From positions 103,516 through 167,515 of the IMG/VR virus record IMGVR_UViG_3300032213_002832: a DNA stretch of 64,000 bases; one strand, given 5' to 3'. A model generated the notes under the pieces. That model saw nothing but the letters and a program-made list of their open reading frames with translations. It was not told the DNA's origin and did no database searches. Below, piece by piece: positions 1 to 64,000 of this stretch. The position numbers were made by a program, and so were the translations under genes. Positions within the stretch are counted from its first letter, which is position 1. The number at the start of each line of letters is the position of its first letter. This DNA comes from a virus.

Positions 1-294
1 GACTGGTAACCTACCATCATGCTTATCTAGTATATGTTGCCATCCAGCTTTATTAAATAAGTTAGGGCCTAAGTGCTTAGCAAAGAAAGCATCTGCTTCA
101 TCTATCTTCTCTTGCGTTACAACTTTACCACTAAGGTAACGTCCAATAATATACTGTAATCCAAAGAAGGTTGTCTTTGTAAACTTCCCACCTTTGCGAG
201 CTTCTAAGTATGAATATACTGAAGTAGTTCCAGGTGGATATTGCTTGAAATGAGTTGCCTTATAACTGTCCGTAAGTAGCATGATGTTGTCCAT
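1..294 (-). CDS. nadV: Nicotinamide phosphoribosyltransferase (NAMPT), 5' part; runs off the window
   Basis: Manual translation MDNIMLLTDSYKATHFKQYPPGTTSVYSYLEARKGG...FFGLQY...GRLPV matches the NAMPT N-terminus (TDSYK..H..QYP); AGGAG RBS upstream; not in ORF track. Confidence 0.92.
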   Translation of the reverse strand, partial: MDNIMLLTDSYKATHFKQYPPGTTSVYSYLEARKGGKFTKTTFFGLQYIIGRYLSGKVVTQEKIDEADAFFAKHLGPNLFNKAGWQHILDKHDGRLPV

Positions 295-328
295 AATATT
301 CTCCTTGTTGAAGTCCGCAACCCGCAGA

Positions 329-1360
329 CTATAATTTGTTTGTGAAATAATTGATTATATGTAAGTGATCCTCATAGAATTCTGACTCTTTAATAAATAA
401 GTCTGCTATTGGAATCCATATCGCTCTTTCAGCATCGTCATCACCTTTAACTTGTGGAAGTTGTCCACCGTCAGGTAGTTTTACGCAAAAAGCATTAGTA
501 ATAGTACGACCACGTAGCGATCTACTCGGATTATCAAATACACGCTGGTCAACTATGTATTTCATTAATGTATCTTTTGGTACTAAGATACGAGTCTCTT
601 CTTTGAGCTCACGAAATGCTGAGTCAATAATAGTTTCATTTTGGTTTACGAAGCCACCTGGAAGTGCTAGAAGCCCTTTACCAGGATTAAACTTCCTACG
701 AATAACTAGAACATGGGCGTTTTTAACTACTAGAACATCAGTAGTGACAAAGGTTACTGGATATGGTGCCATTGCCCACATGTCTTTATAATCTTTAATA
801 AACTTCCACTCTTCAACTAAGTTAGTATATGTTGTAGTCTTTTCCCAATTTGTTAAATAATCTGTTACTTCTTTAGCTAAATTATTGGTAAACTGAGGGT
901 TGTTTTGAAAGTATAAGTTACGAATCTCAGTGGCATGTGTTACATTTCTAGCGATAGAGAGTTCTCGTTTCCAACTCTCTGGAAGAGCATCTAGATACCA
1001 AGAGCTCTCATCTTTATTAGAACCTAATACGCATATGCTTGAAGTTTCCACATTATATATTTGATTCATTACTGAGTTATGTAAGTCAGTAAACCAAGCT
1101 GTATCATTATAGTAATAATCACGAACTTGTACAAAAATAAGTCGAGTATTTTCTAATTTAGAGAAACAAACTCTAACCATCTCTTCACGTTCTTGAGCAT
1201 TCCAGGGGTTTTTAATGTTTGGGGCAGCACGATGTGAGCCAAGAGCAATAATTACATTATTGGCTAATTCTAATCCGCGCTTGATTTGATTGATGTGTTC
1301 TTTGTGGGGTGGTTGGAGTCGGCCAATGAAAACCGCATAGTCATACTTATACTTATTCAT
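329..1360 (-). CDS. nadM: Bifunctional NMN adenylyltransferase / ADP-ribose pyrophosphatase (NadM-Nudix)
   Basis: N-terminal FIGRLQPPHKEH (HxGH-like) motif, HATEIR, C-terminal Nudix box GGFVNQNETIIDSAFRELKEET; adjacent to NAMPT. Confidence 0.92.
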   Translation of the reverse strand: MNKYKYDYAVFIGRLQPPHKEHINQIKRGLELANNVIIALGSHRAAPNIKNPWNAQEREEMVRVCFSKLENTRLIFVQVRDYYYNDTAWFTDLHNSVMNQIYNVETSSICVLGSNKDESSWYLDALPESWKRELSIARNVTHATEIRNLYFQNNPQFTNNLAKEVTDYLTNWEKTTTYTNLVEEWKFIKDYKDMWAMAPYPVTFVTTDVLVVKNAHVLVIRRKFNPGKGLLALPGGFVNQNETIIDSAFRELKEETRILVPKDTLMKYIVDQRVFDNPSRSLRGRTITNAFCVKLPDGGQLPQVKGDDDAERAIWIPIADLFIKESEFYEDHLHIINYFTNKL

Positions 1361-1431
1361 ACGATAACCTCGTTAATGTTCTGTCAGCTCTCTGCTAACA
1401 ATGTTATTATACCACAATATATCGAAACGGT

Positions 1432-1974
1432 TTATTGATCAGTACAGATTTTTTCTCTTACAATCGTAATCTCTGTATTTTGATCATGTCGTCTCACTAT
1501 CATTGTAATACTAGTACCTGGTTCACCCCTGATTTCTCCGTAAGGTGTTATAATATCACCAACTTTAAGTCCAGCTTCATCAGCTGGATAATCATCTACC
1601 ACATTAGAGATTTGTTCTTGAGTAGGACTTAAGCGTTTGGAATTAATACCGATACCTCCATACCATTTCTCACACTCATATCCCGATTTTTCACTATCTA
1701 CAAGAACCTGCTTAAGAGTATCACCCTCTTTATCTATGACTTTTTTAGGCTTGCTTTCAGTGGGTGTAGGCTTATTCTCTACCATGTTAGGTGGTTTCGG
1801 CATAATGTTCTTATTGTCACCCTTATTATCTTCTTTATCTTTACCGGTCTTATTATCAATAATAGTCATAGTGATAGCTTCTCTTTTCTCTACTTTATCG
1901 TGACCTTTCATTAGGATCGACATTGTTGAGAAGAAAAGCGAATGTACAAATATACTAAGTACTATATAGTTCAT
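1432..1974 (-). CDS. Membrane-anchored PDZ-domain protein
   Basis: N-terminal TM (TonB-like S..VH), Pro/Lys linker, CtpA-type PDZ (GGIGI...PADEAGLKVGDII...IRGEPGT). Confidence 0.7.
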   Translation of the reverse strand: MNYIVLSIFVHSLFFSTMSILMKGHDKVEKREAITMTIIDNKTGKDKEDNKGDNKNIMPKPPNMVENKPTPTESKPKKVIDKEGDTLKQVLVDSEKSGYECEKWYGGIGINSKRLSPTQEQISNVVDDYPADEAGLKVGDIITPYGEIRGEPGTSITMIVRRHDQNTEITIVREKICTDQ

Positions 1975-1995
1975 TAAATATACCTCATAATAAAT

Positions 1996-2020
1996 TGTGG
2001 GGAGTCATTGACTCCCCACA
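1996..2020 (-). terminator. Intrinsic terminator-like hairpin
   Basis: TGTGGGGAGTC / GACTCCCCACA inverted repeat between genes. Confidence 0.65.
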
Positions 2021-2043
2021 CAAACTAAACTTTTATCTAATAA

Positions 2044-2307
2044 TTAGATAGATCCATTAACCTTACGGTTCTTAAGGGCTTTAAGAAGACGTGCTTTAGG
2101 CGTCTTTCCATAAGCAGCAAACTTTCCGTTACCTTGGAAAACTTGTTCTGTTTGTCCATTTAGCCATGTGTCTAGTGCTAATGACTTTTCTGAAAACACA
2201 CCTTTGCGAGGAGATACTGTATAGTATGGTCCTGCTTCTGTAACTTTTCTAGAGTTAACACTTTGTAATGCTGCTACAAAAAAACTGATTGTATAACCTT
2301 TTGACAT
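2044..2307 (-). CDS. Hypothetical basic protein
   Basis: ORF with AAGGA RBS, followed by terminator. Confidence 0.6.
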   Translation of the reverse strand: MSKGYTISFFVAALQSVNSRKVTEAGPYYTVSPRKGVFSEKSLALDTWLNGQTEQVFQGNGKFAAYGKTPKARLLKALKNRKVNGSI

Positions 2308-2381
2308 CTAATTTCCTTTATCAATGATGTTGATCGTTCGTATGTTATTTATACCTATTATTTATCGGAACAATGTGAACC

Positions 2382-4673
2382 TTATATTTTATTTTCCAAT
2401 ATGCCTTTAACAATATTCTCCACACTATCATTCTTATATGTAGTGATGTTGTCAAACTTTTCTTCCATATTTGGTAATACTAATTTCGTCTCAAATTCAC
2501 CAATCACTCTAATTGCCGTTTCAGCATCTTTTATAGAGGGATGATTCTCTCTTGCTATGGCTCTTTCAGTACATATATCAGCCGGAACATCTAGAATTAC
2601 AGCGGATACATCAGTGAGTTTAAAGTTCTTAGCTAAATCAAGCCAACTCTTTCTTTGTAGTACATCGAAGTTACAACGATCTATAACAACATTCTTATTC
2701 TGCTTTATAGCTTCTACTGTAGCCTTCTTACAAGCATTACGTGATCCCAAATCATCTTGGTTCACACGCACATATCCATGTTTCTCAAGCTCTGTTGCCA
2801 CGGTAGATTTACCAGAACCAGGTAGGCCAACAAGTATGATCATCTTAGATTTACTTGTATTATTACTTTTATTGTTATTATTATAATAATACATTATGTC
2901 ATCACCAAACTTACCCCACTCTTTTGGTCCCATATCAAGTTCTGCTTGTAATAACTCTTTAGTCACAAGCTGATCTTCAGAGAGAATCTTCTTTACAGCC
3001 TCATCTACTCTGCCCTGCATAGTAGCATCAAAATTCTGCCAATGAACTTCCTCTATATCTGAAGGTTTTATCTTATAAAGAGTCCTATTAATAACGTCAC
3101 AATTCTCATCTAATAAATACATTACTTTGCCTTCTACAGCAAAATGTTCATATTCATACTTATGAGGTAAATTCTTAAACTTACGGTATATTAAGTTACT
3201 ATTTAAATCTTCAAGTTGATGTTGCTTACATTTAGCTACCACATCAATAGGTGCTGAAAAGCAATTAATGTCATCCTCTGCGAATATAACAGGTCGTATA
3301 GCACCATTATCGGTAATAACAAATAGTGGTTTTAAATCTATATCAAAATTATATTCAACTAAATGTGGCTCTTTTTTACCACACAATTCAGCAGATACAG
3401 CACTTACATGGTGGTATTCTAATAACTGTGTTATCTTTTGTACTGTCTCTTCATTATTTAACAATACTTCTCTAGTTAAAGATAAGAAATTACCCATAGG
3501 AGAGTCGCCTAAGAATGGTCTACCTTTAGATTTAGCTGTAACAAACACTGTATTCTCAGCATCAGTATACTTATAGAATAATACATTCATACCATTCCAC
3601 TTTTCAGCGAAGTATACATATTTATAATCTTTTATATCCATGTACTCTTTAGATCCATATGTTTTATATGGATATGCCAGTTTAGGAGTACCATGTACAA
3701 GCTGTTGCTTAACAACTATACCATTCACATGAGTAATTAGCAATGAACCCTGCATTAACCCTTTTTCACGACATATAATTCCACTCACATGATTGCTTTT
3801 ATTAAACGGATCTTCCATGGTAAATTTATCAGTGAATTTAATATTACATCCAAACAGTTTAGCAGCTATTGCTCGGTACTTATCTAGTTCACTAGTAGGT
3901 ACCGCACTTTGCTCTAAGCACTTAATTTCTTTAAAAGGTTGCCCATGCTTAGCTCTTAATACATCTACTGTACCAGTAGAGAAGAAGCAACCATTAATAA
4001 CTTTATCATCAGTTAAACCAGCGCTTGTGTCATACCACTTCCATAAAATACCGTCAACTGCTCCAGGTTCTTGGCCAGCAGTACAGTGAACATGGCCAGA
4101 CATGTAGGCCTTGATTCCAGCCGCACCTATAAGTTCTGCTGTAGATACACTCTGTGGATAATGTCCTATCAATACTGGAATAGGGTTTTTAAGTGATTTA
4201 GACTGATGAACCACATCTTTAGCGAAGTCCACTATATTCTTATTAACTTTTTCCATATCTTCTGTTTTTAAAGAGTGATCTGAATAGCAGCCAATAACAT
4301 ATGGGCCTAATTGCATTATTTCATTTTCACCAATTATATGTAACCTAGGTACATTTAAGCTAAGTTTTAGCTCTCCAACTCTCCATGATGCGTCGTGATT
4401 TCCACGACATACAACTATATGACCTAATATATTAGCTCTAAGCCAGTTTAATGAATTAAATACTGAACGCCCGTACATATCATGAGTAATGTCACCAGTA
4501 ATAAAAGTGATATCGTTTTCACTTATATTTTCTTTAGCAAAGTCTGCTATAGCTTCTAAGTAATTAACAAAAGTCCATGAACCAATAGCCCACCTACGCT
4601 CATGCATCTTTTTAATAGGCTGCATGTTCTCATCCATGGAGAGGTGGGTATCTGAAATATGCCAAATTTTCAT
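2382..4673 (-). CDS. Three-domain RNA repair enzyme: metallophosphoesterase + RNA-ligase-like nucleotidyltransferase + polynucleotide kinase
   Basis: DTH/GD/GNHD/GHVH calcineurin-like motifs; EKWNG motif I and EGKV motif IV; P-loop GLPGSGKST, NQDDLG, VVIDRCN. Confidence 0.75.
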   Translation of the reverse strand: MKIWHISDTHLSMDENMQPIKKMHERRWAIGSWTFVNYLEAIADFAKENISENDITFITGDITHDMYGRSVFNSLNWLRANILGHIVVCRGNHDASWRVGELKLSLNVPRLHIIGENEIMQLGPYVIGCYSDHSLKTEDMEKVNKNIVDFAKDVVHQSKSLKNPIPVLIGHYPQSVSTAELIGAAGIKAYMSGHVHCTAGQEPGAVDGILWKWYDTSAGLTDDKVINGCFFSTGTVDVLRAKHGQPFKEIKCLEQSAVPTSELDKYRAIAAKLFGCNIKFTDKFTMEDPFNKSNHVSGIICREKGLMQGSLLITHVNGIVVKQQLVHGTPKLAYPYKTYGSKEYMDIKDYKYVYFAEKWNGMNVLFYKYTDAENTVFVTAKSKGRPFLGDSPMGNFLSLTREVLLNNEETVQKITQLLEYHHVSAVSAELCGKKEPHLVEYNFDIDLKPLFVITDNGAIRPVIFAEDDINCFSAPIDVVAKCKQHQLEDLNSNLIYRKFKNLPHKYEYEHFAVEGKVMYLLDENCDVINRTLYKIKPSDIEEVHWQNFDATMQGRVDEAVKKILSEDQLVTKELLQAELDMGPKEWGKFGDDIMYYYNNNNKSNNTSKSKMIILVGLPGSGKSTVATELEKHGYVRVNQDDLGSRNACKKATVEAIKQNKNVVIDRCNFDVLQRKSWLDLAKNFKLTDVSAVILDVPADICTERAIARENHPSIKDAETAIRVIGEFETKLVLPNMEEKFDNITTYKNDSVENIVKGILENKI

Positions 4674-4684
4674 ACTAATCCTTT

Positions 4685-4999
4685 TTATACGTCACTGTAT
4701 TCAAACTCTTTACTACCACTATGAGAAATGAGAGTGAGTTTTAAATGTTCGTATGGTAATATTTTCCATTCATAATCTAATAACTGAAGTTTATCATCTT
4801 TATAAAGATCCGTAAGTACTCTATGTATAGCAGAGGAATGCATGCTAGAATGAGATTTAAGTATCACATTTATAGAGTCTTGTGTAATCAGTTTATCTTG
4901 TTTAAGATGATTTAGCATAGCAGTCTTGCAATCCATCAGCTCAAATAATCTATTTAGAAACTCTACCTTCTTATTCATCATCAATCTCCGAGTAATCAA
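4685..4999 (-). CDS. Hypothetical protein (start probably at the Met-Met near 4981)
   Basis: ORF packed in operon. Confidence 0.55.
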   Translation of the reverse strand: MITRRLMMNKKVEFLNRLFELMDCKTAMLNHLKQDKLITQDSINVILKSHSSMHSSAIHRVLTDLYKDDKLQLLDYEWKILPYEHLKLTLISHSGSKEFEYSDV

Positions 5000-5175
5000 G
5001 ATTCCAGTAATACCAGCTAGAACAAAAAGCCTTAGCCCATCTGATAGCCTCGTCTTTTGTACCCTTGTATATAGGACCTATGCGATAACCGCTTGGAGAA
5101 AATAAGCAATACCTATTTTTACTAATTGGCTTCAGCTTTATTTTTATCATTACAACTCTTTAATAAGCCTAAAGC

Positions 5176-6291
5176 TTAGTGAAAATCAGTGTTATCTCCA
5201 AGTAGATATTCATCACTAATTAATTTAAGCACCTTACGTCCTATGTGGCACTTTTCTTCTTTGATAGGACGGATCACTACACCTTCTATTACCTTTTGGC
5301 TTGGTACCATCACTGAGTTACCCTTAGTGAGCTCTTTAGCTTTGGCTGTATCGAAAGGTCCTTTATATAGTACTGGGACAGTTTCGAATCCGAGTTTAGA
5401 GCACAGAGATTCTACATAGCTTTGATCTGTAAAGCCATTTCCAACAATCATTGTATCGAATATTACTAGCTTACGCTCACCTTCTTTACAACCGTATGTA
5501 TACCCTTTTTGGATACCAGAGCCGTATATCTCGCCATAAAAGACATGACCTTTAAGTCCTTCAGTCTTTTTCTTTAAATCATATTGAATAACAGCTGCTT
5601 CATATACGTTTCCAATACCCATTTTCTCATAATAATCTTTGTTAAAAGATGTTTTACTTTGAAGTTGTACTCTATTAGAGCCAAACGCAAATTCATACTT
5701 AGGTAATAAGCCAAATAGTTTCTTTACTTTCTTGAAAAATGTATCAGCTACTGTTGGGACCCAGCCGAATCGGAAGTTGGTTCCATGAACCTTTTCAGTA
5801 ATGAAGACCTCTTCACCTTCTTGAAATAGATTTGGGTTATGTTTAAAGTTATCAAGTCCACCATATTCCGCAAAGTATGGGTTCTTGTTTTTCTTTGGAG
5901 CCGGGCTTCCAGTCATTGATGGAGGTGCTTCTGGTGGCTCAAACTTAGTGATACCTAATTGCTTAGTACAGTCATACCCTTCTTTTTCAGGTACTTTGAA
6001 TACGCTACACTTGGCTAACATGCCTTGAGAAATACAGCCTCTTAGCTTAATTGTCTTTACACGAGATTTGCTAAGCTTAACTTTAGAATCAGGCGAGAAT
6101 AGGACATCTTCTACTTCTTTAGAGAGTATAGAGTCAATCGGAATATAGATTGCTAAATCGCCTGCTACAAAAGCGCCTTTTTGAATTACACATTGCCATC
6201 CAGCAATATGCGCCACCTCGAGGCGATCAGCATTTGGAACAGGACTTATACTACTTATCTTTACTACTTTAACTGAAAAATCTGAAGCCAT
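5176..6291 (-). CDS. ATP-dependent RNA ligase, DRB0094 family
   Basis: N-terminal OB-like PNADRLE..GWQCV, IKLRGCISQG; TEKVHGTN motif I, YGEIYG, EGVVIR, LKLIS. Confidence 0.88.
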   Translation of the reverse strand: MASDFSVKVVKISSISPVPNADRLEVAHIAGWQCVIQKGAFVAGDLAIYIPIDSILSKEVEDVLFSPDSKVKLSKSRVKTIKLRGCISQGMLAKCSVFKVPEKEGYDCTKQLGITKFEPPEAPPSMTGSPAPKKNKNPYFAEYGGLDNFKHNPNLFQEGEEVFITEKVHGTNFRFGWVPTVADTFFKKVKKLFGLLPKYEFAFGSNRVQLQSKTSFNKDYYEKMGIGNVYEAAVIQYDLKKKTEGLKGHVFYGEIYGSGIQKGYTYGCKEGERKLVIFDTMIVGNGFTDQSYVESLCSKLGFETVPVLYKGPFDTAKAKELTKGNSVMVPSQKVIEGVVIRPIKEEKCHIGRKVLKLISDEYLLGDNTDFH

Positions 6292-7535
6292 TATTTATCA
6301 TTCCTCCATCGAAGTATAACCGGAAATCTCATTACACCATCGGCACTTAAATCTTGGTATTTAATCTCTGCTATTCTACCCACCGCTAATGATGGCGTAT
6401 TCCATATATTAGATCTATCTTCATCTGTAAATCCAGAACCTACATCACATGCTAAACCATTCTCTTGAATAAGCTTTAATCCACCCATCATCCCAGCATA
6501 TTTGCCTTCACCTTCATATAGTCCAACAACTTTACAATCCATCGATTTCATTGTTTTGAACTTCATTAGGCGATTAGACTTCTTACCAAGGTAATATGGG
6601 ATATTAGGCAATGCCATAGCACCTTCTAAACCTTGTGCTAAGTATTGTCTTTCAAGCTCTAATATCTCATCTACACTTTTAACTAAGGCTTGAGTGACCT
6701 TTACTATATTAGTGAGATTAGGATTTTGCTCAAAGAATAGGTCGAGATTCTCCAGTCTCTCTTTAGTGACCATCTTAAAGCTGCTACTATTAAATTCATT
6801 AGTTGGAATCCATCCAAACACATGGTATTTGACATCGCCCACACTCTTCTTGCTTTTGCTTGACATTGCTGTTTGCTGCATGGCATTGAAGTCATCTGAC
6901 ATGATCTCGCCATCTAAGATGAAATAGGTATCTTCGCAAAGACTCTCTAGTGTTTCTTTAATAGATGGGAAGTTCTCAAACTCCGTACCATTGCGTGAAA
7001 ACAGTTGTACTTGGCCATAAGAACATATAGCAAGACACCTGTATCCATCAAGCTTAGGGCTAACATAAACACCTTCTTTGACCAACGCCGGAAGGTTCTT
7101 TGCTTCCTTACCATCCTTAGCTAACATCACATCAAAGTCAGGGATATTGAATCCAGCTTTATTAGCTTCAGTGAGTCCAAAGCCGGCACGCAAGTTCTTA
7201 CGCAATACACGCGCATACCATTTAGCCTCTAATGGATTAAGCAATTCAAATACCTTATCTACTTCACCTTTAGCCTCATTTCCAGTGATACTTCGTGTCT
7301 CTAATCTATTTAGTAATTTCATAAATATTGTATGAGTTGTCTTAGTAGCTTTAGTATCATCTGGAAAACCAGCTACATCATTGAACTTCTTAACATAATA
7401 CTTACGTTTGAAGTTGAGAGCAGCATCAATTAATTCTGCCAACTCAGTATTGTTCTGGTTGGCAGTTAAAATCTTCTGTTTCTCGGATGTCGATGAGGTT
7501 TTCTCGAGCAAATCTAATACGTCGAGCGCATTCAT
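6291..7535 (-). CDS. lig: ATP-dependent DNA ligase
   Basis: PKLDGYRC motif I, SRNG, LDGEI, EGAM, KFK, VGSGFTD, RFP. Confidence 0.95.
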   Translation of the reverse strand: MNALDVLDLLEKTSSTSEKQKILTANQNNTELAELIDAALNFKRKYYVKKFNDVAGFPDDTKATKTTHTIFMKLLNRLETRSITGNEAKGEVDKVFELLNPLEAKWYARVLRKNLRAGFGLTEANKAGFNIPDFDVMLAKDGKEAKNLPALVKEGVYVSPKLDGYRCLAICSYGQVQLFSRNGTEFENFPSIKETLESLCEDTYFILDGEIMSDDFNAMQQTAMSSKSKKSVGDVKYHVFGWIPTNEFNSSSFKMVTKERLENLDLFFEQNPNLTNIVKVTQALVKSVDEILELERQYLAQGLEGAMALPNIPYYLGKKSNRLMKFKTMKSMDCKVVGLYEGEGKYAGMMGGLKLIQENGLACDVGSGFTDEDRSNIWNTPSLAVGRIAEIKYQDLSADGVMRFPVILRWRNDK

Positions 7536-7544
7536 ATTATCTCC

Positions 7545-8327
7545 TTAATGTTTTGATAAAAAAGCTTCTAAAGCACTTAGAGGTACTAGCATAGCAAAAG
7601 CTCTAAGCTGACCCTCTACTAACGACATTACACCAACTACTTCACCATCTTCATTAAGAGCAGGCGATCCACTCTGTCCCTTATCAGCTAACGCGTCTGT
7701 GAACATAAAAGGTGCCGTGAGAACACATATTTGTTCATTTTTTATTGTTCCATCTTTTAATTTTATCGAAACGGTTTCAATTTTATACTTTTTAGCTACG
7801 CAGAATTTTAGATCTTCTAGTGGATATTGGTTGGATATAAGAAAACGCCCACGATAATGTCCACTTGAAGAAGACAATAGTGGGACAATAGGATATCCTA
7901 CTATGGTGACTTTTGAGTCAATATAAACATCTTCAGCTAACTTAATAGATTTAAAATGAAAATCTTTTGGTACCTCAACAAGACATAAATCGTGTTCACT
8001 ATCAAGTTTGAGTGGTTTTACTTTAAATCGTGAATATTTTCGTAAAATATTATTCTCTCTATGAGAGACAATAAAGAGTGGTAGTAGGTTGTTTATTTCG
8101 CACACATGAGCATTAGTAATAATGACCTGTTTACCACTTTTTGTATTAGCGAGAAAGCCAGTACCACTGGATCCAGTGGTAACATCTTCTAAAGATACGA
8201 TTGATTCAGCATTTTGGTGTAAAACATTCTCTGATTCATGAATAGTTTTCTCGTGATCAATAATAGAAAAACTAGAAACCATGCCGAGTATTACCAGTAA
8301 ACCTATTATCATTCGATTGTCCTTCAT
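7545..8327 (-). CDS. Secreted or membrane-anchored trypsin-like serine protease
   Basis: Signal/TM; GTGF, TNAHVC (His), HDLC (Asp), GQSGSP (Ser). Confidence 0.85.
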   Translation of the reverse strand: MKDNRMIIGLLVILGMVSSFSIIDHEKTIHESENVLHQNAESIVSLEDVTTGSSGTGFLANTKSGKQVIITNAHVCEINNLLPLFIVSHRENNILRKYSRFKVKPLKLDSEHDLCLVEVPKDFHFKSIKLAEDVYIDSKVTIVGYPIVPLLSSSSGHYRGRFLISNQYPLEDLKFCVAKKYKIETVSIKLKDGTIKNEQICVLTAPFMFTDALADKGQSGSPALNEDGEVVGVMSLVEGQLRAFAMLVPLSALEAFLSKH

Positions 8328-8600
8328 GTCTATTTTCTTATAATGAGAGTTTGATTATCTCTTAATTCAACTTTGAATCCGTTATTTTTCAACAACTCAA
8401 CTATTTCATAAACTGAAACATTATCAAATTTGACATAACCGTTATCAATCATTATACCTTCTTTAACAAAACCTTTATTTTTATTACGTATCCTCTCGTC
8501 TTCACTCATCCCCATATTAATGACTCTCCTTTATGTAGTAGGCTATTATAGACAGTATAATAAGTAGTATAATAGCTTATATATTAGTATTGAGGAACAA

Positions 8601-9005
8601 ATGAGTCTCTTAAAAGATCCGAAGAACAAGAAACTACTTGACGAATTTATGATCGAACACGCCCCACTTATCAATAAGCATATTAACGTATTGAAATCAC
8701 AGAATAAGATACCACCACACGTTCAAGAAGAAGACCTACATTTGGCTGGATTCAAGGGTTTAATGGAGGCTGTCCATAAATATGATCCAGAGATTGCTAG
8801 TCGACTATCTTCGAAAGAGGGTGAAAACGTCTTTGCTAAATATGCCGACAAGAAAATTCGTGGACATATGCTAGATCATGTAGTCTCTACTGGTGAAATA
8901 CCTAAAGTACACCAGAAGAGAGCCAAGAATATCAGCCTTCTTGAGAAGCAACCTGAGGCTACTACGACTGTGAATCTGGCGAATCCGGTGAAGAGCTCAG
9001 AATAG
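8601..9005 (+). CDS. Sigma-70 family region-2-only protein, FliA/WhiG-like
   Basis: EDLHLAGFKGLMEAVHKYDP...FAKYADKKIRGHMLD resembles FliA region 2 (IRGAMLD); no region 4; GAGGA RBS and TATAAT upstream. Confidence 0.72.
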   Translation: MSLLKDPKNKKLLDEFMIEHAPLINKHINVLKSQNKIPPHVQEEDLHLAGFKGLMEAVHKYDPEIASRLSSKEGENVFAKYADKKIRGHMLDHVVSTGEIPKVHQKRAKNISLLEKQPEATTTVNLANPVKSSE

Positions 9006-9309
9006 TTTCTAATTGTTCATGGAACTCACCTTCATTCCAAACTTCACCACAAGCTGTAATCACCTCTTTAATAGCCTCATCCTGAATTAGAGGGTGAGTG
9101 CTTGTATATAGAGCACCGCATAGAGCTACGGTGAGCTTATATTGATCTTCAGGACTATATGTATCGCCTTTGGCTTTATATTTACCTAATTCTGCCTTCA
9201 ACTTATCTGTCATCACTAAATCATTAGAAGTGCCAGCATAGTTACTGAAGAAATCTTCAATCATCTTAATGTCGTCATTATTAATCACTACTTTATCCTT
9301 AATGTCCAT
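8962..9309 (-). CDS. Hypothetical protein
   Basis: ORF with GAGG RBS. Confidence 0.6.
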   Translation of the reverse strand: MDIKDKVVINNDDIKMIEDFFSNYAGTSNDLVMTDKLKAELGKYKAKGDTYSPEDQYKLTVALCGALYTSTHPLIQDEAIKEVITACGEVWNEGEFHEQLETILSSSPDSPDSQS

Positions 9310-9325
9310 TTTTAACCCTCTAGAA

Positions 9326-9976
9326 TTATTTGGTTTTCTTTGTGGTTTTTTTAACCAACGTTTTTGTTTTACCCTTAATTCTATTCACCTTAGGTTTTAA
9401 TTCTGGAATTTCATATGCCCATGATACAACCGGAATGATATTAGGGATGCCTATCACGTCAATAATATTGAATTTCTTGGCAGCTTCGGCAGACATCCAT
9501 ATCTCTTTAGATCCAACAGAATCTTTTATTAATTGTTGAAGTTTCTCATATGTAGTACCACAGTTGGCAGCAAGTAACCCCATAAAGCACCTATTCATTC
9601 TTAAAGCCTCATCACTATCTGCCTTAATAGAGTAAGCGTCACCCCAAGAACCAGTAGAGATATTGTGAATCATCACTCTACTCAATGGACCACAGAACCT
9701 TGTGTCACCGTGCGACAAAAGGATTGCGCCGCAACTTATAGCTTTGCCCATACAAATAGTGATAAACCTATTCGGAACTTCATCCATTGTCTCTATCATT
9801 TTAGCTAATGAATCTACAAAACCACCATAACTGTCTATATAGATTGGGATAACTATACTTGGGTCTTGTTTAGCGATGGATAAAACCTGGTACCTAAATT
9901 CTTGTGCTGATTTCTCTGTAAACTGAGTGACCCAAATCTCTCCACTGTACGCACTTGCCGCCGCTTCATTAGCCAT
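9326..9976 (-). CDS. clpP: ClpP-like serine protease
   Basis: IYIDSYGG, GKAISCGAILL (Ser), VMIHN (His), WMSAEAA..NIID. Confidence 0.88.
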   Translation of the reverse strand: MANEAAASAYSGEIWVTQFTEKSAQEFRYQVLSIAKQDPSIVIPIYIDSYGGFVDSLAKMIETMDEVPNRFITICMGKAISCGAILLSHGDTRFCGPLSRVMIHNISTGSWGDAYSIKADSDEALRMNRCFMGLLAANCGTTYEKLQQLIKDSVGSKEIWMSAEAAKKFNIIDVIGIPNIIPVVSWAYEIPELKPKVNRIKGKTKTLVKKTTKKTK

Positions 9977-10063
9977 CTGTTACCTCATAGAATTTAGTAT
10001 ATAATATCTTTATACTCACCCTCCAGTACACAGTACAATATAGATATGAAATAGGAGTAATTA

Positions 10064-10669
10064 ATGACATATTTAAGTGTTAAAGAAGCTTTGGTTAAGA
10101 TATTCAATGATTCAGAAAACCCAAGTGAAGTCTTTAAACAAGTGAAGAATGAAGATATCCGTGATTTAGAGATTGCGTTACGTAAAATGTCAGGTAAGGT
10201 ATATAAGCAAAACCTCAATAAGAACTCCTCACAAGACTTCAATATATCTAATAACGGACAATGGTCTTTAGAAAAAGCAATCAAGCCTGGTCCTACTCTA
10301 GACTATGGCAAAATAGCTCCAGAACAAAACCCGATCTCAAATCCAGCAGCAGCTAAAGAGGCTAAAACTGCTCGTCTAGCTACTCAAGAAGCAAACGCCC
10401 CATCAATTAATTATGGTGGCAATAGAATGGCCACACCTAAAGTCAATGCTGGCTTAGCTGATAAGGCAAAAGCTGTAAGAGCTAAAATTGAAGCAGAGAG
10501 TAAAGAAACTGCTCTTGAGACTATTCAGCGTAAGCAGAAGATGAACAAAGAAGAAGGTGAACCTCATGATGACCCCAATCATGAGAAAAAAGAAAAGCAA
10601 AAAGCTGCTAAGATAAAAGAAGAAGCTGAAGGCATATTAGATCTACATAAAGCAAAAGCTACTAATTAA
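10064..10669 (+). CDS. Hypothetical protein, possible internal virion protein
   Basis: AGGAG RBS, TACAAT upstream, low complexity with repeated LxK[A/N] motifs. Confidence 0.5.
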   Translation: MTYLSVKEALVKIFNDSENPSEVFKQVKNEDIRDLEIALRKMSGKVYKQNLNKNSSQDFNISNNGQWSLEKAIKPGPTLDYGKIAPEQNPISNPAAAKEAKTARLATQEANAPSINYGGNRMATPKVNAGLADKAKAVRAKIEAESKETALETIQRKQKMNKEEGEPHDDPNHEKKEKQKAAKIKEEAEGILDLHKAKATN

Positions 10670-10672
10670 AAG

Positions 10673-11068
10673 TTATTCGATAACCAATCTCTCACCATTA
10701 GAATCTAGCCCATCAACTTCATCGGTATACTTTTTAAGTTTAGTACGATGATTACACGATGGGCATTTTCTCATGTAGAATAAGCCATCTGCTCTAGGAA
10801 CAATTATTACTCTTAGATAGTCATTCTTACATCCGTGACATATCCAGGTTTGCTTTAAATTCTCTAATTCAACAGTGATATCAAAATCTTCATCTTCATA
10901 TCCCTGAGTTTCTATTATATCTTTAAGGTTTGAGTATCTATCTATATCAATTCTAGACATTTGCTTTCTAAGTTTCGACATTTGCTTCTTAAGTTTCTGA
11001 TTTTCCATCTTAAGACGTCTGATTAAAGTTAGTTCAGTATTACTTTGACCTTTATGACTCTTACCCAT
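10673..11068 (-). CDS. Coiled-coil + zinc-ribbon protein
   Basis: Heptad N-terminus; CHGC...CPSC. Confidence 0.6.
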   Translation of the reverse strand: MGKSHKGQSNTELTLIRRLKMENQKLKKQMSKLRKQMSRIDIDRYSNLKDIIETQGYEDEDFDITVELENLKQTWICHGCKNDYLRVIIVPRADGLFYMRKCPSCNHRTKLKKYTDEVDGLDSNGERLVIE

Positions 11069-11366
11069 TGACTTCCTTTTTAACTAGGAGTTAATTTAAT
11101 TATACAGCATTTTAATTGAAAATATTAACGACGAGTGCTGTTATAATAAGAGTAGAATATCTGTATATGTTTCTTTATCAGTGTGGGGATAAGTTATGAC
11201 TTCCATTATGTATATTACTCTTTGTTGCTATTGTATATATTGCCACTATAAGACTAATAAATTAATCTTAATTCCAATTAAAAAATAATTCCAGTAAATT
11301 ATTAAAATAACCGTATGCTATTGTGGCATACTTATCTTTTATCGTCACCTCATATGGAGAGTTCAC

Positions 11367-13220
11367 ATGAGTATATCAACTGAGATCCTGTCAGACATAA
11401 CTGTTTTTACGAAATATGCTCGTTATTGGCCAGAACTTGGAAGAAGAGAAACTTGGGAAGAAATATGCTTACGCAACATGGCTATGCACATTAAGAAATT
11501 TCCTTTATTAAAAGAAGAAATAACAAAAGTATATACTGATTTTGTTATTACTAAAAAAGTATTACCAAGTATGAGGTCTCTTCAGTTCGCTGGCAAACCT
11601 ATCGAACGTGATCCTAACAGGATATACAATTGTTGCGCTCTACCTGTAGATGATTATCATGCTTTCAGCGAGACTATGTTCTTACTCCTAGGTGGTACTG
11701 GTGTTGGTTATTCTGTACAAAAGAAGCATGTACGTAAACTACCCTCTATCATTAAGCCAACCAAACATCGTCGTTATGTAGTTGCTGACTCTATTGAAGG
11801 TTGGGCAGACGCAGTTAAAGCACTTGTCCAAGCTTATATGCTTGGTAGGTCTTTGCCTGTCTATGATTTCTCCGACATACGCGAGAAAGGTGCTCCACTT
11901 ATTACCTCAGGTGGTAAGGCTCCAGGTGCTCAGCCACTTAAAGATTGCTTACATAACTTACAAAAGATACTTGATAGCGTGGATGAAGGCGCCCAGCTGA
12001 CACCGCTACAAGTTCATGACATGATGTGCTACATTGCTGATTCAGTTTTAGCTGGTGGAATACGTCGTGCCGCACTCATCTGTTTATTTAGTTTAGATGA
12101 TGAAGATATGTTGACATGTAAATTCGGCAACTGGTATGAACTAAACCCTCAAAGAGCACGTGCTAATAACTCTGCTGTAATCGTTCGTGACTTGGTTGAA
12201 GAAGACGACTTCAGAATACTATGGGATAAGATCAAGGCCTCTGGTAGTGGAGAGCCCGGCTTCTATCTCACTAATGATCCTGACTGGTTGACAAATCCAT
12301 GTTGCGAAATTGCGTTGCGTCCATTCCAGTTCTGTAACCTTTGTGAAATCAACGCTAATGATATAGTTGATCAGGCTGATTATAAGGAGCGAGCTGTCGC
12401 TGCTGCTTTCATCGGCACATTACAAGCTAGCTATACTGACTTCCATTACCTAAGGGAGATATGGAAGAAGACTACTGAGAAGGATGCTCTTATCGGCGTC
12501 TCTATGACTGGCATTGCTTCTGGTGCGGTACTTAGCTTAGATGAAGTCGCTGCTGCTGAAGCTGTATTGAAAGAGAACATACGAGTCGCTGATTTAATCG
12601 GAATTAATCATGCCGCAAGAACCACCGCGATCAAACCTGCCGGCACGACATCCTGTGTCCTAGGATCATCCTCTGGCATCCACGCGTGGCACGATGAATA
12701 TTTCATTAGACGTATGAGAATTGGAAAGAATGAATCTATTTACACGTATTTAAATATTAATCACCCTGAATTACTTGAAGATGAATACTTTAAACCTCAT
12801 CTAATGAGCGTAGTCTCTCTACCTATTAAGGCTCCAGAAGGTGCTATACTTCGTCATGAGAGTGCGATTGACCTACTTGAAAGAGTTAAGCGATTCAGTA
12901 AAAACTGGGTTAAGACTGGACACAGAGATGGAGCTAATACACATAACGTCTCTGCCACTATCAATATCAAAGAAGATGAATGGGATGATGTTAGAGGGTG
13001 GATGTTTACTAATCGAGAACACTTCAATGGATTAAGTGTATTACCTCATGATGGCGGAAGTTATATACAGGCGCCTTTTGAGTCATGTACTAAAGAAAAG
13101 TATGAAGAAATGATAGGGCATTTAAGAGGTATTGATCTTACAAGGATAGTTGAGGTACGAGATGATACAGACTTAAGTGGTGAGCTCGCTTGTGCGGGTG
13201 GAAGCTGTGAGTTGAAATAA
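11367..13220 (+). CDS. nrdJ: Class II (adenosylcobalamin-dependent) ribonucleotide reductase
   Basis: KYAR..RRETW, PSMR, YNC, GTGVG, TNPCCEI, KPAGT, C-terminal CAGGSC; no small subunit nearby. Confidence 0.93.
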   Translation: MSISTEILSDITVFTKYARYWPELGRRETWEEICLRNMAMHIKKFPLLKEEITKVYTDFVITKKVLPSMRSLQFAGKPIERDPNRIYNCCALPVDDYHAFSETMFLLLGGTGVGYSVQKKHVRKLPSIIKPTKHRRYVVADSIEGWADAVKALVQAYMLGRSLPVYDFSDIREKGAPLITSGGKAPGAQPLKDCLHNLQKILDSVDEGAQLTPLQVHDMMCYIADSVLAGGIRRAALICLFSLDDEDMLTCKFGNWYELNPQRARANNSAVIVRDLVEEDDFRILWDKIKASGSGEPGFYLTNDPDWLTNPCCEIALRPFQFCNLCEINANDIVDQADYKERAVAAAFIGTLQASYTDFHYLREIWKKTTEKDALIGVSMTGIASGAVLSLDEVAAAEAVLKENIRVADLIGINHAARTTAIKPAGTTSCVLGSSSGIHAWHDEYFIRRMRIGKNESIYTYLNINHPELLEDEYFKPHLMSVVSLPIKAPEGAILRHESAIDLLERVKRFSKNWVKTGHRDGANTHNVSATINIKEDEWDDVRGWMFTNREHFNGLSVLPHDGGSYIQAPFESCTKEKYEEMIGHLRGIDLTRIVEVRDDTDLSGELACAGGSCELK

Positions 13221-13222
13221 GT

Positions 13223-13248
13223 AAAGGGAGCCAATTGGCTCCCTTTTT
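13223..13248. terminator. Bidirectional intrinsic terminator
   Basis: AAAGGGAGCC-AATT-GGCTCCCTTTTT between convergent genes. Confidence 0.8.
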
Positions 13249-13262
13249 AATATCAGGTTTTA

Positions 13263-13568
13263 TTATTTCTTCTTAAGAAGCTTCAATGGTAAGCAGATAC
13301 CATTGCCTTCAGCTTCTGGTAAAGAAATTGGGCAACTTGCTGTTCCACATACTAGTGGTGACTGGATACTAATCAATTGATTTGGTGCCATTGGATTTGG
13401 TGCTACTGTAACAATGTTACCAACCACTACACTACAATCTTTTGTCTCTTCATCTTTTGCCATTAGCTTTTCACCAACAACAATATCCTGTGCTGTAAGC
13501 TCTTTCTTTGCGGATGCGCAAGATACGAAAAACATGGCTACTACTGCTACTGCTAATACTACTCTCAT
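13263..13568 (-). CDS. Putative lipoprotein
   Basis: Signal peptide ending FVSC. Confidence 0.6.
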   Translation of the reverse strand: MRVVLAVAVVAMFFVSCASAKKELTAQDIVVGEKLMAKDEETKDCSVVVGNIVTVAPNPMAPNQLISIQSPLVCGTASCPISLPEAEGNGICLPLKLLKKK

Positions 13569-13616
13569 TCTTTCTCTCCTTTGTGGATTAATTTCATCGA
13601 TATATGTTATACCAAT

Positions 13617-14081
13617 TTATATATTTACTATGTTACAATTTGCTGTAGTAAAATTGAAGGTTTCATGTATTACACCAGTGACCCTATCTATATATCTAGC
13701 CTTCATAAGGTTGGTTTTTCTATCTAACATAATCACCCACTTACCACCATTGTTAAAAGGAGCATAAACGTCAGCATCCACTGTTACTCGTGCTAATAAA
13801 GATCCAGCTTCATCTTTATAATACTCTTGTTTGTTATTTCGTGAGAAGTCATGTCGTGTAGCTACTTCGGCAGAGGCTTTGATATTACCATTTTGAGTGA
13901 TTTCGGCTTTGTATTTAAGTGAAACACCATTTAGTCTTATATAAGATCCACTGGAAACACCTTCGCATTGAATGGTAGATACCACTCTATCTGTAATTGG
14001 TTGACGCTTGGTTGGTACTTGAATAGATGTTGGATTGTTACAACTGATTATCATTAACAATAAAGAAAAATACCTTACCAT
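13617..14081 (-). CDS. Putative lipoprotein, paralog of the globular domain of 14128-14655
   Basis: IISC lipobox; shared LNG....Y.A..T..G...ASAEV, AD.Y.P.NN.G, A.C.I. Confidence 0.7.
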   Translation of the reverse strand: MVRYFSLLLMIISCNNPTSIQVPTKRQPITDRVVSTIQCEGVSSGSYIRLNGVSLKYKAEITQNGNIKASAEVATRHDFSRNNKQEYYKDEAGSLLARVTVDADVYAPFNNGGKWVIMLDRKTNLMKARYIDRVTGVIHETFNFTTANCNIVNI

Positions 14082-14127
14082 AAAACCTCCAAGGATTTGT
14101 AATAAGGTATGTTCGTATCGGTTTTAA

Positions 14128-14655
14128 TTAATAGTTATTAATTATACAGGCAGAAGCTGGATAAGTAAATGTTTGCGTTACCGTGTCGTGATAAACAACA
14201 GTAGCAATACCTGTATAGCGGGCCACACTAATTTCAAACCACCCATTATTATTATATGGAGAGTAATAATCTGCGCCAATTTCTATAGCAGCTGTTGAAG
14301 CTCCAACTTGATTAGCAGAGTAAAATCGAGAACCAGATGTAGGGTCTACGCCTGGTATAGAAACTTCTGCTGAAGCCCAAACATCGCCAGCTTTAGTAAC
14401 TGTAGCCCAATAAGATACCTTAATTCCATTTAGCGCATAAGACGATCCGCTTGTAGTTCCATTACAGTATAACGTAGCTACTACTTTATTATCAGTTCCC
14501 GATGAGCCCGTAGCTCCAGTAGGACCAGTGGCTCCAGTAGGGCCTGGTGAGCCTTTGTCTCCAGTAGGACCAGCTGGTCCAGTACCACCATCTTTACCAT
14601 CAGTACCACAACTCATTAAACTTAACGCCAACATCAGACCACTTAATACTTTCAT
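14128..14655 (-). CDS. Collagen-repeat lipoprotein
   Basis: LMSC lipobox, about 12 Gly-X-Y triplets, then beta-rich domain. Confidence 0.75.
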   Translation of the reverse strand: MKVLSGLMLALSLMSCGTDGKDGGTGPAGPTGDKGSPGPTGATGPTGATGSSGTDNKVVATLYCNGTTSGSSYALNGIKVSYWATVTKAGDVWASAEVSIPGVDPTSGSRFYSANQVGASTAAIEIGADYYSPYNNNGWFEISVARYTGIATVVYHDTVTQTFTYPASACIINNY

Positions 14656-14706
14656 CGATTCTCCTTAGATTGTTACATAACTATCGTATCGGTTTTTACT
14701 TACTTA

Positions 14707-15609
14707 TTACTTACCAGGGATTTCATACCAATCAAGAACACCGCGATCCCCTACTTCAACTTGTTGCCAATTAGGAGAACCGTTATCTTTCAGTTCATCA
14801 AGATGCTTATAAAAACACTCTCTAAAATAACGTTGCGCATTTACTTTTTCTGGCGTACTAAACTTACGAGTAACGATTGTTGCCAGTGGTGCCATAGTGC
14901 TAATTGGACCAGATGTTAGTCCGTTATAGTTGATGCTATGAGGACGGTATACACCTTTTACTTTGGCGGAGATAGCTTCTCCAATTGGAATAAGTTTATA
15001 TTTAGTTTTATCGAGAGTAGCAATATTTGGAAGAGGTGCTGCGCCAACAAAGATTGCTCCAGCTATTTCACCTTTATCCAAAGCTTCAAGAACTTCTTTA
15101 CCAGAGTTGTATGTAACAACTTCAAATCCGCCATCACCTTGACCTTTAAGGATTTTGGCTGTATAAACACCGCCGCCTGCTGCACCAATCTTTTGTCCTT
15201 GCATTTCAGATAAAGTATTGAAATCAGCTTTACCAAGACTAAGCATTCCCTTTTTAGGGGTTTTTGACTCTTTAAGAAGGAGTACGTGGATTGGTTCAGG
15301 GTAGAGCGATACGAGTGTTTGGAATCGCTTGTATGATGGATCTGATTGTGAGTTCGCAAAGAATACATCAGAATGTAGAAAAGCAGCTTGTGCTTTATTA
15401 TTTACTAATGCTTCTAAATTACCTGGAGCTCCACCTGCTATGCCTTGAGCTTCAGCTATATTAAACTTATCATTAGCACAAACACCGATAATTTCTCCAA
15501 GCATTTTCTTATATGTACCGCTTGAACTATCACTAGCAACAGATAAAGACAGTCCTTGTGCAAATCCTACTTGACTAATAAAAAACAACAATACTAATAA
15601 CTTTTTCAT
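14707..15609 (-). CDS. TAXI-family TRAP-type solute-binding protein
   Basis: Signal peptide MKKLLVLL (start moved to 15609); SGTY, NLEAL, LYPEPIHVL motifs. Confidence 0.72.
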   Translation of the reverse strand: MKKLLVLLFFISQVGFAQGLSLSVASDSSSGTYKKMLGEIIGVCANDKFNIAEAQGIAGGAPGNLEALVNNKAQAAFLHSDVFFANSQSDPSYKRFQTLVSLYPEPIHVLLLKESKTPKKGMLSLGKADFNTLSEMQGQKIGAAGGGVYTAKILKGQGDGGFEVVTYNSGKEVLEALDKGEIAGAIFVGAAPLPNIATLDKTKYKLIPIGEAISAKVKGVYRPHSINYNGLTSGPISTMAPLATIVTRKFSTPEKVNAQRYFRECFYKHLDELKDNGSPNWQQVEVGDRGVLDWYEIPGK

Positions 15610-15734
15610 TCCATTTCCTTTCTTAAAAATGAATACCATCATTATTTGATGACGACGCTGGGGTTGATGAGCTGTCTTGAACAAGATAACATGTTAGCCA
15701 TACAGCTAAGATAACTAAAATACTTGCAATAAAC

Positions 15735-16472
15735 CTATACACTAGTACTCCCTTCTTTTTTAGCAATTTTCATATGTGACAACTCTTTAGTTAAAGAGGT
15801 TGGTTTATTAATGGCTAGATTCATAGAGTCAATAGTTTTACCTGCCATTGCTTGACGCATCTTGCTTTTAATCGACGTTCTTGCAACCTCAATTCGTTGA
15901 AGCTCTTCTGGATTACGTTCTGCTCCATGAGCTTTCTCCATAGCTTTTGCTGAACGATGTAGAGCAATATAGAGTTTATTGATACGTTGAAGTTCTACAA
16001 AATCGATTTTACGTTGTCTTAATGTATCTTCAGCATCTTGAATGATAGCTTGTATTGCATTAATCTGTCCATTAAGCATTTCTTGTTCTTCTAAAGATGC
16101 TGTTTTAAGTTGTTTACTAATTTCCTCTTGAGCTCCTTCTAATTCAGCGCAAGAAGAGGAGTATTGATCTTCTAATACGGCTATTCTTTCAGCTTCTTTT
16201 TGCTCATCTTCCCTAATGGTTTCTTCAGAAAATGCTTCAGTCATTTTGGTTAAGGCTTTTACTCTCCATAAAGCAACAGATCGTGCGGTTACGGGTACTA
16301 CAAAGTTCACCATTACTAATCCGACAACAGCTACTACTGATGCTGTCACCAACGATGCGCCAACAACTACCACTGCTGCTGACGCAGCGCCAACAACCGC
16401 GACTGTTCCAGCTACTTTAGCATATCCCTGTAGCTTAACTAGTTTAACATCATCCGGTAAAGTACTACTCAT
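15735..16472 (-). CDS. Membrane protein with coiled-coil C-terminus
   Basis: Two Ala/Val-rich TM segments followed by a long heptad region. Confidence 0.6.
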   Translation of the reverse strand: MSSTLPDDVKLVKLQGYAKVAGTVAVVGAASAAVVVVGASLVTASVVAVVGLVMVNFVVPVTARSVALWRVKALTKMTEAFSEETIREDEQKEAERIAVLEDQYSSSCAELEGAQEEISKQLKTASLEEQEMLNGQINAIQAIIQDAEDTLRQRKIDFVELQRINKLYIALHRSAKAMEKAHGAERNPEELQRIEVARTSIKSKMRQAMAGKTIDSMNLAINKPTSLTKELSHMKIAKKEGSTSV

Positions 16473-16501
16473 TTCTATCTCTCCAATTGTTAAATGTTAT
16501 G

Positions 16502-16747
16502 TTACTTATGCTTCTTGAACATATGATACTCATTGATCACGCACTGCTCATGTCCAGGCCAACAGGCATTGCGGTCCTTCTTCTGCCTACACATTAGGTA
16601 ATCTATGAAACACCTATCCGTACGGATGAAGAAGCTGGCTGACACTGCTTGGCTTTCGAGCTGCGTCAATCTCGCATCAAACTCTTCATCCCGCGAAGGG
16701 TGGGAGTGACTACAAGATACTATCAATGCGCACAGTAGGTATTTCAT
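16502..16747 (-). CDS. Small Cys-rich lipoprotein
   Basis: IVSC lipobox; 4 further Cys. Confidence 0.55.
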   Translation of the reverse strand: MKYLLCALIVSCSHSHPSRDEEFDARLTQLESQAVSASFFIRTDRCFIDYLMCRQKKDRNACWPGHEQCVINEYHMFKKHK

Positions 16748-16758
16748 ATAGTTTCCTC

Positions 16759-17289
16759 TTAAAAGTCTAAGCCTAAGTTGAATAGGATAGTCTTGTTGGT
16801 TTGTACTTGTCCACCTACAGAGAGGTCAAATGGGGTTAAGCTTTGGTCAATGATGCGCTGATACATTAAACCACCAACAGCACCTTGTCTACTCTTAACT
16901 TCTACTGTATCGCCTTTAGTGTTTTTATCTAAACCACTACGTAGACCTTTGCCAGCAAGAATTGATACTCTGTTGGAACCTGGTTTGATATAAACCGTGT
17001 TTGTCTTAACCTGAGTGGTTGTACACTGAGTTTGACTATGGCTAATATCGTGTGTAACAATAAACTGTTGCTTACGTGGGACTACTTTAAACTTTTCAGC
17101 TGGTACACTTGATTCACGACCATCGGCAGTACGCACAATGATAGTTGCTCCGCGTAGATGCTTAGGTGTGCTTGTGTCGATCACTTTAGTTTCAAGTTCT
17201 TGAGTTCCAACGTTTTCCATTTTACAAACTGTCTCTTCAGCAAAGACTGGTGTTGAGAACAATATAGTTAATAATGCTAGTTTCTTCAT
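16759..17289 (-). CDS. Secreted protein with outer-membrane-type C-terminus
   Basis: Signal peptide (VFA-E); ends LFNLGLDF, like a beta-signal. Confidence 0.55.
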   Translation of the reverse strand: MKKLALLTILFSTPVFAEETVCKMENVGTQELETKVIDTSTPKHLRGATIIVRTADGRESSVPAEKFKVVPRKQQFIVTHDISHSQTQCTTTQVKTNTVYIKPGSNRVSILAGKGLRSGLDKNTKGDTVEVKSRQGAVGGLMYQRIIDQSLTPFDLSVGGQVQTNKTILFNLGLDF

Positions 17290-17741
17290 CTAAACTTCCT
17301 TCTTATTGGTGTTAATACTACATTTGATTCCATTGGTTTTTGTGTAAAAAAGCTTACATGACATGAATATGTGCGTTTTGATGGACTATACCAAATACAA
17401 GTATTTGATTCTAGTGCTGATAATCCATATTTTCCATGATGATCTTTTATTATTTGAGAAGCTTTTTGTAAAACTTCATTCATATTTTGACTTTGAAACA
17501 TAGCTGCGACAAATCTTTTTTCCCTATACATTTGTGTATAGTTTACTCCACCCCATAATTCCTTATAATCCTTGTAAACATCTTCCCCTAAATATGCTCT
17601 TAATACATTATCTGGTACCTTTTCAGAGATAGTATCATTGTAAAAATGTTTAGGTAGCGTTTGATTTAAAATGCCAAAACCACCTATAGCGGAACCAATC
17701 AAACCTATACCAATATTTCTAAACAAATCTCGCTTATTCAT
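17286..17741 (-). CDS. Hypothetical protein with Tat-like N-terminus
   Basis: MNKRDLFR followed by a hydrophobic stretch. Confidence 0.5.
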   Translation of the reverse strand: MNKRDLFRNIGIGLIGSAIGGFGILNQTLPKHFYNDTISEKVPDNVLRAYLGEDVYKDYKELWGGVNYTQMYREKRFVAAMFQSQNMNEVLQKASQIIKDHHGKYGLSALESNTCIWYSPSKRTYSCHVSFFTQKPMESNVVLTPIRRKFR

Positions 17742-17941
17742 TTAACTTCCTTTTGTCCAATTCGTTTTAAAAGCTCTTCTGATTCTAAGTAAAAATCATC
17801 TTCCCAAGCTCTCTCATCACCACCCCAATCTACAACAACGCCTAGATTTAACAATGCTTGAGAGAATCTTGTGTCAGGATACTCTTCGATATACTGCTCT
17901 AGTATAAGTATTATTAAGCGATTTGCTTCTAGACGTGTCAT
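17738..17941 (-). CDS. Small phage protein
   Basis: YPDTRFSQAL...DDFYLES resembles the recurring phage P..R..Q / D.FY.E pattern. Confidence 0.55.
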   Translation of the reverse strand: MTRLEANRLIILILEQYIEEYPDTRFSQALLNLGVVVDWGGDERAWEDDFYLESEELLKRIGQKEVK

Positions 17942-17950
17942 AGGGATTCC

Positions 17951-19333
17951 TTAGTGTGTAAAGTCAGAGGCAGGCACTACAGCTTCAGTCATATTTGGGC
18001 CAGACATCTTGAGTTGTAAAGCGATCTGAGTAGCTGGACCTTGGAAATACACGATATTGAACTTGTTTGGACCTTTATTAAGTAACTTAGTACCAGATAC
18101 GGTATGTGGAGCATGTAAACCTTGATCTTCGACTAATAAATAACTATCTTCGATTGAGAGTCTAGCACCGTCATCACTTAGAAGTTTAAGAGTATATTCA
18201 CCAGAAGTCTTGATGTTTAAATAACCAGAACAATCTAAAGCATAATCAGTATCGCCTACTAATGTTCGTAAATTAGCTGGCATTCCTGGAAAACCATTAG
18301 CAGATGGACTATCACCTACACTTAGATTAGCAAGAACAAAACTGCCTACTACTGGACTATTTTTTAGAGCATCAGGTAGTTTAGTATCACCATTAGTTGA
18401 ACTAAGATTATGAACATTACATAAAAGACCTGGTTGAATAGCATCTTCACCATCAGCACCAGTTGCTCCTACTGACCCATTAAGTCCGTCACGTCCTGGC
18501 TGACCTTGTGGGCCAGTTGTACCTGCTGGACCTTGAGCACCATTAGCTAGAAATACAGTACTTTCACCACAGACTACATTAGCTCCACCTGGAGCAGCAA
18601 ATGCGGTACAAGAAGTTCCATTCAAACCATTTTGTCCGTTTTCACCATTCTGGCCATTTTGGCCATTATTTCCAGTTTTACCTTTTTTGCCATCATACAC
18701 ATAAGATACAGAATGTCCACATGTAATTTTTATACGTTTTTTATGAGATTGACGCTTCACTGTACAGCTGTCGCCCTTATCACCTTTATCTCCAGCAATA
18801 CCTTGTTCACCCTGAATACCCTGATCACCCTGAATACCTTGTTCACCTTGAATACCCTGATCACCTTTATCACCTTTAGCTCCATTATGGATAACTAAAG
18901 ATTCTTGGTCAGGACAAGAAAGGACGACATTACCATCTTCGTCTGTTGATGTTGAACAGCTAAGACCATCAGATCCAGCTACACCCTGCTCACCAGTTTC
19001 ACCCTGAATACCTTGTATTCCTTGAACACCTTGCGAACCGTTATAAACGATTTGACTAGTGCCATCATCACAAGAAATCTTAGCACCAATCACTACTAAA
19101 GTAGTATCTAAAGAGTAGTATTCATCTTCTAGTTCAGCATAAGCTGGGGCAACTGAACATGAGCTACCATCTTTACCAGTTGCGCCAGTATCGCCTTTCG
19201 CTCCATCTTTACCATCAACACCGTTGGTTCCATTTGTACCAGCAGCACCAGGTGCTCCAACCGTCACCTTCACTTTCTCTTTGTCTACACTACAACCCAC
19301 TAATAACATTAGACTCAGCAACACGTTCTTCAT
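17951..19333 (-). CDS. Collagen-repeat lipoprotein with C-terminal PA14 domain
   Basis: LVGC lipobox; Gly-X-Y tracts separated by 4 SC...C...NG/DG modules; SGYL..G.Y..SDDGARL..DQGLH..YFQG PA14 signature. Confidence 0.8.
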   Translation of the reverse strand: MKNVLLSLMLLVGCSVDKEKVKVTVGAPGAAGTNGTNGVDGKDGAKGDTGATGKDGSSCSVAPAYAELEDEYYSLDTTLVVIGAKISCDDGTSQIVYNGSQGVQGIQGIQGETGEQGVAGSDGLSCSTSTDEDGNVVLSCPDQESLVIHNGAKGDKGDQGIQGEQGIQGDQGIQGEQGIAGDKGDKGDSCTVKRQSHKKRIKITCGHSVSYVYDGKKGKTGNNGQNGQNGENGQNGLNGTSCTAFAAPGGANVVCGESTVFLANGAQGPAGTTGPQGQPGRDGLNGSVGATGADGEDAIQPGLLCNVHNLSSTNGDTKLPDALKNSPVVGSFVLANLSVGDSPSANGFPGMPANLRTLVGDTDYALDCSGYLNIKTSGEYTLKLLSDDGARLSIEDSYLLVEDQGLHAPHTVSGTKLLNKGPNKFNIVYFQGPATQIALQLKMSGPNMTEAVVPASDFTH

Positions 19334-19418
19334 TCTTACTCCTATATATTGATTGGCGCTTAAAACTATGTATAATATACTAAGATATAATCTTAATAAA
19401 GTGTTAAAGGATACAAAA

Positions 19419-19667
19419 ATGGCATTATTAATACCGAAAATACAAAAAGATATGGAAGCAGCTTTGATTGCGGCTTTAAAAACAGAGTTTGCTAAAGAGG
19501 GCTTGGCTGATACTACATCTCATCAAAGAATGGCAGCAGCTATAGCGAAAGGCGTAACTCAAGTACTCATCACTGCCATCACTACACAAGCACAAGTGGT
19601 GCCAGGTATCGCGACGGTGGGTGGCGAAAGTTCACAAACTTCAGTTTCACCAGGAAAAATAGTTTAA
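19419..19667 (+). CDS. Small protein, possibly structural (spike-tip-like C-terminus)
   Basis: Isolated plus-strand gene with TATAAT and AAGGA upstream; ends QTSVSPGKIV. Confidence 0.45.
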   Translation: MALLIPKIQKDMEAALIAALKTEFAKEGLADTTSHQRMAAAIAKGVTQVLITAITTQAQVVPGIATVGGESSQTSVSPGKIV

Positions 19668-19861
19668 GGCTTATAGTGAGTTCTCTTCATATACTCAACG
19701 ACGGGATTATTATAGTAATCCCTTGTTCTCTCTTGAAGCCTGTTCAGCTCTTCCAATGAATAAGCTGTATCATTCTTCTCACTTCTAAACAAACCGGTTA
19801 TCATAAAACCTATTGGTATACCAGCAAAAATACCCACGATCAAACCCCATATAAAGAACAT
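19664..19861 (-). CDS. Small membrane protein
   Basis: N-terminal GxxxG TM helix. Confidence 0.55.
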   Translation of the reverse strand: MFFIWGLIVGIFAGIPIGFMITGLFRSEKNDTAYSLEELNRLQERTRDYYNNPVVEYMKRTHYKP

Positions 19862-20333
19862 AAAACCCCTAATTGTTACAGTTTTTGATCTTGTATTACA
19901 TTAACACCGGCTTTATGTGCTCTATCTCGCATCATTGATAGTCGATCTGCTAACTCTTTATAAACTTTGCTTTCAGCTACAATAGCTGTATTATTGGCTT
20001 TGATTAGAAGTTCAATAATTAAATCATTAGCATCTATATAAACTTCTTTAGAGGGTATTTCAACCACACGAATATTGTGGTTCATTCTTTAATCCGATAT
20101 GATCTCAAAACTCCAATATTAGCTTGTGTACGCTCTTTAGTGAGCTTTTCTTTTTTCTTACGATTTGCTTCCATGATGTTTTCAAAAGAGGTCTCTTCTA
20201 CTTCTTCATCAAAAATAATCTCTTCATTTTCAACTAGCTTTTCTTTAGAGAATAGATTAATCACCTTACCCATTAAGCCTCTCCTTTCAAATGATAACAC
20301 CACACATATAAATCGCGTCGGTTTTATTACACC

Positions 20334-20996
20334 CTAAATCTCTACAATTATAGGTAGATTTTTGATTTTATATTCAGCGGTACACGAGCAAGCATTAATA
20401 AACTTAACACCGTTGTGTTCTTTTAAGCCATAAGATTCGTGTATATGGCCAAAAACGTGTAGCTTCAATTGTTTTAATTCTTGAATTCTTTCAGCTAAAT
20501 CTTGGCACCCAACAACAGAGCCATCTTGGCATTCATCTAGTATGTCAAAAGGTGGACCATGTGTTATGAGGACGTTCGTATCATCTGGAATTTGCTTCCA
20601 TATATCTTTAAGATCATTACCTCTTTGTAAGTTGAAGGCCCAGTTGTAAAAGAAAGGTTGCCATGGACTTCCATATACTTTAATCTGTCTACCGTTTATA
20701 GGTAACACAATTTCTGTGTCTTGTAGGTATATGAAGCTATCGTTAATAGGACCGTTATATAGCCATTCTAAAGCTTGGGCATTAGTATCACCTTCAAATG
20801 TTTGATCATGATTCCCAGCGATAAGTAATTTATATTGAAAACCCTTTATCGAACTGAACCACTTACCAAAATCCCTTACTTCTTTCTCTCTACCTCTAAA
20901 GGTAAAGTCGCCAGCATGTACCAGGATGTCTCCTGGTGGGACGATAAGTGAATCATGGTATGTGTGGGTATCAGAAATCGATACTACTTTAATCAT
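20334..20996 (-). CDS. Calcineurin-like metallophosphoesterase
   Basis: SDTH, HAGD, GNHD, THGPP, FGHIHE. Confidence 0.9.
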   Translation of the reverse strand: MIKVVSISDTHTYHDSLIVPPGDILVHAGDFTFRGREKEVRDFGKWFSSIKGFQYKLLIAGNHDQTFEGDTNAQALEWLYNGPINDSFIYLQDTEIVLPINGRQIKVYGSPWQPFFYNWAFNLQRGNDLKDIWKQIPDDTNVLITHGPPFDILDECQDGSVVGCQDLAERIQELKQLKLHVFGHIHESYGLKEHNGVKFINACSCTAEYKIKNLPIIVEI

Positions 20997-21220
20997 TTAG
21001 TTTTCCATTATGAATTGGATCAAGTCATTTGTTGAGTTAAAATTAGCAACTTCTTTTAAGTATCCATATTGATTATAAGATCTAAGTCGTATACGATTAC
21101 TAAAAACGTCTACTACATGGTCATCACCTAACCAAAGAGTATGCTCAAGATCTCTAATAGAGTACGGTATTCTAAGTTCATCAGCTTCACGCGCTATATC
21201 AAATATGTCCATAAATATCC

Positions 21221-21514
21221 TTATTTACCTTTTAGTTTATCAAGTCTCTCTTTAAGCCTCTGTTGATTATCTAGCTCTTCTAAACCTTGTATTAACGTAT
21301 TTTTAATATGTAGATTAAACCAAACTAAACACAAACAAAAAGCGCACAATATGCTAAAAAATAATGCTAACAATATATTGTTATAAAAATATATGAACAT
21401 AGCTAGATCAACTACTGCTAAAACTAAGTTAAGCTTAGCATGAAGGTCACATTTATTTATTACATTTTGTACTGCTTCTCTACCTTCATCACTATTAAAT
21501 TCTTCAATATTCAT
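21221..21514 (-). CDS. Two-TM membrane protein
   Basis: Start moved to MNIEEF; two hydrophobic helices. Confidence 0.55.
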   Translation of the reverse strand: MNIEEFNSDEGREAVQNVINKCDLHAKLNLVLAVVDLAMFIYFYNNILLALFFSILCAFCLCLVWFNLHIKNTLIQGLEELDNQQRLKERLDKLKGK

Positions 21515-21644
21515 TGACACATCCCCGTAATTATAATTATTAAACCCATACAAAAAACTATAAAAGCTACATACTCTAACTCTGGTTCTTGACTTTTGAT
21601 AGCTGCTAAAATCATTACTAATACTCCAATTAACAATGACATTG

Positions 21645-21971
21645 TTAATCCTCAAATTTCATAGGTATGAAAGCTGTACTTCCTACTTTGTAACCTTCAT
21701 GAGTAACTATCACTCCGCCTGGTATTCGCTTAATTGTTTTATCTCCACCACAAGGTTTAACCTGCTGTCCTGGTTTTAGTTTCTCCCAGCTAATATTTTG
21801 AGCTTCGCATTCCGCCCGTATTCTATTACAATGTTCCGAGTTTACCATTAAATACCCAATTAAGATAATCACACCAATACGGAAAGGGATATCTAATAAC
21901 TCGATGAAGTTAGGAGAAAATACTTTAAATTGCTTCATCTCTTCAATAGTGACTCTATTTTCTTCTCTCAT
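21645..21971 (-). CDS. Membrane-anchored hypothetical protein
   Basis: Single TM; ATGA overlap with upstream gene. Confidence 0.55.
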   Translation of the reverse strand: MREENRVTIEEMKQFKVFSPNFIELLDIPFRIGVIILIGYLMVNSEHCNRIRAECEAQNISWEKLKPGQQVKPCGGDKTIKRIPGGVIVTHEGYKVGSTAFIPMKFED

Positions 21972-22453
21972 TTTTCCTCACTAATCATTGCTCTAATAGC
22001 TTCGAATAGTTCTTTATTTTCCCAATTTCTATAAGCATGAACTACATAATCTTGGTGTTCGCCTAGATTGTGCCTATTGCTACGAATATGCTCATCTAAA
22101 CCTCGCTTTGTTAAGAACGATTGAGAGGTTTCCCAATAATGACCCACTTGAAGTGTTTCAATCTCTCCAATCTCTTCTTCAAGCTTTTCACCTTCGTATT
22201 CTTTATCTTCTTTTAAGAATTGAATACACTCTTCTTCCGTATCGTACCATCCATCGTCTGGTTCCATTTCGGGGTGCTTAAATACTGTTTTAGAGTCAGA
22301 GCAGTAATCTCCATCCGCAACGTATTCTCGTTTCTGTTGAAGTAGAAACTGAATTGGTCCAGCAGTCCAACGATTATCTTGAGTATCTATTTCATTAATA
22401 AAACTCTTAAACCAAGCCATAGCTTCATCTTTAGTCATTTTATTACCTCTCAT
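21968..22453 (-). CDS. Conserved phage protein with TQDNR...HNL...YRN motif
   Basis: TQDNRWTAGP, SNRHNL, YRNWE resemble a widespread phage domain seen in Ead/Ea22-like proteins. Confidence 0.55.
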   Translation of the reverse strand: MRGNKMTKDEAMAWFKSFINEIDTQDNRWTAGPIQFLLQQKREYVADGDYCSDSKTVFKHPEMEPDDGWYDTEEECIQFLKEDKEYEGEKLEEEIGEIETLQVGHYWETSQSFLTKRGLDEHIRSNRHNLGEHQDYVVHAYRNWENKELFEAIRAMISEEK

Positions 22454-23005
22454 ACAAAGATGGTTGTGGACCTTTGTTTACATAGCGTTCATCTAACCTA
22501 CCTTTGATATAAGTAGCTTCAATCATCTCAGCCATTATAGTTAAGATGCTTGTTTTTGCTGAGGAGTAAATGTAATGAGAGCTCATTGTTGCTTCTAATT
22601 TGTCGTATAACTCTTTAAGCTCTTCATTATTCTCTATAAACTTAACTAGATTTTCTGGCGGCATATATTACTCCTTGTAATCTGGTTTAGTAAGTCGTAT
22701 GAAAGCAAGAGCCATTAACAGTGGGATACCAAATGGTATTAGTATAAGTATCCATTTTATTGTTGGCCACATAGGCTTTATGTGTATCTTAGCTTTATCC
22801 ATAAACCACCAAAGTATTCTTTCTGGCATATAATACACCTCAAAATTAAGTATAGCACTAAGATACAATCAGCTTATGATAGAGATAGAGTATGAACAAT
22901 CTAAACAAGTCTTAATGTTAATGACAGTTTTATTAAAACTACAAGTCATTGATATGGTTATATTTAATTCAGTATACCTCGAAATCGTTATTAAAACCTC
23001 TTATA

Positions 23006-23254
23006 TCAAATAGACTTCATATTCTTCTTAAAGCCTTTTTGCTTCTTTAAATCCAGCTCTAATAGAAACATCTCTACATCAACGCCACTCTGAATCTCAC
23101 TTACAACCAACTGTGCGGCATCAAGTGGTTCTTCGCCATCGTTGTACATACTCTCCATTTCGCTATCATATTCAGGACCGATGTCCTTTAATGAGTACCC
23201 AAGAACTTGGTTAAGTATGATATTAACTTCTCTGCGCCAACTTTCAAAAGTCAT
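23006..23254 (-). CDS. Hypothetical acidic protein
   Basis: ORF packed in operon. Confidence 0.55.
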   Translation of the reverse strand: MTFESWRREVNIILNQVLGYSLKDIGPEYDSEMESMYNDGEEPLDAAQLVVSEIQSGVDVEMFLLELDLKKQKGFKKNMKSI

Positions 23255-23676
23255 TTCTTCCCCTTTTTCTTGGTAGTTTTTATATAGCCAGAATCTTTAA
23301 GAAACTCTACTGTTTCTTCATCTTCTTTTGTGCTTGTATAATTAGTAAAATCTTTAGCTTCTTGTAGCCAATTTGGATCTTCTCGCATACTGGCAGTATG
23401 TTTAGGTCTGAGCTTAACCCAACGGTCATAATACTTAATAGCATCCTTATCAGTATGGTCTACAGGCTTAATCTCAAATGTTTGAAAAAGACCCCATAAA
23501 CAATCTTCACATAAAGCAAAGGTATAGCGATTATTATCACCTAATATGCATGAATTCCACCCGCCGGAAATGTAAGTCTCTGGCAAACCCTCACCATAGC
23601 AATCTCCACCACATTTATTACAAATAGTGGACTCTATAGTATCAACAACTTTAAGCTTTTTTACAACTTTACGCAT
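23251..23676 (-). CDS. Zinc-binding hypothetical protein
   Basis: CNKC...LCEDC. Confidence 0.55.
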   Translation of the reverse strand: MRKVVKKLKVVDTIESTICNKCGGDCYGEGLPETYISGGWNSCILGDNNRYTFALCEDCLWGLFQTFEIKPVDHTDKDAIKYYDRWVKLRPKHTASMREDPNWLQEAKDFTNYTSTKEDEETVEFLKDSGYIKTTKKKGKK

Positions 23677-24110
23677 TATTTAGTCTCCGTATTGAGTTGC
23701 TTCATTCTTAGTGCTATCTCATTATCAACAGCTTGTATCTCTTTTTTATTAGATAGCAGTTTTCGAATAGATTTAAGGTCTTTAAGAACCTCATCATCTT
23801 GATTAGCTTTGCTACCAGGATTCTTAATCTTATGTTTCGCCCCACCATTAATCCTATTATCTTTGCGCAACCAGTTGGATAATAGGCCAGTTGAGTAGTT
23901 TCTTATCTTTGTAGGTGTATCATGTTTAGCTCGCGCCGTAGCAGAGAAAGGCATATCACCTGAATCAAGAGCTGTAGCAATCATTGTAACAATAGTCTTG
24001 CGATCACTTTTTGTAAGTTCAGCTCTGTTATTCTCTAATGAGAGTCCATTTTCTTGTAGAAAAGCAACGATTGCGTTATATACAACTTGTTTTTGACTTT
24101 CTTCAGACAT
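23676..24110 (-). CDS. 'NHLRKDKRLNGG' family protein, divergent copy
   Basis: SNWLRKDNRINGG..IKNPGSK shared with 32618, 37640 and 39745. Confidence 0.75.
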   Translation of the reverse strand: MSEESQKQVVYNAIVAFLQENGLSLENNRAELTKSDRKTIVTMIATALDSGDMPFSATARAKHDTPTKIRNYSTGLLSNWLRKDNRINGGAKHKIKNPGSKANQDDEVLKDLKSIRKLLSNKKEIQAVDNEIALRMKQLNTETK

Positions 24111-24122
24111 ATAAACTCTCCG

Positions 24123-24554
24123 TTATGGGTAGATATTAAAACGAAAACCGAACCTGTCATATACCGGAAAATGCGTGTCTCTTACTTCTTCGAGGATATG
24201 TTGGCTATGGTGTTGTTTAAATAAGATCATCTTATCTATACCCTTTTCATGCCAAACCACTAAACCTAATTCATATTGCCATCCAGCAGCTTTGATACTA
24301 TTAGTCTTATCTGAACCATCGAAATGAAGTAGGTTATTCCAATATAAACCAAAACCGCTATATTTAGCCATATCAAAATCTACATTAAAACCAGCACCCA
24401 TTCCAAGATCTTCATCTAAAGGCTTTAAGTATGGGTCACGAACTGTCTTATTGCGGTAGAAATCTACATGAACATCATTTGGGGCAAACAGTCGCCACTC
24501 AGCTAAACATGTACTGGAAACTAAACTCATTAAAATAACCAGTTTTTTAATCAT
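24123..24554 (-). CDS. Secreted beta-rich, outer-membrane-like protein
   Basis: Signal peptide, alternating aromatic strands, ends FGFRFNIYP. Confidence 0.5.
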   Translation of the reverse strand: MIKKLVILMSLVSSTCLAEWRLFAPNDVHVDFYRNKTVRDPYLKPLDEDLGMGAGFNVDFDMAKYSGFGLYWNNLLHFDGSDKTNSIKAAGWQYELGLVVWHEKGIDKMILFKQHHSQHILEEVRDTHFPVYDRFGFRFNIYP

Positions 24555-25204
24555 TATTCAACCTCAGTAGCTGCGATTGTTGCTTTAACCGTTTCCCTCA
24601 CATGTTCTGTTTTGAGAGCATAATTGGCTGATTCAGCATTAATAGCTGTCATCTTCTTGAATTTATCTGCTGTTTTTTGTCCACCATTATATGCTATAGT
24701 CGCAAGTCTCGGGTTACCCTTTTGTTGTATTATCATCTCATTATAATAGTAAGCACCTACCATTAGATTAATCTCTTCATTAGTGATGTCATCAACTGTA
24801 ATACCTATGTTTAGTTTCACCATAGTCTCTTTAAAAGTTGGACGCATTACTTGTGCGATGCCAACAGCACCTACAGGACTTACTAAGCTGTGATTGAAGT
24901 TGGTCTCATTCTTCACCATAGCTACAAACTGCTCTCGTGCTATTTGAGTTGTCAGATATTTCATTAACACTTTGGCTATCTTCTCAGCTTTAACAGTTTT
25001 AGCAGCTTCGGACATCTTAGCAGCTGGTGCCATCTCCATGGCGGTGAGAACGAATGTAATTATTTCAGTTTCTTCTTCGGCTTGGGTTTTGGGCTTTTCT
25101 ATATGAAACATTTGTGTTGTTTCTTGTTTTCTAAGATATCCACTGAAAAAAGCTAAACTCGCAATCACTACTAAAACTAATGAACTTATAAAAACTCGCA
25201 TCAT
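24554..25204 (-). CDS. Membrane-anchored lytic transglycosylase (SLT domain)
   Basis: ETNFN..VSPVGAVGIAQV, NL..GAYY, AYNGG. Confidence 0.88.
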   Translation of the reverse strand: MMRVFISSLVLVVIASLAFFSGYLRKQETTQMFHIEKPKTQAEEETEIITFVLTAMEMAPAAKMSEAAKTVKAEKIAKVLMKYLTTQIAREQFVAMVKNETNFNHSLVSPVGAVGIAQVMRPTFKETMVKLNIGITVDDITNEEINLMVGAYYYNEMIIQQKGNPRLATIAYNGGQKTADKFKKMTAINAESANYALKTEHVRETVKATIAATEVE

Positions 25205-25360
25205 GTGTCATCCTTTGTTTTAATGTAATAGATAAGTAATTCGACCTATTCGCAACTACCTATAAACCACACTATTATCATTCTCTGTCATCACTATCGA
25301 AACAAACTCCTTTATTTAGGTTTACATCTCAACATATTAAAATCCCACTATCGTGGTGTT

Positions 25361-25810
25361 TTATCGGAACGGTTTTTCTATACCCTCTAATACTATCTTC
25401 TCCAAGATATCATCAATGTAACGAAGTTCATTGTAGTAATTTATTTGTTCTAAATAAGCAACGCTATCAGGTAAATTTAAACTAACTATTTCAGCAACAC
25501 GTGAAGCATAATAAGCTGGAGAATTAATATAATCGTATTTATCTTTGCTATTATGAATTATAGTAGTCCAAGCCAAATATTGAACTATAGAATCTATGCG
25601 ATCAGTATTTGCGGCATAAAGGCTTATATCATAAAGTACGACTTCATCTTCTAGCCATAGCTCAACTGCTTTAATTACTTTAGTATTTTCGTCGTAATTG
25701 CGAGCTGTCCATTTGTGTTTAACTTGATTAACACAGAATAAAGCAAACCTCACAATATCTTTGTGAGATAACTCTTTTAACAATGAGTGTCCTATTGTGT
25801 GTTTACTCAT
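25361..25810 (-). CDS. Imm5-like family paralog 1
   Basis: LSHKDIVRFALFC...VELWLED; C-terminal YNELRYIDDILEKIVL. Confidence 0.65.
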   Translation of the reverse strand: MSKHTIGHSLLKELSHKDIVRFALFCVNQVKHKWTARNYDENTKVIKAVELWLEDEVVLYDISLYAANTDRIDSIVQYLAWTTIIHNSKDKYDYINSPAYYASRVAEIVSLNLPDSVAYLEQINYYNELRYIDDILEKIVLEGIEKPFR

Positions 25811-26262
25811 ATATCACCTTTTAAGATTATCTTTTCTAATATCTCATCTACATAACGAAGCTCTGTATAATAATCTATTTGCTGTTGGACTATTACATTA
25901 CGTTCTTCATAACTAAATCGAGCATCTATAGAATTATATACAGCACCTGAAGCATAAACAGCATAACCTGCTGAAGCCTTTTCATGACTTGTAACACAGT
26001 TGAGTGCGTGATATGGAGCCTGATTAACCTCATCAACACGCCCTTCATTCCAAAAATCAACTGCTTCTTGAATTATTATTTGACATTCTTTATATGTTAT
26101 CTCATTATTTAGCCACATCTCCACAGTTTCAAAAGCCGTCACTAATTCCTTAAGATAAACCCATTTAGGTCTAACCTGATTAGCACAAAACATAGCAAAT
26201 CTTACTTGGTCTTTGTGAGAGAGTTTGCTTAATTCATGTGAGTTTATTCTTGCCAAATACAA
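25807..26262 (-). CDS. Imm5-like family paralog 2
   Basis: LSHKDQVRFAMFCA; ELRYVDEILEKIILKG. Confidence 0.65.
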   Translation of the reverse strand: MYLARINSHELSKLSHKDQVRFAMFCANQVRPKWVYLKELVTAFETVEMWLNNEITYKECQIIIQEAVDFWNEGRVDEVNQAPYHALNCVTSHEKASAGYAVYASGAVYNSIDARFSYEERNVIVQQQIDYYTELRYVDEILEKIILKGDI

Positions 26263-26361
26263 GCTATCCTCCCCTTACTTTATGGTGTCACGTGCTTCAA
26301 TGAAAGAAGTATATCGCGTCGGTTGTCCGCGCGTAGCAGTGTCAGTGGTGTGCGGAGTATA

Positions 26362-26838
26362 CTACCTCTTTAATACTATCTTCTCAAAGTTCTCATCTAT
26401 ATAGCGTAACTCATTGTAGTAGTTTAGTTGATCTTGTTCTACTTTATTTGTATCAGCATAATGTTTAAAACCAAATGAAAATGCCATAATAGCATTGCTT
26501 GATACTAGCTTTATATGTGTATCAGTAAAATGGGTTTCATTAACAGCTTGTGCTGCGTATAGAAGAGCACGACCAGCATATATAAAAGCATTTGTTAAAG
26601 TTTGAGGTTTATAATGTGAGTTACATTCCTCATAACAAGCACTACTTGCGTTTATACATTCTTCAATTGTAGCTTTATCTTCTAGCCATAACTCTATTAA
26701 TTTATAAGTATTTTCATATACATGAGAACCATACCAGAACTCTCTAGTTTGATTAGCACAGAATAGAGCAAACCTTACTTGATCTTTGTGAGAGAGTTTG
26801 CTTATTAACTCTTCAGTGATTTGTTTATTTGTCGCCAT
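26362..26838 (-). CDS. Imm5-like family paralog 3
   Basis: LSHKDQVRFALFCA; ELRYIDENFEKIVLK. Confidence 0.65.
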   Translation of the reverse strand: MATNKQITEELISKLSHKDQVRFALFCANQTREFWYGSHVYENTYKLIELWLEDKATIEECINASSACYEECNSHYKPQTLTNAFIYAGRALLYAAQAVNETHFTDTHIKLVSSNAIMAFSFGFKHYADTNKVEQDQLNYYNELRYIDENFEKIVLKR

Positions 26839-27225
26839 TTGAAGAGTACCTAAAGCCTACTATAGTTAATATGTAAGCAACTAAAAAGGTTAATGTGTTG
26901 GCATATATAGTAGTAGCAAACTTCTCCCAATCTATTAAGTATGGGTGATAGTAGCATAAGCCATACAGAGATCCACCCCATATTACTAAGAAGATAAAGG
27001 TTTTGAGTAATAGAGATTTTAGGGTGACATTCTTAAACAATGCTTACTCCTTATTACATTCACAATCTGGATTGTTAGTATCATAGCTATGAGGGTAGCA
27101 TATAGGATTACATGGGGCTTGTTCATTTTGGATTATTGTGCGAACAGCCTTTATTATACATCCCGCAATAAATATTGAGAGTGCTATATTAAATGCTACA
27201 ATCCAAATTGTTTTTATCTTCTCAT

Positions 27226-27690
27226 TCATACATTACCTTTCAATACTATATCTTCAAATATGTTGTTTATAGTGTTTAATTCATTATAGTATTCCCATGT
27301 TTCTTTATTAAATCTCTCTCTTTGCTTATTATTAAGAGCAGAATGCGCATAATTAGCACATGTGACAGCCGTATTACAAGCATATGGATTAGTTGAATAT
27401 ATAATATGACCAGCAGTATACGCAACATACGCAGCAGAACGTATGGCATAATCATAACGAGGAGAAAGGGTCATATGGTGAATACTGTTCATGAGTGTTC
27501 TTGCTGATTCATTACATGTTTCTGGTGAAGTTCTATTATTAATATAACCTTCAACAGCATAAACGCATGCTTTAGCAAGATCGCTGCGCCACCATAAATG
27601 ACTCACTCGATTAGTACAGAATAAAGTCCACAGAACTATTTCTTTATCAGATAGTTCTTGTAAATCTTTAAGTGTAACGCTATAATCCAA
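27226..27690 (-). CDS. Imm5-like family paralog 4
   Basis: LSDKEIVLWTLFC; YNELNTINNIFEDIVLKG. Confidence 0.6.
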   Translation of the reverse strand: MDYSVTLKDLQELSDKEIVLWTLFCTNRVSHLWWRSDLAKACVYAVEGYINNRTSPETCNESARTLMNSIHHMTLSPRYDYAIRSAAYVAYTAGHIIYSTNPYACNTAVTCANYAHSALNNKQRERFNKETWEYYNELNTINNIFEDIVLKGNV

Positions 27691-27691
27691 A

Positions 27692-28465
27692 TTATGCCTC
27701 CAATACTAATTTCTCAAATATATCATCTATATAAGCTAATTCGTTATAATACCTACGTTGTGCTACACGCATCTTTTCACTATCATAGCTTAAGTCCATG
27801 CGTGGATAATAATGTGGTTCAGTGACAGAGTAAAGCATATCGAGCACATCGTCGTCTACACTCTCTTCTATAAGTCTTTCAGCAAAACTTAAACAATAAT
27901 CACTTGTCACCTTATCATCCAACCATAATTGAACTAATTCAGCACATTCTACTGATTCAGGGCTATTTTTCCATAAACGTTTATATTGATTAACACTAAA
28001 TAAATAAAATCTAATTACATCTTTATGGGATAGTTTTTCTCGTTCTTCATATGTAACTGGTATTGCTCTTTTCTTTGCTTTATTCTCTCTTGAAGTTTTA
28101 AGTTCATTAAAATAATCCTCTTGTTCTTTAAGTCTTTTCTTTGATATACGCCTATTAAGACTTCTCCATGTACCTAATGGATCAAGGCTAAAGCAGGCAT
28201 CTAATGCTAATATTGCTGACAACCTGCCGAATTGATCACAATTTAATTTTAATTCTATATCATCATTTAGATCTTTACATTTCTTATTTGTAATCTTACC
28301 CTTTAACCAGAGGTTGATAGTCTTAACAATCAAAACATAAGTAGGTGAATTAGCCCATTGAGCTTTGTATTGATTAGCACAAAATAAATGAAATCTAACC
28401 AAACCCTTTTTAGATAATCTCTTTAATCCTTCTTCAGTAATAACATTAATAATCATAGTACTCAT
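27692..28465 (-). CDS. Imm5-like family paralog 5, tandem two-domain protein
   Basis: LSKKGLVRFHLFC and LSHKDVIRFYLFS repeats; ELAYIDDIFEKLVL. Confidence 0.65.
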   Translation of the reverse strand: MSTMIINVITEEGLKRLSKKGLVRFHLFCANQYKAQWANSPTYVLIVKTINLWLKGKITNKKCKDLNDDIELKLNCDQFGRLSAILALDACFSLDPLGTWRSLNRRISKKRLKEQEDYFNELKTSRENKAKKRAIPVTYEEREKLSHKDVIRFYLFSVNQYKRLWKNSPESVECAELVQLWLDDKVTSDYCLSFAERLIEESVDDDVLDMLYSVTEPHYYPRMDLSYDSEKMRVAQRRYYNELAYIDDIFEKLVLEA

Positions 28466-28680
28466 ATTACTGATCTTAATATATTGATACGTATAGTGAT
28501 TGCTGATTCTACTTTTTCTTTATCTTTTTCATTTGTGAGTGTCTTTAATAGTAGTTTTAAAGCGCTCAATTGCTTATCATGCTTATATTTAGCTGAGTAA
28601 TCAAAGCCCTCTAAACTAATAGGGCATAAAGTTATTTGTCCACCACGTAGTATGAAGTCATCCATAGTTTCTTTTTTCAT
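28462..28680 (-). CDS. Hypothetical protein
   Basis: FILRGGQITLCP N-terminal motif; AAGGAG RBS. Confidence 0.55.
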   Translation of the reverse strand: MKKETMDDFILRGGQITLCPISLEGFDYSAKYKHDKQLSALKLLLKTLTNEKDKEKVESAITIRINILRSVI

Positions 28681-28897
28681 TGTATGCTCCTTTATAAGTT
28701 AGATCCAAAAATAACCTTGAGCGTTCTTAACTATAACTGGATTTTGTTGGGTTTGATTATCTGGGATGACGTTGTACCTTGTTCGTTGCATCTTGTATTG
28801 CCAAAGTAGATATGTTCCATCTTTCTGAATACAGCTTTGAACTAAATCCCTATGAGTCATACAAACCTCCTATTGATTAATAATAAATCGTATCGGT

Positions 28898-29353
28898 TTA
28901 TTTGCCCTTTAATATGATATCTTCAAGTATATTGTCTATATAACATAACTCTTTAAAGTATTGCCGTTGTTGCTTAAGTGTTTTAGTAGGGTATTTAGAG
29001 TAACGTACAACATCTTCAGCTATATCAGCTACACAAGAATCAACTACATAATCTTCATCGTATTCAAGATAAGTTGTAGAAACAGCATGCGCAAGAGCAA
29101 TAAGAGGTGTAGGACTAGGATTAAGGCTATGCTTATGGATGTCTATACGCCAAACCAAGCCATCAAAAGCATCTCTACACTCTTGAATTTTAGTGTTATC
29201 TTCTAGCCAATTATGTATTACTTCATGACACTTAATAACTTCAGGTATATCGGCATATTCTTGTGTTATTTGATTAGCACAGAATAAAGCAAATCTAACT
29301 AAATCTTCGTGGGATAGTTTACTTAATGATCTTGAAGATATGCGTCTAATCAT
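28898..29353 (-). CDS. Imm5-like family paralog 6
   Basis: LSHEDLVRFALFCA; ELCYIDNILEDIILKG. Confidence 0.65.
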   Translation of the reverse strand: MIRRISSRSLSKLSHEDLVRFALFCANQITQEYADIPEVIKCHEVIHNWLEDNTKIQECRDAFDGLVWRIDIHKHSLNPSPTPLIALAHAVSTTYLEYDEDYVVDSCVADIAEDVVRYSKYPTKTLKQQRQYFKELCYIDNILEDIILKGK

Positions 29354-29361
29354 ACATTCTC

Positions 29362-29727
29362 CTATTTTTCTTCATATTCCCAGTCGTTTAATAGTACTTC
29401 TGACGGACTAATACCTAGAATCAAACAATCGCCTACTAAATCATCTCTCCATGGTATGACATCTTTCTTGGTAGATTTTAGCCATTCTTGAAACTCATGC
29501 TGTATACTTCCTTGTATATATGATAAGTTGCCATCTATTGATAATCCATGTAATTCAACTTCATTAGTTTTTTCGTTTAATACTGGTATTATACGACCAC
29601 ATGACTGACCAGCCAGACGAACCCAGTTGGGGCCAAACCAGTAAGGTATATTTCTTTTAGAGTACATATCTGGTTGTCTTCTTGGTTTTTTGACTCTCAT
29701 GTTTTTAGGTATAGCTAATATATTCAT
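29362..29727 (-). CDS. Hypothetical protein
   Basis: ORF packed in operon. Confidence 0.55.
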   Translation of the reverse strand: MNILAIPKNMRVKKPRRQPDMYSKRNIPYWFGPNWVRLAGQSCGRIIPVLNEKTNEVELHGLSIDGNLSYIQGSIQHEFQEWLKSTKKDVIPWRDDLVGDCLILGISPSEVLLNDWEYEEK

Positions 29728-29970
29728 TTAGTTTTATCCCAGAATTTAATTACTTCTTTCTCTTTATCCATATTGTAGGAGTTCATTGAAGAGATTTTGA
29801 GGTAGCCTATACTATCTTTAGCATTTCCACTCAGCATCTTGAATGCTGTCCCTTCTGCTTCAGCATAACTAGGGTACAATAAGTCGCATCGCTTAGCATC
29901 TATATTTGATAAACTTATATCTTGTCTTTTAGTTGTATTTAATCTCTCTGATACATAGCACCAATCTTTT

Positions 29971-30477
29971 TCATTTTTGTATTGGATTATTAGTGTATAG
30001 TACATGCTTCCCTTTCTCTTTATCTATAAGATCTTGGATATACTCTTGTCTATATAGGTCGTACCAGAGTGGAAGTATTTGTGATGGATACATGATAGAG
30101 AGTGGTCTACCATCTTCGTCCACACTATCATCATGCTCTAATAAGAGAGAGCAATGACCAAGTTCATGGTATATGAGGTTCTCTTTCATACTAGCTGTCG
30201 CTTCATCCCAATACTCTTTGAGTAGCACTATAGTAGGAGGTTCTGAATCTCTTAATTGACATTGACCTACCGTATATGGCAAGATAGCTTTCTTCTTTGC
30301 TTCTTCACTTGGATCTATTTTGTCGACGATTATGATTACTATATTACCAATATGTTTTATTTCTGATTCAAATCTTTCAGCAATTGCTTTTATTTCATCA
30401 GTTTGATAATACTTAATATTACCTTCATTACCACAAGCGGTTAATGATAATATAGCTAATACCTTAACTAATCTCAT
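29971..30477 (-). CDS. Lipoprotein zinc metallopeptidase (metzincin-like)
   Basis: LTAC lipobox; HELGHCSLLLEH and SIMYP Met-turn. Confidence 0.8.
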   Translation of the reverse strand: MRLVKVLAILSLTACGNEGNIKYYQTDEIKAIAERFESEIKHIGNIVIIIVDKIDPSEEAKKKAILPYTVGQCQLRDSEPPTIVLLKEYWDEATASMKENLIYHELGHCSLLLEHDDSVDEDGRPLSIMYPSQILPLWYDLYRQEYIQDLIDKEKGKHVLYTNNPIQK

Positions 30478-30688
30478 AAAACCTCCTATTAATAATGATA
30501 AATCGTGTCGGTTTATTTACATGTCATTGGCTTTCCATCAGGACTTAGATGTACGGCTAAGCCGCTATCGGATTGGGCATACTCAACACCAGACTTTGAG
30601 CATTTGTAAGTTAATTCACCCGTATATCGAGTACATGCTCTTTGAAAACCACCACAACCAACTAATAATAAACAAGCAAATAATAATT

Positions 30689-30931
30689 TCATACTTTATC
30701 TCCTTTTAATACTATCTTCTCAAACTTTTCACCTATCTCATGCTCTTCAATAAGAGTAATAAGTTCTTTCATAGACATTTCTACTCTATGTCCGAATTCT
30801 TTACCATCATTAAAGTTTACATAACAAACAGAATCTTTAAATTGTTTATCACTATGAGGACTTATCGATGTTACATTATCTAAGTTTATGTAGTGTAGTT
30901 TATCTTTAGCCATAAGTTTAATAAATCTCAT
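30689..30931 (-). CDS. Small beta-domain (FlbD/LytTR-like) protein with the shared EKIVL tail
   Basis: YINLDNVTSI; ends EKFEKIVLKGDKV. Confidence 0.55.
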   Translation of the reverse strand: MRFIKLMAKDKLHYINLDNVTSISPHSDKQFKDSVCYVNFNDGKEFGHRVEMSMKELITLIEEHEIGEKFEKIVLKGDKV

Positions 30932-31167
30932 ACCTTATCTCCTTTTAATATAATGTTTTCAACATCTTTGTTTATGTTATATTCATTAATTAAAGCTACA
31001 ACATCTTCTATAGGTTTTTCTAATGATACACGATGTGGATCACCACCTCCAGTATAGAGATACACGCAACACTCATCACCCCCTTCATCTTCAATACTAA
31101 GTATTCTATCTATATCTATAATTGCCATTAACTTGTTCTCTTTATCTGTTACTCTTAATAAGTTCAT
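30928..31167 (-). CDS. Paralog of 30689-30931
   Basis: IIDIDRILSIE; ends DVENIILKGDKV. Confidence 0.55.
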   Translation of the reverse strand: MNLLRVTDKENKLMAIIDIDRILSIEDEGGDECCVYLYTGGGDPHRVSLEKPIEDVVALINEYNINKDVENIILKGDKV

Positions 31168-31375
31168 ATATTAGCCTTTACAAATAATATTTTTAATCTA
31201 CCCAAAACTAATCTATATACATATTTATGTACATTTCTATAGTAGACTCTATCAAAAGCAACTAAACTATCAACTCTACACTTATGCTTAACAATATTAT
31301 CCCACCAACAAGTGTTTTTTCTAGATAAACCAATTACTATAAAATATTTACCTATTTTAAATGTTTTAGGCATAC

Positions 31376-31783
31376 TTATCCTCCTAATAATATCTGTTCG
31401 GTTATTTTATTAAAGTCTCTTAACTCAATAAGATAATCCCATTGCTCTTTTAAACGCTCATTATGAGTTTTACGAGTTGTATAGCGAAATACATTATCCG
31501 AAACATGCCAAGCATTACCTGCTGATTCATCATCATTGCGGTCAACACTAGCCACACTATATCCTGTAGCATAGGCTATACGATTATCAGTATTATCAGC
31601 TGCTTGATCACATTGTTTAAGTGTAGCTTTATCTTCTAGCCACAACTCAACTGTTCTTATCGCCTTTACAGCCTGTATATCTGTAATCCACTTATCTTGA
31701 ACTTGGTAAGCACAGAATAAAGCAAATCTCACAATATCTTTGTGAGAGAGACTTTCTAAATCTGATATTTGAATCTTATCCAT
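31376..31783 (-). CDS. Imm5-like family paralog 7
   Basis: LSHKDIVRFALFCA...VELWLEDKAT; ELRDFNKITEQILL. Confidence 0.65.
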   Translation of the reverse strand: MDKIQISDLESLSHKDIVRFALFCAYQVQDKWITDIQAVKAIRTVELWLEDKATLKQCDQAADNTDNRIAYATGYSVASVDRNDDESAGNAWHVSDNVFRYTTRKTHNERLKEQWDYLIELRDFNKITEQILLGG

Positions 31784-32209
31784 ATTATCCTACTAAAAGG
31801 TAATTTGTTGTTCATCTATATCTACCCATAAATACCTTGTGCCATTATCTAAAAATACACACTCTTGGTTGGTTGCTATTCTTATCACTCTTGCTTCTTT
31901 ATAAAAGGATAAAAGTTGCTGGCCAGATAGGTAATACTTCTTAACAGATGAGTCAGTAATAGCATAGATAAAGAATTTCTCATTCATCTTATTCTCCTTG
32001 AGTTATGAAGTTATAATCTACGGTGTGAGCATCTTCAATGTCTTCTAGCTGTACCATCATGTTATAGCAGAGATCATTCTGTTGCTCTTCTGTAAGTGGT
32101 TCACTAGTCTTAAAAGTGAATACAAACTGATACTGTGCCATATAACCTCCTATATAGTTAAGGTTCGAATCGGTTATTGGTATGAGTATACAGTAGCTCT
32201 ATGCGGCTG

Positions 32210-32251
32210 GCGTAGCAGTGTCAGTGTTAAAAAGCAGGCCGAAGCCTGCTT
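32210..32251 (-). repeat. Intergenic cassette: UUCG terminator + 16-nt box (ACTGACACTGCTACGC on minus strand)
   Basis: GCGTAGCAGTGTCA starts at 26331, 32210, 33229, 37592, 38269, 39060 and 39695; six copies abut a cUUCGg hairpin. Confidence 0.85.
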
Positions 32252-32263
32252 AGTAGATAGTGG

Positions 32264-32566
32264 TTATTTTTTGCCAATTAATTGCTGTAATTTCTTAAGC
32301 GAAGCCTCAATACGATCTTGTTGAGATACTATTTCTTTAGTTTTACTTTTTCTAGTTCTTTGTCTTAATTCTGGGTATTCTTTTAATACTAAACTAGATA
32401 ACTTAGCATTGTGAAAAGGTTTACCATTATGGTCTACTATTCCCTCTTGCTTTAGAATATTTTCAATTTCAGTATACGTCTTACCTTCCTTAACCAGAGT
32501 TGCCGTATGTTTTGCTACAGCACTAGCCATAATGTCACGCAGTTCTATTTTACTTTTAGACATCAT
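32264..32566 (-). CDS. Putative HTH DNA-binding protein
   Basis: GKTYTEIENILKQEGI...GKPF recombinase-HTH-like segment; basic. Confidence 0.5.
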   Translation of the reverse strand: MMSKSKIELRDIMASAVAKHTATLVKEGKTYTEIENILKQEGIVDHNGKPFHNAKLSSLVLKEYPELRQRTRKSKTKEIVSQQDRIEASLKKLQQLIGKK

Positions 32567-32590
32567 TTAATACTCCTTAAATAAAAAGTA

Positions 32591-32605
32591 GGGACCGAAG
32601 TCCCC
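32591..32605 (-). terminator. UUCG-tetraloop terminator
   Basis: GGGAC-TTCG-GTCCC then TACTTTTT on minus strand, right after the 32618 gene. Confidence 0.8.
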
Positions 32606-32617
32606 ACATACTATAGA

Positions 32618-33097
32618 TTACTTAACCAAGTGGCGTAGTGCTTCAGGTAGAGCGTCAAGGTTGATTGTCTTGACTTTCTTAGCTACTTTGGCTGAATTCA
32701 ACTCAGCAGTTCTAGAGAAGATTGCTGCGTCAATTTCAGTGATCGCATCAGCGTCAGAGAGAGTTGAGCGTAGAGCTTTAAGTGCTTTTAGCTGATCATC
32801 ACCAGCTCCACTTCGGCTTCCTGGGTTTTTGATCTCAGATTTAACTCCACCATTTAGTCTTTTGTCTTTGCGTAAGTGGTTGTTTACCATGCCAACTACA
32901 TAACCTTTAACTTTAGCATCTGTGTCGTACTTGGCTTTGGCTGATGCTGTGAAGTCAACTTTGCCAGAGAGAATACCAGATGTTACAATCTGGATTACAC
33001 TATTTCTCTCTTCTTTTGTCAACTCAACAGCTGAATCAAAGCTGTCTTGTCCCAAAGCACCACATACTGCGTGAAATACTGCGTCGTTCTGCTGCAT
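32618..33097 (-). CDS. 'NHLRKDKRLNGG' family protein
   Basis: Start moved to MQQNDAVF (AGGAG RBS); close paralog of 37640 and 39745. Confidence 0.8.
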   Translation of the reverse strand: MQQNDAVFHAVCGALGQDSFDSAVELTKEERNSVIQIVTSGILSGKVDFTASAKAKYDTDAKVKGYVVGMVNNHLRKDKRLNGGVKSEIKNPGSRSGAGDDQLKALKALRSTLSDADAITEIDAAIFSRTAELNSAKVAKKVKTINLDALPEALRHLVK

Positions 33098-33228
33098 AAA
33101 TACTCCTAAAATGTTGATGTTATATACTAAAACTCGTATACAACTCTCGTTTCGGTTGATCACAACCTATTTGTCATCAACTTACAAGTTAACATCGATT
33201 CGGTTTAAAACCTTGTTAGTCGGCTGGT

Positions 33229-33268
33229 GCGTAGCAGTGTCAATGTAAAATGGGGACCGAAGTCCCCA
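33229..33268 (-). repeat. Terminator + 16-nt box cassette
   Basis: GCGTAGCAGTGTCAAT + TGGGGACCGAAGTCCCCA. Confidence 0.85.
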
Positions 33269-33471
33269 CAGTTGTATATTACTCTTCGTCTACGAAATCC
33301 CACCAGTCATTACAATAAAAGTGTCTTATATCTTTCTCATCAAATACACCTTTAGCTATTAAATCTTTAAGTTCTTCAAGAGTGTAATCATCATAGTTGA
33401 TCATAATTGCTCCTTTATTATCATGACTAGTTGGAATATCAGACCAAATACTAGGAGTAAGTCGTTGTCAG

Positions 33472-33774
33472 TCATGATTGTTTCTTTGCTTTAACTTTTT
33501 GCTTTAAATTATATTGCTCAATTTCACGCTGAACTTTTTCACCTAAAGCTCGTATCTCTATAACCCAATCTTCTTTTTCATCATCTTCTTCAAGAAGAAG
33601 ATTATCTATATCATCATTTAAATTTTCAATTAGATCGTCTTCAGTATAAGCATCTATACCTTTAAAACCATCATAAACTATATCTTTAATTTTCATACTT
33701 TCTGCTTCGTCAAATAAGCGCTCTAACAATCTCTCACGAAGTTCATCACGTGTTTTCTTTGATAGTTTACCCAT
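33472..33774 (-). CDS. Acidic helical protein, paralog of 33998
   Basis: R.EL.ERL...IVY.G..G....T pattern shared. Confidence 0.6.
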   Translation of the reverse strand: MGKLSKKTRDELRERLLERLFDEAESMKIKDIVYDGFKGIDAYTEDDLIENLNDDIDNLLLEEDDEKEDWVIEIRALGEKVQREIEQYNLKQKVKAKKQS

Positions 33775-33997
33775 ATTATTTCTCCTTAGTTTTAGCCTTA
33801 GCTTCTCGCTTTAAATCATTTATCAATATCTGTAAACCTTCTTCATCATCTACGAATTGTTCAATTAAGTCATCAATTAGGTTATATCTAGAAGCATAGC
33901 CAACATATAATTCAAGCAAATCTCTTCGTTCTAATGCTTCCAATAGTTTATATAACTCCATATCTTTATCCATATAACCTCCAAGTGATTTATATAG

Positions 33998-34243
33998 TTA
34001 AATCGATTCGGTTGGGATTAATAGCTTATGGCTTTCTACTTCTACTTGTACTCTGATTAATAACTCATCATCTTCATCAGCATAAAATGTCAACTCATCA
34101 ACCATTTGCTGGTCAGTCATTTTATTTAGTCCCACCATACCTTCATAAACTATCTCTTCTTTACCATAACCATCAAACAGAACTTCCAATCTATCTTCAG
34201 CTAATCTCTCTTTTAACTCTTCTCTTAGTAATTCGTTTAGCAT
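33998..34243 (-). CDS. Acidic helical protein, paralog of 33472
   Basis: REELKERL...EIVYEGMVGLNKMTD. Confidence 0.6.
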   Translation of the reverse strand: MLNELLREELKERLAEDRLEVLFDGYGKEEIVYEGMVGLNKMTDQQMVDELTFYADEDDELLIRVQVEVESHKLLIPTESI

Positions 34244-34901
34244 AATTACCTCATTTTTTGATTAAGTTTACGAGACCAGTTAAGTGTCGCAGCATAAGCA
34301 TAACTTCGATTAGTAAATCCCTTTGGAAGTATTGTATTAACTTTTCCATTTTCCATATCAGCATATACAAGCCACCAGTCAAACTTGTTCTTTACTATAC
34401 ACTCTTGAATAGTCATATAACCTCCATTATTGTATAAGCTTAACTCGATTCGGTTTTATTCACCTATGTAATAATGAAAATCCCTACCACTTTTCAGTAG
34501 TAGGGAGTAAAAGGGGAAACAACTGGAGGTGTTACTTATTGGATATTACAAAACCTATTAATACTAATACACCTATACTTAACACTATTGATATGAAAGC
34601 CATACCACTGAATACATTATCCATCTGATTGATTACCATTTCCATCTTATGCCTCCTTCAACAAGCCGTTAAGCCTGAAGTCGTATGTAAGGGATTGGTC
34701 AATTGCTATAAGTATATCACCTCGCGTAAACACTTCACCACATGGATCTAGTTTACCTATTGCAATAGCATTCTCAATAATATCAGCAACTAAGCTTATT
34801 TGTCTATTAGAGAGCAAGACTTGCTTACCCTTTGGAGTAGGATTTGTAACATATTGTATAGCTTCGTAAATACCTTCAACTATAAACATAAACCCTCCTT
34901 T

Positions 34902-35138
34902 TTAGTACTCGTCGTCTTCATCTTCTTCGTCTTCATCTTCATATTCATCTTCGTCTGGGTCAAATATGCTATCTAATGCCTCTTCCATATAGTATGGATC
35001 ATTCATGTAATCAGCTGCTTCTTCTTCACTTTCATCATAAGTAGGATCATAGCCGAACATTTCATCTGGGTACTTATCTGATTCATAATCAATGTCTGTT
35101 AGTAAGTCAATCTCAACACCACCAAAATTTGCTTTCAT
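34902..35138 (-). CDS. Extremely acidic small protein (DNA-mimic candidate)
   Basis: Nearly half of residues are D/E, with interspersed Tyr; AAGGAG RBS and own promoter motif. Confidence 0.55.
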   Translation of the reverse strand: MKANFGGVEIDLLTDIDYESDKYPDEMFGYDPTYDESEEEAADYMNDPYYMEEALDSIFDPDEDEYEDEDEEDEDDEY

Positions 35139-35191
35139 AAATACTCCTTATTAATGAGTTGTTTAACGAACATGTTATTCTCGTATCGGTT

Positions 35192-35566
35192 TTAAACTCT
35201 ATCCTTCTTCTTAAAGATCTTCATATAAGTGGCCTCTTTTCTCTTAATAGCCTTTTCCATAGCAACTACTCTAGCTAATAGTGCGTTATACTTATCGTCC
35301 ACTACTTCTTGCTTTTCAGCCACTATTGGGCAATTTATCTTTGCCGCATGAGTGATATAGTACTGATCTCTCACTATTCCATCATATATCCACTTAAAAG
35401 GTGAAGTAGAATAAAAAGTCATATTATGACCATCATTCACTTTAATTACCTCATTTTCATAGTAGGCTGTAAAAACATATACATTAGAGGATCCGAATTT
35501 CACTACATATATTAAGAAATTCCCATCAACTAATTCCCACTCTTCTATAGGTATCCAGTCAATCAT
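35192..35566 (-). CDS. DUF551-like small phage protein
   Basis: WIPIEE N-terminus and ITHAA (cf. VTHW). Confidence 0.4.
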   Translation of the reverse strand: MIDWIPIEEWELVDGNFLIYVVKFGSSNVYVFTAYYENEVIKVNDGHNMTFYSTSPFKWIYDGIVRDQYYITHAAKINCPIVAEKQEVVDDKYNALLARVVAMEKAIKRKEATYMKIFKKKDRV

Positions 35567-35912
35567 ACTTCACTCCTCCACACCATGTAAGATACCAATT
35601 AAACTCAATATACCGTATATCACCATCATAATACGTACCCTTTTTATGGTGTATTCTTATACCCTTAAACTCTTCAACCTTACATAATATATCTACTATA
35701 TCTTCACCCTTACTACTGCTGTGTATCTCATGTGTATAGTTATGCTCACCTCTTTTAGCTGCTTTTACCATACCTTCAATAATCTCATCTTTTACAGCTA
35801 AAACATCCTTCTCTGCTAAAGCTACTGATTCCCTTTTCTTAAGTTCCTTAGCAACATCAGTATATAAAACAAGCCTAGAATACAAACTATACTTATTTCT
35901 AAACCATTTCAT
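35559..35912 (-). CDS. Hypothetical protein
   Basis: Start moved to MKWFRN after GAGGGAG. Confidence 0.55.
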   Translation of the reverse strand: MKWFRNKYSLYSRLVLYTDVAKELKKRESVALAEKDVLAVKDEIIEGMVKAAKRGEHNYTHEIHSSSKGEDIVDILCKVEEFKGIRIHHKKGTYYDGDIRYIEFNWYLTWCGGVKYD

Positions 35913-35981
35913 ATATACACTCCCTCTTTTATAAAATCTCAGTGCCAATAGTACCTTCAAATATCTCACCTCGCTCCGGAA

Positions 35982-36188
35982 TCATTTAAAGTCCTCAGTA
36001 TAAATTGGTTCATTTGGGAGCATATTGAATAACTCTCTTGTTACCGGAATTCCATGCCAACTCCTACGAGCAATCTCAATTTTAGCATATCTAATCTCTT
36101 CTGAAACATCAGCTAAATTTTCTTCTAGCTCACGCTTATATTCATCCCAAGTTATCTCAGACTTCGAATACTTCATATTAGTCCTCAC
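35982..36188 (-). CDS. Small protein, paralog of 36672
   Basis: ELEE.LA.V....R.AKIE....W.GI...EL.N.LP shared. Confidence 0.6.
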   Translation of the reverse strand: MRTNMKYSKSEITWDEYKRELEENLADVSEEIRYAKIEIARRSWHGIPVTRELFNMLPNEPIYTEDFK

Positions 36189-36657
36189 TCAATTTAATAT
36201 AAGCATTATTGGCTATAATAGCACCTTGAACACTATAGTAAACATCTTCTATATGAGTGATATCCCACTTATGTTCTGAGTAACGATGAGCGCTCACTAT
36301 ATTTTCAATTCTTTCTATAGCATCTAATACTTCATGTTTACAATATAAGTAATGATAAAATCTATCTGTATTATCAGCATCATAACCTGATTCTATCCCA
36401 TCATACCCTATATACTCAAACATCACCTCTGTTAAGTACATACTTTCATTATCATTACAGGTTTTATGAAACATATCAGTTGTAATACTACCTTCCAACC
36501 AACGATTAACTAATCCCCTTACATTAGAAATTACTTTACGATGATCTATTACCTCATTAGAGATTTTATCTAAAAAAGACAAGGCTAAAACAACAGTTTC
36601 TTTATGAGATAACTCTCTAATATTTACACCAGCAATCATGTATACCTCTTTACTCAT
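36178..36657 (-). CDS. Imm5-like family paralog 8, divergent
   Basis: ELSHKETVVLALSF...VNRWLEGSIT. Confidence 0.5.
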   Translation of the reverse strand: MSKEVYMIAGVNIRELSHKETVVLALSFLDKISNEVIDHRKVISNVRGLVNRWLEGSITTDMFHKTCNDNESMYLTEVMFEYIGYDGIESGYDADNTDRFYHYLYCKHEVLDAIERIENIVSAHRYSEHKWDITHIEDVYYSVQGAIIANNAYIKLSED

Positions 36658-36671
36658 ATAGACTCTCCTTT

Positions 36672-36896
36672 TTATAGAATCTCTTTACCAACAGAATCTT
36701 CAAATATCTCACCCACTTTAGGACCAATAGGAAGTTTGTTTAATAGTTCTTTAGAAGAGAGTATTCCAAACCAACGGTTATATACTACCTCAATCTTTGC
36801 ATCTCTAAGATCTTTGGGTACATTAGCCAAGCTTTCTTCTAGCTCTATTTTACGTCTATTCCAACGTTGCTCTAATGTCTTTACTAAATATTCCAT
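36672..36896 (-). CDS. Small protein, paralog of 35982
   Basis: Start moved to MEYLVK; shared motif. Confidence 0.6.
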   Translation of the reverse strand: MEYLVKTLEQRWNRRKIELEESLANVPKDLRDAKIEVVYNRWFGILSSKELLNKLPIGPKVGEIFEDSVGKEIL

Positions 36897-36993
36897 TAAT
36901 AATCCCCTTACTAAACTACCACTAAACATACATGAATACCCTATACCTAGACAATACTACATATATACAAATACCCTACTAACAGATTTACTC

Positions 36994-37200
36994 GAATCGG
37001 TATAGAGATACATACCAGTACCACACTGAGGAGAGTGTGAGGAGTAATGTGAATATTGGTGTAACTAGCAGATATTACAGAGGCGGAAAAGTGTGAAGAG
37101 TAGGGTGAGTTGGCGGAGTCACACTAAGTCAGCTTGACTTACGACTACTCTTCACAACCGACTCACACATCTCCATACCGATTCCTCTGTTTCTCTACCC
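36994..37200. other. Non-coding region with multiple inverted repeats (structured RNA or protein-binding array)
   Basis: GAATCGGTAT/ATACCGATTC, ACAGAGG/CCTCTGT, TGTGAAGAGTAG/CTACTCTTCACA, TAAGTCA/TGACTTA pairings. Confidence 0.5.
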
Positions 37201-37231
37201 CTAAACTGAATTGTTTAGAACCTAAAACTGA

Positions 37232-37519
37232 TTATATTCCGTACTCATCGTCATGTTCTATATAGTCTGTCTCTTGATTAAGTTGTAGTTCATCCATCTC
37301 TTTTTGAAAGGATTCATCTTCATATTCTCCTATTACCCCTATACAATCTTGGATAAATGCCATCTCTATACCCATAAGTGTAGGATTATTACAGTCTGGA
37401 CAAGAGTAATTCTTGGCGTCTGGTTCTACTCCGCCTTCTTTTGTTATGCTGTTACAGTGGGAGCAATAGCCATTATTGTGATTACAGTGAATATAATACT
37501 CATACTCTGAAAGTCTCAT
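37232..37519 (-). CDS. Zinc-ribbon phage protein with acidic tail
   Basis: GYCSHC...VEPDA..Y.CPDC. Confidence 0.65.
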   Translation of the reverse strand: MRLSEYEYYIHCNHNNGYCSHCNSITKEGGVEPDAKNYSCPDCNNPTLMGIEMAFIQDCIGVIGEYEDESFQKEMDELQLNQETDYIEHDDEYGI

Positions 37520-37591
37520 ATATACTCTCCTTTGTTGTATAAGTGTAGATCGATTCGGTTTGAGTGTGTATGTAGGTGTAAGTGGCTGTAG

Positions 37592-37632
37592 GCGTAGCAG
37601 TGTCAGTATAAAAGCGGAGCCGAAGCTCCGCT
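37592..37632 (-). repeat. Terminator + 16-nt box cassette
   Basis: GCGTAGCAGTGTCAGT + AGCGGAGCCGAAGCTCCGCT. Confidence 0.85.
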
Positions 37633-37639
37633 CGTTTAG

Positions 37640-38104
37640 CTACTTAACTAGATATCTTAGGCTTTCAGGTAGAGCGTCTATGTTTATAGTTGCTTTAGGT
37701 TTAGCTTGCTGTAGTTCAGCTAGTCTTTCAGCTATTGCTTCATCAACTTGTGCTAATTGCTCTGGATCAGTGATACCATCTCGTAGTGTTTTCAGTGCTT
37801 TAAGTTGCTCATCTTTAGGTCTAGAGGTTTTAGGTATGTCTTGTATACCACCATTTAATCTCTTATCTCTTCTTAAGTGATTACTAACCATTCCAACAAC
37901 ATACTCTTTTACTAGCTTACTCGTATTGTATTTGGCTTTCGCTTCAGTAGAGAAGTCAACTTTGTTAGCTAATATGCCTTCAGTCACTATATTCACTACA
38001 TTATTCCTCTCTTCTTTAGAGAGTTCAACTGCTGAGTCAAAGCTTGTTTTGTCTAATACTGAGCAAACTGCTTGAAAAACTGCATTGATTTGAGATGTTG
38101 TCAT
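37640..38104 (-). CDS. 'NHLRKDKRLNGG' family protein
   Basis: YVVGMVSNHLRRDKRLNGG...INIDALPESLRYLVK. Confidence 0.8.
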   Translation of the reverse strand: MTTSQINAVFQAVCSVLDKTSFDSAVELSKEERNNVVNIVTEGILANKVDFSTEAKAKYNTSKLVKEYVVGMVSNHLRRDKRLNGGIQDIPKTSRPKDEQLKALKTLRDGITDPEQLAQVDEAIAERLAELQQAKPKATINIDALPESLRYLVK

Positions 38105-38268
38105 AAATACTCCTTTGTTGTTAATTATATAGTTGACTCGAATCGGTTAACGCATTGATATACCTATGAAAAAGCCAATACTTAAACCCATCACAAACAT
38201 AGTAAAGATCATATACTCTCCTTTGTTGTTGTTATACAGCATACTCGATTCGGTTAAGCTCTGTGTAG

Positions 38269-38310
38269 GCGTAGCAGTGTCAGTAAAAAAGCGGGCCGAA
38301 GCCCCGCTTT
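38269..38310 (-). repeat. Terminator + 16-nt box cassette
   Basis: GCGTAGCAGTGTCAGT + AAAGCGGGCCGAAGCCCCGCTTT. Confidence 0.8.
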
Positions 38311-38318
38311 GTTATTGG

Positions 38319-38564
38319 TTAGGTATTGGTGTCTGTTATTGTGAGGGTTATGTTGTTATTTTCAAATCCAAGTGTTAATGAGTATGGACTCTCGTCTAAC
38401 CAAGCAGAACCAGGACCGAAGTTGTCTAGCTGGTGCTCGGTCTTCTTAGTTATCTTACAAAACTTTGTTATCTTATCCTCATTTCCTTTAGTAAACTGGG
38501 CAAACAAGTCATCCACATCAGAAGAGTAATTATCATAGCCAATAACCAAAGTTAATGTTCTCAT
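38319..38564 (-). CDS. Hypothetical early protein
   Basis: Own promoter motif (38600) and AAGGAG RBS. Confidence 0.65.
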   Translation of the reverse strand: MRTLTLVIGYDNYSSDVDDLFAQFTKGNEDKITKFCKITKKTEHQLDNFGPGSAWLDESPYSLTLGFENNNITLTITDTNT

Positions 38565-38656
38565 GTAAACTCCTTTGTTATTAATTATATAAGTTTAACT
38601 CGATTCGGTTTAGAAAAGAGGGGTAAACATCCATATTCACCCCACTTTATATCAAC

Positions 38657-38983
38657 TTACTTCTTTCTATATACTTCCAACCCATAATATAATCCATTAC
38701 CACTTCCATCCATATCCACACCCATATTCACATATCCTAACTTATTCATTTCACTTTCCAATCTATCAAAAAATCCATTCCATAACCAACCTTGAAACCT
38801 ATCTTTCTCATCACTACTCATATCATCATCCATCCAATCATAATGAATAACCACATCACTATCACACAACACTATATCACTATATTCAAAACTACCTCTC
38901 ACATCATCATGATTACTCACTTCAACACTTCCAAACTTATCCCATGAATTCAAATTAACTAACAACTCATTAACTTTATTCAT
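38657..38983 (-). CDS. Acidic early protein encoded by an almost cytosine-free mRNA
   Basis: Only 4 G on the plus strand in 327 nt (38794, 38845, 38911, 38946); no Ala, Pro or Thr; GAGG RBS, promoter motif 39037. Confidence 0.8.
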   Translation of the reverse strand: MNKVNELLVNLNSWDKFGSVEVSNHDDVRGSFEYSDIVLCDSDVVIHYDWMDDDMSSDEKDRFQGWLWNGFFDRLESEMNKLGYVNMGVDMDGSGNGLYYGLEVYRKK

Positions 38984-39059
38984 GAAAACCTCTTTAATTA
39001 ATTAATAACTTAATTGTTATTAATTATATAATATAGTCGGATCGGTTAAGTGGGCTAGA

Positions 39060-39100
39060 GCGTAGCAGTGTCAGTGATAAGCGGGACCGAAGTCCCGCTT
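39060..39100 (-). repeat. Terminator + 16-nt box cassette
   Basis: 41 nt identical to 39695-39735. Confidence 0.88.
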
Positions 39101-39106
39101 AGTTAG

Positions 39107-39310
39107 TTAGTCATATTTTCTAGGGTGTAAAGTTCTAAGTATATACTCCATTAAGTCTGGCAATACAGTCTCACCAAACTCTTCACTACTAGTAACAAGT
39201 TCATCTAGTTGACAACACTTTTCTTTTTCTTCTTCAGTACACTGATCATATAGCTTAAGATTAATATAACCGTCATTTGTAATCACTACTAAGTTACTTA
39301 ATATACTCAT
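39107..39310 (-). CDS. Hypothetical early protein
   Basis: Promoter motif 39342, AAGGAG RBS, UUCG terminator. Confidence 0.65.
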   Translation of the reverse strand: MSILSNLVVITNDGYINLKLYDQCTEEEKEKCCQLDELVTSSEEFGETVLPDLMEYILRTLHPRKYD

Positions 39311-39341
39311 ATATACTCCTTTGTTATTATATAAGTTTAAC

Positions 39342-39352
39342 TCGATTCGGTT
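39342..39352 (-). promoter_or_regulatory. AACYGANNCGA promoter-like motif (representative of about 26 copies)
   Basis: All copies are in the minus orientation, usually 15-35 nt upstream of an RBS; full list in findings. Confidence 0.75.
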
Positions 39353-39641
39353 AAGTATACATGGTTGCTATTTCTTCTTTCGAGTAGATTCTCACTGAAT
39401 AAGATTGTCCTAGTGGTATATCAAACTTAGCAAGATAATAAGAACTCATACCCTTAAAGCCATCTTCATCTGTAATTGGTATACGGAATGGTTTACCAAG
39501 ATCTGTAACAGGGATAATTATATTGAGCAGACTAGGTGTAGTTATATTGAATCCAGTAATAGTGCCATTCTGTATCTCTGTGACTTCTTGATCAGTTAAG
39601 CTGATAGTATTACTATAGTTTGTCTTCTTATCTCTGTACAT
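39351..39641 (-). CDS. Hypothetical early protein
   Basis: Promoter motif 39670, GGAGG RBS. Confidence 0.65.
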   Translation of the reverse strand: MYRDKKTNYSNTISLTDQEVTEIQNGTITGFNITTPSLLNIIIPVTDLGKPFRIPITDEDGFKGMSSYYLAKFDIPLGQSYSVRIYSKEEIATMYT

Positions 39642-39694
39642 AAAACCTCCATAGTTATATAAGTTTAATTCGAATCGGTTTACTCCTCACCCCA

Positions 39695-39735
39695 GCGTAG
39701 CAGTGTCAGTGATAAGCGGGACCGAAGTCCCGCTT
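39695..39735 (-). repeat. Terminator + 16-nt box cassette
   Basis: GCGTAGCAGTGTCAGTGATAAGCGGGACCGAAGTCCCGCTT. Confidence 0.88.
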
Positions 39736-39744
39736 AGTTGCTTA

Positions 39745-40227
39745 TTACTTAACCAAGTATCGTAGCGATTCAGGCAGAGCATCTATGTTGATCGTTGCTT
39801 TCGGCTTGCGTGTTGCTTGTATCTCAAGTGTGCGGTTAGCAATCGCTGCTTCAATCTCATGCCACTCTTCAGTGCCGTTGTCGAACGTACTCTGTAACAA
39901 CTTCAGTGCTTTAAGCTGCTCATCACCAGATCCAGCACGACTTCCAGGGTTTTTAATCACACGTCCAACACCACCGTTCATTCGCTTATCATTTCGTAGT
40001 TGATGACTCACCATACCAACTACATAACCTTTCACCTTCGCTTCAGTATCGTACTTCACCTTCGCATCATCACTAAATCCAACCTTACCAGCTAATATCC
40101 CTTCAGTGACCAAACCAATAACCGTTGCTCGTTGCTCATCACTCACTTCAACCGCACTATCAAACCCATCACACTTCAACACTGCACATACTGCTGCGAA
40201 TACTGCGTCATTTTGCTTCATAGTCAT
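39745..40227 (-). CDS. 'NHLRKDKRLNGG' family protein
   Basis: QNDAVFAAVC...YVVGMVSHQLRNDKRMNGG...KNPGSR. Confidence 0.8.
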   Translation of the reverse strand: MTMKQNDAVFAAVCAVLKCDGFDSAVEVSDEQRATVIGLVTEGILAGKVGFSDDAKVKYDTEAKVKGYVVGMVSHQLRNDKRMNGGVGRVIKNPGSRAGSGDEQLKALKLLQSTFDNGTEEWHEIEAAIANRTLEIQATRKPKATINIDALPESLRYLVK

Positions 40228-40257
40228 AAATACTCCTTGTTATATGTTATATTCGAC

Positions 40258-40392
40258 TCAGTTGAACTCATATCCCAATCGGCTTGCTTCAGTAACACAA
40301 TCCAACCTAACACTTGACATCATCACCAACACACCATCAATAAACAAACCATAACACTCATTCGACTCGGAATAATACACACCATCAGTCAT
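40258..40392 (-). CDS. Small early protein (MTDGVYY...)
   Basis: Start moved to 40392 after GGAG; promoter motif 40426. Confidence 0.55.
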   Translation of the reverse strand: MTDGVYYSESNECYGLFIDGVLVMMSSVRLDCVTEASRLGYEFN

Positions 40393-40539
40393 ACATACTC
40401 CAATGTTATTTGTTATATGGTTGACTCGACTCAGTTTCAACACCACGAACAACAACCGCGAAGACAATCAGTACACATAGGAAGGTCATACATAAGCTCC
40501 TTTCTGTTAGTTGTATAAGATAGACTCGGATCAGTTAAC

Positions 40540-40960
40540 AGGATTCAGAGAGGGTGCGCAGTGGTACACCCGCTAGCTTGAGCAGCAGGTACTAGTACCT
40601 CGAGTCGGTTGCCCTCCCCTGCCCGGTCTCTCTCTACATATCACTTTTTCATTTCTAGGGCCCGGCCCCACCCTACCCACTGGCTTGAGGGAGAATCTAG
40701 GGTCCCTTGGCTAGCTGGTACCACAAAATCACATTTATATAAATAACTTCACACTACTCCTCACAAACTCACAGCAGCCACACGCACCCATAATTTACAT
40801 ACACACCATATTTCCATATATGCTCCATATAAACAGCCCACATTTCCATATATCACACTACTCCTCATATCCATACAACCACACCCAATATCACAACAAG
40901 GTTTCGTATAATCTCATCACGCACCGCACCTTTTATTCATAAATGAATAAAACAATGTGC
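40540..40960. other. Strand-switch intergenic region (candidate origin or genome end)
   Basis: Divergent gene blocks; GC-rich 40610-40720; G-poor C/A tract with CACACTACTCCTCA x2 and ATTTCCATATA x2; palindrome 40931-40952. Confidence 0.5.
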
Positions 40961-40979
40961 GACAATATGGACGGTGTAT

Positions 40980-41153
40980 ATGAGCATAGGTTCTTTTTAT
41001 TATGATAATAGTCTATATCTCTTCTATAACAGAAGAGATGATAGTTGGCGTATTAGCCAACGGAAACACCCTTCAAGTAGCGAAAGAGCAATAGAAGAGT
41101 CATCGCGTAGGTTACAAATGCGGGTTGTACTAATTAGGCTGGGAGTGATATAA
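40980..41153 (+). CDS. LLxKLGV microprotein 1 (57 aa)
   Basis: Manual: MSIGSFYYDN...RLQMRVVLIRLGVI. Confidence 0.8.
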   Translation: MSIGSFYYDNSLYLFYNRRDDSWRISQRKHPSSSERAIEESSRRLQMRVVLIRLGVI

Positions 41154-41154
41154 C

Positions 41155-41322
41155 ATGCGTAGGTTTTATGATGGCTATTTAGTATTAACATACTTTGAGA
41201 AAGTGAACGAATGCTCTATTACTCAGTATCAGACATTTGCCGGTCTGCCATTACAAAGTCTTTTTGAGTCAAAGTGTAGATTACAAATGGTATCGATACT
41301 AGTTAAGCTGGGTGTTGTATGA
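41155..41322 (+). CDS. LLxKLGV microprotein 2 (55 aa)
   Basis: Manual: MRRFYDGY...RLQMVSILVKLGVV. Confidence 0.8.
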   Translation: MRRFYDGYLVLTYFEKVNECSITQYQTFAGLPLQSLFESKCRLQMVSILVKLGVV

Positions 41323-41516
41323 GTGAAGTTTATATCATTGGTAATGATATGGAGTTTTCTTATAATACAGAATGTAGGGAGTATGCGCTTTTTACCAATG
41401 GTTCATATATTTTAGGATCTGCTCCAATCGACCTAATGGTTCCAATCGACCAGGATATTGAGTTTTATTTTAAAGTGAACATGGTTATATTGTTAAATAG
41501 ACTTGAGGTTATATGA
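41319..41516 (+). CDS. LLxKLGV microprotein 3
   Basis: Ends MVILLNRLEVI. Confidence 0.8.
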   Translation: MSEVYIIGNDMEFSYNTECREYALFTNGSYILGSAPIDLMVPIDQDIEFYFKVNMVILLNRLEVI

Positions 41517-41698
41517 AGTACATATATACATGTGGTGATGTAAGGCTAATATATGATAATCAGGCAAATTATCATGTGGATGGTAGGCATTGTATTATTT
41601 ACAATAGATATAAGGTACCCATGTCTATAGAGGAAGCGTTAGGAGCTGTACATAAGTTGGAAGTAGTACGGATTCTACTTAAACTAGGAGTACTATGA
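41513..41698 (+). CDS. LLxKLGV microprotein 4
   Basis: Ends VRILLKLGVL. Confidence 0.8.
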   Translation: MKYIYTCGDVRLIYDNQANYHVDGRHCIIYNRYKVPMSIEEALGAVHKLEVVRILLKLGVL

Positions 41699-41910
41699 CT
41701 ACGTTTATGAGATGGGGAGATGGTGGCATGGTACTACATTATGATGTAGCAAATACTACTGGGCACGTATTTAAATCTGGAGAATGGAGTAGCATTTACT
41801 TCGTACCTCATCAGGGGTGGAGAGGTAGAGATGATAAATCATTAGAGGAATCGCGTCACAGGTTACAAATGAGGCTTGTGCTACTTAAACTCGGAGTACT
41901 TACAGTATGA
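41695..41910 (+). CDS. LLxKLGV microprotein 5
   Basis: Ends RLQMRLVLLKLGVLTV. Confidence 0.8.
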   Translation: MTTFMRWGDGGMVLHYDVANTTGHVFKSGEWSSIYFVPHQGWRGRDDKSLEESRHRLQMRLVLLKLGVLTV

Positions 41911-42083
41911 AGAAATACAAAGATGGGCGTTATTTTATACACTATGAAGGTGATAAAATTCATGTTTTTCACATCACTTATTCAACAGACCCTAAGAATT
42001 ACAAGGATTCGCCGGCTCAGAATCAGTCGCGCCTTAGGATGGAGATGGTGAGAATTCTGCTTACACTCGGAGTAGCTACATGA
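41907..42083 (+). CDS. LLxKLGV microprotein 6 (58 aa)
   Basis: Manual: MKKYKDGRYF...MVRILLTLGVAT. Confidence 0.8.
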   Translation: MKKYKDGRYFIHYEGDKIHVFHITYSTDPKNYKDSPAQNQSRLRMEMVRILLTLGVAT

Positions 42084-42283
42084 GCTATATACATATTGGT
42101 GGCAGTGGTGGAAGAGCATTTTCTTATGATATGAAAACTGGATCTTACTCTATGAGTCAACCTACTTCGCCCATATATACTATGGGCCGTTATGATGTAG
42201 TAGATGTAGTACCAGAACATGACGATGATTTTCATTTTAAAGTGGACATTGTTTTATTATTAGCTAAATTTGGAGTGGTATGA
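42080..42283 (+). CDS. LLxKLGV microprotein 7
   Basis: Ends IVLLLAKFGVV. Confidence 0.8.
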   Translation: MSYIHIGGSGGRAFSYDMKTGSYSMSQPTSPIYTMGRYDVVDVVPEHDDDFHFKVDIVLLLAKFGVV

Positions 42284-42489
42284 GAATAATTAGAACATAT
42301 ACTGATGGGAACTTCGTACTACATCATGACAACTTAGATGATAGTTGTAATATTTATCAGGTTTGTAATACAGTTAGTTTTGGTAATATTTATATCCCTC
42401 CGCCGAAGGAAGGAGATAAAGATTCGCTTCTTAGACTAAAAGTGAGGCAAATGGCAATAAAGCTACTCCCCAAATTAGGTGTTATATGA
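42280..42489 (+). CDS. LLxKLGV microprotein 8
   Basis: Ends IKLLPKLGVI. Confidence 0.8.
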   Translation: MRIIRTYTDGNFVLHHDNLDDSCNIYQVCNTVSFGNIYIPPPKEGDKDSLLRLKVRQMAIKLLPKLGVI

Positions 42490-42602
42490 AAGCAATCAAA
42501 ACAGAATCGTTAGAAGAAGCTTTTAAGAGTGTCACTTTCAATATCGTACATTTAAAAACATTTAGTATGATTCAATTACTTTCTAAACTAGGTGTGCGAT
42601 GA
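42486..42602 (+). CDS. LLxKLGV microprotein 9 (38 aa)
   Basis: Manual: MKAIKTE...MIQLLSKLGVR. Confidence 0.75.
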   Translation: MKAIKTESLEEAFKSVTFNIVHLKTFSMIQLLSKLGVR

Positions 42603-42784
42603 TAAGGTTTGCGGATGGCGATATGAGAGTGGATTATTATGTAGATTCAGGTAATACGTTTTACCATATACAAATACCACAGCATATGTTTGATATAAAC
42701 TACACCGTCACCCCAAGCTTGTTTGATTCAAAACATAGGTTACAAATGCGAGTGATATTATTCAAGCTTGGAGTATGGGAGTAG
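42599..42784 (+). CDS. LLxKLGV microprotein 10
   Basis: Ends RLQMRVILFKLGVWE. Confidence 0.8.
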   Translation: MIRFADGDMRVDYYVDSGNTFYHIQIPQHMFDINYTVTPSLFDSKHRLQMRVILFKLGVWE

Positions 42785-42787
42785 CAG

Positions 42788-42991
42788 ATGGATAAGCGAA
42801 GTGTAGTGTATATAGATGGCGATTACATGATGTCTTATAATCGTATGAATTACGCGTGGTGTGGATATGACGAGAAATACTCATATTATGATATCAAATA
42901 TAGACGTGGCTTTCGTACAGGTAAAGAAGATAATAGTGGTCTTTATAGGCTTCTGATGAGACGATTACTAATGAAGTTGGAAGTAGTATAA
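42788..42991 (+). CDS. LLxKLGV microprotein 11
   Basis: Ends MRRLLMKLEVV. Confidence 0.8.
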   Translation: MDKRSVVYIDGDYMMSYNRMNYAWCGYDEKYSYYDIKYRRGFRTGKEDNSGLYRLLMRRLLMKLEVV

Positions 42992-43185
42992 TGGTTGAAA
43001 TGTTTGTAACAATTAGTGATGGGAACTGGATACTACAGATGAATACCACTAGAGGTACTGGGCGTATACAATCTGCTTTTTACCCATTTGTAAACAAACC
43101 ACAATATTTACAAAATAGTCATGAAGTGGATTCATTCTATAGACTCTATATACGACTAATATTAATGAAGTTGGGAGTAGCATGA
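42991..43185 (+). CDS. LLxKLGV microprotein 12
   Basis: Ends IRLILMKLGVA. Confidence 0.8.
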   Translation: MVEMFVTISDGNWILQMNTTRGTGRIQSAFYPFVNKPQYLQNSHEVDSFYRLYIRLILMKLGVA

Positions 43186-43295
43186 CGTACCTTGATCGTA
43201 TAGAGTTTTCTCATGATGAAATTCAGAAGGCCATTAACCTACTTAATATAATAAACAAATTAACGCAGCTACTTAAAAAGTTGGATGTTATATGA
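43182..43295 (+). CDS. LLxKLGV microprotein 13 (37 aa)
   Basis: Manual: MTYLDRIEF...LTQLLKKLDVI. Confidence 0.75.
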   Translation: MTYLDRIEFSHDEIQKAINLLNIINKLTQLLKKLDVI

Positions 43296-43462
43296 TATTA
43301 AAGCATAAACATGTTGGTAATTGGATAGTGCGTTACAGCGACACCTTCAGTACTTCTAACAGCGATATAAGTATACATCAGATTGATAGCAATCCAAGTT
43401 ATAAACATTCATTTAGGGGATTAAGACTAATCGGAGTCTTGATGAAGTTGGGTGTTATATGA
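43292..43462 (+). CDS. LLxKLGV microprotein 14 (56 aa)
   Basis: Manual: MILKHKHVGNW...IGVLMKLGVI. Confidence 0.8.
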   Translation: MILKHKHVGNWIVRYSDTFSTSNSDISIHQIDSNPSYKHSFRGLRLIGVLMKLGVI

Positions 43463-43617
43463 AGATGGAGCATATTTGGTATCACACGCCAAGTGGCGTT
43501 AGTGCGAATTATAAGGGTGAGTGGAAGCATTTTGGTGCTAACATCTCGTGGAATCGTGACAATATGAAGGATATAGCTGAATTGTGGTTGTTGTTAAAAA
43601 GGTTGGAGGTGGTATGA
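43459..43617 (+). CDS. LLxKLGV microprotein 15 (52 aa)
   Basis: Manual: MKMEHIWY...LWLLLKRLEVV. Confidence 0.8.
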   Translation: MKMEHIWYHTPSGVSANYKGEWKHFGANISWNRDNMKDIAELWLLLKRLEVV

Positions 43618-43778
43618 AAACTATTGGTGGGTTTAGGCAAGATCGACATGGCATTATGATAATTGATATATATGATCAAGATATTATGCGCTTGGCTGCG
43701 ATCGGGGGTTTTACAGTTCGGCATAGAAGATATCAGGCACATATGTTGATACTACTTCAAAAGGTTGGAGTGATATGA
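43614..43778 (+). CDS. LLxKLGV microprotein 16
   Basis: Start moved to MKTIGG; ends MLILLQKVGVI. Confidence 0.8.
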   Translation: MKTIGGFRQDRHGIMIIDIYDQDIMRLAAIGGFTVRHRRYQAHMLILLQKVGVI

Positions 43779-43933
43779 GTGGTAATATGTTGGCATTTGG
43801 TAATAGCTATATTGCGTATACAGGTGATTTTAGAGTCTATAGTTATCAAAATGGAGATGTTTTTACTTACAACTTCTTATTAATAGTGATGTTGCTAGAT
43901 AAGTTAGGGATGAGTTTGGATAAGTGTCGATAA
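43775..43933 (+). CDS. LLxKLGV microprotein 17 (52 aa)
   Basis: Manual: MSGNMLAF...IVMLLDKLGMSLDKCR. Confidence 0.75.
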   Translation: MSGNMLAFGNSYIAYTGDFRVYSYQNGDVFTYNFLLIVMLLDKLGMSLDKCR

Positions 43934-44008
43934 ATATTGGTTTTTAGTTTTTCCGACGACCAGAGGCTACGAGTATAATGATTTTATATAAATAAATATA
44001 AGGTTGAG

Positions 44009-44146
44009 ATGAATATTGGTTGTATTAGAAATATAGTGTTATTACTTATAAAGCTCAATGTGCTTCGGGATGTATCACCGGATACAGCAAATGCTTTAAT
44101 AATCGATTACATTAAGATTAAATACAATCAGTATAGTAAAGGGTAG
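44009..44146 (+). CDS. LLxKLGV microprotein 18 (motif N-proximal)
   Basis: Manual: MNIGCIRNIVLLLIKLNVLRD... Confidence 0.7.
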   Translation: MNIGCIRNIVLLLIKLNVLRDVSPDTANALIIDYIKIKYNQYSKG

Positions 44147-44154
44147 AAAAAGAT

Positions 44155-44289
44155 ATGATGGATTATAAAGGGGGATGGTATCAACACCGAGAACTTTCGA
44201 ATGTCATTTACATCTTATGTAAACTTGGTGCTATAGATCAGAATATTCTTACGCTACTTACTGGTAGAAAACTTGAATATAAGAAGTAA
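44155..44289 (+). CDS. LLxKLGV microprotein 19
   Basis: Manual: ...VIYILCKLGAID... Confidence 0.72.
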   Translation: MMDYKGGWYQHRELSNVIYILCKLGAIDQNILTLLTGRKLEYKK

Positions 44290-44300
44290 ATTGGAGATAT

Positions 44301-44432
44301 ATGCGTAAATATTCATTAGCTCGTGTCAGGTATACGCTAAATACCAAGCACAAGATGCTAAAACTCCTATCTAAGTTAGGTGTTATTCATCCGCTTGTAT
44401 ACGCTAAAGCATATAATAAGGTAAGTTTATAA
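44301..44432 (+). CDS. LLxKLGV microprotein 20
   Basis: Manual: ...MLKLLSKLGVIHP... Confidence 0.75.
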   Translation: MRKYSLARVRYTLNTKHKMLKLLSKLGVIHPLVYAKAYNKVSL

Positions 44433-44591
44433 ATGAGATACTCAGCAGCACATAGCGGCGCCCTCATTAATATCGAAGTATTAATTATACTCCTGTATAA
44501 GCTCGATATATTAGATGAGATACAGTATGGCAAAGCTGTACTCCACCTATATGGAAGGGGATTAACTTATTACAATGAATCTTACCTATAA
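44433..44591 (+). CDS. LLxKLGV microprotein 21
   Basis: Manual: ...LIILLYKLDILD... Confidence 0.72.
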   Translation: MRYSAAHSGALINIEVLIILLYKLDILDEIQYGKAVLHLYGRGLTYYNESYL

Positions 44592-44712
44592 GCAAAGATT
44601 ACAACTCATGCGAGTTGTAAGGCTCCTTAGTCGTTTGGGAGTCGTTAGATCTGGCCTATATCCTAATATTGATTTTATAAAGATCAACCTAGTGATGGAA
44701 TCAAATGACTAA
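44575..44712 (+). CDS. LLxKLGV microprotein 22
   Basis: Manual: ...RLQLMRVVRLLSRLGVVR... Confidence 0.75.
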   Translation: MNLTYKQRLQLMRVVRLLSRLGVVRSGLYPNIDFIKINLVMESND

Positions 44713-44872
44713 GAAAACTATACAACAACAAATAGATTCTTATCATAAGATACAAGATACCTATTTTAAACAAGTACTTTATCGCGAGCGATTAAACAAG
44801 ATTATTAGTTTACTGATACGTATGGGTGCTCTTGATAATGTCCCATCGAAAGTGTTGTGGCAATTAAGATGA
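44705..44872 (+). CDS. LLxKLGV microprotein 23
   Basis: Manual: ...IISLLIRMGALD... Confidence 0.72.
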   Translation: MTKKTIQQQIDSYHKIQDTYFKQVLYRERLNKIISLLIRMGALDNVPSKVLWQLR

Positions 44873-44889
44873 GGGGAGGTAAAATATAA

Positions 44890-45033
44890 GTGGGTAATTA
44901 TTTTGGTGACGACTGTATGCGTATGCTACATATGCTTCATGTGTTAGAGGTTATTGATAGTAATCAGCAAGTCATCGCAAGACGTAGAGCACTTTATGAG
45001 ACAGATACTTTGTATAAAGCATGGACTACATAA
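44890..45033 (+). CDS. LLxKLGV microprotein 24 (GTG start)
   Basis: Manual: ...MLHMLHVLEVID...; GGAGG RBS. Confidence 0.65.
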   Translation: MGNYFGDDCMRMLHMLHVLEVIDSNQQVIARRRALYETDTLYKAWTT

Positions 45034-45044
45034 GGTAATTTTAA

Positions 45045-45152
45045 ATGGCGCGATCACCAATAGAAGATATTAAAAGAGCAATGTGTTATTATGATGAGCT
45101 TTATTATTTGAGAAAGATAAAGCTACTTATGGTTAAGCTAGGGGTAATATGA
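45045..45152 (+). CDS. LLxKLGV microprotein 25 (35 aa)
   Basis: Manual: MARSPIED...IKLLMVKLGVI. Confidence 0.75.
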   Translation: MARSPIEDIKRAMCYYDELYYLRKIKLLMVKLGVI

Positions 45153-45277
45153 AAGGTGGGTTAGTAAAAATCATTTATATATTACGTAGACTCGATGTTA
45201 TTTGCGCATCTACTGAGTTTAATGCTTGGCAACATATTAAATACTATACTAATTTTGTGGAAACCAATAATACATGA
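45149..45277 (+). CDS. LLxKLGV microprotein 26
   Basis: Manual: MKGGLVKIIYILRRLDVIC... Confidence 0.72.
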   Translation: MKGGLVKIIYILRRLDVICASTEFNAWQHIKYYTNFVETNNT

Positions 45278-45516
45278 ATAGTGCTCCAATCTACACAAAT
45301 GGCCATTTTAATCAAATCAATGATCTCCTCTACAAGTTAGAGAGACTAGGTGTTATCGATTACAGTTTATATCTAAGTAGCAGCACTAGATTATGGATGA
45401 AGCACGCTGCCACCTATCCTAATAATAGCTCTACCTATACGAGCATCTCTTCCACTTCCTATACAGGTATCTACACTATTGCTACAACTGATACGACATT
45501 TTTAGGTAACAAATGA
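45274..45516 (+). CDS. LLxKLGV microprotein 27
   Basis: LLYKLERLGVID, Ser/Thr-rich tail. Confidence 0.72.
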   Translation: MNSAPIYTNGHFNQINDLLYKLERLGVIDYSLYLSSSTRLWMKHAATYPNNSSTYTSISSTSYTGIYTIATTDTTFLGNK

Positions 45517-45662
45517 AATACAATATTACGATAGAGAACCTTATAGTATATGATATCAGTGATATTTTAGTACTTCTTAATAGGTTGGAAGTTATCAATG
45601 ACCATATCTATAATGTAGCAAAAAGCAATACTATATATTTCGGACATGTGGAGGTATCATGA
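45513..45662 (+). CDS. LLxKLGV microprotein 28
   Basis: Manual: ...ILVLLNRLEVIND... Confidence 0.75.
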   Translation: MKYNITIENLIVYDISDILVLLNRLEVINDHIYNVAKSNTIYFGHVEVS

Positions 45663-45799
45663 CAATTCACGATCACTGGCGTAGACAGTGTATGATTGGG
45701 TTGCTGCGCAAATTAAGTGTACACGATAAGTTAATGTCACGTGCTGTCACGTCTAGTCGTCCCGTTAAGAACCGCGTAAATGACAAACAACCTAGATAG
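45659..45799 (+). CDS. LLxKLGV microprotein 29
   Basis: Manual: ...MIGLLRKLSVHD... Confidence 0.7.
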   Translation: MTIHDHWRRQCMIGLLRKLSVHDKLMSRAVTSSRPVKNRVNDKQPR

Positions 45800-45923
45800 C
45801 ATGGAAGACATGATTAGTTTATTATGTAAACTAGGAGTCATAGATGATAAGGCATTTGAACGCATCATGCCTTGGGGATTGTATGGTATGTATACACAAG
45901 CTATATGGGGCGGTAATAAGTAA
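45780..45923 (+). CDS. LLxKLGV microprotein 30
   Basis: Manual: ...MISLLCKLGVIDD... Confidence 0.75.
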   Translation: MTNNLDSMEDMISLLCKLGVIDDKAFERIMPWGLYGMYTQAIWGGNK

Positions 45924-46066
45924 TGGGCTTAACTAATGTATCACCAGCGATAGCAAAAAATATAAGAGATATTGTTATTCTATTATATAGATTAGATGTT
46001 TATGATTATACAGTATCACTTACCGCACAAATCAAACTATATCATATTGGGAGATGGACAGAATGA
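45923..46066 (+). CDS. LLxKLGV microprotein 31
   Basis: Manual: ...IVILLYRLDVYD... Confidence 0.72.
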   Translation: MGLTNVSPAIAKNIRDIVILLYRLDVYDYTVSLTAQIKLYHIGRWTE

Positions 46067-46230
46067 CTTATGGTATGATACTTTTACTTAATAAGCTGGA
46101 TATTATAGATGGGAATAATTATAACAATATTATATTCGAAGCGGTGTCGTCGGCGCCTATACAGCAATACTTAACTGCGCAACAATTAAAGATATGGACA
46201 AAAAGTCTAAAGATAATACCTAAAAAGTAA
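46063..46230 (+). CDS. LLxKLGV microprotein 32
   Basis: Manual: MTYGMILLLNKLDIID... Confidence 0.72.
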   Translation: MTYGMILLLNKLDIIDGNNYNNIIFEAVSSAPIQQYLTAQQLKIWTKSLKIIPKK

Positions 46231-46232
46231 TT

Positions 46233-46367
46233 TTACTTTTCATCTAGTACAATTTTCAATATAGTTATAAAAGTATCATAAGCGCTCTTCTGATGTAAGA
46301 CGCCTAGCCTACGCAATAGAGTAACCATAGAGGCTACACCACTTAGTCTTTGTCGATTATTCAGCAT
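46233..46367 (-). CDS. LLxKLGV microprotein 33
   Basis: Manual: MLNNRQRLSGVASMVTLLRRLGVLH... Confidence 0.75.
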   Translation of the reverse strand: MLNNRQRLSGVASMVTLLRRLGVLHQKSAYDTFITILKIVLDEK

Positions 46368-46516
46368 TATTTCTCTTTTTTATATGATACACCCAATGCC
46401 ACACTGATTATTTCCACAAGTGCTGAATTATGTGTTAGCTTATCTACCACATTTAGTTTATATAATAGATCAACTAATGAAGTAACACCTGATAAATCTC
46501 TATACCCACCAGACAT
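46367..46516 (-). CDS. LLxKLGV microprotein 34
   Basis: Manual: MSGGYRDLSGVTSLVDLLYKLNVVD... Confidence 0.75.
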   Translation of the reverse strand: MSGGYRDLSGVTSLVDLLYKLNVVDKLTHNSALVEIISVALGVSYKKEK

Positions 46517-46518
46517 TA

Positions 46519-46722
46519 TTACTCCGGATATTTAAAAATACGATTAACTAATTCATGAACTACATACTCAACATTAGTAGTGGAACCCTCTACTACATTC
46601 ATTTTTTCCAGTAAATATATCATTTGCCTTAATAGCTTTTGACGTTGGCCTTGTAATGAGTTATATCTATTTCTTCGGAACAGTTCCATATGTTCCATAA
46701 ACTGTCTGGTGGCACTTTTCAT
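46519..46722 (-). CDS. LLxKLGV microprotein 35
   Basis: MIYLLEKMNVVE. Confidence 0.72.
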   Translation of the reverse strand: MKSATRQFMEHMELFRRNRYNSLQGQRQKLLRQMIYLLEKMNVVEGSTTNVEYVVHELVNRIFKYPE

Positions 46723-46925
46723 TTATTACTCATTCTTTGAAATAAGCTAAGTTTCCATCTCTTGACGCCTTCTAGAACATCGCTCCTATATAGGTGTATA
46801 TCCTTATTTTCGAATACGTCTAGTTTCTTAAGTATTCTACAAATATAGAGAACATCATTTGCTGTTCTTTTATTAGGGTCAGATGGTGGCTCATGATTAG
46901 TCAGTATATGAGATACTCCCCACAT
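46719..46925 (-). CDS. LLxKLGV microprotein 36
   Basis: ICRILKKLDVFE. Confidence 0.72.
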   Translation of the reverse strand: MWGVSHILTNHEPPSDPNKRTANDVLYICRILKKLDVFENKDIHLYRSDVLEGVKRWKLSLFQRMSNK

Positions 46926-46996
46926 GTTTACTCCGTTTAACTAGCATTTTAACTTAGTTGCAATTTAAAGTCATTTAACTTATGTGTATTTTTAAC

Positions 46997-47203
46997 TTAC
47001 GATTCATCGAGTAAGAGACTTATTCTAGCTAACTTATCAGAGGCCATCTCATACCTCTCTTTGCGGGATGGTAGTGTATGTGCCTGTAGAAACTCTGGTA
47101 GACACTTTCTTTTAAATGGGCACCGATTACAAAGCTCACTAGTTAAACAATCACCATTTTTTGCTACTATATTGTTTAAAACTTTTATCTGCTCATCATC
47201 CAA
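46997..47203 (-). CDS. Small Cys-rich protein
   Basis: C....C..CPF...C metal-binding pattern. Confidence 0.55.
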   Translation of the reverse strand: MDDEQIKVLNNIVAKNGDCLTSELCNRCPFKRKCLPEFLQAHTLPSRKERYEMASDKLARISLLLDES

Positions 47204-47295
47204 CTGGTAACTCCACTGTATAATATAATATATGGTATATGATTATATTTATTATACATTATATTTAAAATTCATAGGTGATAAGGTAATAGCAT

Positions 47296-48165
47296 ATGGC
47301 GGATAATAACGACTGTGGTCCTAATGGGTTACCATATAGTGGAATAGTTCCAACAGGATCTGGTTTTAATGGTGGTGGAACTATTGGTAGCGGGTCTAAC
47401 TATCCGACTTCACCAACATCTACTCCTTCTCCAATGCCTCTCTTCATTCCAGACCCAAGTATTAAGGGGATATCGTTTGACCAACTACTCCAAAATAGAG
47501 GGGTTCGATTCGTTCATCGTAAGAAAACGCCCTGCCCTAACATAGAGACTGTTTTTGACAATAGTCATAACCCAAACTGTCCTCTATGTACAAATGGCTT
47601 AATCACATACTCTGAAAAAGAGATTTGGGGAGTCTTCTACAGTAACTCTTTAGAAAAGAATTTTGAATATCAAGGTTTATGGGAGATTGGTAGTGCCGTG
47701 GTAACTCTACCTACAGAGTATCCAGATGGTTCTCAAGCAGAATTCAATACATTTGACCAACTAGTTATTCCAGACTTTAAGGTAAGAATGTGGGAGCTTA
47801 AGGAGTATAAGCCTACTGCTAATAAGCAACAGATCCTGCGGTATCCTATACTAGATGTTGAGTATGTAGCATCGGCAGTGAATAATACGCTGGTCCAATA
47901 CACTAAAGGCGTAGATTTTAATATCACTAATAACAACATTGAGTGGATATCTGGAAGAGAGCCTGTGTATAATGTTGGGCAGAGCAAAGGTGATGTCTAT
48001 GTAGTCCAGTATTATGCAAATCCTGTGTATAACGTTCTACAGCACTTAAGAGAATTAAGAATTACTCAAGAGCTTAATCTACAAGGACAAAAGACGCCTA
48101 AGCGCTTACCACAGCAAGTATTAGTACGTCGTGATTTCTTAAATAACCCGTCTAGACAAGAATAG
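47296..48165 (+). CDS. Putative neck / head-tail joining protein
   Basis: First gene of the structural block; CP...CPLC..G zinc motif; GVDFNI..WI repeat typical of myovirus structural proteins. Confidence 0.5.
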   Translation: MADNNDCGPNGLPYSGIVPTGSGFNGGGTIGSGSNYPTSPTSTPSPMPLFIPDPSIKGISFDQLLQNRGVRFVHRKKTPCPNIETVFDNSHNPNCPLCTNGLITYSEKEIWGVFYSNSLEKNFEYQGLWEIGSAVVTLPTEYPDGSQAEFNTFDQLVIPDFKVRMWELKEYKPTANKQQILRYPILDVEYVASAVNNTLVQYTKGVDFNITNNNIEWISGREPVYNVGQSKGDVYVVQYYANPVYNVLQHLRELRITQELNLQGQKTPKRLPQQVLVRRDFLNNPSRQE

Positions 48166-48234
48166 AGCAACAACCTGTATGGTGAGTTATAATATACATG
48201 ATAGAGTTGGGTTCAGCTATATTGGAGGTGCGCA

Positions 48235-49782
48235 ATGCCGGCGCCAGTAAGTAAAAAACAGTACCGCTACATGCTTGCCATTATTCATGGCAACAAGAAT
48301 GGAACATCTTCGCGAGGCGATCGTGTACCTAAATCTGTTGCCGGTAAATATGCTGGCTCTAAGCCAAGTGATCTTCCAGAAAGCAAGGGCAAAGAAGACA
48401 AGGGTGGCAAGTGGAATGATAAGCATCATGATAAAGCCAAAAAGGGCACAGACACTAAGCGAGAAGAGCGTAAGAGTAAGAAAAAACTAAACAAAGCATT
48501 AGAAAACTACTTAATAAACAATAACCGTAAAGGTGCTGGCTGTTTAGTAGTTGACGATAAAGGTAGATTCTTATTAGGCCAAAGATCGGACAACGGTTTG
48601 TGGTCTACTCCTGGTGGCCATGTAGAAGATGGAGAGTCTTTTGAACAAGGAGCTCTTCGTGAGCTTCAAGAAGAAACTGGGATATCTGGTAAAAGTGCTG
48701 GTGAAATAAATTCAGCCGAGTATCGTGGATATGATACTAAGACTTTTCTTGTAACTTCATTTAAGGGTAAACTTAAGAAGAACCCAGAGTTTCTAGATGT
48801 AAAATGGTTTTATGTAAGTGATATTCCATGGGATGCTACAAGTGACTACACTTCAGATGCTATTGGTAAGTATGTCAAAAAAGAATTGGCAAAGAGTAAT
48901 AGTTTAGAGATGTTAGCAGCAGAAGAAGAATTACAGAAGAATATCATACGCTCTGGCAATGCTCCAGCAAATACCACTTATGAGTTAAATCATGGTGATG
49001 CTCTTAAAATGGTTGGCAACGGTACATTCCGCATGCTACGCGATGCCGTAAAAGATATGGCTGATGAGGATTTTAGAGAGGTTAAGATAGATCAGAATAC
49101 TCTCTATATAAGAAAACATGCGAATGACATATATTCAGGTCGTGTTAGTGATGGGCATAAACAAATTCACCAATTCACCAATAAGTCACTACCTGCTGTT
49201 ACAGCAGAGTTGATGAGTGTATTCGAGTGGTACCTTCCAGAAGATGAAAAAGAACTTGAGTTACTAGACGATACACTAGAAAGTGACGCTATTGACGGCG
49301 GGCTAAATTCGCTAATTGACTCCTATAGAAAACACAATATTGTTAATATCTATAGTGAGATGGAGAACATCCGCGAAGAGATGCGCCATGGTATGGCTGT
49401 CGATTTACAGCAGATTGAACAGAAGATGATGAAGTTGTTTGATAAGCTAGAATCAACTGTTATTGATATAGCAGATAAGCACAACAACCTAAGCGGCGAA
49501 GCCGGTGATGCTGTTGACATGCTTGAATCAAAATTGAAAGAATTACAAACTAAAATTGACGAACTTGGAAAACAACCAGTTAGCGTTGAAGCATATTCTG
49601 GTTCTCCACAAAATGATAAAAAAGTACACGAAGAATTTTACAGCTACCTACCACGACCCGAAGTCTCGATATCTCCCGACGGACATATAAAAATATCCTT
49701 TGGCTCAGATTGGACTCAAATGGAGCGTAGCAATTTCCTTAATGATATGAGAGCTAAGGTTGTGAAGCGCGGAGGACACTAG
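48235..49782 (+). CDS. Nudix-domain protein in the virion module
   Basis: Nudix box GGHVEDGESFEQGALRELQEETG; basic SKKQYRYM N-terminus; coiled coil. Confidence 0.72.
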   Translation: MPAPVSKKQYRYMLAIIHGNKNGTSSRGDRVPKSVAGKYAGSKPSDLPESKGKEDKGGKWNDKHHDKAKKGTDTKREERKSKKKLNKALENYLINNNRKGAGCLVVDDKGRFLLGQRSDNGLWSTPGGHVEDGESFEQGALRELQEETGISGKSAGEINSAEYRGYDTKTFLVTSFKGKLKKNPEFLDVKWFYVSDIPWDATSDYTSDAIGKYVKKELAKSNSLEMLAAEEELQKNIIRSGNAPANTTYELNHGDALKMVGNGTFRMLRDAVKDMADEDFREVKIDQNTLYIRKHANDIYSGRVSDGHKQIHQFTNKSLPAVTAELMSVFEWYLPEDEKELELLDDTLESDAIDGGLNSLIDSYRKHNIVNIYSEMENIREEMRHGMAVDLQQIEQKMMKLFDKLESTVIDIADKHNNLSGEAGDAVDMLESKLKELQTKIDELGKQPVSVEAYSGSPQNDKKVHEEFYSYLPRPEVSISPDGHIKISFGSDWTQMERSNFLNDMRAKVVKRGGH

Positions 49783-49784
49783 TC

Positions 49785-50510
49785 GTGAGTGTTCACCTGT
49801 ATATAGAGCGACTTAGATCTGAACTTAGACTAAGTGATATATCTAGTTTAGAATCCCAATATATATGTGATGAAGCTGAAGATAGAATCAACGAGGCTGT
49901 ACTCTCTATAGTCTCTAATGCTGTCAATGGTGCTATTGACCACGCCATTAGTATTGGTGCTAATGATTTTGTAGAAGATGTACAAATAGTGCCTGATTCT
50001 AATGGCTTATATCAAATATCTACACATTCTGGTATATTGGATTACTCTAAGCCAGAACAGCAAATGCTATCTAAACTCTTATCAAATGCCGATATTAGTG
50101 CCGATGGGCATAGGTATAAAGTAATACCTATTCCACAAAAAGATACTCGGGTAGAACATAGTATGTTTAGTATGCTACAAAATCGCCAAGACTCTATCGA
50201 TAATTCACGAGCAGCATTAAGAGAGCAAGCTAAAAATCGTAAGGCAGATATTGGCAGTGCGTTGAAAGAAAGCATAGCACAACAAGCCGCAGCAGTTAGA
50301 GCTACAAGAGAAGCAGCAAAAGCTAAAACTGGACCAGTAGAGTTTAGAACAGCATCAGATAGACAAGACCCTTTGAAAGCTTGGGTGATTCCAGAAAAAG
50401 AGGCAGATATGACTGATTATATACAAGACGCTAATAAAAACATAATAGATCAATCAAATCAAGCTATTAGCGAAATTATTGATTCATACTACTCAAGTTA
50501 CGGGAGATAA
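49785..50510 (+). CDS. Putative neck / tail-completion protein
   Basis: Position; FRTAS...WVIP motif seen in myovirus neck-region proteins. Confidence 0.45.
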   Translation: MSVHLYIERLRSELRLSDISSLESQYICDEAEDRINEAVLSIVSNAVNGAIDHAISIGANDFVEDVQIVPDSNGLYQISTHSGILDYSKPEQQMLSKLLSNADISADGHRYKVIPIPQKDTRVEHSMFSMLQNRQDSIDNSRAALREQAKNRKADIGSALKESIAQQAAAVRATREAAKAKTGPVEFRTASDRQDPLKAWVIPEKEADMTDYIQDANKNIIDQSNQAISEIIDSYYSSYGR

Positions 50511-50512
50511 TT

Positions 50513-51154
50513 ATGGGATATGCGCTTCCACAAGTATCATTACATAGGGTTATATGGAAGGGTATTCAAGATATTAAGAATAATATCGATATCCTAGATG
50601 ACATATTTCAGTACTACACCGTTGAACCTATAAATAGAGATTACGGTACACCTTATATAGAGAACATCAAGAAATGGATCTTACAGACTGAGATACCTGT
50701 TGTACAAGCATGGTCCATCAATCCACAGCAAGCTCCACAAATTGCTATCAGATTGGCTTCAGAGCAAGAAGATGAAAGTAAGGCTGGCATTAATGATTAC
50801 TTCGGCGAAGGAGAAAATGCTGAGATAGGCACTAGTCCATTTATAGTGAATCTTGATATCCTATTAATGACTTCACGCAATAGTGATGAGACATTATGGC
50901 TCTACTATATAGTTAACTATATATTATTTAAGAATAAAAGACAAGCAGAAAGATTAGGTTTACAATTACAGACTTTTAGTGCTACAGACAACTCTAGGGA
51001 TACTGGTAAGCTAGCGGAGAACATATGGGTTAGGACTATTAAGTTTAGATGTATAGTTCAAAACTTCTGGGATGCTGAACCTTACTTGGATATAGAAGAA
51101 GTTGACGTTGACGTAGAGTCTGAGCCGCTATTCGATGAAGAAGCTGATATATAA
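50513..51154 (+). CDS. Putative tail terminator / completion protein
   Basis: Position upstream of sheath; alpha/beta pattern, acidic tail. Confidence 0.45.
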   Translation: MGYALPQVSLHRVIWKGIQDIKNNIDILDDIFQYYTVEPINRDYGTPYIENIKKWILQTEIPVVQAWSINPQQAPQIAIRLASEQEDESKAGINDYFGEGENAEIGTSPFIVNLDILLMTSRNSDETLWLYYIVNYILFKNKRQAERLGLQLQTFSATDNSRDTGKLAENIWVRTIKFRCIVQNFWDAEPYLDIEEVDVDVESEPLFDEEADI

Positions 51155-51193
51155 TTAGATGATATAATAATACATTATAGATACGGAGATTTT

Positions 51194-51433
51194 ATGAAAG
51201 ATAAAGAACTCAAAGCTAAAATTAAAGAGATGGAAGCTAAGAAGCGTGAAGAAGTAGCACCTGAAGTAGAAGCAAAAGTTAGCTTTGATCAATGGTGGGT
51301 TATGCTAACAAAGCGCATGAAGTTAAAACCATCACTAAAGGAAATTATGTGGGCCGACTTCAATGCTAGAGGCGTTGGCAAAGAAGAATTATCTAGTAAG
51401 TATGATGAGTGTTTAAAACTCTTTGGTTTATAA
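51194..51433 (+). CDS. Hypothetical protein
   Basis: GGAG RBS, TATAAT upstream. Confidence 0.6.
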   Translation: MKDKELKAKIKEMEAKKREEVAPEVEAKVSFDQWWVMLTKRMKLKPSLKEIMWADFNARGVGKEELSSKYDECLKLFGL

Positions 51434-51593
51434 GCATATCATACTTAGCGTTAACATAGGATTTTTAGTCCTGATTTTAGGCTAGTTGCTCATGATACAA
51501 TAGTAGAGATTAGGGTGCTTGTTATACCTTACGAGATATCCCAGTATCAACAAAAGAACTTAAAGAACTAGACATCACATAAGGAGACACACT

Positions 51594-53768
51594 ATGGCTA
51601 TTAATGTATCATTTAACGGGGCCACAATATATAAGCCAGGTTCGTATTCCAAAACGAATATTGACTTGGGTGGAGGCTTTCCACTTGGACCAGCTGGACT
51701 AGTTGCTGTTATCGGTGAAGCCGATGCTGGAGCACCAGGTGCTCAAGAAGTAAATATCGCAAACAATCGTTTCCAAGCAGATCAGATTTCTTCTATTAGA
51801 AATAAGTATCGCAGTGGACCAATTGCTGACTCTGCCGCAATGCTATTCGCACCTGCTGCTGATGCTGCGATTCCTGGTGGAGCACAAACTGTTTGGTTCT
51901 ACAAAACCAATGCTTCAGTTCGCGCTACATTGGCATTAGCAACTACTTATGGAACTGCTCGCGCAACTGAATGGGGCGTTGGTGGAAACAAAGTCTCTGT
52001 TAAGAACGTATTAATCTCTGAAACTGCTGCTACAGTAGCTTCAACTGCTCCATTTGATGCCAACACTGTTAGTGCTGGTAACTTCAGTGTTCGAGTAAAT
52101 GGTGCTACTGCTACTACTGTTACTGTTGCTGGTACATACGCAACTCATGCTGCGTTTGTAGCTGATGTCGCAACATGGACTGTTGCTGGTATGACGTTTA
52201 CTGCTGGTGGTATAACTGGCGCTTCTACACTTACAATCGCAATGGCTGCTGCTCCTACTGCTCATCAAAATGGTTGGGGACGTAGTTTTGAATTAGTAGA
52301 TGGAACTGGTTTAGTACTCGCAGATATGGGTGTTGCTGTAGGACTAAAAACTCCTGTTGTTGAGCCTAGTGCTACTCTTACGTTAAATCAAACTCGTGAC
52401 GGAATCTCTGAGAGTGACTCATTGGGTGGAAATGTAGTTCTATCTATTGGTCATGATGGTTCTGGTGGTGTTACATCTGCTAGCGTCACTATTGACGCAA
52501 CAAATATTACACTTACAACAAACTTAGGTTCACAAATACTTCCTAAAGCTGGTTTTGCTATTCTTAAAGAAGTTGTTGATGAAATTAATTTAATCTCTTA
52601 TGGTGGTTGGTCCGCATCACTATCTAGTACACTATATAACCAATTATCTCCTTCAGTACTTGATGAAGTAACAACTGTTGGCGCACTTGCTGCTACTAGC
52701 GCAAAACCGGCACGTTTAAAGAAAGATGCCTCTGATGTATCAGATTTCTTTGCTGAAAGCTCTATGGCTTCTCTTGAAGATGCCGCAGCAAAAGGTCTTC
52801 CAGATGCTTTAGCTGAATCACTATTAGCTGGTGGAGCAAGAGGCGCAACATCGCCTGCTAGCATCGTTGCTGCTCTTGAGAAGTTTGAGAAGTTCCATGT
52901 AAACGCTATCGTCCCCCTATTCTCATGGGATGCTACAGATGATATCGCTGATGGTACTACTGACGCTGGTTCGACTTATACAATCGCTGGTATTCATCAA
53001 GCTGTTAAGACGCACATCTCACTAATGAAGACTACAAAGAAGAGATCAGAGCGTCAAGGATATTTATCTCTTAAAGATAGCTTTGCTAACTGTAAAATAG
53101 TTGCTGGTGATTTAGCTGATGGTCGTGAGCAATTAGTTATTCAAGATGTTCGTCAATCAGACGCTCAAGGTAATATCAAGTGGTTCCAACCATGGTCGCT
53201 TGCTTGCTTACTTGCTGGCGCACGCGGTGGAGCACCAATTGGTGAACCAATGACATTTAAGTTCTTAAATTGCTCTGGCATTAGACATACGGCTCAACCA
53301 ATGTCTACTCCTGATGCTGATATTGTAGTTGACTTTGATCCAGATCTACAAACTGACGAAGCAATCCAATCTGGCCTAACATTCCTCGAAAATCCACAAA
53401 ACGGTGGGTTCAGAGTTGTTGTAGATAATACAACTTATGGTAGAGACGGAAACTTTGTTTGGAATAGAGCTAACGTAGTTTACGCTGCTGACATTGTAGC
53501 ATTCAACTTGCGTAACTCTCTCGAAGCAGTGTACGTTGGTAAGAAGAATACAGTTTCAGTTGCCGATATTGCTGGTGTAGCAAGTACTATTCTTAATGGC
53601 TTCTTAACTCAAGGCATTACAGTGAGTACAGCGGACGCCCCGCAAGGATTTAAGAACTTAGTTGTTCGCTTAGAAGGTAATACTATTTACGTTGAAGTCA
53701 CTATTAAGATTGTAGAAGGAATCGACTTCATCCTCTCTGAAATCACAATTCAGCGAGCAACTGCTTAA
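51594..53768 (+). CDS. Contractile tail sheath protein
   Basis: N-terminal FNG..IYKPGSY, VIGEADAG.P, G..GN.V; C-terminal sheath domain (EPMTFK...VVDNTTY...IDFI). Confidence 0.88.
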   Translation: MAINVSFNGATIYKPGSYSKTNIDLGGGFPLGPAGLVAVIGEADAGAPGAQEVNIANNRFQADQISSIRNKYRSGPIADSAAMLFAPAADAAIPGGAQTVWFYKTNASVRATLALATTYGTARATEWGVGGNKVSVKNVLISETAATVASTAPFDANTVSAGNFSVRVNGATATTVTVAGTYATHAAFVADVATWTVAGMTFTAGGITGASTLTIAMAAAPTAHQNGWGRSFELVDGTGLVLADMGVAVGLKTPVVEPSATLTLNQTRDGISESDSLGGNVVLSIGHDGSGGVTSASVTIDATNITLTTNLGSQILPKAGFAILKEVVDEINLISYGGWSASLSSTLYNQLSPSVLDEVTTVGALAATSAKPARLKKDASDVSDFFAESSMASLEDAAAKGLPDALAESLLAGGARGATSPASIVAALEKFEKFHVNAIVPLFSWDATDDIADGTTDAGSTYTIAGIHQAVKTHISLMKTTKKRSERQGYLSLKDSFANCKIVAGDLADGREQLVIQDVRQSDAQGNIKWFQPWSLACLLAGARGGAPIGEPMTFKFLNCSGIRHTAQPMSTPDADIVVDFDPDLQTDEAIQSGLTFLENPQNGGFRVVVDNTTYGRDGNFVWNRANVVYAADIVAFNLRNSLEAVYVGKKNTVSVADIAGVASTILNGFLTQGITVSTADAPQGFKNLVVRLEGNTIYVEVTIKIVEGIDFILSEITIQRATA

Positions 53769-53790
53769 TAATTCAGAACTAAGACTCTAG

Positions 53791-54831
53791 ATGCGCCTCC
53801 GTGGTATAATGGCTACGGAGGTTTTTATTATTAAAAAATGTATATGCTGTGATAATATCTTAAAATCTACGAAACCAGATGCTCGTATATGTAAGGTGTG
53901 TTCGCGTAAAACTAAAGAACCCGAGTTTAGGGTGTGTGGATTCTGTGACAAAAAGTTCACTGATAATTCACGTTCTAAAAATAAAAAATACTGCTCTATT
54001 AGATGTAATACCGATGCTGGCCACGCTAGACATAAAGACAACATCCTCAATGGTTCAATAGAGAAGCGTAAAGATAAGCGAGATCGTAAAGTAGAAAGAA
54101 AATATAGATATAATACTGATATAAAATTTAAGTTATCAATTGTGTTGAGAACTAGACTTAACGCTGCTATTAAGAATGGGCAAAAAGCCGGTTCCGCTAT
54201 TAAAGATCTAGGCTGTTCAGTAGATTTACTAAAATCATATCTAGAATCTAAGTTCCTACCCAATATGACTTGGGATAACTGGGGTAAAGATGGCTGGCAT
54301 ATAGATCATATAATCCCAATATCTAGTTTCGATTTAACGAATAGAGATGAATTGTTAAAAGCTTGTCACTATACTAACTTACAACCTATGTGGGCATTGG
54401 ATAATTTCATGAAATCAGATAAAATAACAATCAATAATACTATCTATATATTAGCTGGACCAAACGGGTGCGGTAAGACTACACTAGCACGAAAACTTGA
54501 TCATAAATTTAATATCATAGATTACGACTTATACACCTTTAATAAGTGTATAGAGTTAGCATTAAGCAATAATAACAAACCCCACCTCATAGTGACTCCT
54601 ATACAAGCAAAACGTATGAAGAAGTTATTAGAAAATCAAGGTGCTATAGTTAATATTATATATCTTCAAGAAACGCGTGAAACTATAGTAGAAAGAATAA
54701 TCAGTAGAGAAGGTAAGATAACAGATACTATTGATAGGCGTATTAAACGATATGAGACATTGAAAAAGAAAGATCTTTTTGTATTCTCTGGAACTCAACT
54801 TGAGGTTGAGGATTGGTTAAAGTCTATATAA
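53791..54831 (+). CDS. HNH homing endonuclease fused to a P-loop kinase-like domain (start uncertain)
   Basis: N-terminal Cys zinc fingers; MTWDNWG..WHIDHIIP...CHYTNLQPMW..N..K; GPNGCGKTT. Confidence 0.8.
   Translation: MRLRGIMATEVFIIKKCICCDNILKSTKPDARICKVCSRKTKEPEFRVCGFCDKKFTDNSRSKNKKYCSIRCNTDAGHARHKDNILNGSIEKRKDKRDRKVERKYRYNTDIKFKLSIVLRTRLNAAIKNGQKAGSAIKDLGCSVDLLKSYLESKFLPNMTWDNWGKDGWHIDHIIPISSFDLTNRDELLKACHYTNLQPMWALDNFMKSDKITINNTIYILAGPNGCGKTTLARKLDHKFNIIDYDLYTFNKCIELALSNNNKPHLIVTPIQAKRMKKLLENQGAIVNIIYLQETRETIVERIISREGKITDTIDRRIKRYETLKKKDLFVFSGTQLEVEDWLKSI
53795..53822 (+). promoter_or_regulatory. RBS-sequestering hairpin with TATAAT in the loop
   Basis: GCCTCCGTGG-TATAATGG-CTACGGAGGT; the 3' arm contains GGAGG. 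Confidence 0.65.
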
Positions 54832-54842
54832 TAATTCATAAT

Positions 54843-54877
54843 AAAGGACTGGCGAAAGCTGGTCCTTTATTTCTTTT
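54843..54877 (+). terminator. Intrinsic terminator
   Basis: AAAGGACTGGC-GAAA-GCTGGTCCTTT followed by a T-rich tract. Confidence 0.75.
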
Positions 54878-54986
54878 ATAGCTATCAAACTTAAATACCC
54901 ATATGCTATAATCTTACTAAGTCAGTAGTTGACTTAAAAAAATGTCATGGTAAGGTCAACCGCAAGACCAAAAAGAAGGAGATTTT

Positions 54987-55544
54987 ATGGCAGGTATTAA
55001 ACCGGGTTTTATTACAGGTGCGAACGCGAGAGTTAAACTTGATGGTGTAACTTTGGCATACTGTACAGATCTAAACTTTACAGTAGATGTAGCAACTATT
55101 CCAATCGAAGTTATTGGAACTTATGAAGTTAAGTCATATGAGCCAGTTGCTTATAGTGTTAACGGTTCATTTTCAGTAATCAGATATACACAAAAAGATG
55201 GTTCAACAAACCCTCATGAAGGCGCAGCAGCAAGTGGTACACCAGCTGATAAGCTAGTTGGCCCAAGTGGTAACTCTGTCGGCAAGCAATTAGATCCAGG
55301 CAGAATACTTACTTCCTCTACTTTTGATATCGAGATTCACCAAGTTGCTGCTAACAGTGAAACAACGACTGCTGCCAACAGTACTTATAAGATACAAGAT
55401 TGTCGTGTTACGCGTAGATCATCTTCTCTTAATAAGCGTGGCGTAATGGTAGATAGCTATGTATTTGTTGGTGTATTAGGTGGCGATACCGATAACGGTC
55501 AAGTTACAATAGTATCTCACTCAGGGCAAAAAGATCTAACTTAA
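54987..55544 (+). CDS. Tail tube protein
   Basis: FITGANARVK...IEVIG..E...EPVAYSVNGSF; follows sheath. Confidence 0.75.
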   Translation: MAGIKPGFITGANARVKLDGVTLAYCTDLNFTVDVATIPIEVIGTYEVKSYEPVAYSVNGSFSVIRYTQKDGSTNPHEGAAASGTPADKLVGPSGNSVGKQLDPGRILTSSTFDIEIHQVAANSETTTAANSTYKIQDCRVTRRSSSLNKRGVMVDSYVFVGVLGGDTDNGQVTIVSHSGQKDLT

Positions 55545-55563
55545 TAGATAATTAAGGTAACTA

Positions 55564-56163
55564 ATGGCCGGTAAAACTCCATTCTTTTTATCTGGTGGTA
55601 ACGCTAAAATTCTTGTGAATAACAGGACAGTAGCATATGCCACTAATGTTACTTACAGGATAAGTGTGAAGAATGCTATGCCTAGAGTACTTGGTAGAGC
55701 TGAGGTTGAAGCTATTCAACCTTTAACTTATGATGTTACCGGTTCATTATCTATTATTAAATATGGACGTGGATTACAGAGTTACTTCGGCGGCCAAGCT
55801 CCTCAAGGTGTTGATAACAAAGGCAACTCAATGGGTAGCTATGGTTTATCGAGTGTTGGTGGTGTTGTTGGGGGAGCGCTTGGTTTGCCAAACAGTAGTG
55901 GACAATTTGATGGTTCACCTAATGAAGCATTTGACCCATCACGGTTTTTCCAATCTAAGATGTTCAATATTGAAGTGCGTCAAAAATTATCTGGTAAAGA
56001 TGAAACACCAGCAGCATTGCTTCGTGATTGTAGATTTGAAGATTTATCATTTCAGTTGGATAGGCGTGGAGTAGCAACTATTCAATTAACGTTTAGGGCG
56101 CGATACGCAGATGGTGATGATATGATTGCTCGCAAATCTGGCGTAGGACAGGAGCTGAGCTAA
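55564..56163 (+). CDS. Tail tube-like paralog 2
   Basis: FLSGGNAKI...VLGRAE...PLTYDVTGSL aligns with 54987. Confidence 0.65.
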   Translation: MAGKTPFFLSGGNAKILVNNRTVAYATNVTYRISVKNAMPRVLGRAEVEAIQPLTYDVTGSLSIIKYGRGLQSYFGGQAPQGVDNKGNSMGSYGLSSVGGVVGGALGLPNSSGQFDGSPNEAFDPSRFFQSKMFNIEVRQKLSGKDETPAALLRDCRFEDLSFQLDRRGVATIQLTFRARYADGDDMIARKSGVGQELS

Positions 56164-56777
56164 TGGCTAAAGTTAAGAATGCTATTACAGAAGGTGGAAC
56201 TGCTGCTGGATTAGTTGGGGGACTCGCAACAAGTCTGACCAAGAGCGCAGTTGGCGGCTTGTCTCCATTGAATAATTTCGGTCGATATATGACTGGAACT
56301 AGAGCTATTATTAAAGTTAATGATAAGCTATTTGGCTTTGCTTTTGGTGTTAATTTCAACATACATACTGAGCATGAAGAGAATCGTACTATTGATGATT
56401 ATGTTGCTTATGAGCTAATGCCAACTCGTATCTCTGTAGATGGGACACTCTCTATGTTCCATATCCCAAACAGAGGACCAAGTAAAGAGTTCGTTCAAGC
56501 AAATGTGTTATCATTTTTAATGCACAAATATATCACTATTGAAATAAGTGACCAGACTACTGGTCAAGTAATATTTAAGACAAATAAAGCAGTTATAACA
56601 AATAGGTCACAAAGTCTACAGGCTGGTGAATTGTCGACGATTCAGTTAAGTTGGAAAGCTCTTGGTTGGGTTGATGAGTTAACTCCATTTGAACCACAAG
56701 GGGCAAGTGGAACACCATCTGCTACTCCTGGTAGTCCTTTAGCTGATATTGGTGCTCGCATTAAAAGTCTTTTTTAA
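56163..56777 (+). CDS. Tail tube-like paralog 3 / tube initiator
   Basis: YMTGTRAIIKVN...ELMPTRISVDGTL aligns with the tube fold. Confidence 0.55.
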   Translation: MAKVKNAITEGGTAAGLVGGLATSLTKSAVGGLSPLNNFGRYMTGTRAIIKVNDKLFGFAFGVNFNIHTEHEENRTIDDYVAYELMPTRISVDGTLSMFHIPNRGPSKEFVQANVLSFLMHKYITIEISDQTTGQVIFKTNKAVITNRSQSLQAGELSTIQLSWKALGWVDELTPFEPQGASGTPSATPGSPLADIGARIKSLF

Positions 56778-56794
56778 TCAAATTGTATTGAGAA

Positions 56795-57433
56795 ATGTTT
56801 TACAAGCCATATATAGGGTATAAAAGTCTAATGAAGACTTGTACTAAATGTAAAAAATCACTATCTTTATTAGAATTTCATAAACATAAGCTAAGCGCTG
56901 ATGGGTTAAATCCGTCTTGTAAACATTGCGAAAAACTTCGTAAAGCCACATATTATACTAATAATATAGAAGATTTTAAAACTTATAGTAAACTATACAC
57001 AAATCTTAATAAAGATAAGGTAAATAGTCGCAACAGACGATGGCGAAATGAGAATATAGATAAAGTTAGAGAACAACTTAGAAATCGTAAAAAACTAGAG
57101 CGTCAAGATTCCAATAAAAGATTAGCAAATACACTACGCAATAGATTAAGTTCTGCGTTAAAGGGTAGGACTAAGATGTGCGGTTTGGCGGAATATTTAG
57201 GATGTTCTATAGACGAGCTTAAAAAACACTTGGAATCTAAATTCCAGCCAGGTATGACTTGGGATAACTATGGTTTTAGAGGTTGGCATATAGATCATAT
57301 AATACCATTAAGTAAAGTAGATATTAGCACTATACAGGGTATAAAAGAAGCATGTAATTATAATAATCTTCAGCCATTATGGTGGAGAGATAATATAGTA
57401 AAAGGGAATAAATATGTACGGAGCTCTACCTAA
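56795..57433 (+). CDS. HNH homing endonuclease (start possibly 56831)
   Basis: CTKC..DGL...CKHC zinc finger; MTWDNYG..WHIDHIIP...NLQPLW..NIVK; paralog of 53791. Confidence 0.82.
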   Translation: MFYKPYIGYKSLMKTCTKCKKSLSLLEFHKHKLSADGLNPSCKHCEKLRKATYYTNNIEDFKTYSKLYTNLNKDKVNSRNRRWRNENIDKVREQLRNRKKLERQDSNKRLANTLRNRLSSALKGRTKMCGLAEYLGCSIDELKKHLESKFQPGMTWDNYGFRGWHIDHIIPLSKVDISTIQGIKEACNYNNLQPLWWRDNIVKGNKYVRSST

Positions 57434-57809
57434 GAATGAACGAACCTTCTCTATAAAAGTTGAAGGCGATACCACTGGTGAAGTCTTTGAAGGACAATTC
57501 ACTACTAAGTGTGTTCTAAATATGACTGAAAAGCATAACAAAGAGTTAGAGAAGACTCGCATGATGGCTGACTATGCCAACCCATCCCCTGTACTCTCTG
57601 GAATAGCTGAAATCTTATCTACTGTTAGAGTTAAGCTTATAAAATGGCCAGATTGGTGGGCCAATCTAGACTTTGGCAGTAAGATGTTAGATGAAAATGT
57701 CATCGTAGCAATCTATGATGAAACCAAGTTTTTAGAAAATCAGTGGAAATCAGAGATTCGCAAGAAAACAGAAGAGAATAATGGTGAATCCCCAAAGGGA
57801 AACGTATAG
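57414..57809 (+). CDS. Tail assembly chaperone (G-like)
   Basis: Position between tubes and tape measure; ends in slippery G-GGA-AAC. Confidence 0.72.
   Translation: MYGALPKNERTFSIKVEGDTTGEVFEGQFTTKCVLNMTEKHNKELEKTRMMADYANPSPVLSGIAEILSTVRVKLIKWPDWWANLDFGSKMLDENVIVAIYDETKFLENQWKSEIRKKTEENNGESPKGNV
57797..57803 (+). other. -1 programmed ribosomal frameshift site GGGAAAC
   Basis: X-XXY-YYZ in the correct phase; the -1 frame is open from 57803 into the 57917-58279 ORF. Confidence 0.8.
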
Positions 57810-58279
57810 ACGGAGAATTAGCTACCAAGCAATCCTCCGTACTTAAAGACATATATGACTTAGCTTATCATGATACACGAAATCTATCTGATGATAGACA
57901 GTATCATTTATTTTTAATGCGCTGGTGGTGTAAGCAGTGGAATCGTCCTATGAAGGATCCGCTGCTTTTGTCGTATACATTTGAAGAGCTATTGTATGAG
58001 TTCTATAGTGTTCGCGAGCACGAAGAAGCAATAGTTGAAAGAGCTAAACAAGAAGCTGATAAGATAGAAGAAGCTAAAGAAGAAGCTGATTTGGATTGGG
58101 TAGCTAAAATGGAAGCTGAAGAGGCCGCACAAGAAGCTAGCAATCCTGCTAAAGATCCAGAAAATATGAAATGGATGGAAGAGCAGCTTGCTTTGAATAA
58201 AGAGATGTATGGTGAAGATTTTGGAGAAGACCTTAATTTAGACTTTAATTCAGCAGGTCAAGTAGATGAAAAAGAATAA
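57803..58279 (+). CDS. Tail assembly chaperone frameshift extension (T-like)
   Basis: Open frame RIDGELATKQ...FLMRWWCKQW...; no clear RBS before 57917. Confidence 0.72.
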   Translation, partial: RIDGELATKQSSVLKDIYDLAYHDTRNLSDDRQYHLFLMRWWCKQWNRPMKDPLLLSYTFEELLYEFYSVREHEEAIVERAKQEADKIEEAKEEADLDWVAKMEAEEAAQEASNPAKDPENMKWMEEQLALNKEMYGEDFGEDLNLDFNSAGQVDEKE

Positions 58280-61013
58280 GAATTTTTTAACACGTGGCGA
58301 AGAAGCTCAAAGAGAACGCGAAGAAGCGTTAAAAGAGTATATGGTAGATCGCCGTGAACAGCGTGTCATGGAAGAGGCTGCTCAACGTGCGTATGATGCT
58401 GGTGATTTAGAGACTGGATCATATTTTACTGGACATGCTAATGCTGCGAAAAGAGACGCAGACTTATCATCATTTAGAAATAGAAGTCATATAGAAGCTA
58501 TTGAAAAGCAATATCGCAGAAGCGTACGCACATCTTTAAATAGTAGAACTACTCGGGAAGATATTGCTCGTAGTCAATATTCAACTGCTAATTATGGTGC
58601 GGCATCCAGTGTTGCTCATAGAAATTCTACAAGTCAAATACAAGAACAAATAGATCAGATACAGGAACAGCGGTTTGATCTTCAGCAAGGGATTATAAAA
58701 GATTCTAGGAGACTGTCGTCTTCTAATACTCCTGATAATATAAAGCAACAATTACAAAGTTCATTATCTACTAAATGGCAAGGTTTAGAATCGTTAGCTC
58801 AACAAGAAGGTGTTGCTAAATCTGGTCTTGCTATACAGAAAAGAAAAGGTTTAGACACTGCTTCAGTATATGAAAGTGTTGCTGATGTTATGGCAAAACA
58901 AGCCAAGCAACAGATTGTGAGTGATGTTCAGTCTGGTAAAGCGGGATCTACCGCGGATATTAATAAAGCGTTCAATGATGCCTTGGCAAAACTAACCAGT
59001 AGTTTCGGAGATTTAAACGAAGCTCTACATAGAACAGTAAGTACTGAAGAAGAAATTGCTAAACAGAAGAAAGATATAGCTGAATCTGAAAAAAGAATAA
59101 AAGACGATAAAGCCAACTATGAAAAGGCAGAGATACAGAAAGAAGCAGCTGGTGGCGGAGGTGGTCGTTGGCGTACTGCCGCGGCAGTACTCGGCGGAAT
59201 GGGTGCGGCAGCTAACGCTGGTGGCGGCATTATGCGTCAATGGAGCGTTGGTAGAGAAATGGATAAAATGCAGCTTCAGACTGGCTATATGGATATTGCC
59301 AATCGGAGGTTTTTTGATAGTGTATCCGCATCTCAGGGTGACGCTGAAGCTCTTGCTAGAATTCGTGGTGGTCAACATGCTAGAAGTTCTGATGTAGCAA
59401 GAAGATTAGGTCGTAATGAGGTTGTCGCGACTGGAGCAGAAGCTGTTGGTGGAACACTGATGGTTGGTGCTACTGTGGCTGCTGGAGTTGCTGCGCATGC
59501 TGCTACTGCTGGACTCAGTACTGCTGTAGCAGGTGGCACTATGCTAGGCAGCGTTGCTGGTGGTATAGAACAAGTTAGTGGTAAAGCCGCAAAATTATCA
59601 TCAGGTGCTACACGTTCTCAAGCTGAATTAGCTGGATATGGTGCTGATGAAGCTTTATTCAATGCACAAAATAGAATGCAGGCATTTGTTAATCAAAATG
59701 CTTTAGATTACACGCGAAATACCACGCTGGCAACACGTGGAGCAGGTAGAGGTAGAGGAGCTTTGTTGGCTGGTGCTAGAGATGCTGGCTTTATGCAAGA
59801 TATGGCCAATCGTGAAATAGATCAAGCAGGGATACTATCTTTAATGCAAGCAGGTGTTGCTGGGCTTGGTAAGAAATTTAGGGGCAAAGACGATATACTA
59901 CGAGCTGGCGAACTAAGTTCAGCTGGCCTCACTAGTTCTCCTGAAGAATATATGGCGTTACGTGCTGCTGGTGAAAAAGGCGGAGTAGGCGCTAGTGGTT
60001 TAGAGACTATACTTAAAAACGCTGTTGCTGCTGGTTTAGACAATTCTAAAAATATACAAGAAATGATGCAGGGCATTGGTAGTATTGCTACTGTACAAGG
60101 TGGTGTTAGTACATTTGGCGGCGCAGCAGAAAATATGGCTTTATCTGTACAAAGCATGATGGCTGGTGGAATGTCATCAGAGATGGCAATTAAGGCTGCT
60201 ACAGATTTAAATAGAGATATGAGTGGTGCTGCTGGCGATAGGAGTGTTAGCGTACAAAATTTAGTTGAAGTAGCAAAAATACAAAAACTAATGCCTAAAG
60301 CAGACATGGCAACTGTTTCTAGATTACGTCTACTAAAGCCAGATGAACTTAAAACAATATCTCAATCAATAGGTACAGATAAAGAACAAGATGTAAAAGC
60401 TAATTTTGGTATCCCACTAGATATGAGTGGTCGTGAGTTAAGAGAACTTGGCAGCATAATGGGCGAACAAGCTGTCGGCACTAAAGCTGGTTATGGTTTA
60501 AATGCCGGTGATGAAAAAATGTTTACAGATTGGGCGCAAGGGAAAGCTAAATTCAAGAAGGGTTCACCTGAAGAATTATATGCTAGATCAAGATACAACC
60601 AACGCCCTGATGTAACACCAGTTACAGATATGAACAACCTATCAACATCTTTTAATACCACAGCAAAACCAAACCAAGATGCGTCACCATTCGGTATACC
60701 AAATCGTGATTTAGGTAGTGATATGTTGAGTGCGACTGCTCGTGGTCAAGTTACAGCAAATACTGCTGGTCAAAAAGATCTAGAAGGTAATGTAGCGACA
60801 ATGGTACAGGCGGCTAAAGATATACGACCTGAAGCTTTTAGAGAAGCCATCTCAGCATCTTCTAAAGAATTAGGTGGAACGTTAGCTGCTCTAAATACTT
60901 CTATTGCGAATTTAGATAGTACAGTTAAAGCATTGAACGGAAAACTAGAGCCAAGACTACAGACACCAAATAGAGACCAGATGCCAAATCCTTATAGTGG
61001 TCCTAAGTACTAA
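58266..61013 (+). CDS. Tape measure protein
   Basis: 915 aa, Ala/Gly-rich helical, central hydrophobic segment, follows the chaperones. Confidence 0.75.
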   Translation: MKKNKNFLTRGEEAQREREEALKEYMVDRREQRVMEEAAQRAYDAGDLETGSYFTGHANAAKRDADLSSFRNRSHIEAIEKQYRRSVRTSLNSRTTREDIARSQYSTANYGAASSVAHRNSTSQIQEQIDQIQEQRFDLQQGIIKDSRRLSSSNTPDNIKQQLQSSLSTKWQGLESLAQQEGVAKSGLAIQKRKGLDTASVYESVADVMAKQAKQQIVSDVQSGKAGSTADINKAFNDALAKLTSSFGDLNEALHRTVSTEEEIAKQKKDIAESEKRIKDDKANYEKAEIQKEAAGGGGGRWRTAAAVLGGMGAAANAGGGIMRQWSVGREMDKMQLQTGYMDIANRRFFDSVSASQGDAEALARIRGGQHARSSDVARRLGRNEVVATGAEAVGGTLMVGATVAAGVAAHAATAGLSTAVAGGTMLGSVAGGIEQVSGKAAKLSSGATRSQAELAGYGADEALFNAQNRMQAFVNQNALDYTRNTTLATRGAGRGRGALLAGARDAGFMQDMANREIDQAGILSLMQAGVAGLGKKFRGKDDILRAGELSSAGLTSSPEEYMALRAAGEKGGVGASGLETILKNAVAAGLDNSKNIQEMMQGIGSIATVQGGVSTFGGAAENMALSVQSMMAGGMSSEMAIKAATDLNRDMSGAAGDRSVSVQNLVEVAKIQKLMPKADMATVSRLRLLKPDELKTISQSIGTDKEQDVKANFGIPLDMSGRELRELGSIMGEQAVGTKAGYGLNAGDEKMFTDWAQGKAKFKKGSPEELYARSRYNQRPDVTPVTDMNNLSTSFNTTAKPNQDASPFGIPNRDLGSDMLSATARGQVTANTAGQKDLEGNVATMVQAAKDIRPEAFREAISASSKELGGTLAALNTSIANLDSTVKALNGKLEPRLQTPNRDQMPNPYSGPKY

Positions 61014-61023
61014 TGGGAGCGAT

Positions 61024-62880
61024 ATGAAGTCTAAATTAGTAACACCGCACGCAGCGGCACTTATATGGAACTATAATGATAGGGTCGATAGTCAGGGTGC
61101 TATCGCTGCTACACATGAAACATTAGATCAAGTTGTAATTGGTACTTCTTCAATAATTTCCATAACAACCTCTAAACAAAAGTCTTCTCCAGCTGGACAA
61201 TTCGAAATCAGGTTAGCTCCTAGATTTAATTGGGTTACCAGAATAACGCCAGGTAGCTGGTGTGCGATACTTATGTCTCAAGATAAGCTTCCGGATATGG
61301 AGAAAAACAGGGTTGGGACTGCGTCAGAGAAAAGCTTTAAGATGTTAGGAAGAATAGATTCGGTGCGCGGAGCAGTAGAGGTTGATCAAAGTTCTGGAGC
61401 TCGTCAAACTGTTTTTATAGTATCTGGACGTGATTGGGGATCGGTGTTTGAGAGTTTATTATATATAGATCCGATATTGGCAAATAATCAAGTTAAAGCT
61501 GATCCAGTATCTCAAGCGTATAGTATACTAGGTCTGAACCTATTCTTATCTTATAATAAAGATAAAACCCTACCAAGTTCATCTGATCTTGTAGATACCA
61601 TGGTTAAACTATGGGGTGGAGGTGCCACAGGTAGTGCTGCCTCTATTGCTAAGGCCAATACTGGAGCGGTAACACTATCGAAACCTTTTATAACAACTCA
61701 GACACAATTTAGGCTTCCAAAAGAAGTTGCTAGTTTTATGAGACAGGGAGAATCGGGCGCGTCTTTAGGTAGTAATCTTAGTTTTGATAAACCCATACCT
61801 GGTTCAACTGCGTATAATTTTGCGGATTTAATTAAAACATACCATGGTAAATTAAAGAAAGAAGATAAAGGCACCTCTGACGCATATACAAGACTATCTG
61901 AATCCTATGGATTACCGAATGTTCATAATTTCTTTGGACAAAACACATTTTGGCAACTAATAACTGAATTATCTAATCAAGCACTTAATGAAAATATTAC
62001 TGATATACGTTGGGAAAATGGATCACCTAAGTTTGCTTTGTATCATAGAATTAGGCCGTTTGTTAATGATTCTAATTTCTTAACTAAATTAGCTGCTACT
62101 AGTTTTTCTACTGAACCTTCAACATTAGCAGCAAAAACTATAGTTGAACAAAATATGTCATTGTTTAAATATGTTAAGAAAAACAGTATTGATATAGGGG
62201 ATGTAGTTAGTATAAATTTTGGTACAAATTGGCGAGATAAAATTAACTTTATTGAAGTACAGCCAACTCCACAACTACTAACAGATACTGAAATATTCTC
62301 AAAACTAGAAGGTCAGACTTATGATCCAATAGGGTATGAGCGCGATGGTTTTAAGCCATTAATAGTAGCTTCCGCATTTTTACCATATGCTGAAGGTGTA
62401 ACACCACAAATTAAGGACTTTACGTATTGGAAGTACCTAATCAGAGAGTGGCACTTTAATAATCACATGTTACTAAATGGTTCAGTTACTTTTGTTGGTC
62501 AAAACCAGTATATACAAGTTGGTGATAATATAATAATAGATAGTAAAATACTAGGTGATGCGCCTATGAATCTTGGTCAAAAATATTCTCCACAAGCTCA
62601 GACTTTCATATTGGCTCATGTGGAAAATATCTCGCACACCTTCTCCGTAAATCAAGAGACTGGTGGTCGTAGCTTTTTTACTACAGTACAATTTGTTCGT
62701 GGAGTAATCACTAATAAAGATGGAACACCATTGAATCTTATTGATGGTAATGCTATAGATAAATATGCTCTTACTCCAAAAGGCTTATCTGAGAAAGATG
62801 TTAGAAACACAAATACATTCGGCACTTCTGTATCATCTGATCCTGATAAGCAAAAACTTGGCAAAGATGGGTTGATGTAA
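61024..62880 (+). CDS. Baseplate hub protein
   Basis: Start moved to MKSKLV; GQFEIRL, LGRIDSV, VSGRDWG, NGSVTF.G...I.VG, HVENISHTF, TTVQFVRG. Confidence 0.7.
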   Translation: MKSKLVTPHAAALIWNYNDRVDSQGAIAATHETLDQVVIGTSSIISITTSKQKSSPAGQFEIRLAPRFNWVTRITPGSWCAILMSQDKLPDMEKNRVGTASEKSFKMLGRIDSVRGAVEVDQSSGARQTVFIVSGRDWGSVFESLLYIDPILANNQVKADPVSQAYSILGLNLFLSYNKDKTLPSSSDLVDTMVKLWGGGATGSAASIAKANTGAVTLSKPFITTQTQFRLPKEVASFMRQGESGASLGSNLSFDKPIPGSTAYNFADLIKTYHGKLKKEDKGTSDAYTRLSESYGLPNVHNFFGQNTFWQLITELSNQALNENITDIRWENGSPKFALYHRIRPFVNDSNFLTKLAATSFSTEPSTLAAKTIVEQNMSLFKYVKKNSIDIGDVVSINFGTNWRDKINFIEVQPTPQLLTDTEIFSKLEGQTYDPIGYERDGFKPLIVASAFLPYAEGVTPQIKDFTYWKYLIREWHFNNHMLLNGSVTFVGQNQYIQVGDNIIIDSKILGDAPMNLGQKYSPQAQTFILAHVENISHTFSVNQETGGRSFFTTVQFVRGVITNKDGTPLNLIDGNAIDKYALTPKGLSEKDVRNTNTFGTSVSSDPDKQKLGKDGLM

Positions 62881-63953
62881 TGGATTATATAGTTAGAGAT
62901 AGTTCTTTATTACCAAATGTAGAATCAGTGAGAACAATGTTACACTCAGATTCTTCTATACGTGTTGGTATTGTAAGAGAAGAAAGAATATTGGAAAGCG
63001 GCATAGTGTATATGGTTGAGGTATTGGTCAACGGTAAACAAGTGCCAGTTAGTTGTACCGTAATGTCTAAATGGGGTGGTGCTCACAACTATGAAGAGCA
63101 GACACTTAGACCTTGGCTTAATGGTTTTCCATCTGGAATGTTGCTACCTGCTTCAGCTGGCCAATATAAGGGTAGATCTGGCGATGTTGTACTGGTAGCT
63201 TATCTAAATGGGCAATCACGTGAAGGCGTTATATTAGGTGGATTATCACATCCTGCTAGAAAGTCAAAACTAAAAGGCAAGTCTATTGCCTACATATCTG
63301 AGTTCAATGGACTTGAAAGAAGCATTACAGATGACGGTAGCTACAAAGTAACATTTAAGGGATATGCTCCTACGAATGACGCTACTTTAAAAATACCTCC
63401 AACAGGTGTTGAAATACTGCCACCACTATATAATCCGCTTACTGGTGGATCTTATTATGGCTTTAATAACAAGGGTAGTTTTATAGCCTCTGATGGTAAG
63501 CAGTTTTTAAAGATTAATAAGAATTTAATTAGTGGTTCTATCATCTTAAAATCAGGTTCTGTTCAGATGGAGTTAGGTGGCAATGCTGCTTTAGGGGCTT
63601 TCAGTGTTCAGGCAGCTAAATCTGTAATGGACTTCAAGACGTCAGCCTCTATAAAAGCAACAACTGGTTTAGCCTTACAATCACTACAAGTCAGTATCAA
63701 AGGTACACAAGTTGCCATTGGTAATGACCAATTCGAGTTATTTGATGGTCTTATTAAACTTATTGATGCTTTAGGCTCTTTGGTCGTTACTAGTCCGGTT
63801 GGGACCTGTACTCCACTAATGTCTGCTCCGACTTGGACTACACAAATACTTCCATTAAAAATTAAAATATCTATGTTAAAGGGTTCTTTAAAAAGCGCTG
63901 ATTCATTTAGCCTTTCTGGTGATCCAGATATAGTTATTAAGGGTAATGAATAG
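62880..63953 (+). CDS. Baseplate central spike (gp5/gpV-like)
   Basis: OB-fold GDVVLVAYLNG...GVILGGL.HP followed by beta-strand repeats. Confidence 0.7.
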   Translation: MDYIVRDSSLLPNVESVRTMLHSDSSIRVGIVREERILESGIVYMVEVLVNGKQVPVSCTVMSKWGGAHNYEEQTLRPWLNGFPSGMLLPASAGQYKGRSGDVVLVAYLNGQSREGVILGGLSHPARKSKLKGKSIAYISEFNGLERSITDDGSYKVTFKGYAPTNDATLKIPPTGVEILPPLYNPLTGGSYYGFNNKGSFIASDGKQFLKINKNLISGSIILKSGSVQMELGGNAALGAFSVQAAKSVMDFKTSASIKATTGLALQSLQVSIKGTQVAIGNDQFELFDGLIKLIDALGSLVVTSPVGTCTPLMSAPTWTTQILPLKIKISMLKGSLKSADSFSLSGDPDIVIKGNE

Positions 63954-64000
63954 TTTTATTACTTATGCTATATAATTATAGTATTAGGAGAATATATGGC

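Follow-up and report, generated by a model that had tools for sequence, protein, structure and literature searches.

The phage gene at 38657-38983 of the window (the 64,000-nucleotide stretch of DNA analysed here) is almost free of cytosine, and the DNA of its homologues indicates that this C-free strand is the limit of a ban on CG and GC steps. The core of the ban appears to be CG plus GC, with GNC added in stricter members, while the window clade and one further homologue (L010) drop nearly all C. What looks in one gene like evidence for C counting thus becomes, through comparison with homologues, a graded ban (CG, GC, GNC, all C) and a testable rule. We tentatively favour an explanation in which the cassette carrying the gene evades a DNA-level agent that acts where modified C stands opposite modified C, and in which the acidic product counters this agent; a counter-defence role is our best guess for the protein.

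Composition, alleles and architecture of the cassette

The gene and the elements around it are as follows (window positions):

38657..38983, minus strand: gene of an acidic, aromatic 108-aa protein, with 4 C and without CG, GC, GNC or CNG
38607..39037, no strand assigned: tract without CG or GC, its flanking sites 432 nt apart, the genome's longest (next 169)
38609..39059, no strand assigned: whole cassette, missing from related contigs that are joined across it
38614..38643, minus strand: the gene's own intrinsic terminator (GGGG...CCCC stem, C-free loop, U-tract)
38989..38995, minus strand: Shine-Dalgarno sequence AAAGAGG, retained in alleles
38999..39026, minus strand: 11-bp inverted repeat (6-nt loop) that overlaps the likely start site and the -10 box
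39023..39028, minus strand: putative -10 box TATAAT, from alignment of repeated early promoters
39036..39049, minus strand: upstream promoter motif TTAACCGATCCGAC, a variant of the phage's repeated AACCGAATCGAG, containing the tract's first upstream CG
39060..39075, minus strand: conserved inter-cassette motif ACTGACACTGCTACGC, situated at the cassette edge and found upstream in most homologue loci

A recount of the 327-nt minus-strand ORF gave T116, A107, G100 and C4, with plus-strand G only at 38794, 38845, 38911 and 38946, that is, in Gln64 (CAA), His47 (CAT), His25 (CAT) and Ser13 (TCA), reproducing all four C and their codons as listed in an initial annotation of this DNA. The C-avoiding codon choice described there is borne out as well, since none of the 47 NNY codons ends in C and Ala, Pro and Thr are absent, an absence that by itself has a P of 1e-9 to 2e-7 for a 108-aa protein. 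The binomial comparison with all genes of the genome, also proposed there, places the gene outside the distribution: among 255 ORFs called mechanically in the 167.5-kb complete phage record (mean C fraction 0.156, sd 0.039) it is the lowest, at 0.012 (P 2e-20), and the next lowest ORF has 0.057. Encoding this protein with the codon usage of the genome would take 31.8 C on average, against the 4 seen (P(<=4) 1e-15), and with early-region codon usage as the reference P is 2e-13. No plus-strand run without G elsewhere in the genome exceeds 66 nt, against 170 nt at 38624-38793. That the neighbours show only ordinary skew holds in part, the early region at 33-39 kb being mildly depleted of C beside G overall; the WWC/SSU codon preference, an ordinary codon-usage trend, may explain this mild tendency. 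Each of the five C in the window unit stands within TCA, a context that we rejected as a rule for residual C, as L010 does not share it; it is probably a codon constraint.

The identical four C recur in two alleles recovered from independent metagenomes (88% and 80% amino acid identity), so the pattern is not an assembly artefact. Pairwise differences between alleles never involve C (0/24, 0/40 and 0/37), whereas in the same comparisons of the adjacent 81-aa gene C is involved in 31/63, 38/69 and 7/19 of them, and a fourth allele (run X5), with 22 differences across the cassette, leaves the gene without any additional plus-strand G. These comparisons support the view that selection, or an equally gene-specific force, maintains the low-C pattern; once C is removed from the mutational opportunity omega is 0.5-0.7, and we make no claim of positive selection. 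The selection proposed in the annotation is therefore favoured by the C-free allele differences, but the agents it named are not supported as a family-wide cause (see below). Divergence from the L001 allele is 7% in the gene and 26% in the adjacent gene, which suggests exchange of the cassette. The idea of a diversity-generating retroelement target was discarded, there being no reverse transcriptase (no PF00078 match in the genome) and no template copy (no second copy of the gene by blastn).

Promoter motif, ribosome-binding site and terminator, all previously ascribed to the gene, were each located at it. Contigs of runs X2 and X3 connect 38609 to 39059 with 11 other letters between, so that promoter, gene and terminator form one accessory cassette, lying in an early region that is an array of repeated promoter-terminator cassettes. 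The CG/GC-free tract spans from the promoter motif to past the terminator, which has no CG or GC step, unlike the adjacent UUCG-type terminators, and which shares its design with that of L013. The stem of the inverted repeat varies in sequence between members with pairing retained (covariation), and among the 13 promoters with the motif in the window only this one carries the repeat; its left arm is probably not transcribed, and the repeat could be an operator or a hairpin formed in DNA. A promoter inverted repeat over the -10 box is found in all CG/GC-poor members and is weak or displaced in normal members. A 50-nt RNA hairpin that could delay translation is predicted over the start codon (window 38934-38988), and in L010 too, and a non-coding plus-strand G-poor tract (window 40700-40940) lies where transcription diverges, a point some 1.6 kb away from the gene.

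The banned steps in homologue DNA

We compared homologue DNA at 15 loci, seven of them chosen for low Ala/Pro/Thr, which alone lowers GC, not CG. Whether homologues also avoid C had been named as a check, and the answer was split: L010 (45% identity, in a locus of 44% GC) does so, with 3 C at positions other than those of the window gene, several others stand at normal C, which the annotation had named as a refuting outcome, but the series reveals a CG/GC rule and not chance. C per gene is 15 in L013 and L020, 24 in L021, 25 in L014, 35 in L026, 36 in L011 and 59 in L027, where C makes up a normal 17%; L022 and L015-L019 are normal members. Among the 16 homologue genes, the counts of CG/GC are 0/0 in the window gene, L001, L002, L010, L013 and L021, 0/1 in L020 and L026 and 3/1 in L027, a near-absence in nine members, whereas members with 15-59 C should have 4-15. 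Five genes pooled among the members with 15-59 C, two of them obtained after the rule had been formulated, have 3 CG and 3 GC against 41 expected each. Since these members still ban CG/GC, the rule is not 'no C', and since GG steps are plentiful (18-41 per gene), the ban covers opposite-orientation steps only. Synonymous-codon shuffles do not abolish the depletion, which normal members lack.

In the intermediate genes C is located in G-free patches. At third-position pyrimidines C fills 8/171 sites next to a G, 11/55 at a distance of two and 35/59 beyond that, the corresponding values in neighbouring genes being 193/619, 155/281 and 239/365; C frequency is normal in five members where no G lies within 2 nt, and the test rules against a uniform bias away from C (z -4.2). 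The five strictest genes together contain CG 0, GC 1, GNC 1, CNG 12 and CNNG 20 times, with 17.7 expected for each. The CG/GC rule was written down before L026 and L027 were read, and these blind genes gave 0/1 against 10.4 expected and 3/1 against 15.0 expected, respectively. Their GNC counts were normal (8 and 12 against 10 and 15 expected), so GNC failed as part of the core rule and was retained for the stricter members only. In the L021 operon the pattern fades by degrees, with 1.2 kb free of CG, 0.7 kb free of GC and 0.35 kb free of GNC, and in L021, L026 and L027 the ban extends into co-transcribed genes. The CG O/E is 0.84-1.05 in normal-member loci and about 0.6 in banned-member loci, a contrast that may reflect different hosts.

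A mutational scar, left by deamination of non-template C at a high rate, mostly beside G and without benefit to the phage, seems to us distinctly improbable. It would suit the G/T-rich coding strand and the fade along the L021 operon, but neighbouring cassettes sharing the promoter motif are near normal, the four C persist in alleles 7-12% apart although residue 47, His in the window alleles, is Tyr in most family members, and the ban tracks the gene family over 30-45% identity, in a genome with a GC O/E of 1.18.

Agents whose effect scales with the number of C, among them the previously suggested CTP depletion, ddhCTP chain termination and context-free G adducts, cannot explain L027 or L021 and do not serve as family-wide causes, homologues having up to 59 C. 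ACA-cleaving MazF, another suggestion, fares no better: ACA is absent from the window gene but makes up 23/122 residual contexts in low-C members, against 18 expected. Sparing of the message under CTP depletion or ddhCTP chain termination might contribute further pressure, but solely in the two C-free lineages, and even this is very unlikely. Only the window alleles and L010 have C reduced regardless of context, missing even far from G (0/11 and 1/11), and the 3' tail is C-free, but members with 15-59 C and C-dense patches retain the CG/GC ban, and a literature search gave no CTP-depleting defence.

Escape from Rho-dependent termination of the untranslated nascent transcript has the slimmest of chances. 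Rho reads CC/UC and drives a purine bias (PMC13323073), and is likewise a nucleic-acid-reading factor that shapes coding sequence down to codon choice; the gene is 63% purine, with C far below G. That bias, however, is genome-wide and directed at pyrimidines/YC, whereas the present ban is limited to the cassette and directed at CG/GC. CC/UC and pyrimidine runs are not avoided: residual C is mostly in UC/AC, enriched in TCT/ACT/TCA and clustered in G-free rut-like patches, T (U) is not reduced (35%), and C in L027 is normal.

Probable cytosine modification and candidate agents

In the explanation that we favour, selection would keep CG and GC out of an accessory early transcription unit, these being the steps at which opposite-orientation G:C pairs stand side by side and C faces C across the duplex. 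The agent would be one or more host enzymes, of the McrA/GlaI/AoxI kind or undescribed, that recognise modified C on both strands and break the DNA. A step-free unit would stay intact and expressible while other DNA is attacked, and its acidic product would probably inhibit the agent. Removal of coding-strand C would be the one-letter solution allowed by the genetic code, and would also take out almost all C-N20-23-G sites (PvuRts1I/CMoRE kind); C-N20-G sites number 33 per kb in the genome and 2 in the cassette.

The phage encodes what looks like a C5-cytosine modification pathway. A TS-fold gene (genome 86091-86867) has its best matches in MilA (E 1e-17) and T4 dCMP hydroxymethylase (8e-16), with ThyA at 2e-5. 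It has Asp at the N177 and L143 positions (N177D and L143D), which is tied to hmdCMP synthesis, and is without D169N, which marks 5-hydroxy-C synthases (PMC13326640). Genes for a dCMP deaminase, a dUTPase and a dNMP kinase are also present, and a search of the genome for a GT1/GT2 glycosyltransferase found none. The phage DNA therefore probably carries 5-hydroxymethylcytosine (hmC). Normal members also occur in relatives that share the hydroxymethylase (61-62%), so that the enzyme is at most a precondition of the ban.

Such DNA would match the substrates of modification-dependent nucleases. McrA ((Y>R)mCGR), GlaI (RmCGY), AoxI (RGmCY), BisI (GmCNGC) and PvuRts1I (PMC3874153), and CMoRE, which requires two hmC in C-N11/N9-G (PMC12923530), read short degenerate sites that are CG/GC-cored or carry modified C on two strands, although no single enzyme covers CG, GC and GNC together. 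As for two-strand sites, CG/GC is missing in nine members, and C-N20-23-G is low in the window only; C..G at 21-24 nt is not depleted in the intermediates, so the PvuRts1I spacing was rejected as a rule for them. One-strand enzymes (McrBC at RmC, the MspJI family) are not evaded because the template strand is C-rich, one-strand sites being abundant, and the glycosylase Brig3 (10.64898/2026.02.25.707755) would damage that strand too. CNG is tolerated in members, though it is the core of SauUSI-type sites. We did not find evasion by purging the sequence of one gene in PMC3874153, PMC12923530 or 10.64898/2026.02.25.707755. It also counts against the favoured explanation that the promoter motif holds CG, GATC or TCGA and that CATG, TCATGA and GAATTC are kept in the gene.

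Because CG and GC are both self-symmetric and GG is kept, a reading in duplex DNA would be the simplest. Coding strand, mRNA and displaced strand are one sequence, and an RNA-level agent is also compatible with it. Toxins of the MqsR type cleave RNA at GC, and an mRNA that survives one or more host toxins reading GC and CG, with a product that neutralises the toxin, would account for a tract that covers promoter to terminator, reaches co-transcribed genes and leaves the 3' UTR C-free over 33-36 nt in four loci. We nevertheless consider this unlikely: CG and GC make up precisely the set of self-complementary S-S dinucleotides, a pairing that a single duplex agent accounts for but a single RNase does not, and we know of no single RNase that prefers both GC and CG. 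Residual C, moreover, is not consistently buried in stems; shielding there was true of the window gene and L002 and weakly of L013 and L021, opposite in L014 and L020, and was rejected.

Blockage of transcription by a small molecule, intercalating or cross-linking at CG/GC, which the acidic aromatic product would bind or destroy, is rather improbable. Anthracyclines prefer (A/T)CG and (A/T)GC. For G-G cross-linkers the targets are CG, GC and GNC, with CNG a poor one, and the order CG, GC > GNC > CNG in the five strictest genes matches this geometry. The invariant D43, S94 and Y100 of the protein suggest a pocket, and anthracyclines are reported to stop early phage infection (PMC13250531). The fit is post hoc, however, no producer host is known, and such drugs bind other steps too and would strike the promoter's CG.

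Ordinary avoidance of Type II restriction sites over many hosts, the product then being a DNA-mimic inhibitor like Ocr or Arn, is quite doubtful. G/C-containing palindromes of 4 and 5 bases are about halved beyond composition (13 against 20 and 17 against 31), and the genome's longest palindrome-free stretch (306 nt) lies here. T5 and T7 have lost restriction sites in the region injected first. A similar loss in Murciavirus/Autographiviridae (PMC12455610) sets a precedent. The cassette resembles these cases in its early, variable location (a promoter-terminator array, from which it is absent in relatives), the local loss of recognition words and the adjoining presumed anti-defence genes. Known cases, however, drop one 4-8 bp or bipartite motif, whereas the cassette drops two dinucleotides or a whole letter at the price of amino acid changes. 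Three quarters of the missing CG/GC would belong to 4-mers that are not palindromes (23.7 expected, 1 seen in all), CATG and GAATTC are retained, and hmC protects DNA from 82% of Type II enzymes (PMC7653180).

No C-free or CG/GC-free phage gene came up in a literature search; new here is a graded homologue series that names the word under selection. Selection on DNA words would have been strong enough to strip Ala, Pro and Thr from a protein. It is possible, though doubtful, that the hosts of this hmC phage group have an undescribed C-facing-C defence at CG/GC, that the mobile step-free cassette encodes its inhibitor and that the banned word predicts its specificity. Should such a cassette encode an antidote to the very agent that it avoids, genes lacking a dinucleotide would flag counter-defence proteins from sequence alone, and the banned words would reveal the specificity of unknown defences.

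The protein family and its phages

A profile search gave 60 representatives at 26-57% identity to the 108-aa protein, most with ordinary Ala/Pro/Thr content. D43, G93, S94, Y100 and a DGSGxGLYYG hairpin are invariant and the motif Y/H-D-x-x-D-D is also typical; all members are acidic, with a net charge of -12 in the window protein and -5 to -15 in the family. Neither Pfam, PHROGs nor PADLOC has a matching family, and cultured phages and GTDB genomes gave no match and so no host assignment. By sequence, the product is the founding member of an unnamed phage family without known relatives. In a poorly resolved tree the L010 protein falls in a weakly supported group with the window clade and the 36-C member. 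The match in L003 was discarded as spurious, being antisense inside an unrelated large gene.

The AlphaFold2 model (pLDDT 94) is alpha/beta. Searches of PDB, BFVD, VIA-wide and Atlas gave alpha/beta matches at background only, with no Foldseek match at E<=0.001, and the best VIA match (Z 7.8, nitroreductase-like folds) is inside the background. Ocr, Arn and Ugi are small (~105 aa), acidic, early DNA-mimic anti-restriction proteins, and the product is likewise small, strongly acidic and early, but its DGSGxGLYYG hairpin is more like a binding or catalytic site. These three are not among the fold matches listed, which excludes nothing, and no sequence match to them was found. Ocr is described as a DNA-mimic anti-restriction protein in PMC7064336.

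Behind the gene in three loci (L021:2583-2960, L026:1304-1726 and L027:487-813) stands a second unnamed acidic family, Cys/His-rich (D/W-x-G-H-C/S-Y-S) and possibly a partner of the 108-aa protein, whose genes are CG-poor (0, 0 and 3 against 14-17 expected) and which is absent from the window's genome.

The phage itself, judged by its genes, belongs to an uncultured group without a close isolate. Its major capsid protein (genome 63344-64792) has about 31% identity to SP-10/SPO1-like phages and 67-71% to the IMG/VR contigs G001 and G002. TGCA is avoided genome-wide (O/E 0.28), which we count in favour of the modification-dependent explanation, and its density of 16-34 per 10 kb at genome 40-80 kb, against 1-9 elsewhere, suggests a recombined block. 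A NAMPT and NMNAT-Nudix pair, a NAD+ rebuilding pathway, lies at genome 102406-104875 (L009, window 1-1360), with an RNA ligase and a phosphoesterase-kinase nearby. Three paralogues of an early protein of 154-181 aa (window 32618-33163, 37640-38104 and 39745-40227) have INIDALPESLRYLVK-like C-terminal tails, which the tail of family member P0057 resembles, and two of the three paralogue genes also separate G from C (z about -4).

What the first reader, a model, noticed from the sequence alone, without database searches (positions are those of the whole stretch)
40980..46925. Array of 36 microprotein genes that all carry one docking-type helix, LLx[KR]L[GDEN]V
Seen: manual translation fills the apparently ORF-poor 6 kb with 36 genes of 35-80 codons, 32 on the plus strand and 4 on the minus strand, many coupled by ATGA or TAATG overlaps. 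Every product has the amphipathic motif (e.g. VLIRLGVI, LLNRLEVI, LLSKLGVI, LLCKLGVID, LLRRLGVL), while the rest of the sequence is hypervariable and I saw no long DNA repeats. Inference: this is a constant-dock / variable-effector library. Each microprotein would bind one common hub (a phage or host scaffold, RNA polymerase, a protease such as the phage ClpP or an AAA+ ATPase, or the capsid interior) and display a different specificity surface, for example against diverse host defence proteins. I know no described phage system with this architecture.
Basis: partly seen in the sequence, partly recalled or inferred. Interest (0 to 1): 0.92.

Follow-up and report, generated by a model that had tools for sequence, protein, structure and literature searches.

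The report
Phage microprotein array sharing one helix
An uncultured freshwater phage and its relatives carry a fast-changing row of up to 36 tiny genes whose products share only one short helix, probably a docking handle for a single partner protein; I found no description of the family, and the partner is unknown.

Summary
Confirmed. 36 ORFs of 35-80 aa (32 +, 4 -) tile 98% of 40980-46925 in a complete 167.5-kb myophage. All carry one helix; the strict LLx[KR]L[GDEN]V form is in only 14. Selection acts on the protein: codons vary freely, and motif dN/dS is 0.09-0.29. Two architectures, a beta-meander with a C-terminal helix and a helical hairpin, share only this helix. Three -10 boxes suggest three operons. 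Arrays sit at the same locus in every relative with at least 65% anchor identity and enough flank. Content turns over fast (8-13 of 36 orthologues at 91% anchor identity; an inversion, a deletion, an inserted protease gene), and each lineage has its own motif 'dialect'. No match in Pfam, PHROG or PADLOC, no fold match, no paper found. Best reading (0.45): a portable docking helix read by one partner, probably a host protein. The 'variable-effector library' is only partly supported: many members are too short to be effectors, and flanks show relaxed purifying selection, not positive selection. A capsid-loading tag is less likely, because the clade has a separate candidate and the motif misfits the inferred head-protease site. 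The scan noted similar tag arrays, with other motifs, in other phages.

The parts
40568..40706 (.). Conserved GC-rich non-coding element at the cumulative GC-skew minimum, just upstream of the array (origin or terminus candidate; context, role unknown)
   Evidence: Aligns across 7 loci, 65% mean column identity, no convincing covariation, no Rfam hit
40906..40912 (+). GTATAAT -10 box, putative promoter of operon 1
   Evidence: Conserved upstream of the array in L078, L042, L072, L002, L075; heptamer enriched before genes, 20 of 49 sites against a median of 7% for 140 permutations
40980..41153 (+). Class-1 microprotein gene, 57 aa, helix at C-terminus
   Evidence: relatives in L078, L164, L168
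41155..41322 (+). Class-1 gene, 55 aa
   Evidence: orthologue in L078 (69)
41319..41516 (+). Class-1 gene, 65 aa
   Evidence: orthologue in L168 (111)
41513..41698 (+). Class-1 gene, 61 aa
   Evidence: orthologue in L071 (69)
41695..41910 (+). Class-1 gene, 71 aa; model: three-strand meander plus C-terminal helix 47-66
   Evidence: orthologue P0002 in L071
41907..42083 (+). Class-1 gene, 58 aa
42080..42283 (+). Class-1 gene, 67 aa (paralogue of 41319)
42280..42489 (+). Class-1 gene, 69 aa
   Evidence: three strain variants listed here are all synonymous
42486..42602 (+). Short C-terminal-helix gene, 38 aa
42599..42784 (+). Class-1 gene, 61 aa
42788..42991 (+). Class-1 gene, 67 aa
42991..43185 (+). 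Class-1 gene, 64 aa
43182..43295 (+). Short C-terminal-helix gene, 37 aa
43292..43462 (+). Class-1 gene, 56 aa
43459..43617 (+). Class-1 gene, 52 aa
43614..43778 (+). Class-1 gene, 54 aa
43775..43933 (+). Class-1 gene, 52 aa, last of operon 1
43973..43979 (+). GTATAAT -10 box in the only large gap (75 nt); putative promoter of operon 2, at the class boundary
44009..44146 (+). Class-2 gene (internal helix), 45 aa
44155..44289 (+). Class-2 gene, 44 aa
44301..44432 (+). Class-2 gene, 43 aa
44433..44591 (+). Class-2 gene, 52 aa; two similar genes flank the protease insert in L164
44575..44712 (+). Class-2 gene, 45 aa
44705..44872 (+). Class-2 gene, 55 aa; shares its C-terminal flank but not its N-terminal flank with L164:7374 (possible chimera)
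44890..45033 (+). Class-2 gene, 47 aa (GTG start; alternative ATG at 44917)
45045..45152 (+). Short C-terminal-helix gene, 35 aa
45149..45277 (+). Class-2 gene, 42 aa
45274..45516 (+). Class-2 gene, 80 aa, Ser/Thr-rich tail
45513..45662 (+). Class-2 gene, 49 aa
45659..45799 (+). Class-2 gene, 46 aa; region skipped in a related strain
45780..45923 (+). Class-2 gene, 47 aa
45923..46066 (+). Class-2 gene, 47 aa
46054..46230 (+). Class-2 gene, 58 aa; its relative lies on the opposite strand in L168
46233..46367 (-). Class-2 gene, 44 aa, operon 3
46367..46516 (-). Class-2 gene, 49 aa; model: helix 8-20, turn, helix 26-41
46519..46722 (-). Class-2 gene, 67 aa
46719..46925 (-). Class-2 gene, 68 aa
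46997..47203 (-). Conserved Cys-rich 68-aa gene heading the minus-strand operon; no array motif; also present in relatives without an array here
47251..47257 (-). GTATAAT -10 box, putative promoter of operon 3, divergent from the structural operon
22876..23013 (+). Probable lone 37th copy outside the array (45 aa, Gln at the variable position; called by eye, below the scan threshold)

Best explanation
The array is a birth-and-death family of real phage microproteins. Their only common part is a 12-15-residue amphipathic helix ending in a Gly/Asp/Glu/Asn cap (hydrophobic at -5, -2, 1, 2, 5, 7; Lys/Arg at 4). Shown: genes, protein-level constraint, two architectures, clade-wide locus, rapid turnover, lineage dialects. 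Predicted: helix plus cap. Inferred: the helix is a docking handle read by one partner per lineage. That partner is most likely a host protein met during infection, since no large phage protein carries the motif and its dialect shifts between lineages. The short flanks would tune affinity or add a second contact, so that the panel covers variants of that partner or of its clients. Tandem duplication and recombination renew the panel, and ATGA/TAATG overlaps couple translation.
For: Motif codons are as free as elsewhere (26% identical against 28% expected); second codon positions carry up to 2 bits, third positions 0.1-0.75. Motif dN/dS is 0.09 in the closest pairs and 0.25-0.29 in wider sets. 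Flanks are also under purifying selection, 0.38-0.43, CI 0.24-0.55. The two classes align only over the 15-column helix, E=2e-5 (models 79, 94). 134 distinct members in 11 loci, plus arrays in L074-L077 and dispersed copies in G003, 19 hits against 0 in reversed sequences. Dialect: Met/Ile at -2, Leu at 1 and Val at 7 in relatives at 76% anchor identity or more; more Phe at -2, Thr/Val at 1 and Leu at 7 at 65-70%. A consensus that is uniform within a genome, across unalignable flanks, fits one reader per lineage. Leu at positions 2 and 5 is almost never replaced in the unselected 36.
Against: No partner was identified, and the host is unknown. No cross-dialect orthologues were detectable, so concerted change with a partner is not shown; separate expansions from different founders would also give dialects. 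The register is that of a generic helix C-cap found in many folds (own knowledge). Mean hydrophobicity is high (0.64) and distant dialects use Phe, which also fits membrane binding. Orthologue calls were automatic and may include paralogues.
Confidence: 0.45

Rival explanations
1. The helix is a head-loading tag. Members are packaged and injected as counter-defence cargo, as T4 internal proteins are through their capsid targeting sequence.
For: The array abuts the structural operon and uses the same -10-only box. 28 of 36 products have pI above 8, and IP-like proteins are described as basic (PMC9026906). The content is polymorphic between strains. The core L-x-K resembles the inferred head-protease site.
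Against: Head-region proteins are enriched in L-x-K-[SAG] (4.1 against 1.3 per 1000 aa, p=5e-6) and poor in L-x-R-[SAG] and L-x-K-L, whereas the motif is L-x-[KR]-L with Arg in a third of copies. The tag is internal or C-terminal, not an N-terminal propeptide. The clade has a separate motif, NGQW-x-L-x-K, mostly near N-termini, that fits this role better. In G003 the copies are scattered through the non-structural arm.
Confidence: 0.17
2. The helix is a membrane-targeting amphipathic helix of the MinD or Sar1 type. It parks diverse small proteins on the inner membrane without a specific protein partner.
For: Broad hydrophobic face, a basic residue at the edge and a Gly cap. The resemblance to MinD and Sar1 helices is recalled from memory, not tested. 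Mean hydrophobicity 0.64, moment 0.35. Distant dialects have Phe at -2.
Against: Fixed Leu at positions 2 and 5, with almost no Phe or Trp in the window's 36. 35% of helices have net charge 0 or below, and only 17% pass the lipid-binding discriminant of 1.34. Only 2 of 36 proteins reach a transmembrane-like hydropathy. Lipid binding would not need genome-wide dialects.
Confidence: 0.15
3. Gene accordion of one function. The helix alone is the active unit, an inhibitor or decoy amplified for dosage as with T4 tifA, and the flanks are tolerated filler rather than specificity surfaces.
For: Members of 23-35 aa exist, and a 26-aa one is identical in G003 and L020. Flank dN/dS is 0.74 in the closest pairs. 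Tandem duplication and loss are evident. Precedent: segmental amplification of tifA (10.1101/2022.04.14.488369).
Against: Flanks are under measurable purifying selection in the larger sets, and gene-specific flanks persist between phages whose synonymous sites are near saturation. Class 1 keeps a predicted folded meander.
Confidence: 0.15
4. The repeat is a DNA or RNA element (ribosome-binding site or recombination joint) that merely happens to be translated.
For: GGAG or GAGG lies inside the motif codons in 17 of 36 C-terminal copies against 12 of 98 internal ones, p=7e-5. One possible chimera joins at the motif.
Against: Three-base periodic conservation with free synonymous sites. Half of the window's copies are internal, away from any start codon. 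Motif dN/dS is well below 1. The Shine-Dalgarno overlap is a secondary use.
Confidence: 0.03

Closest known systems
T4 internal proteins IPI/II/III with the capsid targeting sequence (PMC9026906)
   Same: A short shared peptide on small, basic, strain-variable proteins with divergent mature parts; IPI and IPIII act against host defence (10.1101/2022.04.14.488369).
   Different: The CTS is a 10-residue N-terminal propeptide removed by the head protease, on a few genes. Here a helix lies internally or at the C-terminus in up to 36 genes, does not fit the clade's inferred cleavage site, and coexists with a separate CTS-like motif.
SPO1 host-takeover module and its adaptor-like protein Gp53 for ClpC (PMC6873191)
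   Same: A cluster of small genes with likely host targets. The neighbouring virion gene and the sheath have distant SPO1-type relatives. Gp53 is a precedent for a phage protein steering a host hub.
   Different: I know of no motif shared among SPO1's 26 genes (own knowledge), and Gp53 is a single 25-kDa protein. No link to a Clp ATPase was found here.
SHOCT domain, Pfam PF09851 (PMC3581485)
   Same: A short pair of amphipathic helices joined by a turn, appended to unrelated domains, function unknown; resembles class 2.
   Different: No SHOCT match in the genome at E up to 10. Class 1 has only the first helix, and the conserved residues differ.
tifA segmental amplification in T4 (10.1101/2022.04.14.488369)
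   Same: Tandem amplification of a small counter-defence gene by recombination, with gain and loss.
   Different: tifA copies are identical and transient. These copies are old, diverged, of two architectures and kept across a clade.

Membership tests
T4-type capsid targeting sequence / internal proteins | Tag is an N-terminal propeptide | tested here: not met
   In the window the motif starts at residue 11-62; 17 of 36 copies end within 3 residues of the stop
T4-type capsid targeting sequence / internal proteins | Tag ends in the phage's own head-protease site | tested here: not met
   Inferred site L-x-K-[SAG] (122, 137); the tag is L-x-[KR]-L. The site is inferred from enrichment in a hand-chosen gene set, not measured.
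T4-type capsid targeting sequence / internal proteins | Small, basic, strain-variable proteins | tested here: met
   Median pI 9.3 (115); 8-13 of 36 orthologues in close relatives
T4-type capsid targeting sequence / internal proteins | Present inside mature virions | not testable with these tools
   Needs virion proteomics; the phage is uncultured
SHOCT (PF09851) | Match to the family HMM | tested here: not met
   0 matches at E up to 10 in the genome; none in Pfam scans of the members
SHOCT (PF09851) | Two short amphipathic helices with a tight turn | tested here: met
   Class-2 model only: helices 8-20 and 26-41, pLDDT 83 (94)
DUF4160 / HicA-like small alpha-beta proteins | Sequence or profile match | tested here: not met
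   PF13711 and PF07927: 0 matches at E up to 10; class-1 profile against two single DUF4160 sequences gave no alignment
DUF4160 / HicA-like small alpha-beta proteins | Same fold | tested here: inconclusive
   The Atlas's own low-confidence model gave TM 0.55/0.59 to a DUF4160 cluster (67); my model's best hits were TM 0.45 or less and Z 4.2 or less
Membrane-targeting amphipathic helices (MinD/Sar1 type) | High hydrophobic moment with net positive charge | tested here: inconclusive
   Moment 0.35, mean charge +1.1, 17% above the discriminant
SPO1-type host-takeover module | Early genes under repeated strong promoters, in the first-injected DNA | tested here: inconclusive
   Repeated promoter-terminator cassettes lie on the other strand, left of the array. 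The window's array has -10-only boxes, while several relatives have the early-type box before the minus block. Physical genome ends not determined.

The most novel reading that the evidence does not exclude
A clade-wide adaptor code: dozens of microproteins plug one conserved helix into a single hub and present different second surfaces, redirecting that hub to many clients. The helix dialect co-evolves with the hub, and the array works as a recombining library.
Probability: 0.25. Interest if true: 0.85.

Novelty: new variant of a known kind. Interest (0 to 1): 0.62.

Why it matters
Small unannotated genes fill much of large phage genomes. Here a whole block of them reduces to one testable unit: a 12-15-residue helix that can be synthesised and used as bait, with natural wild-type and cross-dialect controls. 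If one partner is found, up to 36 genes per genome are explained at once in a phage group with several hundred anchor homologues (662; arrays checked in about 15 loci). It would also give a new class of natural peptide binders of a bacterial protein and a model for the similar tag arrays this scan noted in other phages. Gene callers miss many of these genes, so the family is nearly invisible in databases.

Tried and rejected
Family libraries: no Pfam, PHROG or PADLOC match of note. A class-1 profile against 1.84 billion proteins gave 14 hits; those inspected were the window's own proteins, one close relative and two repetitive artefacts. Fold searches in PDB, BFVD, VIA-wide and the Atlas: nothing significant. 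PDB sequence search: chance hits only. Homodimer prediction for a class-2 member: no verdict, no evidence either way. No RNA holder listed. Likeness to nuclear export signals: rejected as generic, since the pattern fits 34 of 36 proteins but also 25 of 36 reversed ones. ClpP as hub: the insert in L164-L168 has an apparent signal peptide and no match to the genome's two ClpP-like genes, so I read it as an unrelated insertion. DUF4160, HicA and SHOCT: no match. Host assignment: the reductase's relatives are scattered, mostly Bacteroidota; the anchor and the inserted protease gave nothing useful. The nearest cultured phage by sheath similarity, Myxococcus phage Mx1, shares 25 proteins at a median 30% identity and has no motif. 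Gene co-occurrence did not single out a reader; G004 lacks the motif but is incomplete. The upstream non-coding element showed no covariation and no Rfam match. Ten literature searches found no description of this family; subscription papers are not covered. One script had an index slip that misprinted the last nine rows and spoiled its internal-class counts; these were redone.


Full report
CONTEXT. The window is the last 64 kb of a complete 167,515-bp virus record with circular assembly overlap. It encodes a tail sheath, major head protein, head protease, GroEL, a sigma factor and two ClpP-like proteins, so it is a large myophage. The best cultured match for the sheath is Myxococcus phage Mx1 at 34% identity, with 25 shared proteins overall at a median 30%. 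The host is unknown. Contigs of related strains from three freshwater studies lie across the whole region.

THE OBSERVATION. Thirty-six ORFs of 35-80 aa tile 97.8% of 40980-46925, 32 on + and 4 on -, with 18 four-base and 3 one-base overlaps. The strict motif is in 14 and a relaxed form in 35. Shuffled residues give 0.005 and 0.96 hits, shuffled DNA 0.007 and 2.8, and the rest of the genome 0 and 2.8 per equal length. Because the ORFs tile the region, the set is not selected for the motif. There are no long DNA repeats.

PROTEIN, NOT DNA. Motif positions with the same residue use the same codon in 26% of pairs, against 28% expected from free choice. Second codon positions hold up to 2 bits, third positions 0.1-0.75. 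Motif dN/dS is 0.09 against the closest relatives and 0.25-0.29 in larger sets. There is a secondary DNA use: C-terminal copies often contain GGAG or GAGG just before the next start, 17 of 36 against 12 of 98 internal copies.

ANATOMY. The profile is hydrophobic at -5, -2, -1, 1, 2, 5, 7 and 8, Lys/Arg at 4 and Gly/Asp/Glu/Asn at 6. The first 17 genes carry it at the C-terminus, mostly behind a weakly paralogous beta-rich part. The model shows three strands and a 20-residue helix (pLDDT 77). Of the other 19, 18 carry it internally; the model is a helix-turn-helix hairpin whose first helix ends in the motif (pLDDT 83). The two classes share only a 15-column alignment, which is the evidence for portability. 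GTATAAT boxes at 40906 (+), 43973 (+, at the class boundary) and 47257 (-) suggest three operons, two of them converging. This heptamer ranks first of 140 permutations for lying before genes. The array starts at the genome's GC-skew minimum, beside a conserved non-coding element and divergent from an arm of repeated promoter-terminator cassettes.

RELATIVES. I used the adjacent virion gene (47296) as anchor. Every locus at 65% identity or more with enough upstream DNA has a motif array here: L001, L002, L039, L042, L072, L074-L077, L164 and L168, with about 6-23 copies. At 52-56% the locus is empty, but copies are scattered through the non-structural arm, as in G003 with 19 hits and none in reversed sequences. 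G004 (incomplete) and Mx1 have none. Turnover is rapid. With anchors 91-95% identical, only 13 and 8 of 36 genes, and 10 of 25, have orthologues. I saw an inversion at the convergent junction, a deletion, an inserted protease gene between two similar array genes, and a possible chimera joined at the motif. Flanks evolve 4-10 times faster than core genes (dN/dS 0.38-0.43 against 0.03-0.10) but stay below 1; the closest pairs give 0.74 on 217 codons. Fifteen of 134 members are 35 aa or shorter. The consensus is uniform within a genome but shifts between lineages: Met/Ile, Leu and Val at -2, 1 and 7 in near relatives; more Phe, Thr/Val and Leu in L074-L077. Profiles for non-window members were gathered with a motif scan and are partly circular. 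No orthologues across dialects were detectable.

MECHANISM. Shown: real coding constraint, portability, dialects, turnover. Predicted: an amphipathic helix with a C-cap. Inferred: a fixed Leu-x-[Lys/Arg]-Leu core across unrelated flanks, changing by lineage, is what one expects of a handle read by a single partner. No long phage protein carries a convincing copy (25), so self-mimicry is unlikely and I favour a host partner, with the flanks tuning or extending the contact (0.45). The head-cargo model (0.17) loses ground for two reasons. Head proteins are enriched in L-x-K-[SAG] and poor in the Arg and Leu variants that the motif uses, and the clade has a separate, mostly N-terminal NGQW-x-L-x-K motif that suits capsid targeting better (122, 137). 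A membrane-targeting helix (0.15) and a dosage accordion with filler flanks (0.15) are not excluded. A DNA element (0.03) is largely refuted.

COMPARISON. It works somewhat like the T4 capsid targeting sequence, a short shared peptide on variable small proteins (PMC9026906), but fails two defining tests and is not a member. It resembles the SPO1 host-takeover cluster in gene size and likely role (PMC6873191) and SHOCT in class-2 shape (PMC3581485), without sequence matches. No library, fold search or paper covers it. This scan has noted arrays with other shared helices in other phages. Those are unchecked AI notes; they show that the architecture recurs, and none of those listed has this motif.

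VERDICT. Observation confirmed; interpretation partly supported. This is a real, undescribed, clade-wide microprotein family with a portable helix and an unknown reader. New variant of a known kind; interest 0.62. The adaptor-library reading has probability about 0.25 and would deserve 0.85.

Noticed in passing
window 25361-31783 (-): A second shared tag: at least 9 left-arm genes end in an acidic amphipathic helix of the type I-D-x-I-[LF]-E-K-I-V-L. Seven belong to a roughly 150-aa paralogue family with a weak Imm5-like hit, and two are unrelated 79-80-aa genes. Its hydrophobic register matches the array helix. Similar endings occur in G003.
   Followed up: partly
window 23676-24110, 32618-33163, 37640-38104, 39745-40227 (-): Four paralogues of an unknown protein of about 160 aa, most behind the early-type promoter. 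The family is multi-copy across the clade and flanks the array; no Pfam or PHROG match.
   Followed up: partly
window 32173-40537 (-): Repeated promoter-like box AACCGAATCGAG followed by TATA, and repeated hairpin terminators, almost all on the minus strand.
   Followed up: partly
window 40568-40706: GC-rich non-coding element conserved in 7 relatives at the GC-skew minimum; origin or packaging-site candidate.
   Followed up: partly
window 39075-39723: In the probable source run this 649-bp piece has about double depth and lies between two 46-nt repeats: a collapsed tandem duplication or a short terminal repeat.
   Followed up: no
window 10064-10669 (+); G003, G004, G001: Motif NGQW-x-L-x-K, mostly near N-termini (2 copies here, 8 in G003); candidate capsid-targeting tag ending in the inferred L-x-K-[SAG] head-protease site.
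   Followed up: partly
L164:6358-7071; L168:4286-4999: A 237-aa ClpP-like protease with an apparent signal peptide is inserted inside the array of close relatives, under purifying selection (dN/dS 0.05).
   Followed up: partly
L082:8735-9421 (genome 34734-35420): RpoD-like sigma factor whose match stops at model position 191 of 238, so region 4 is cut short; fits the -10-only promoters.
   Followed up: partly
L004-L012, upstream of the anchor: The Cys-rich gene that heads the minus operon here reads on, in one open frame, into a lysozyme-like gene in these relatives.
   Followed up: no
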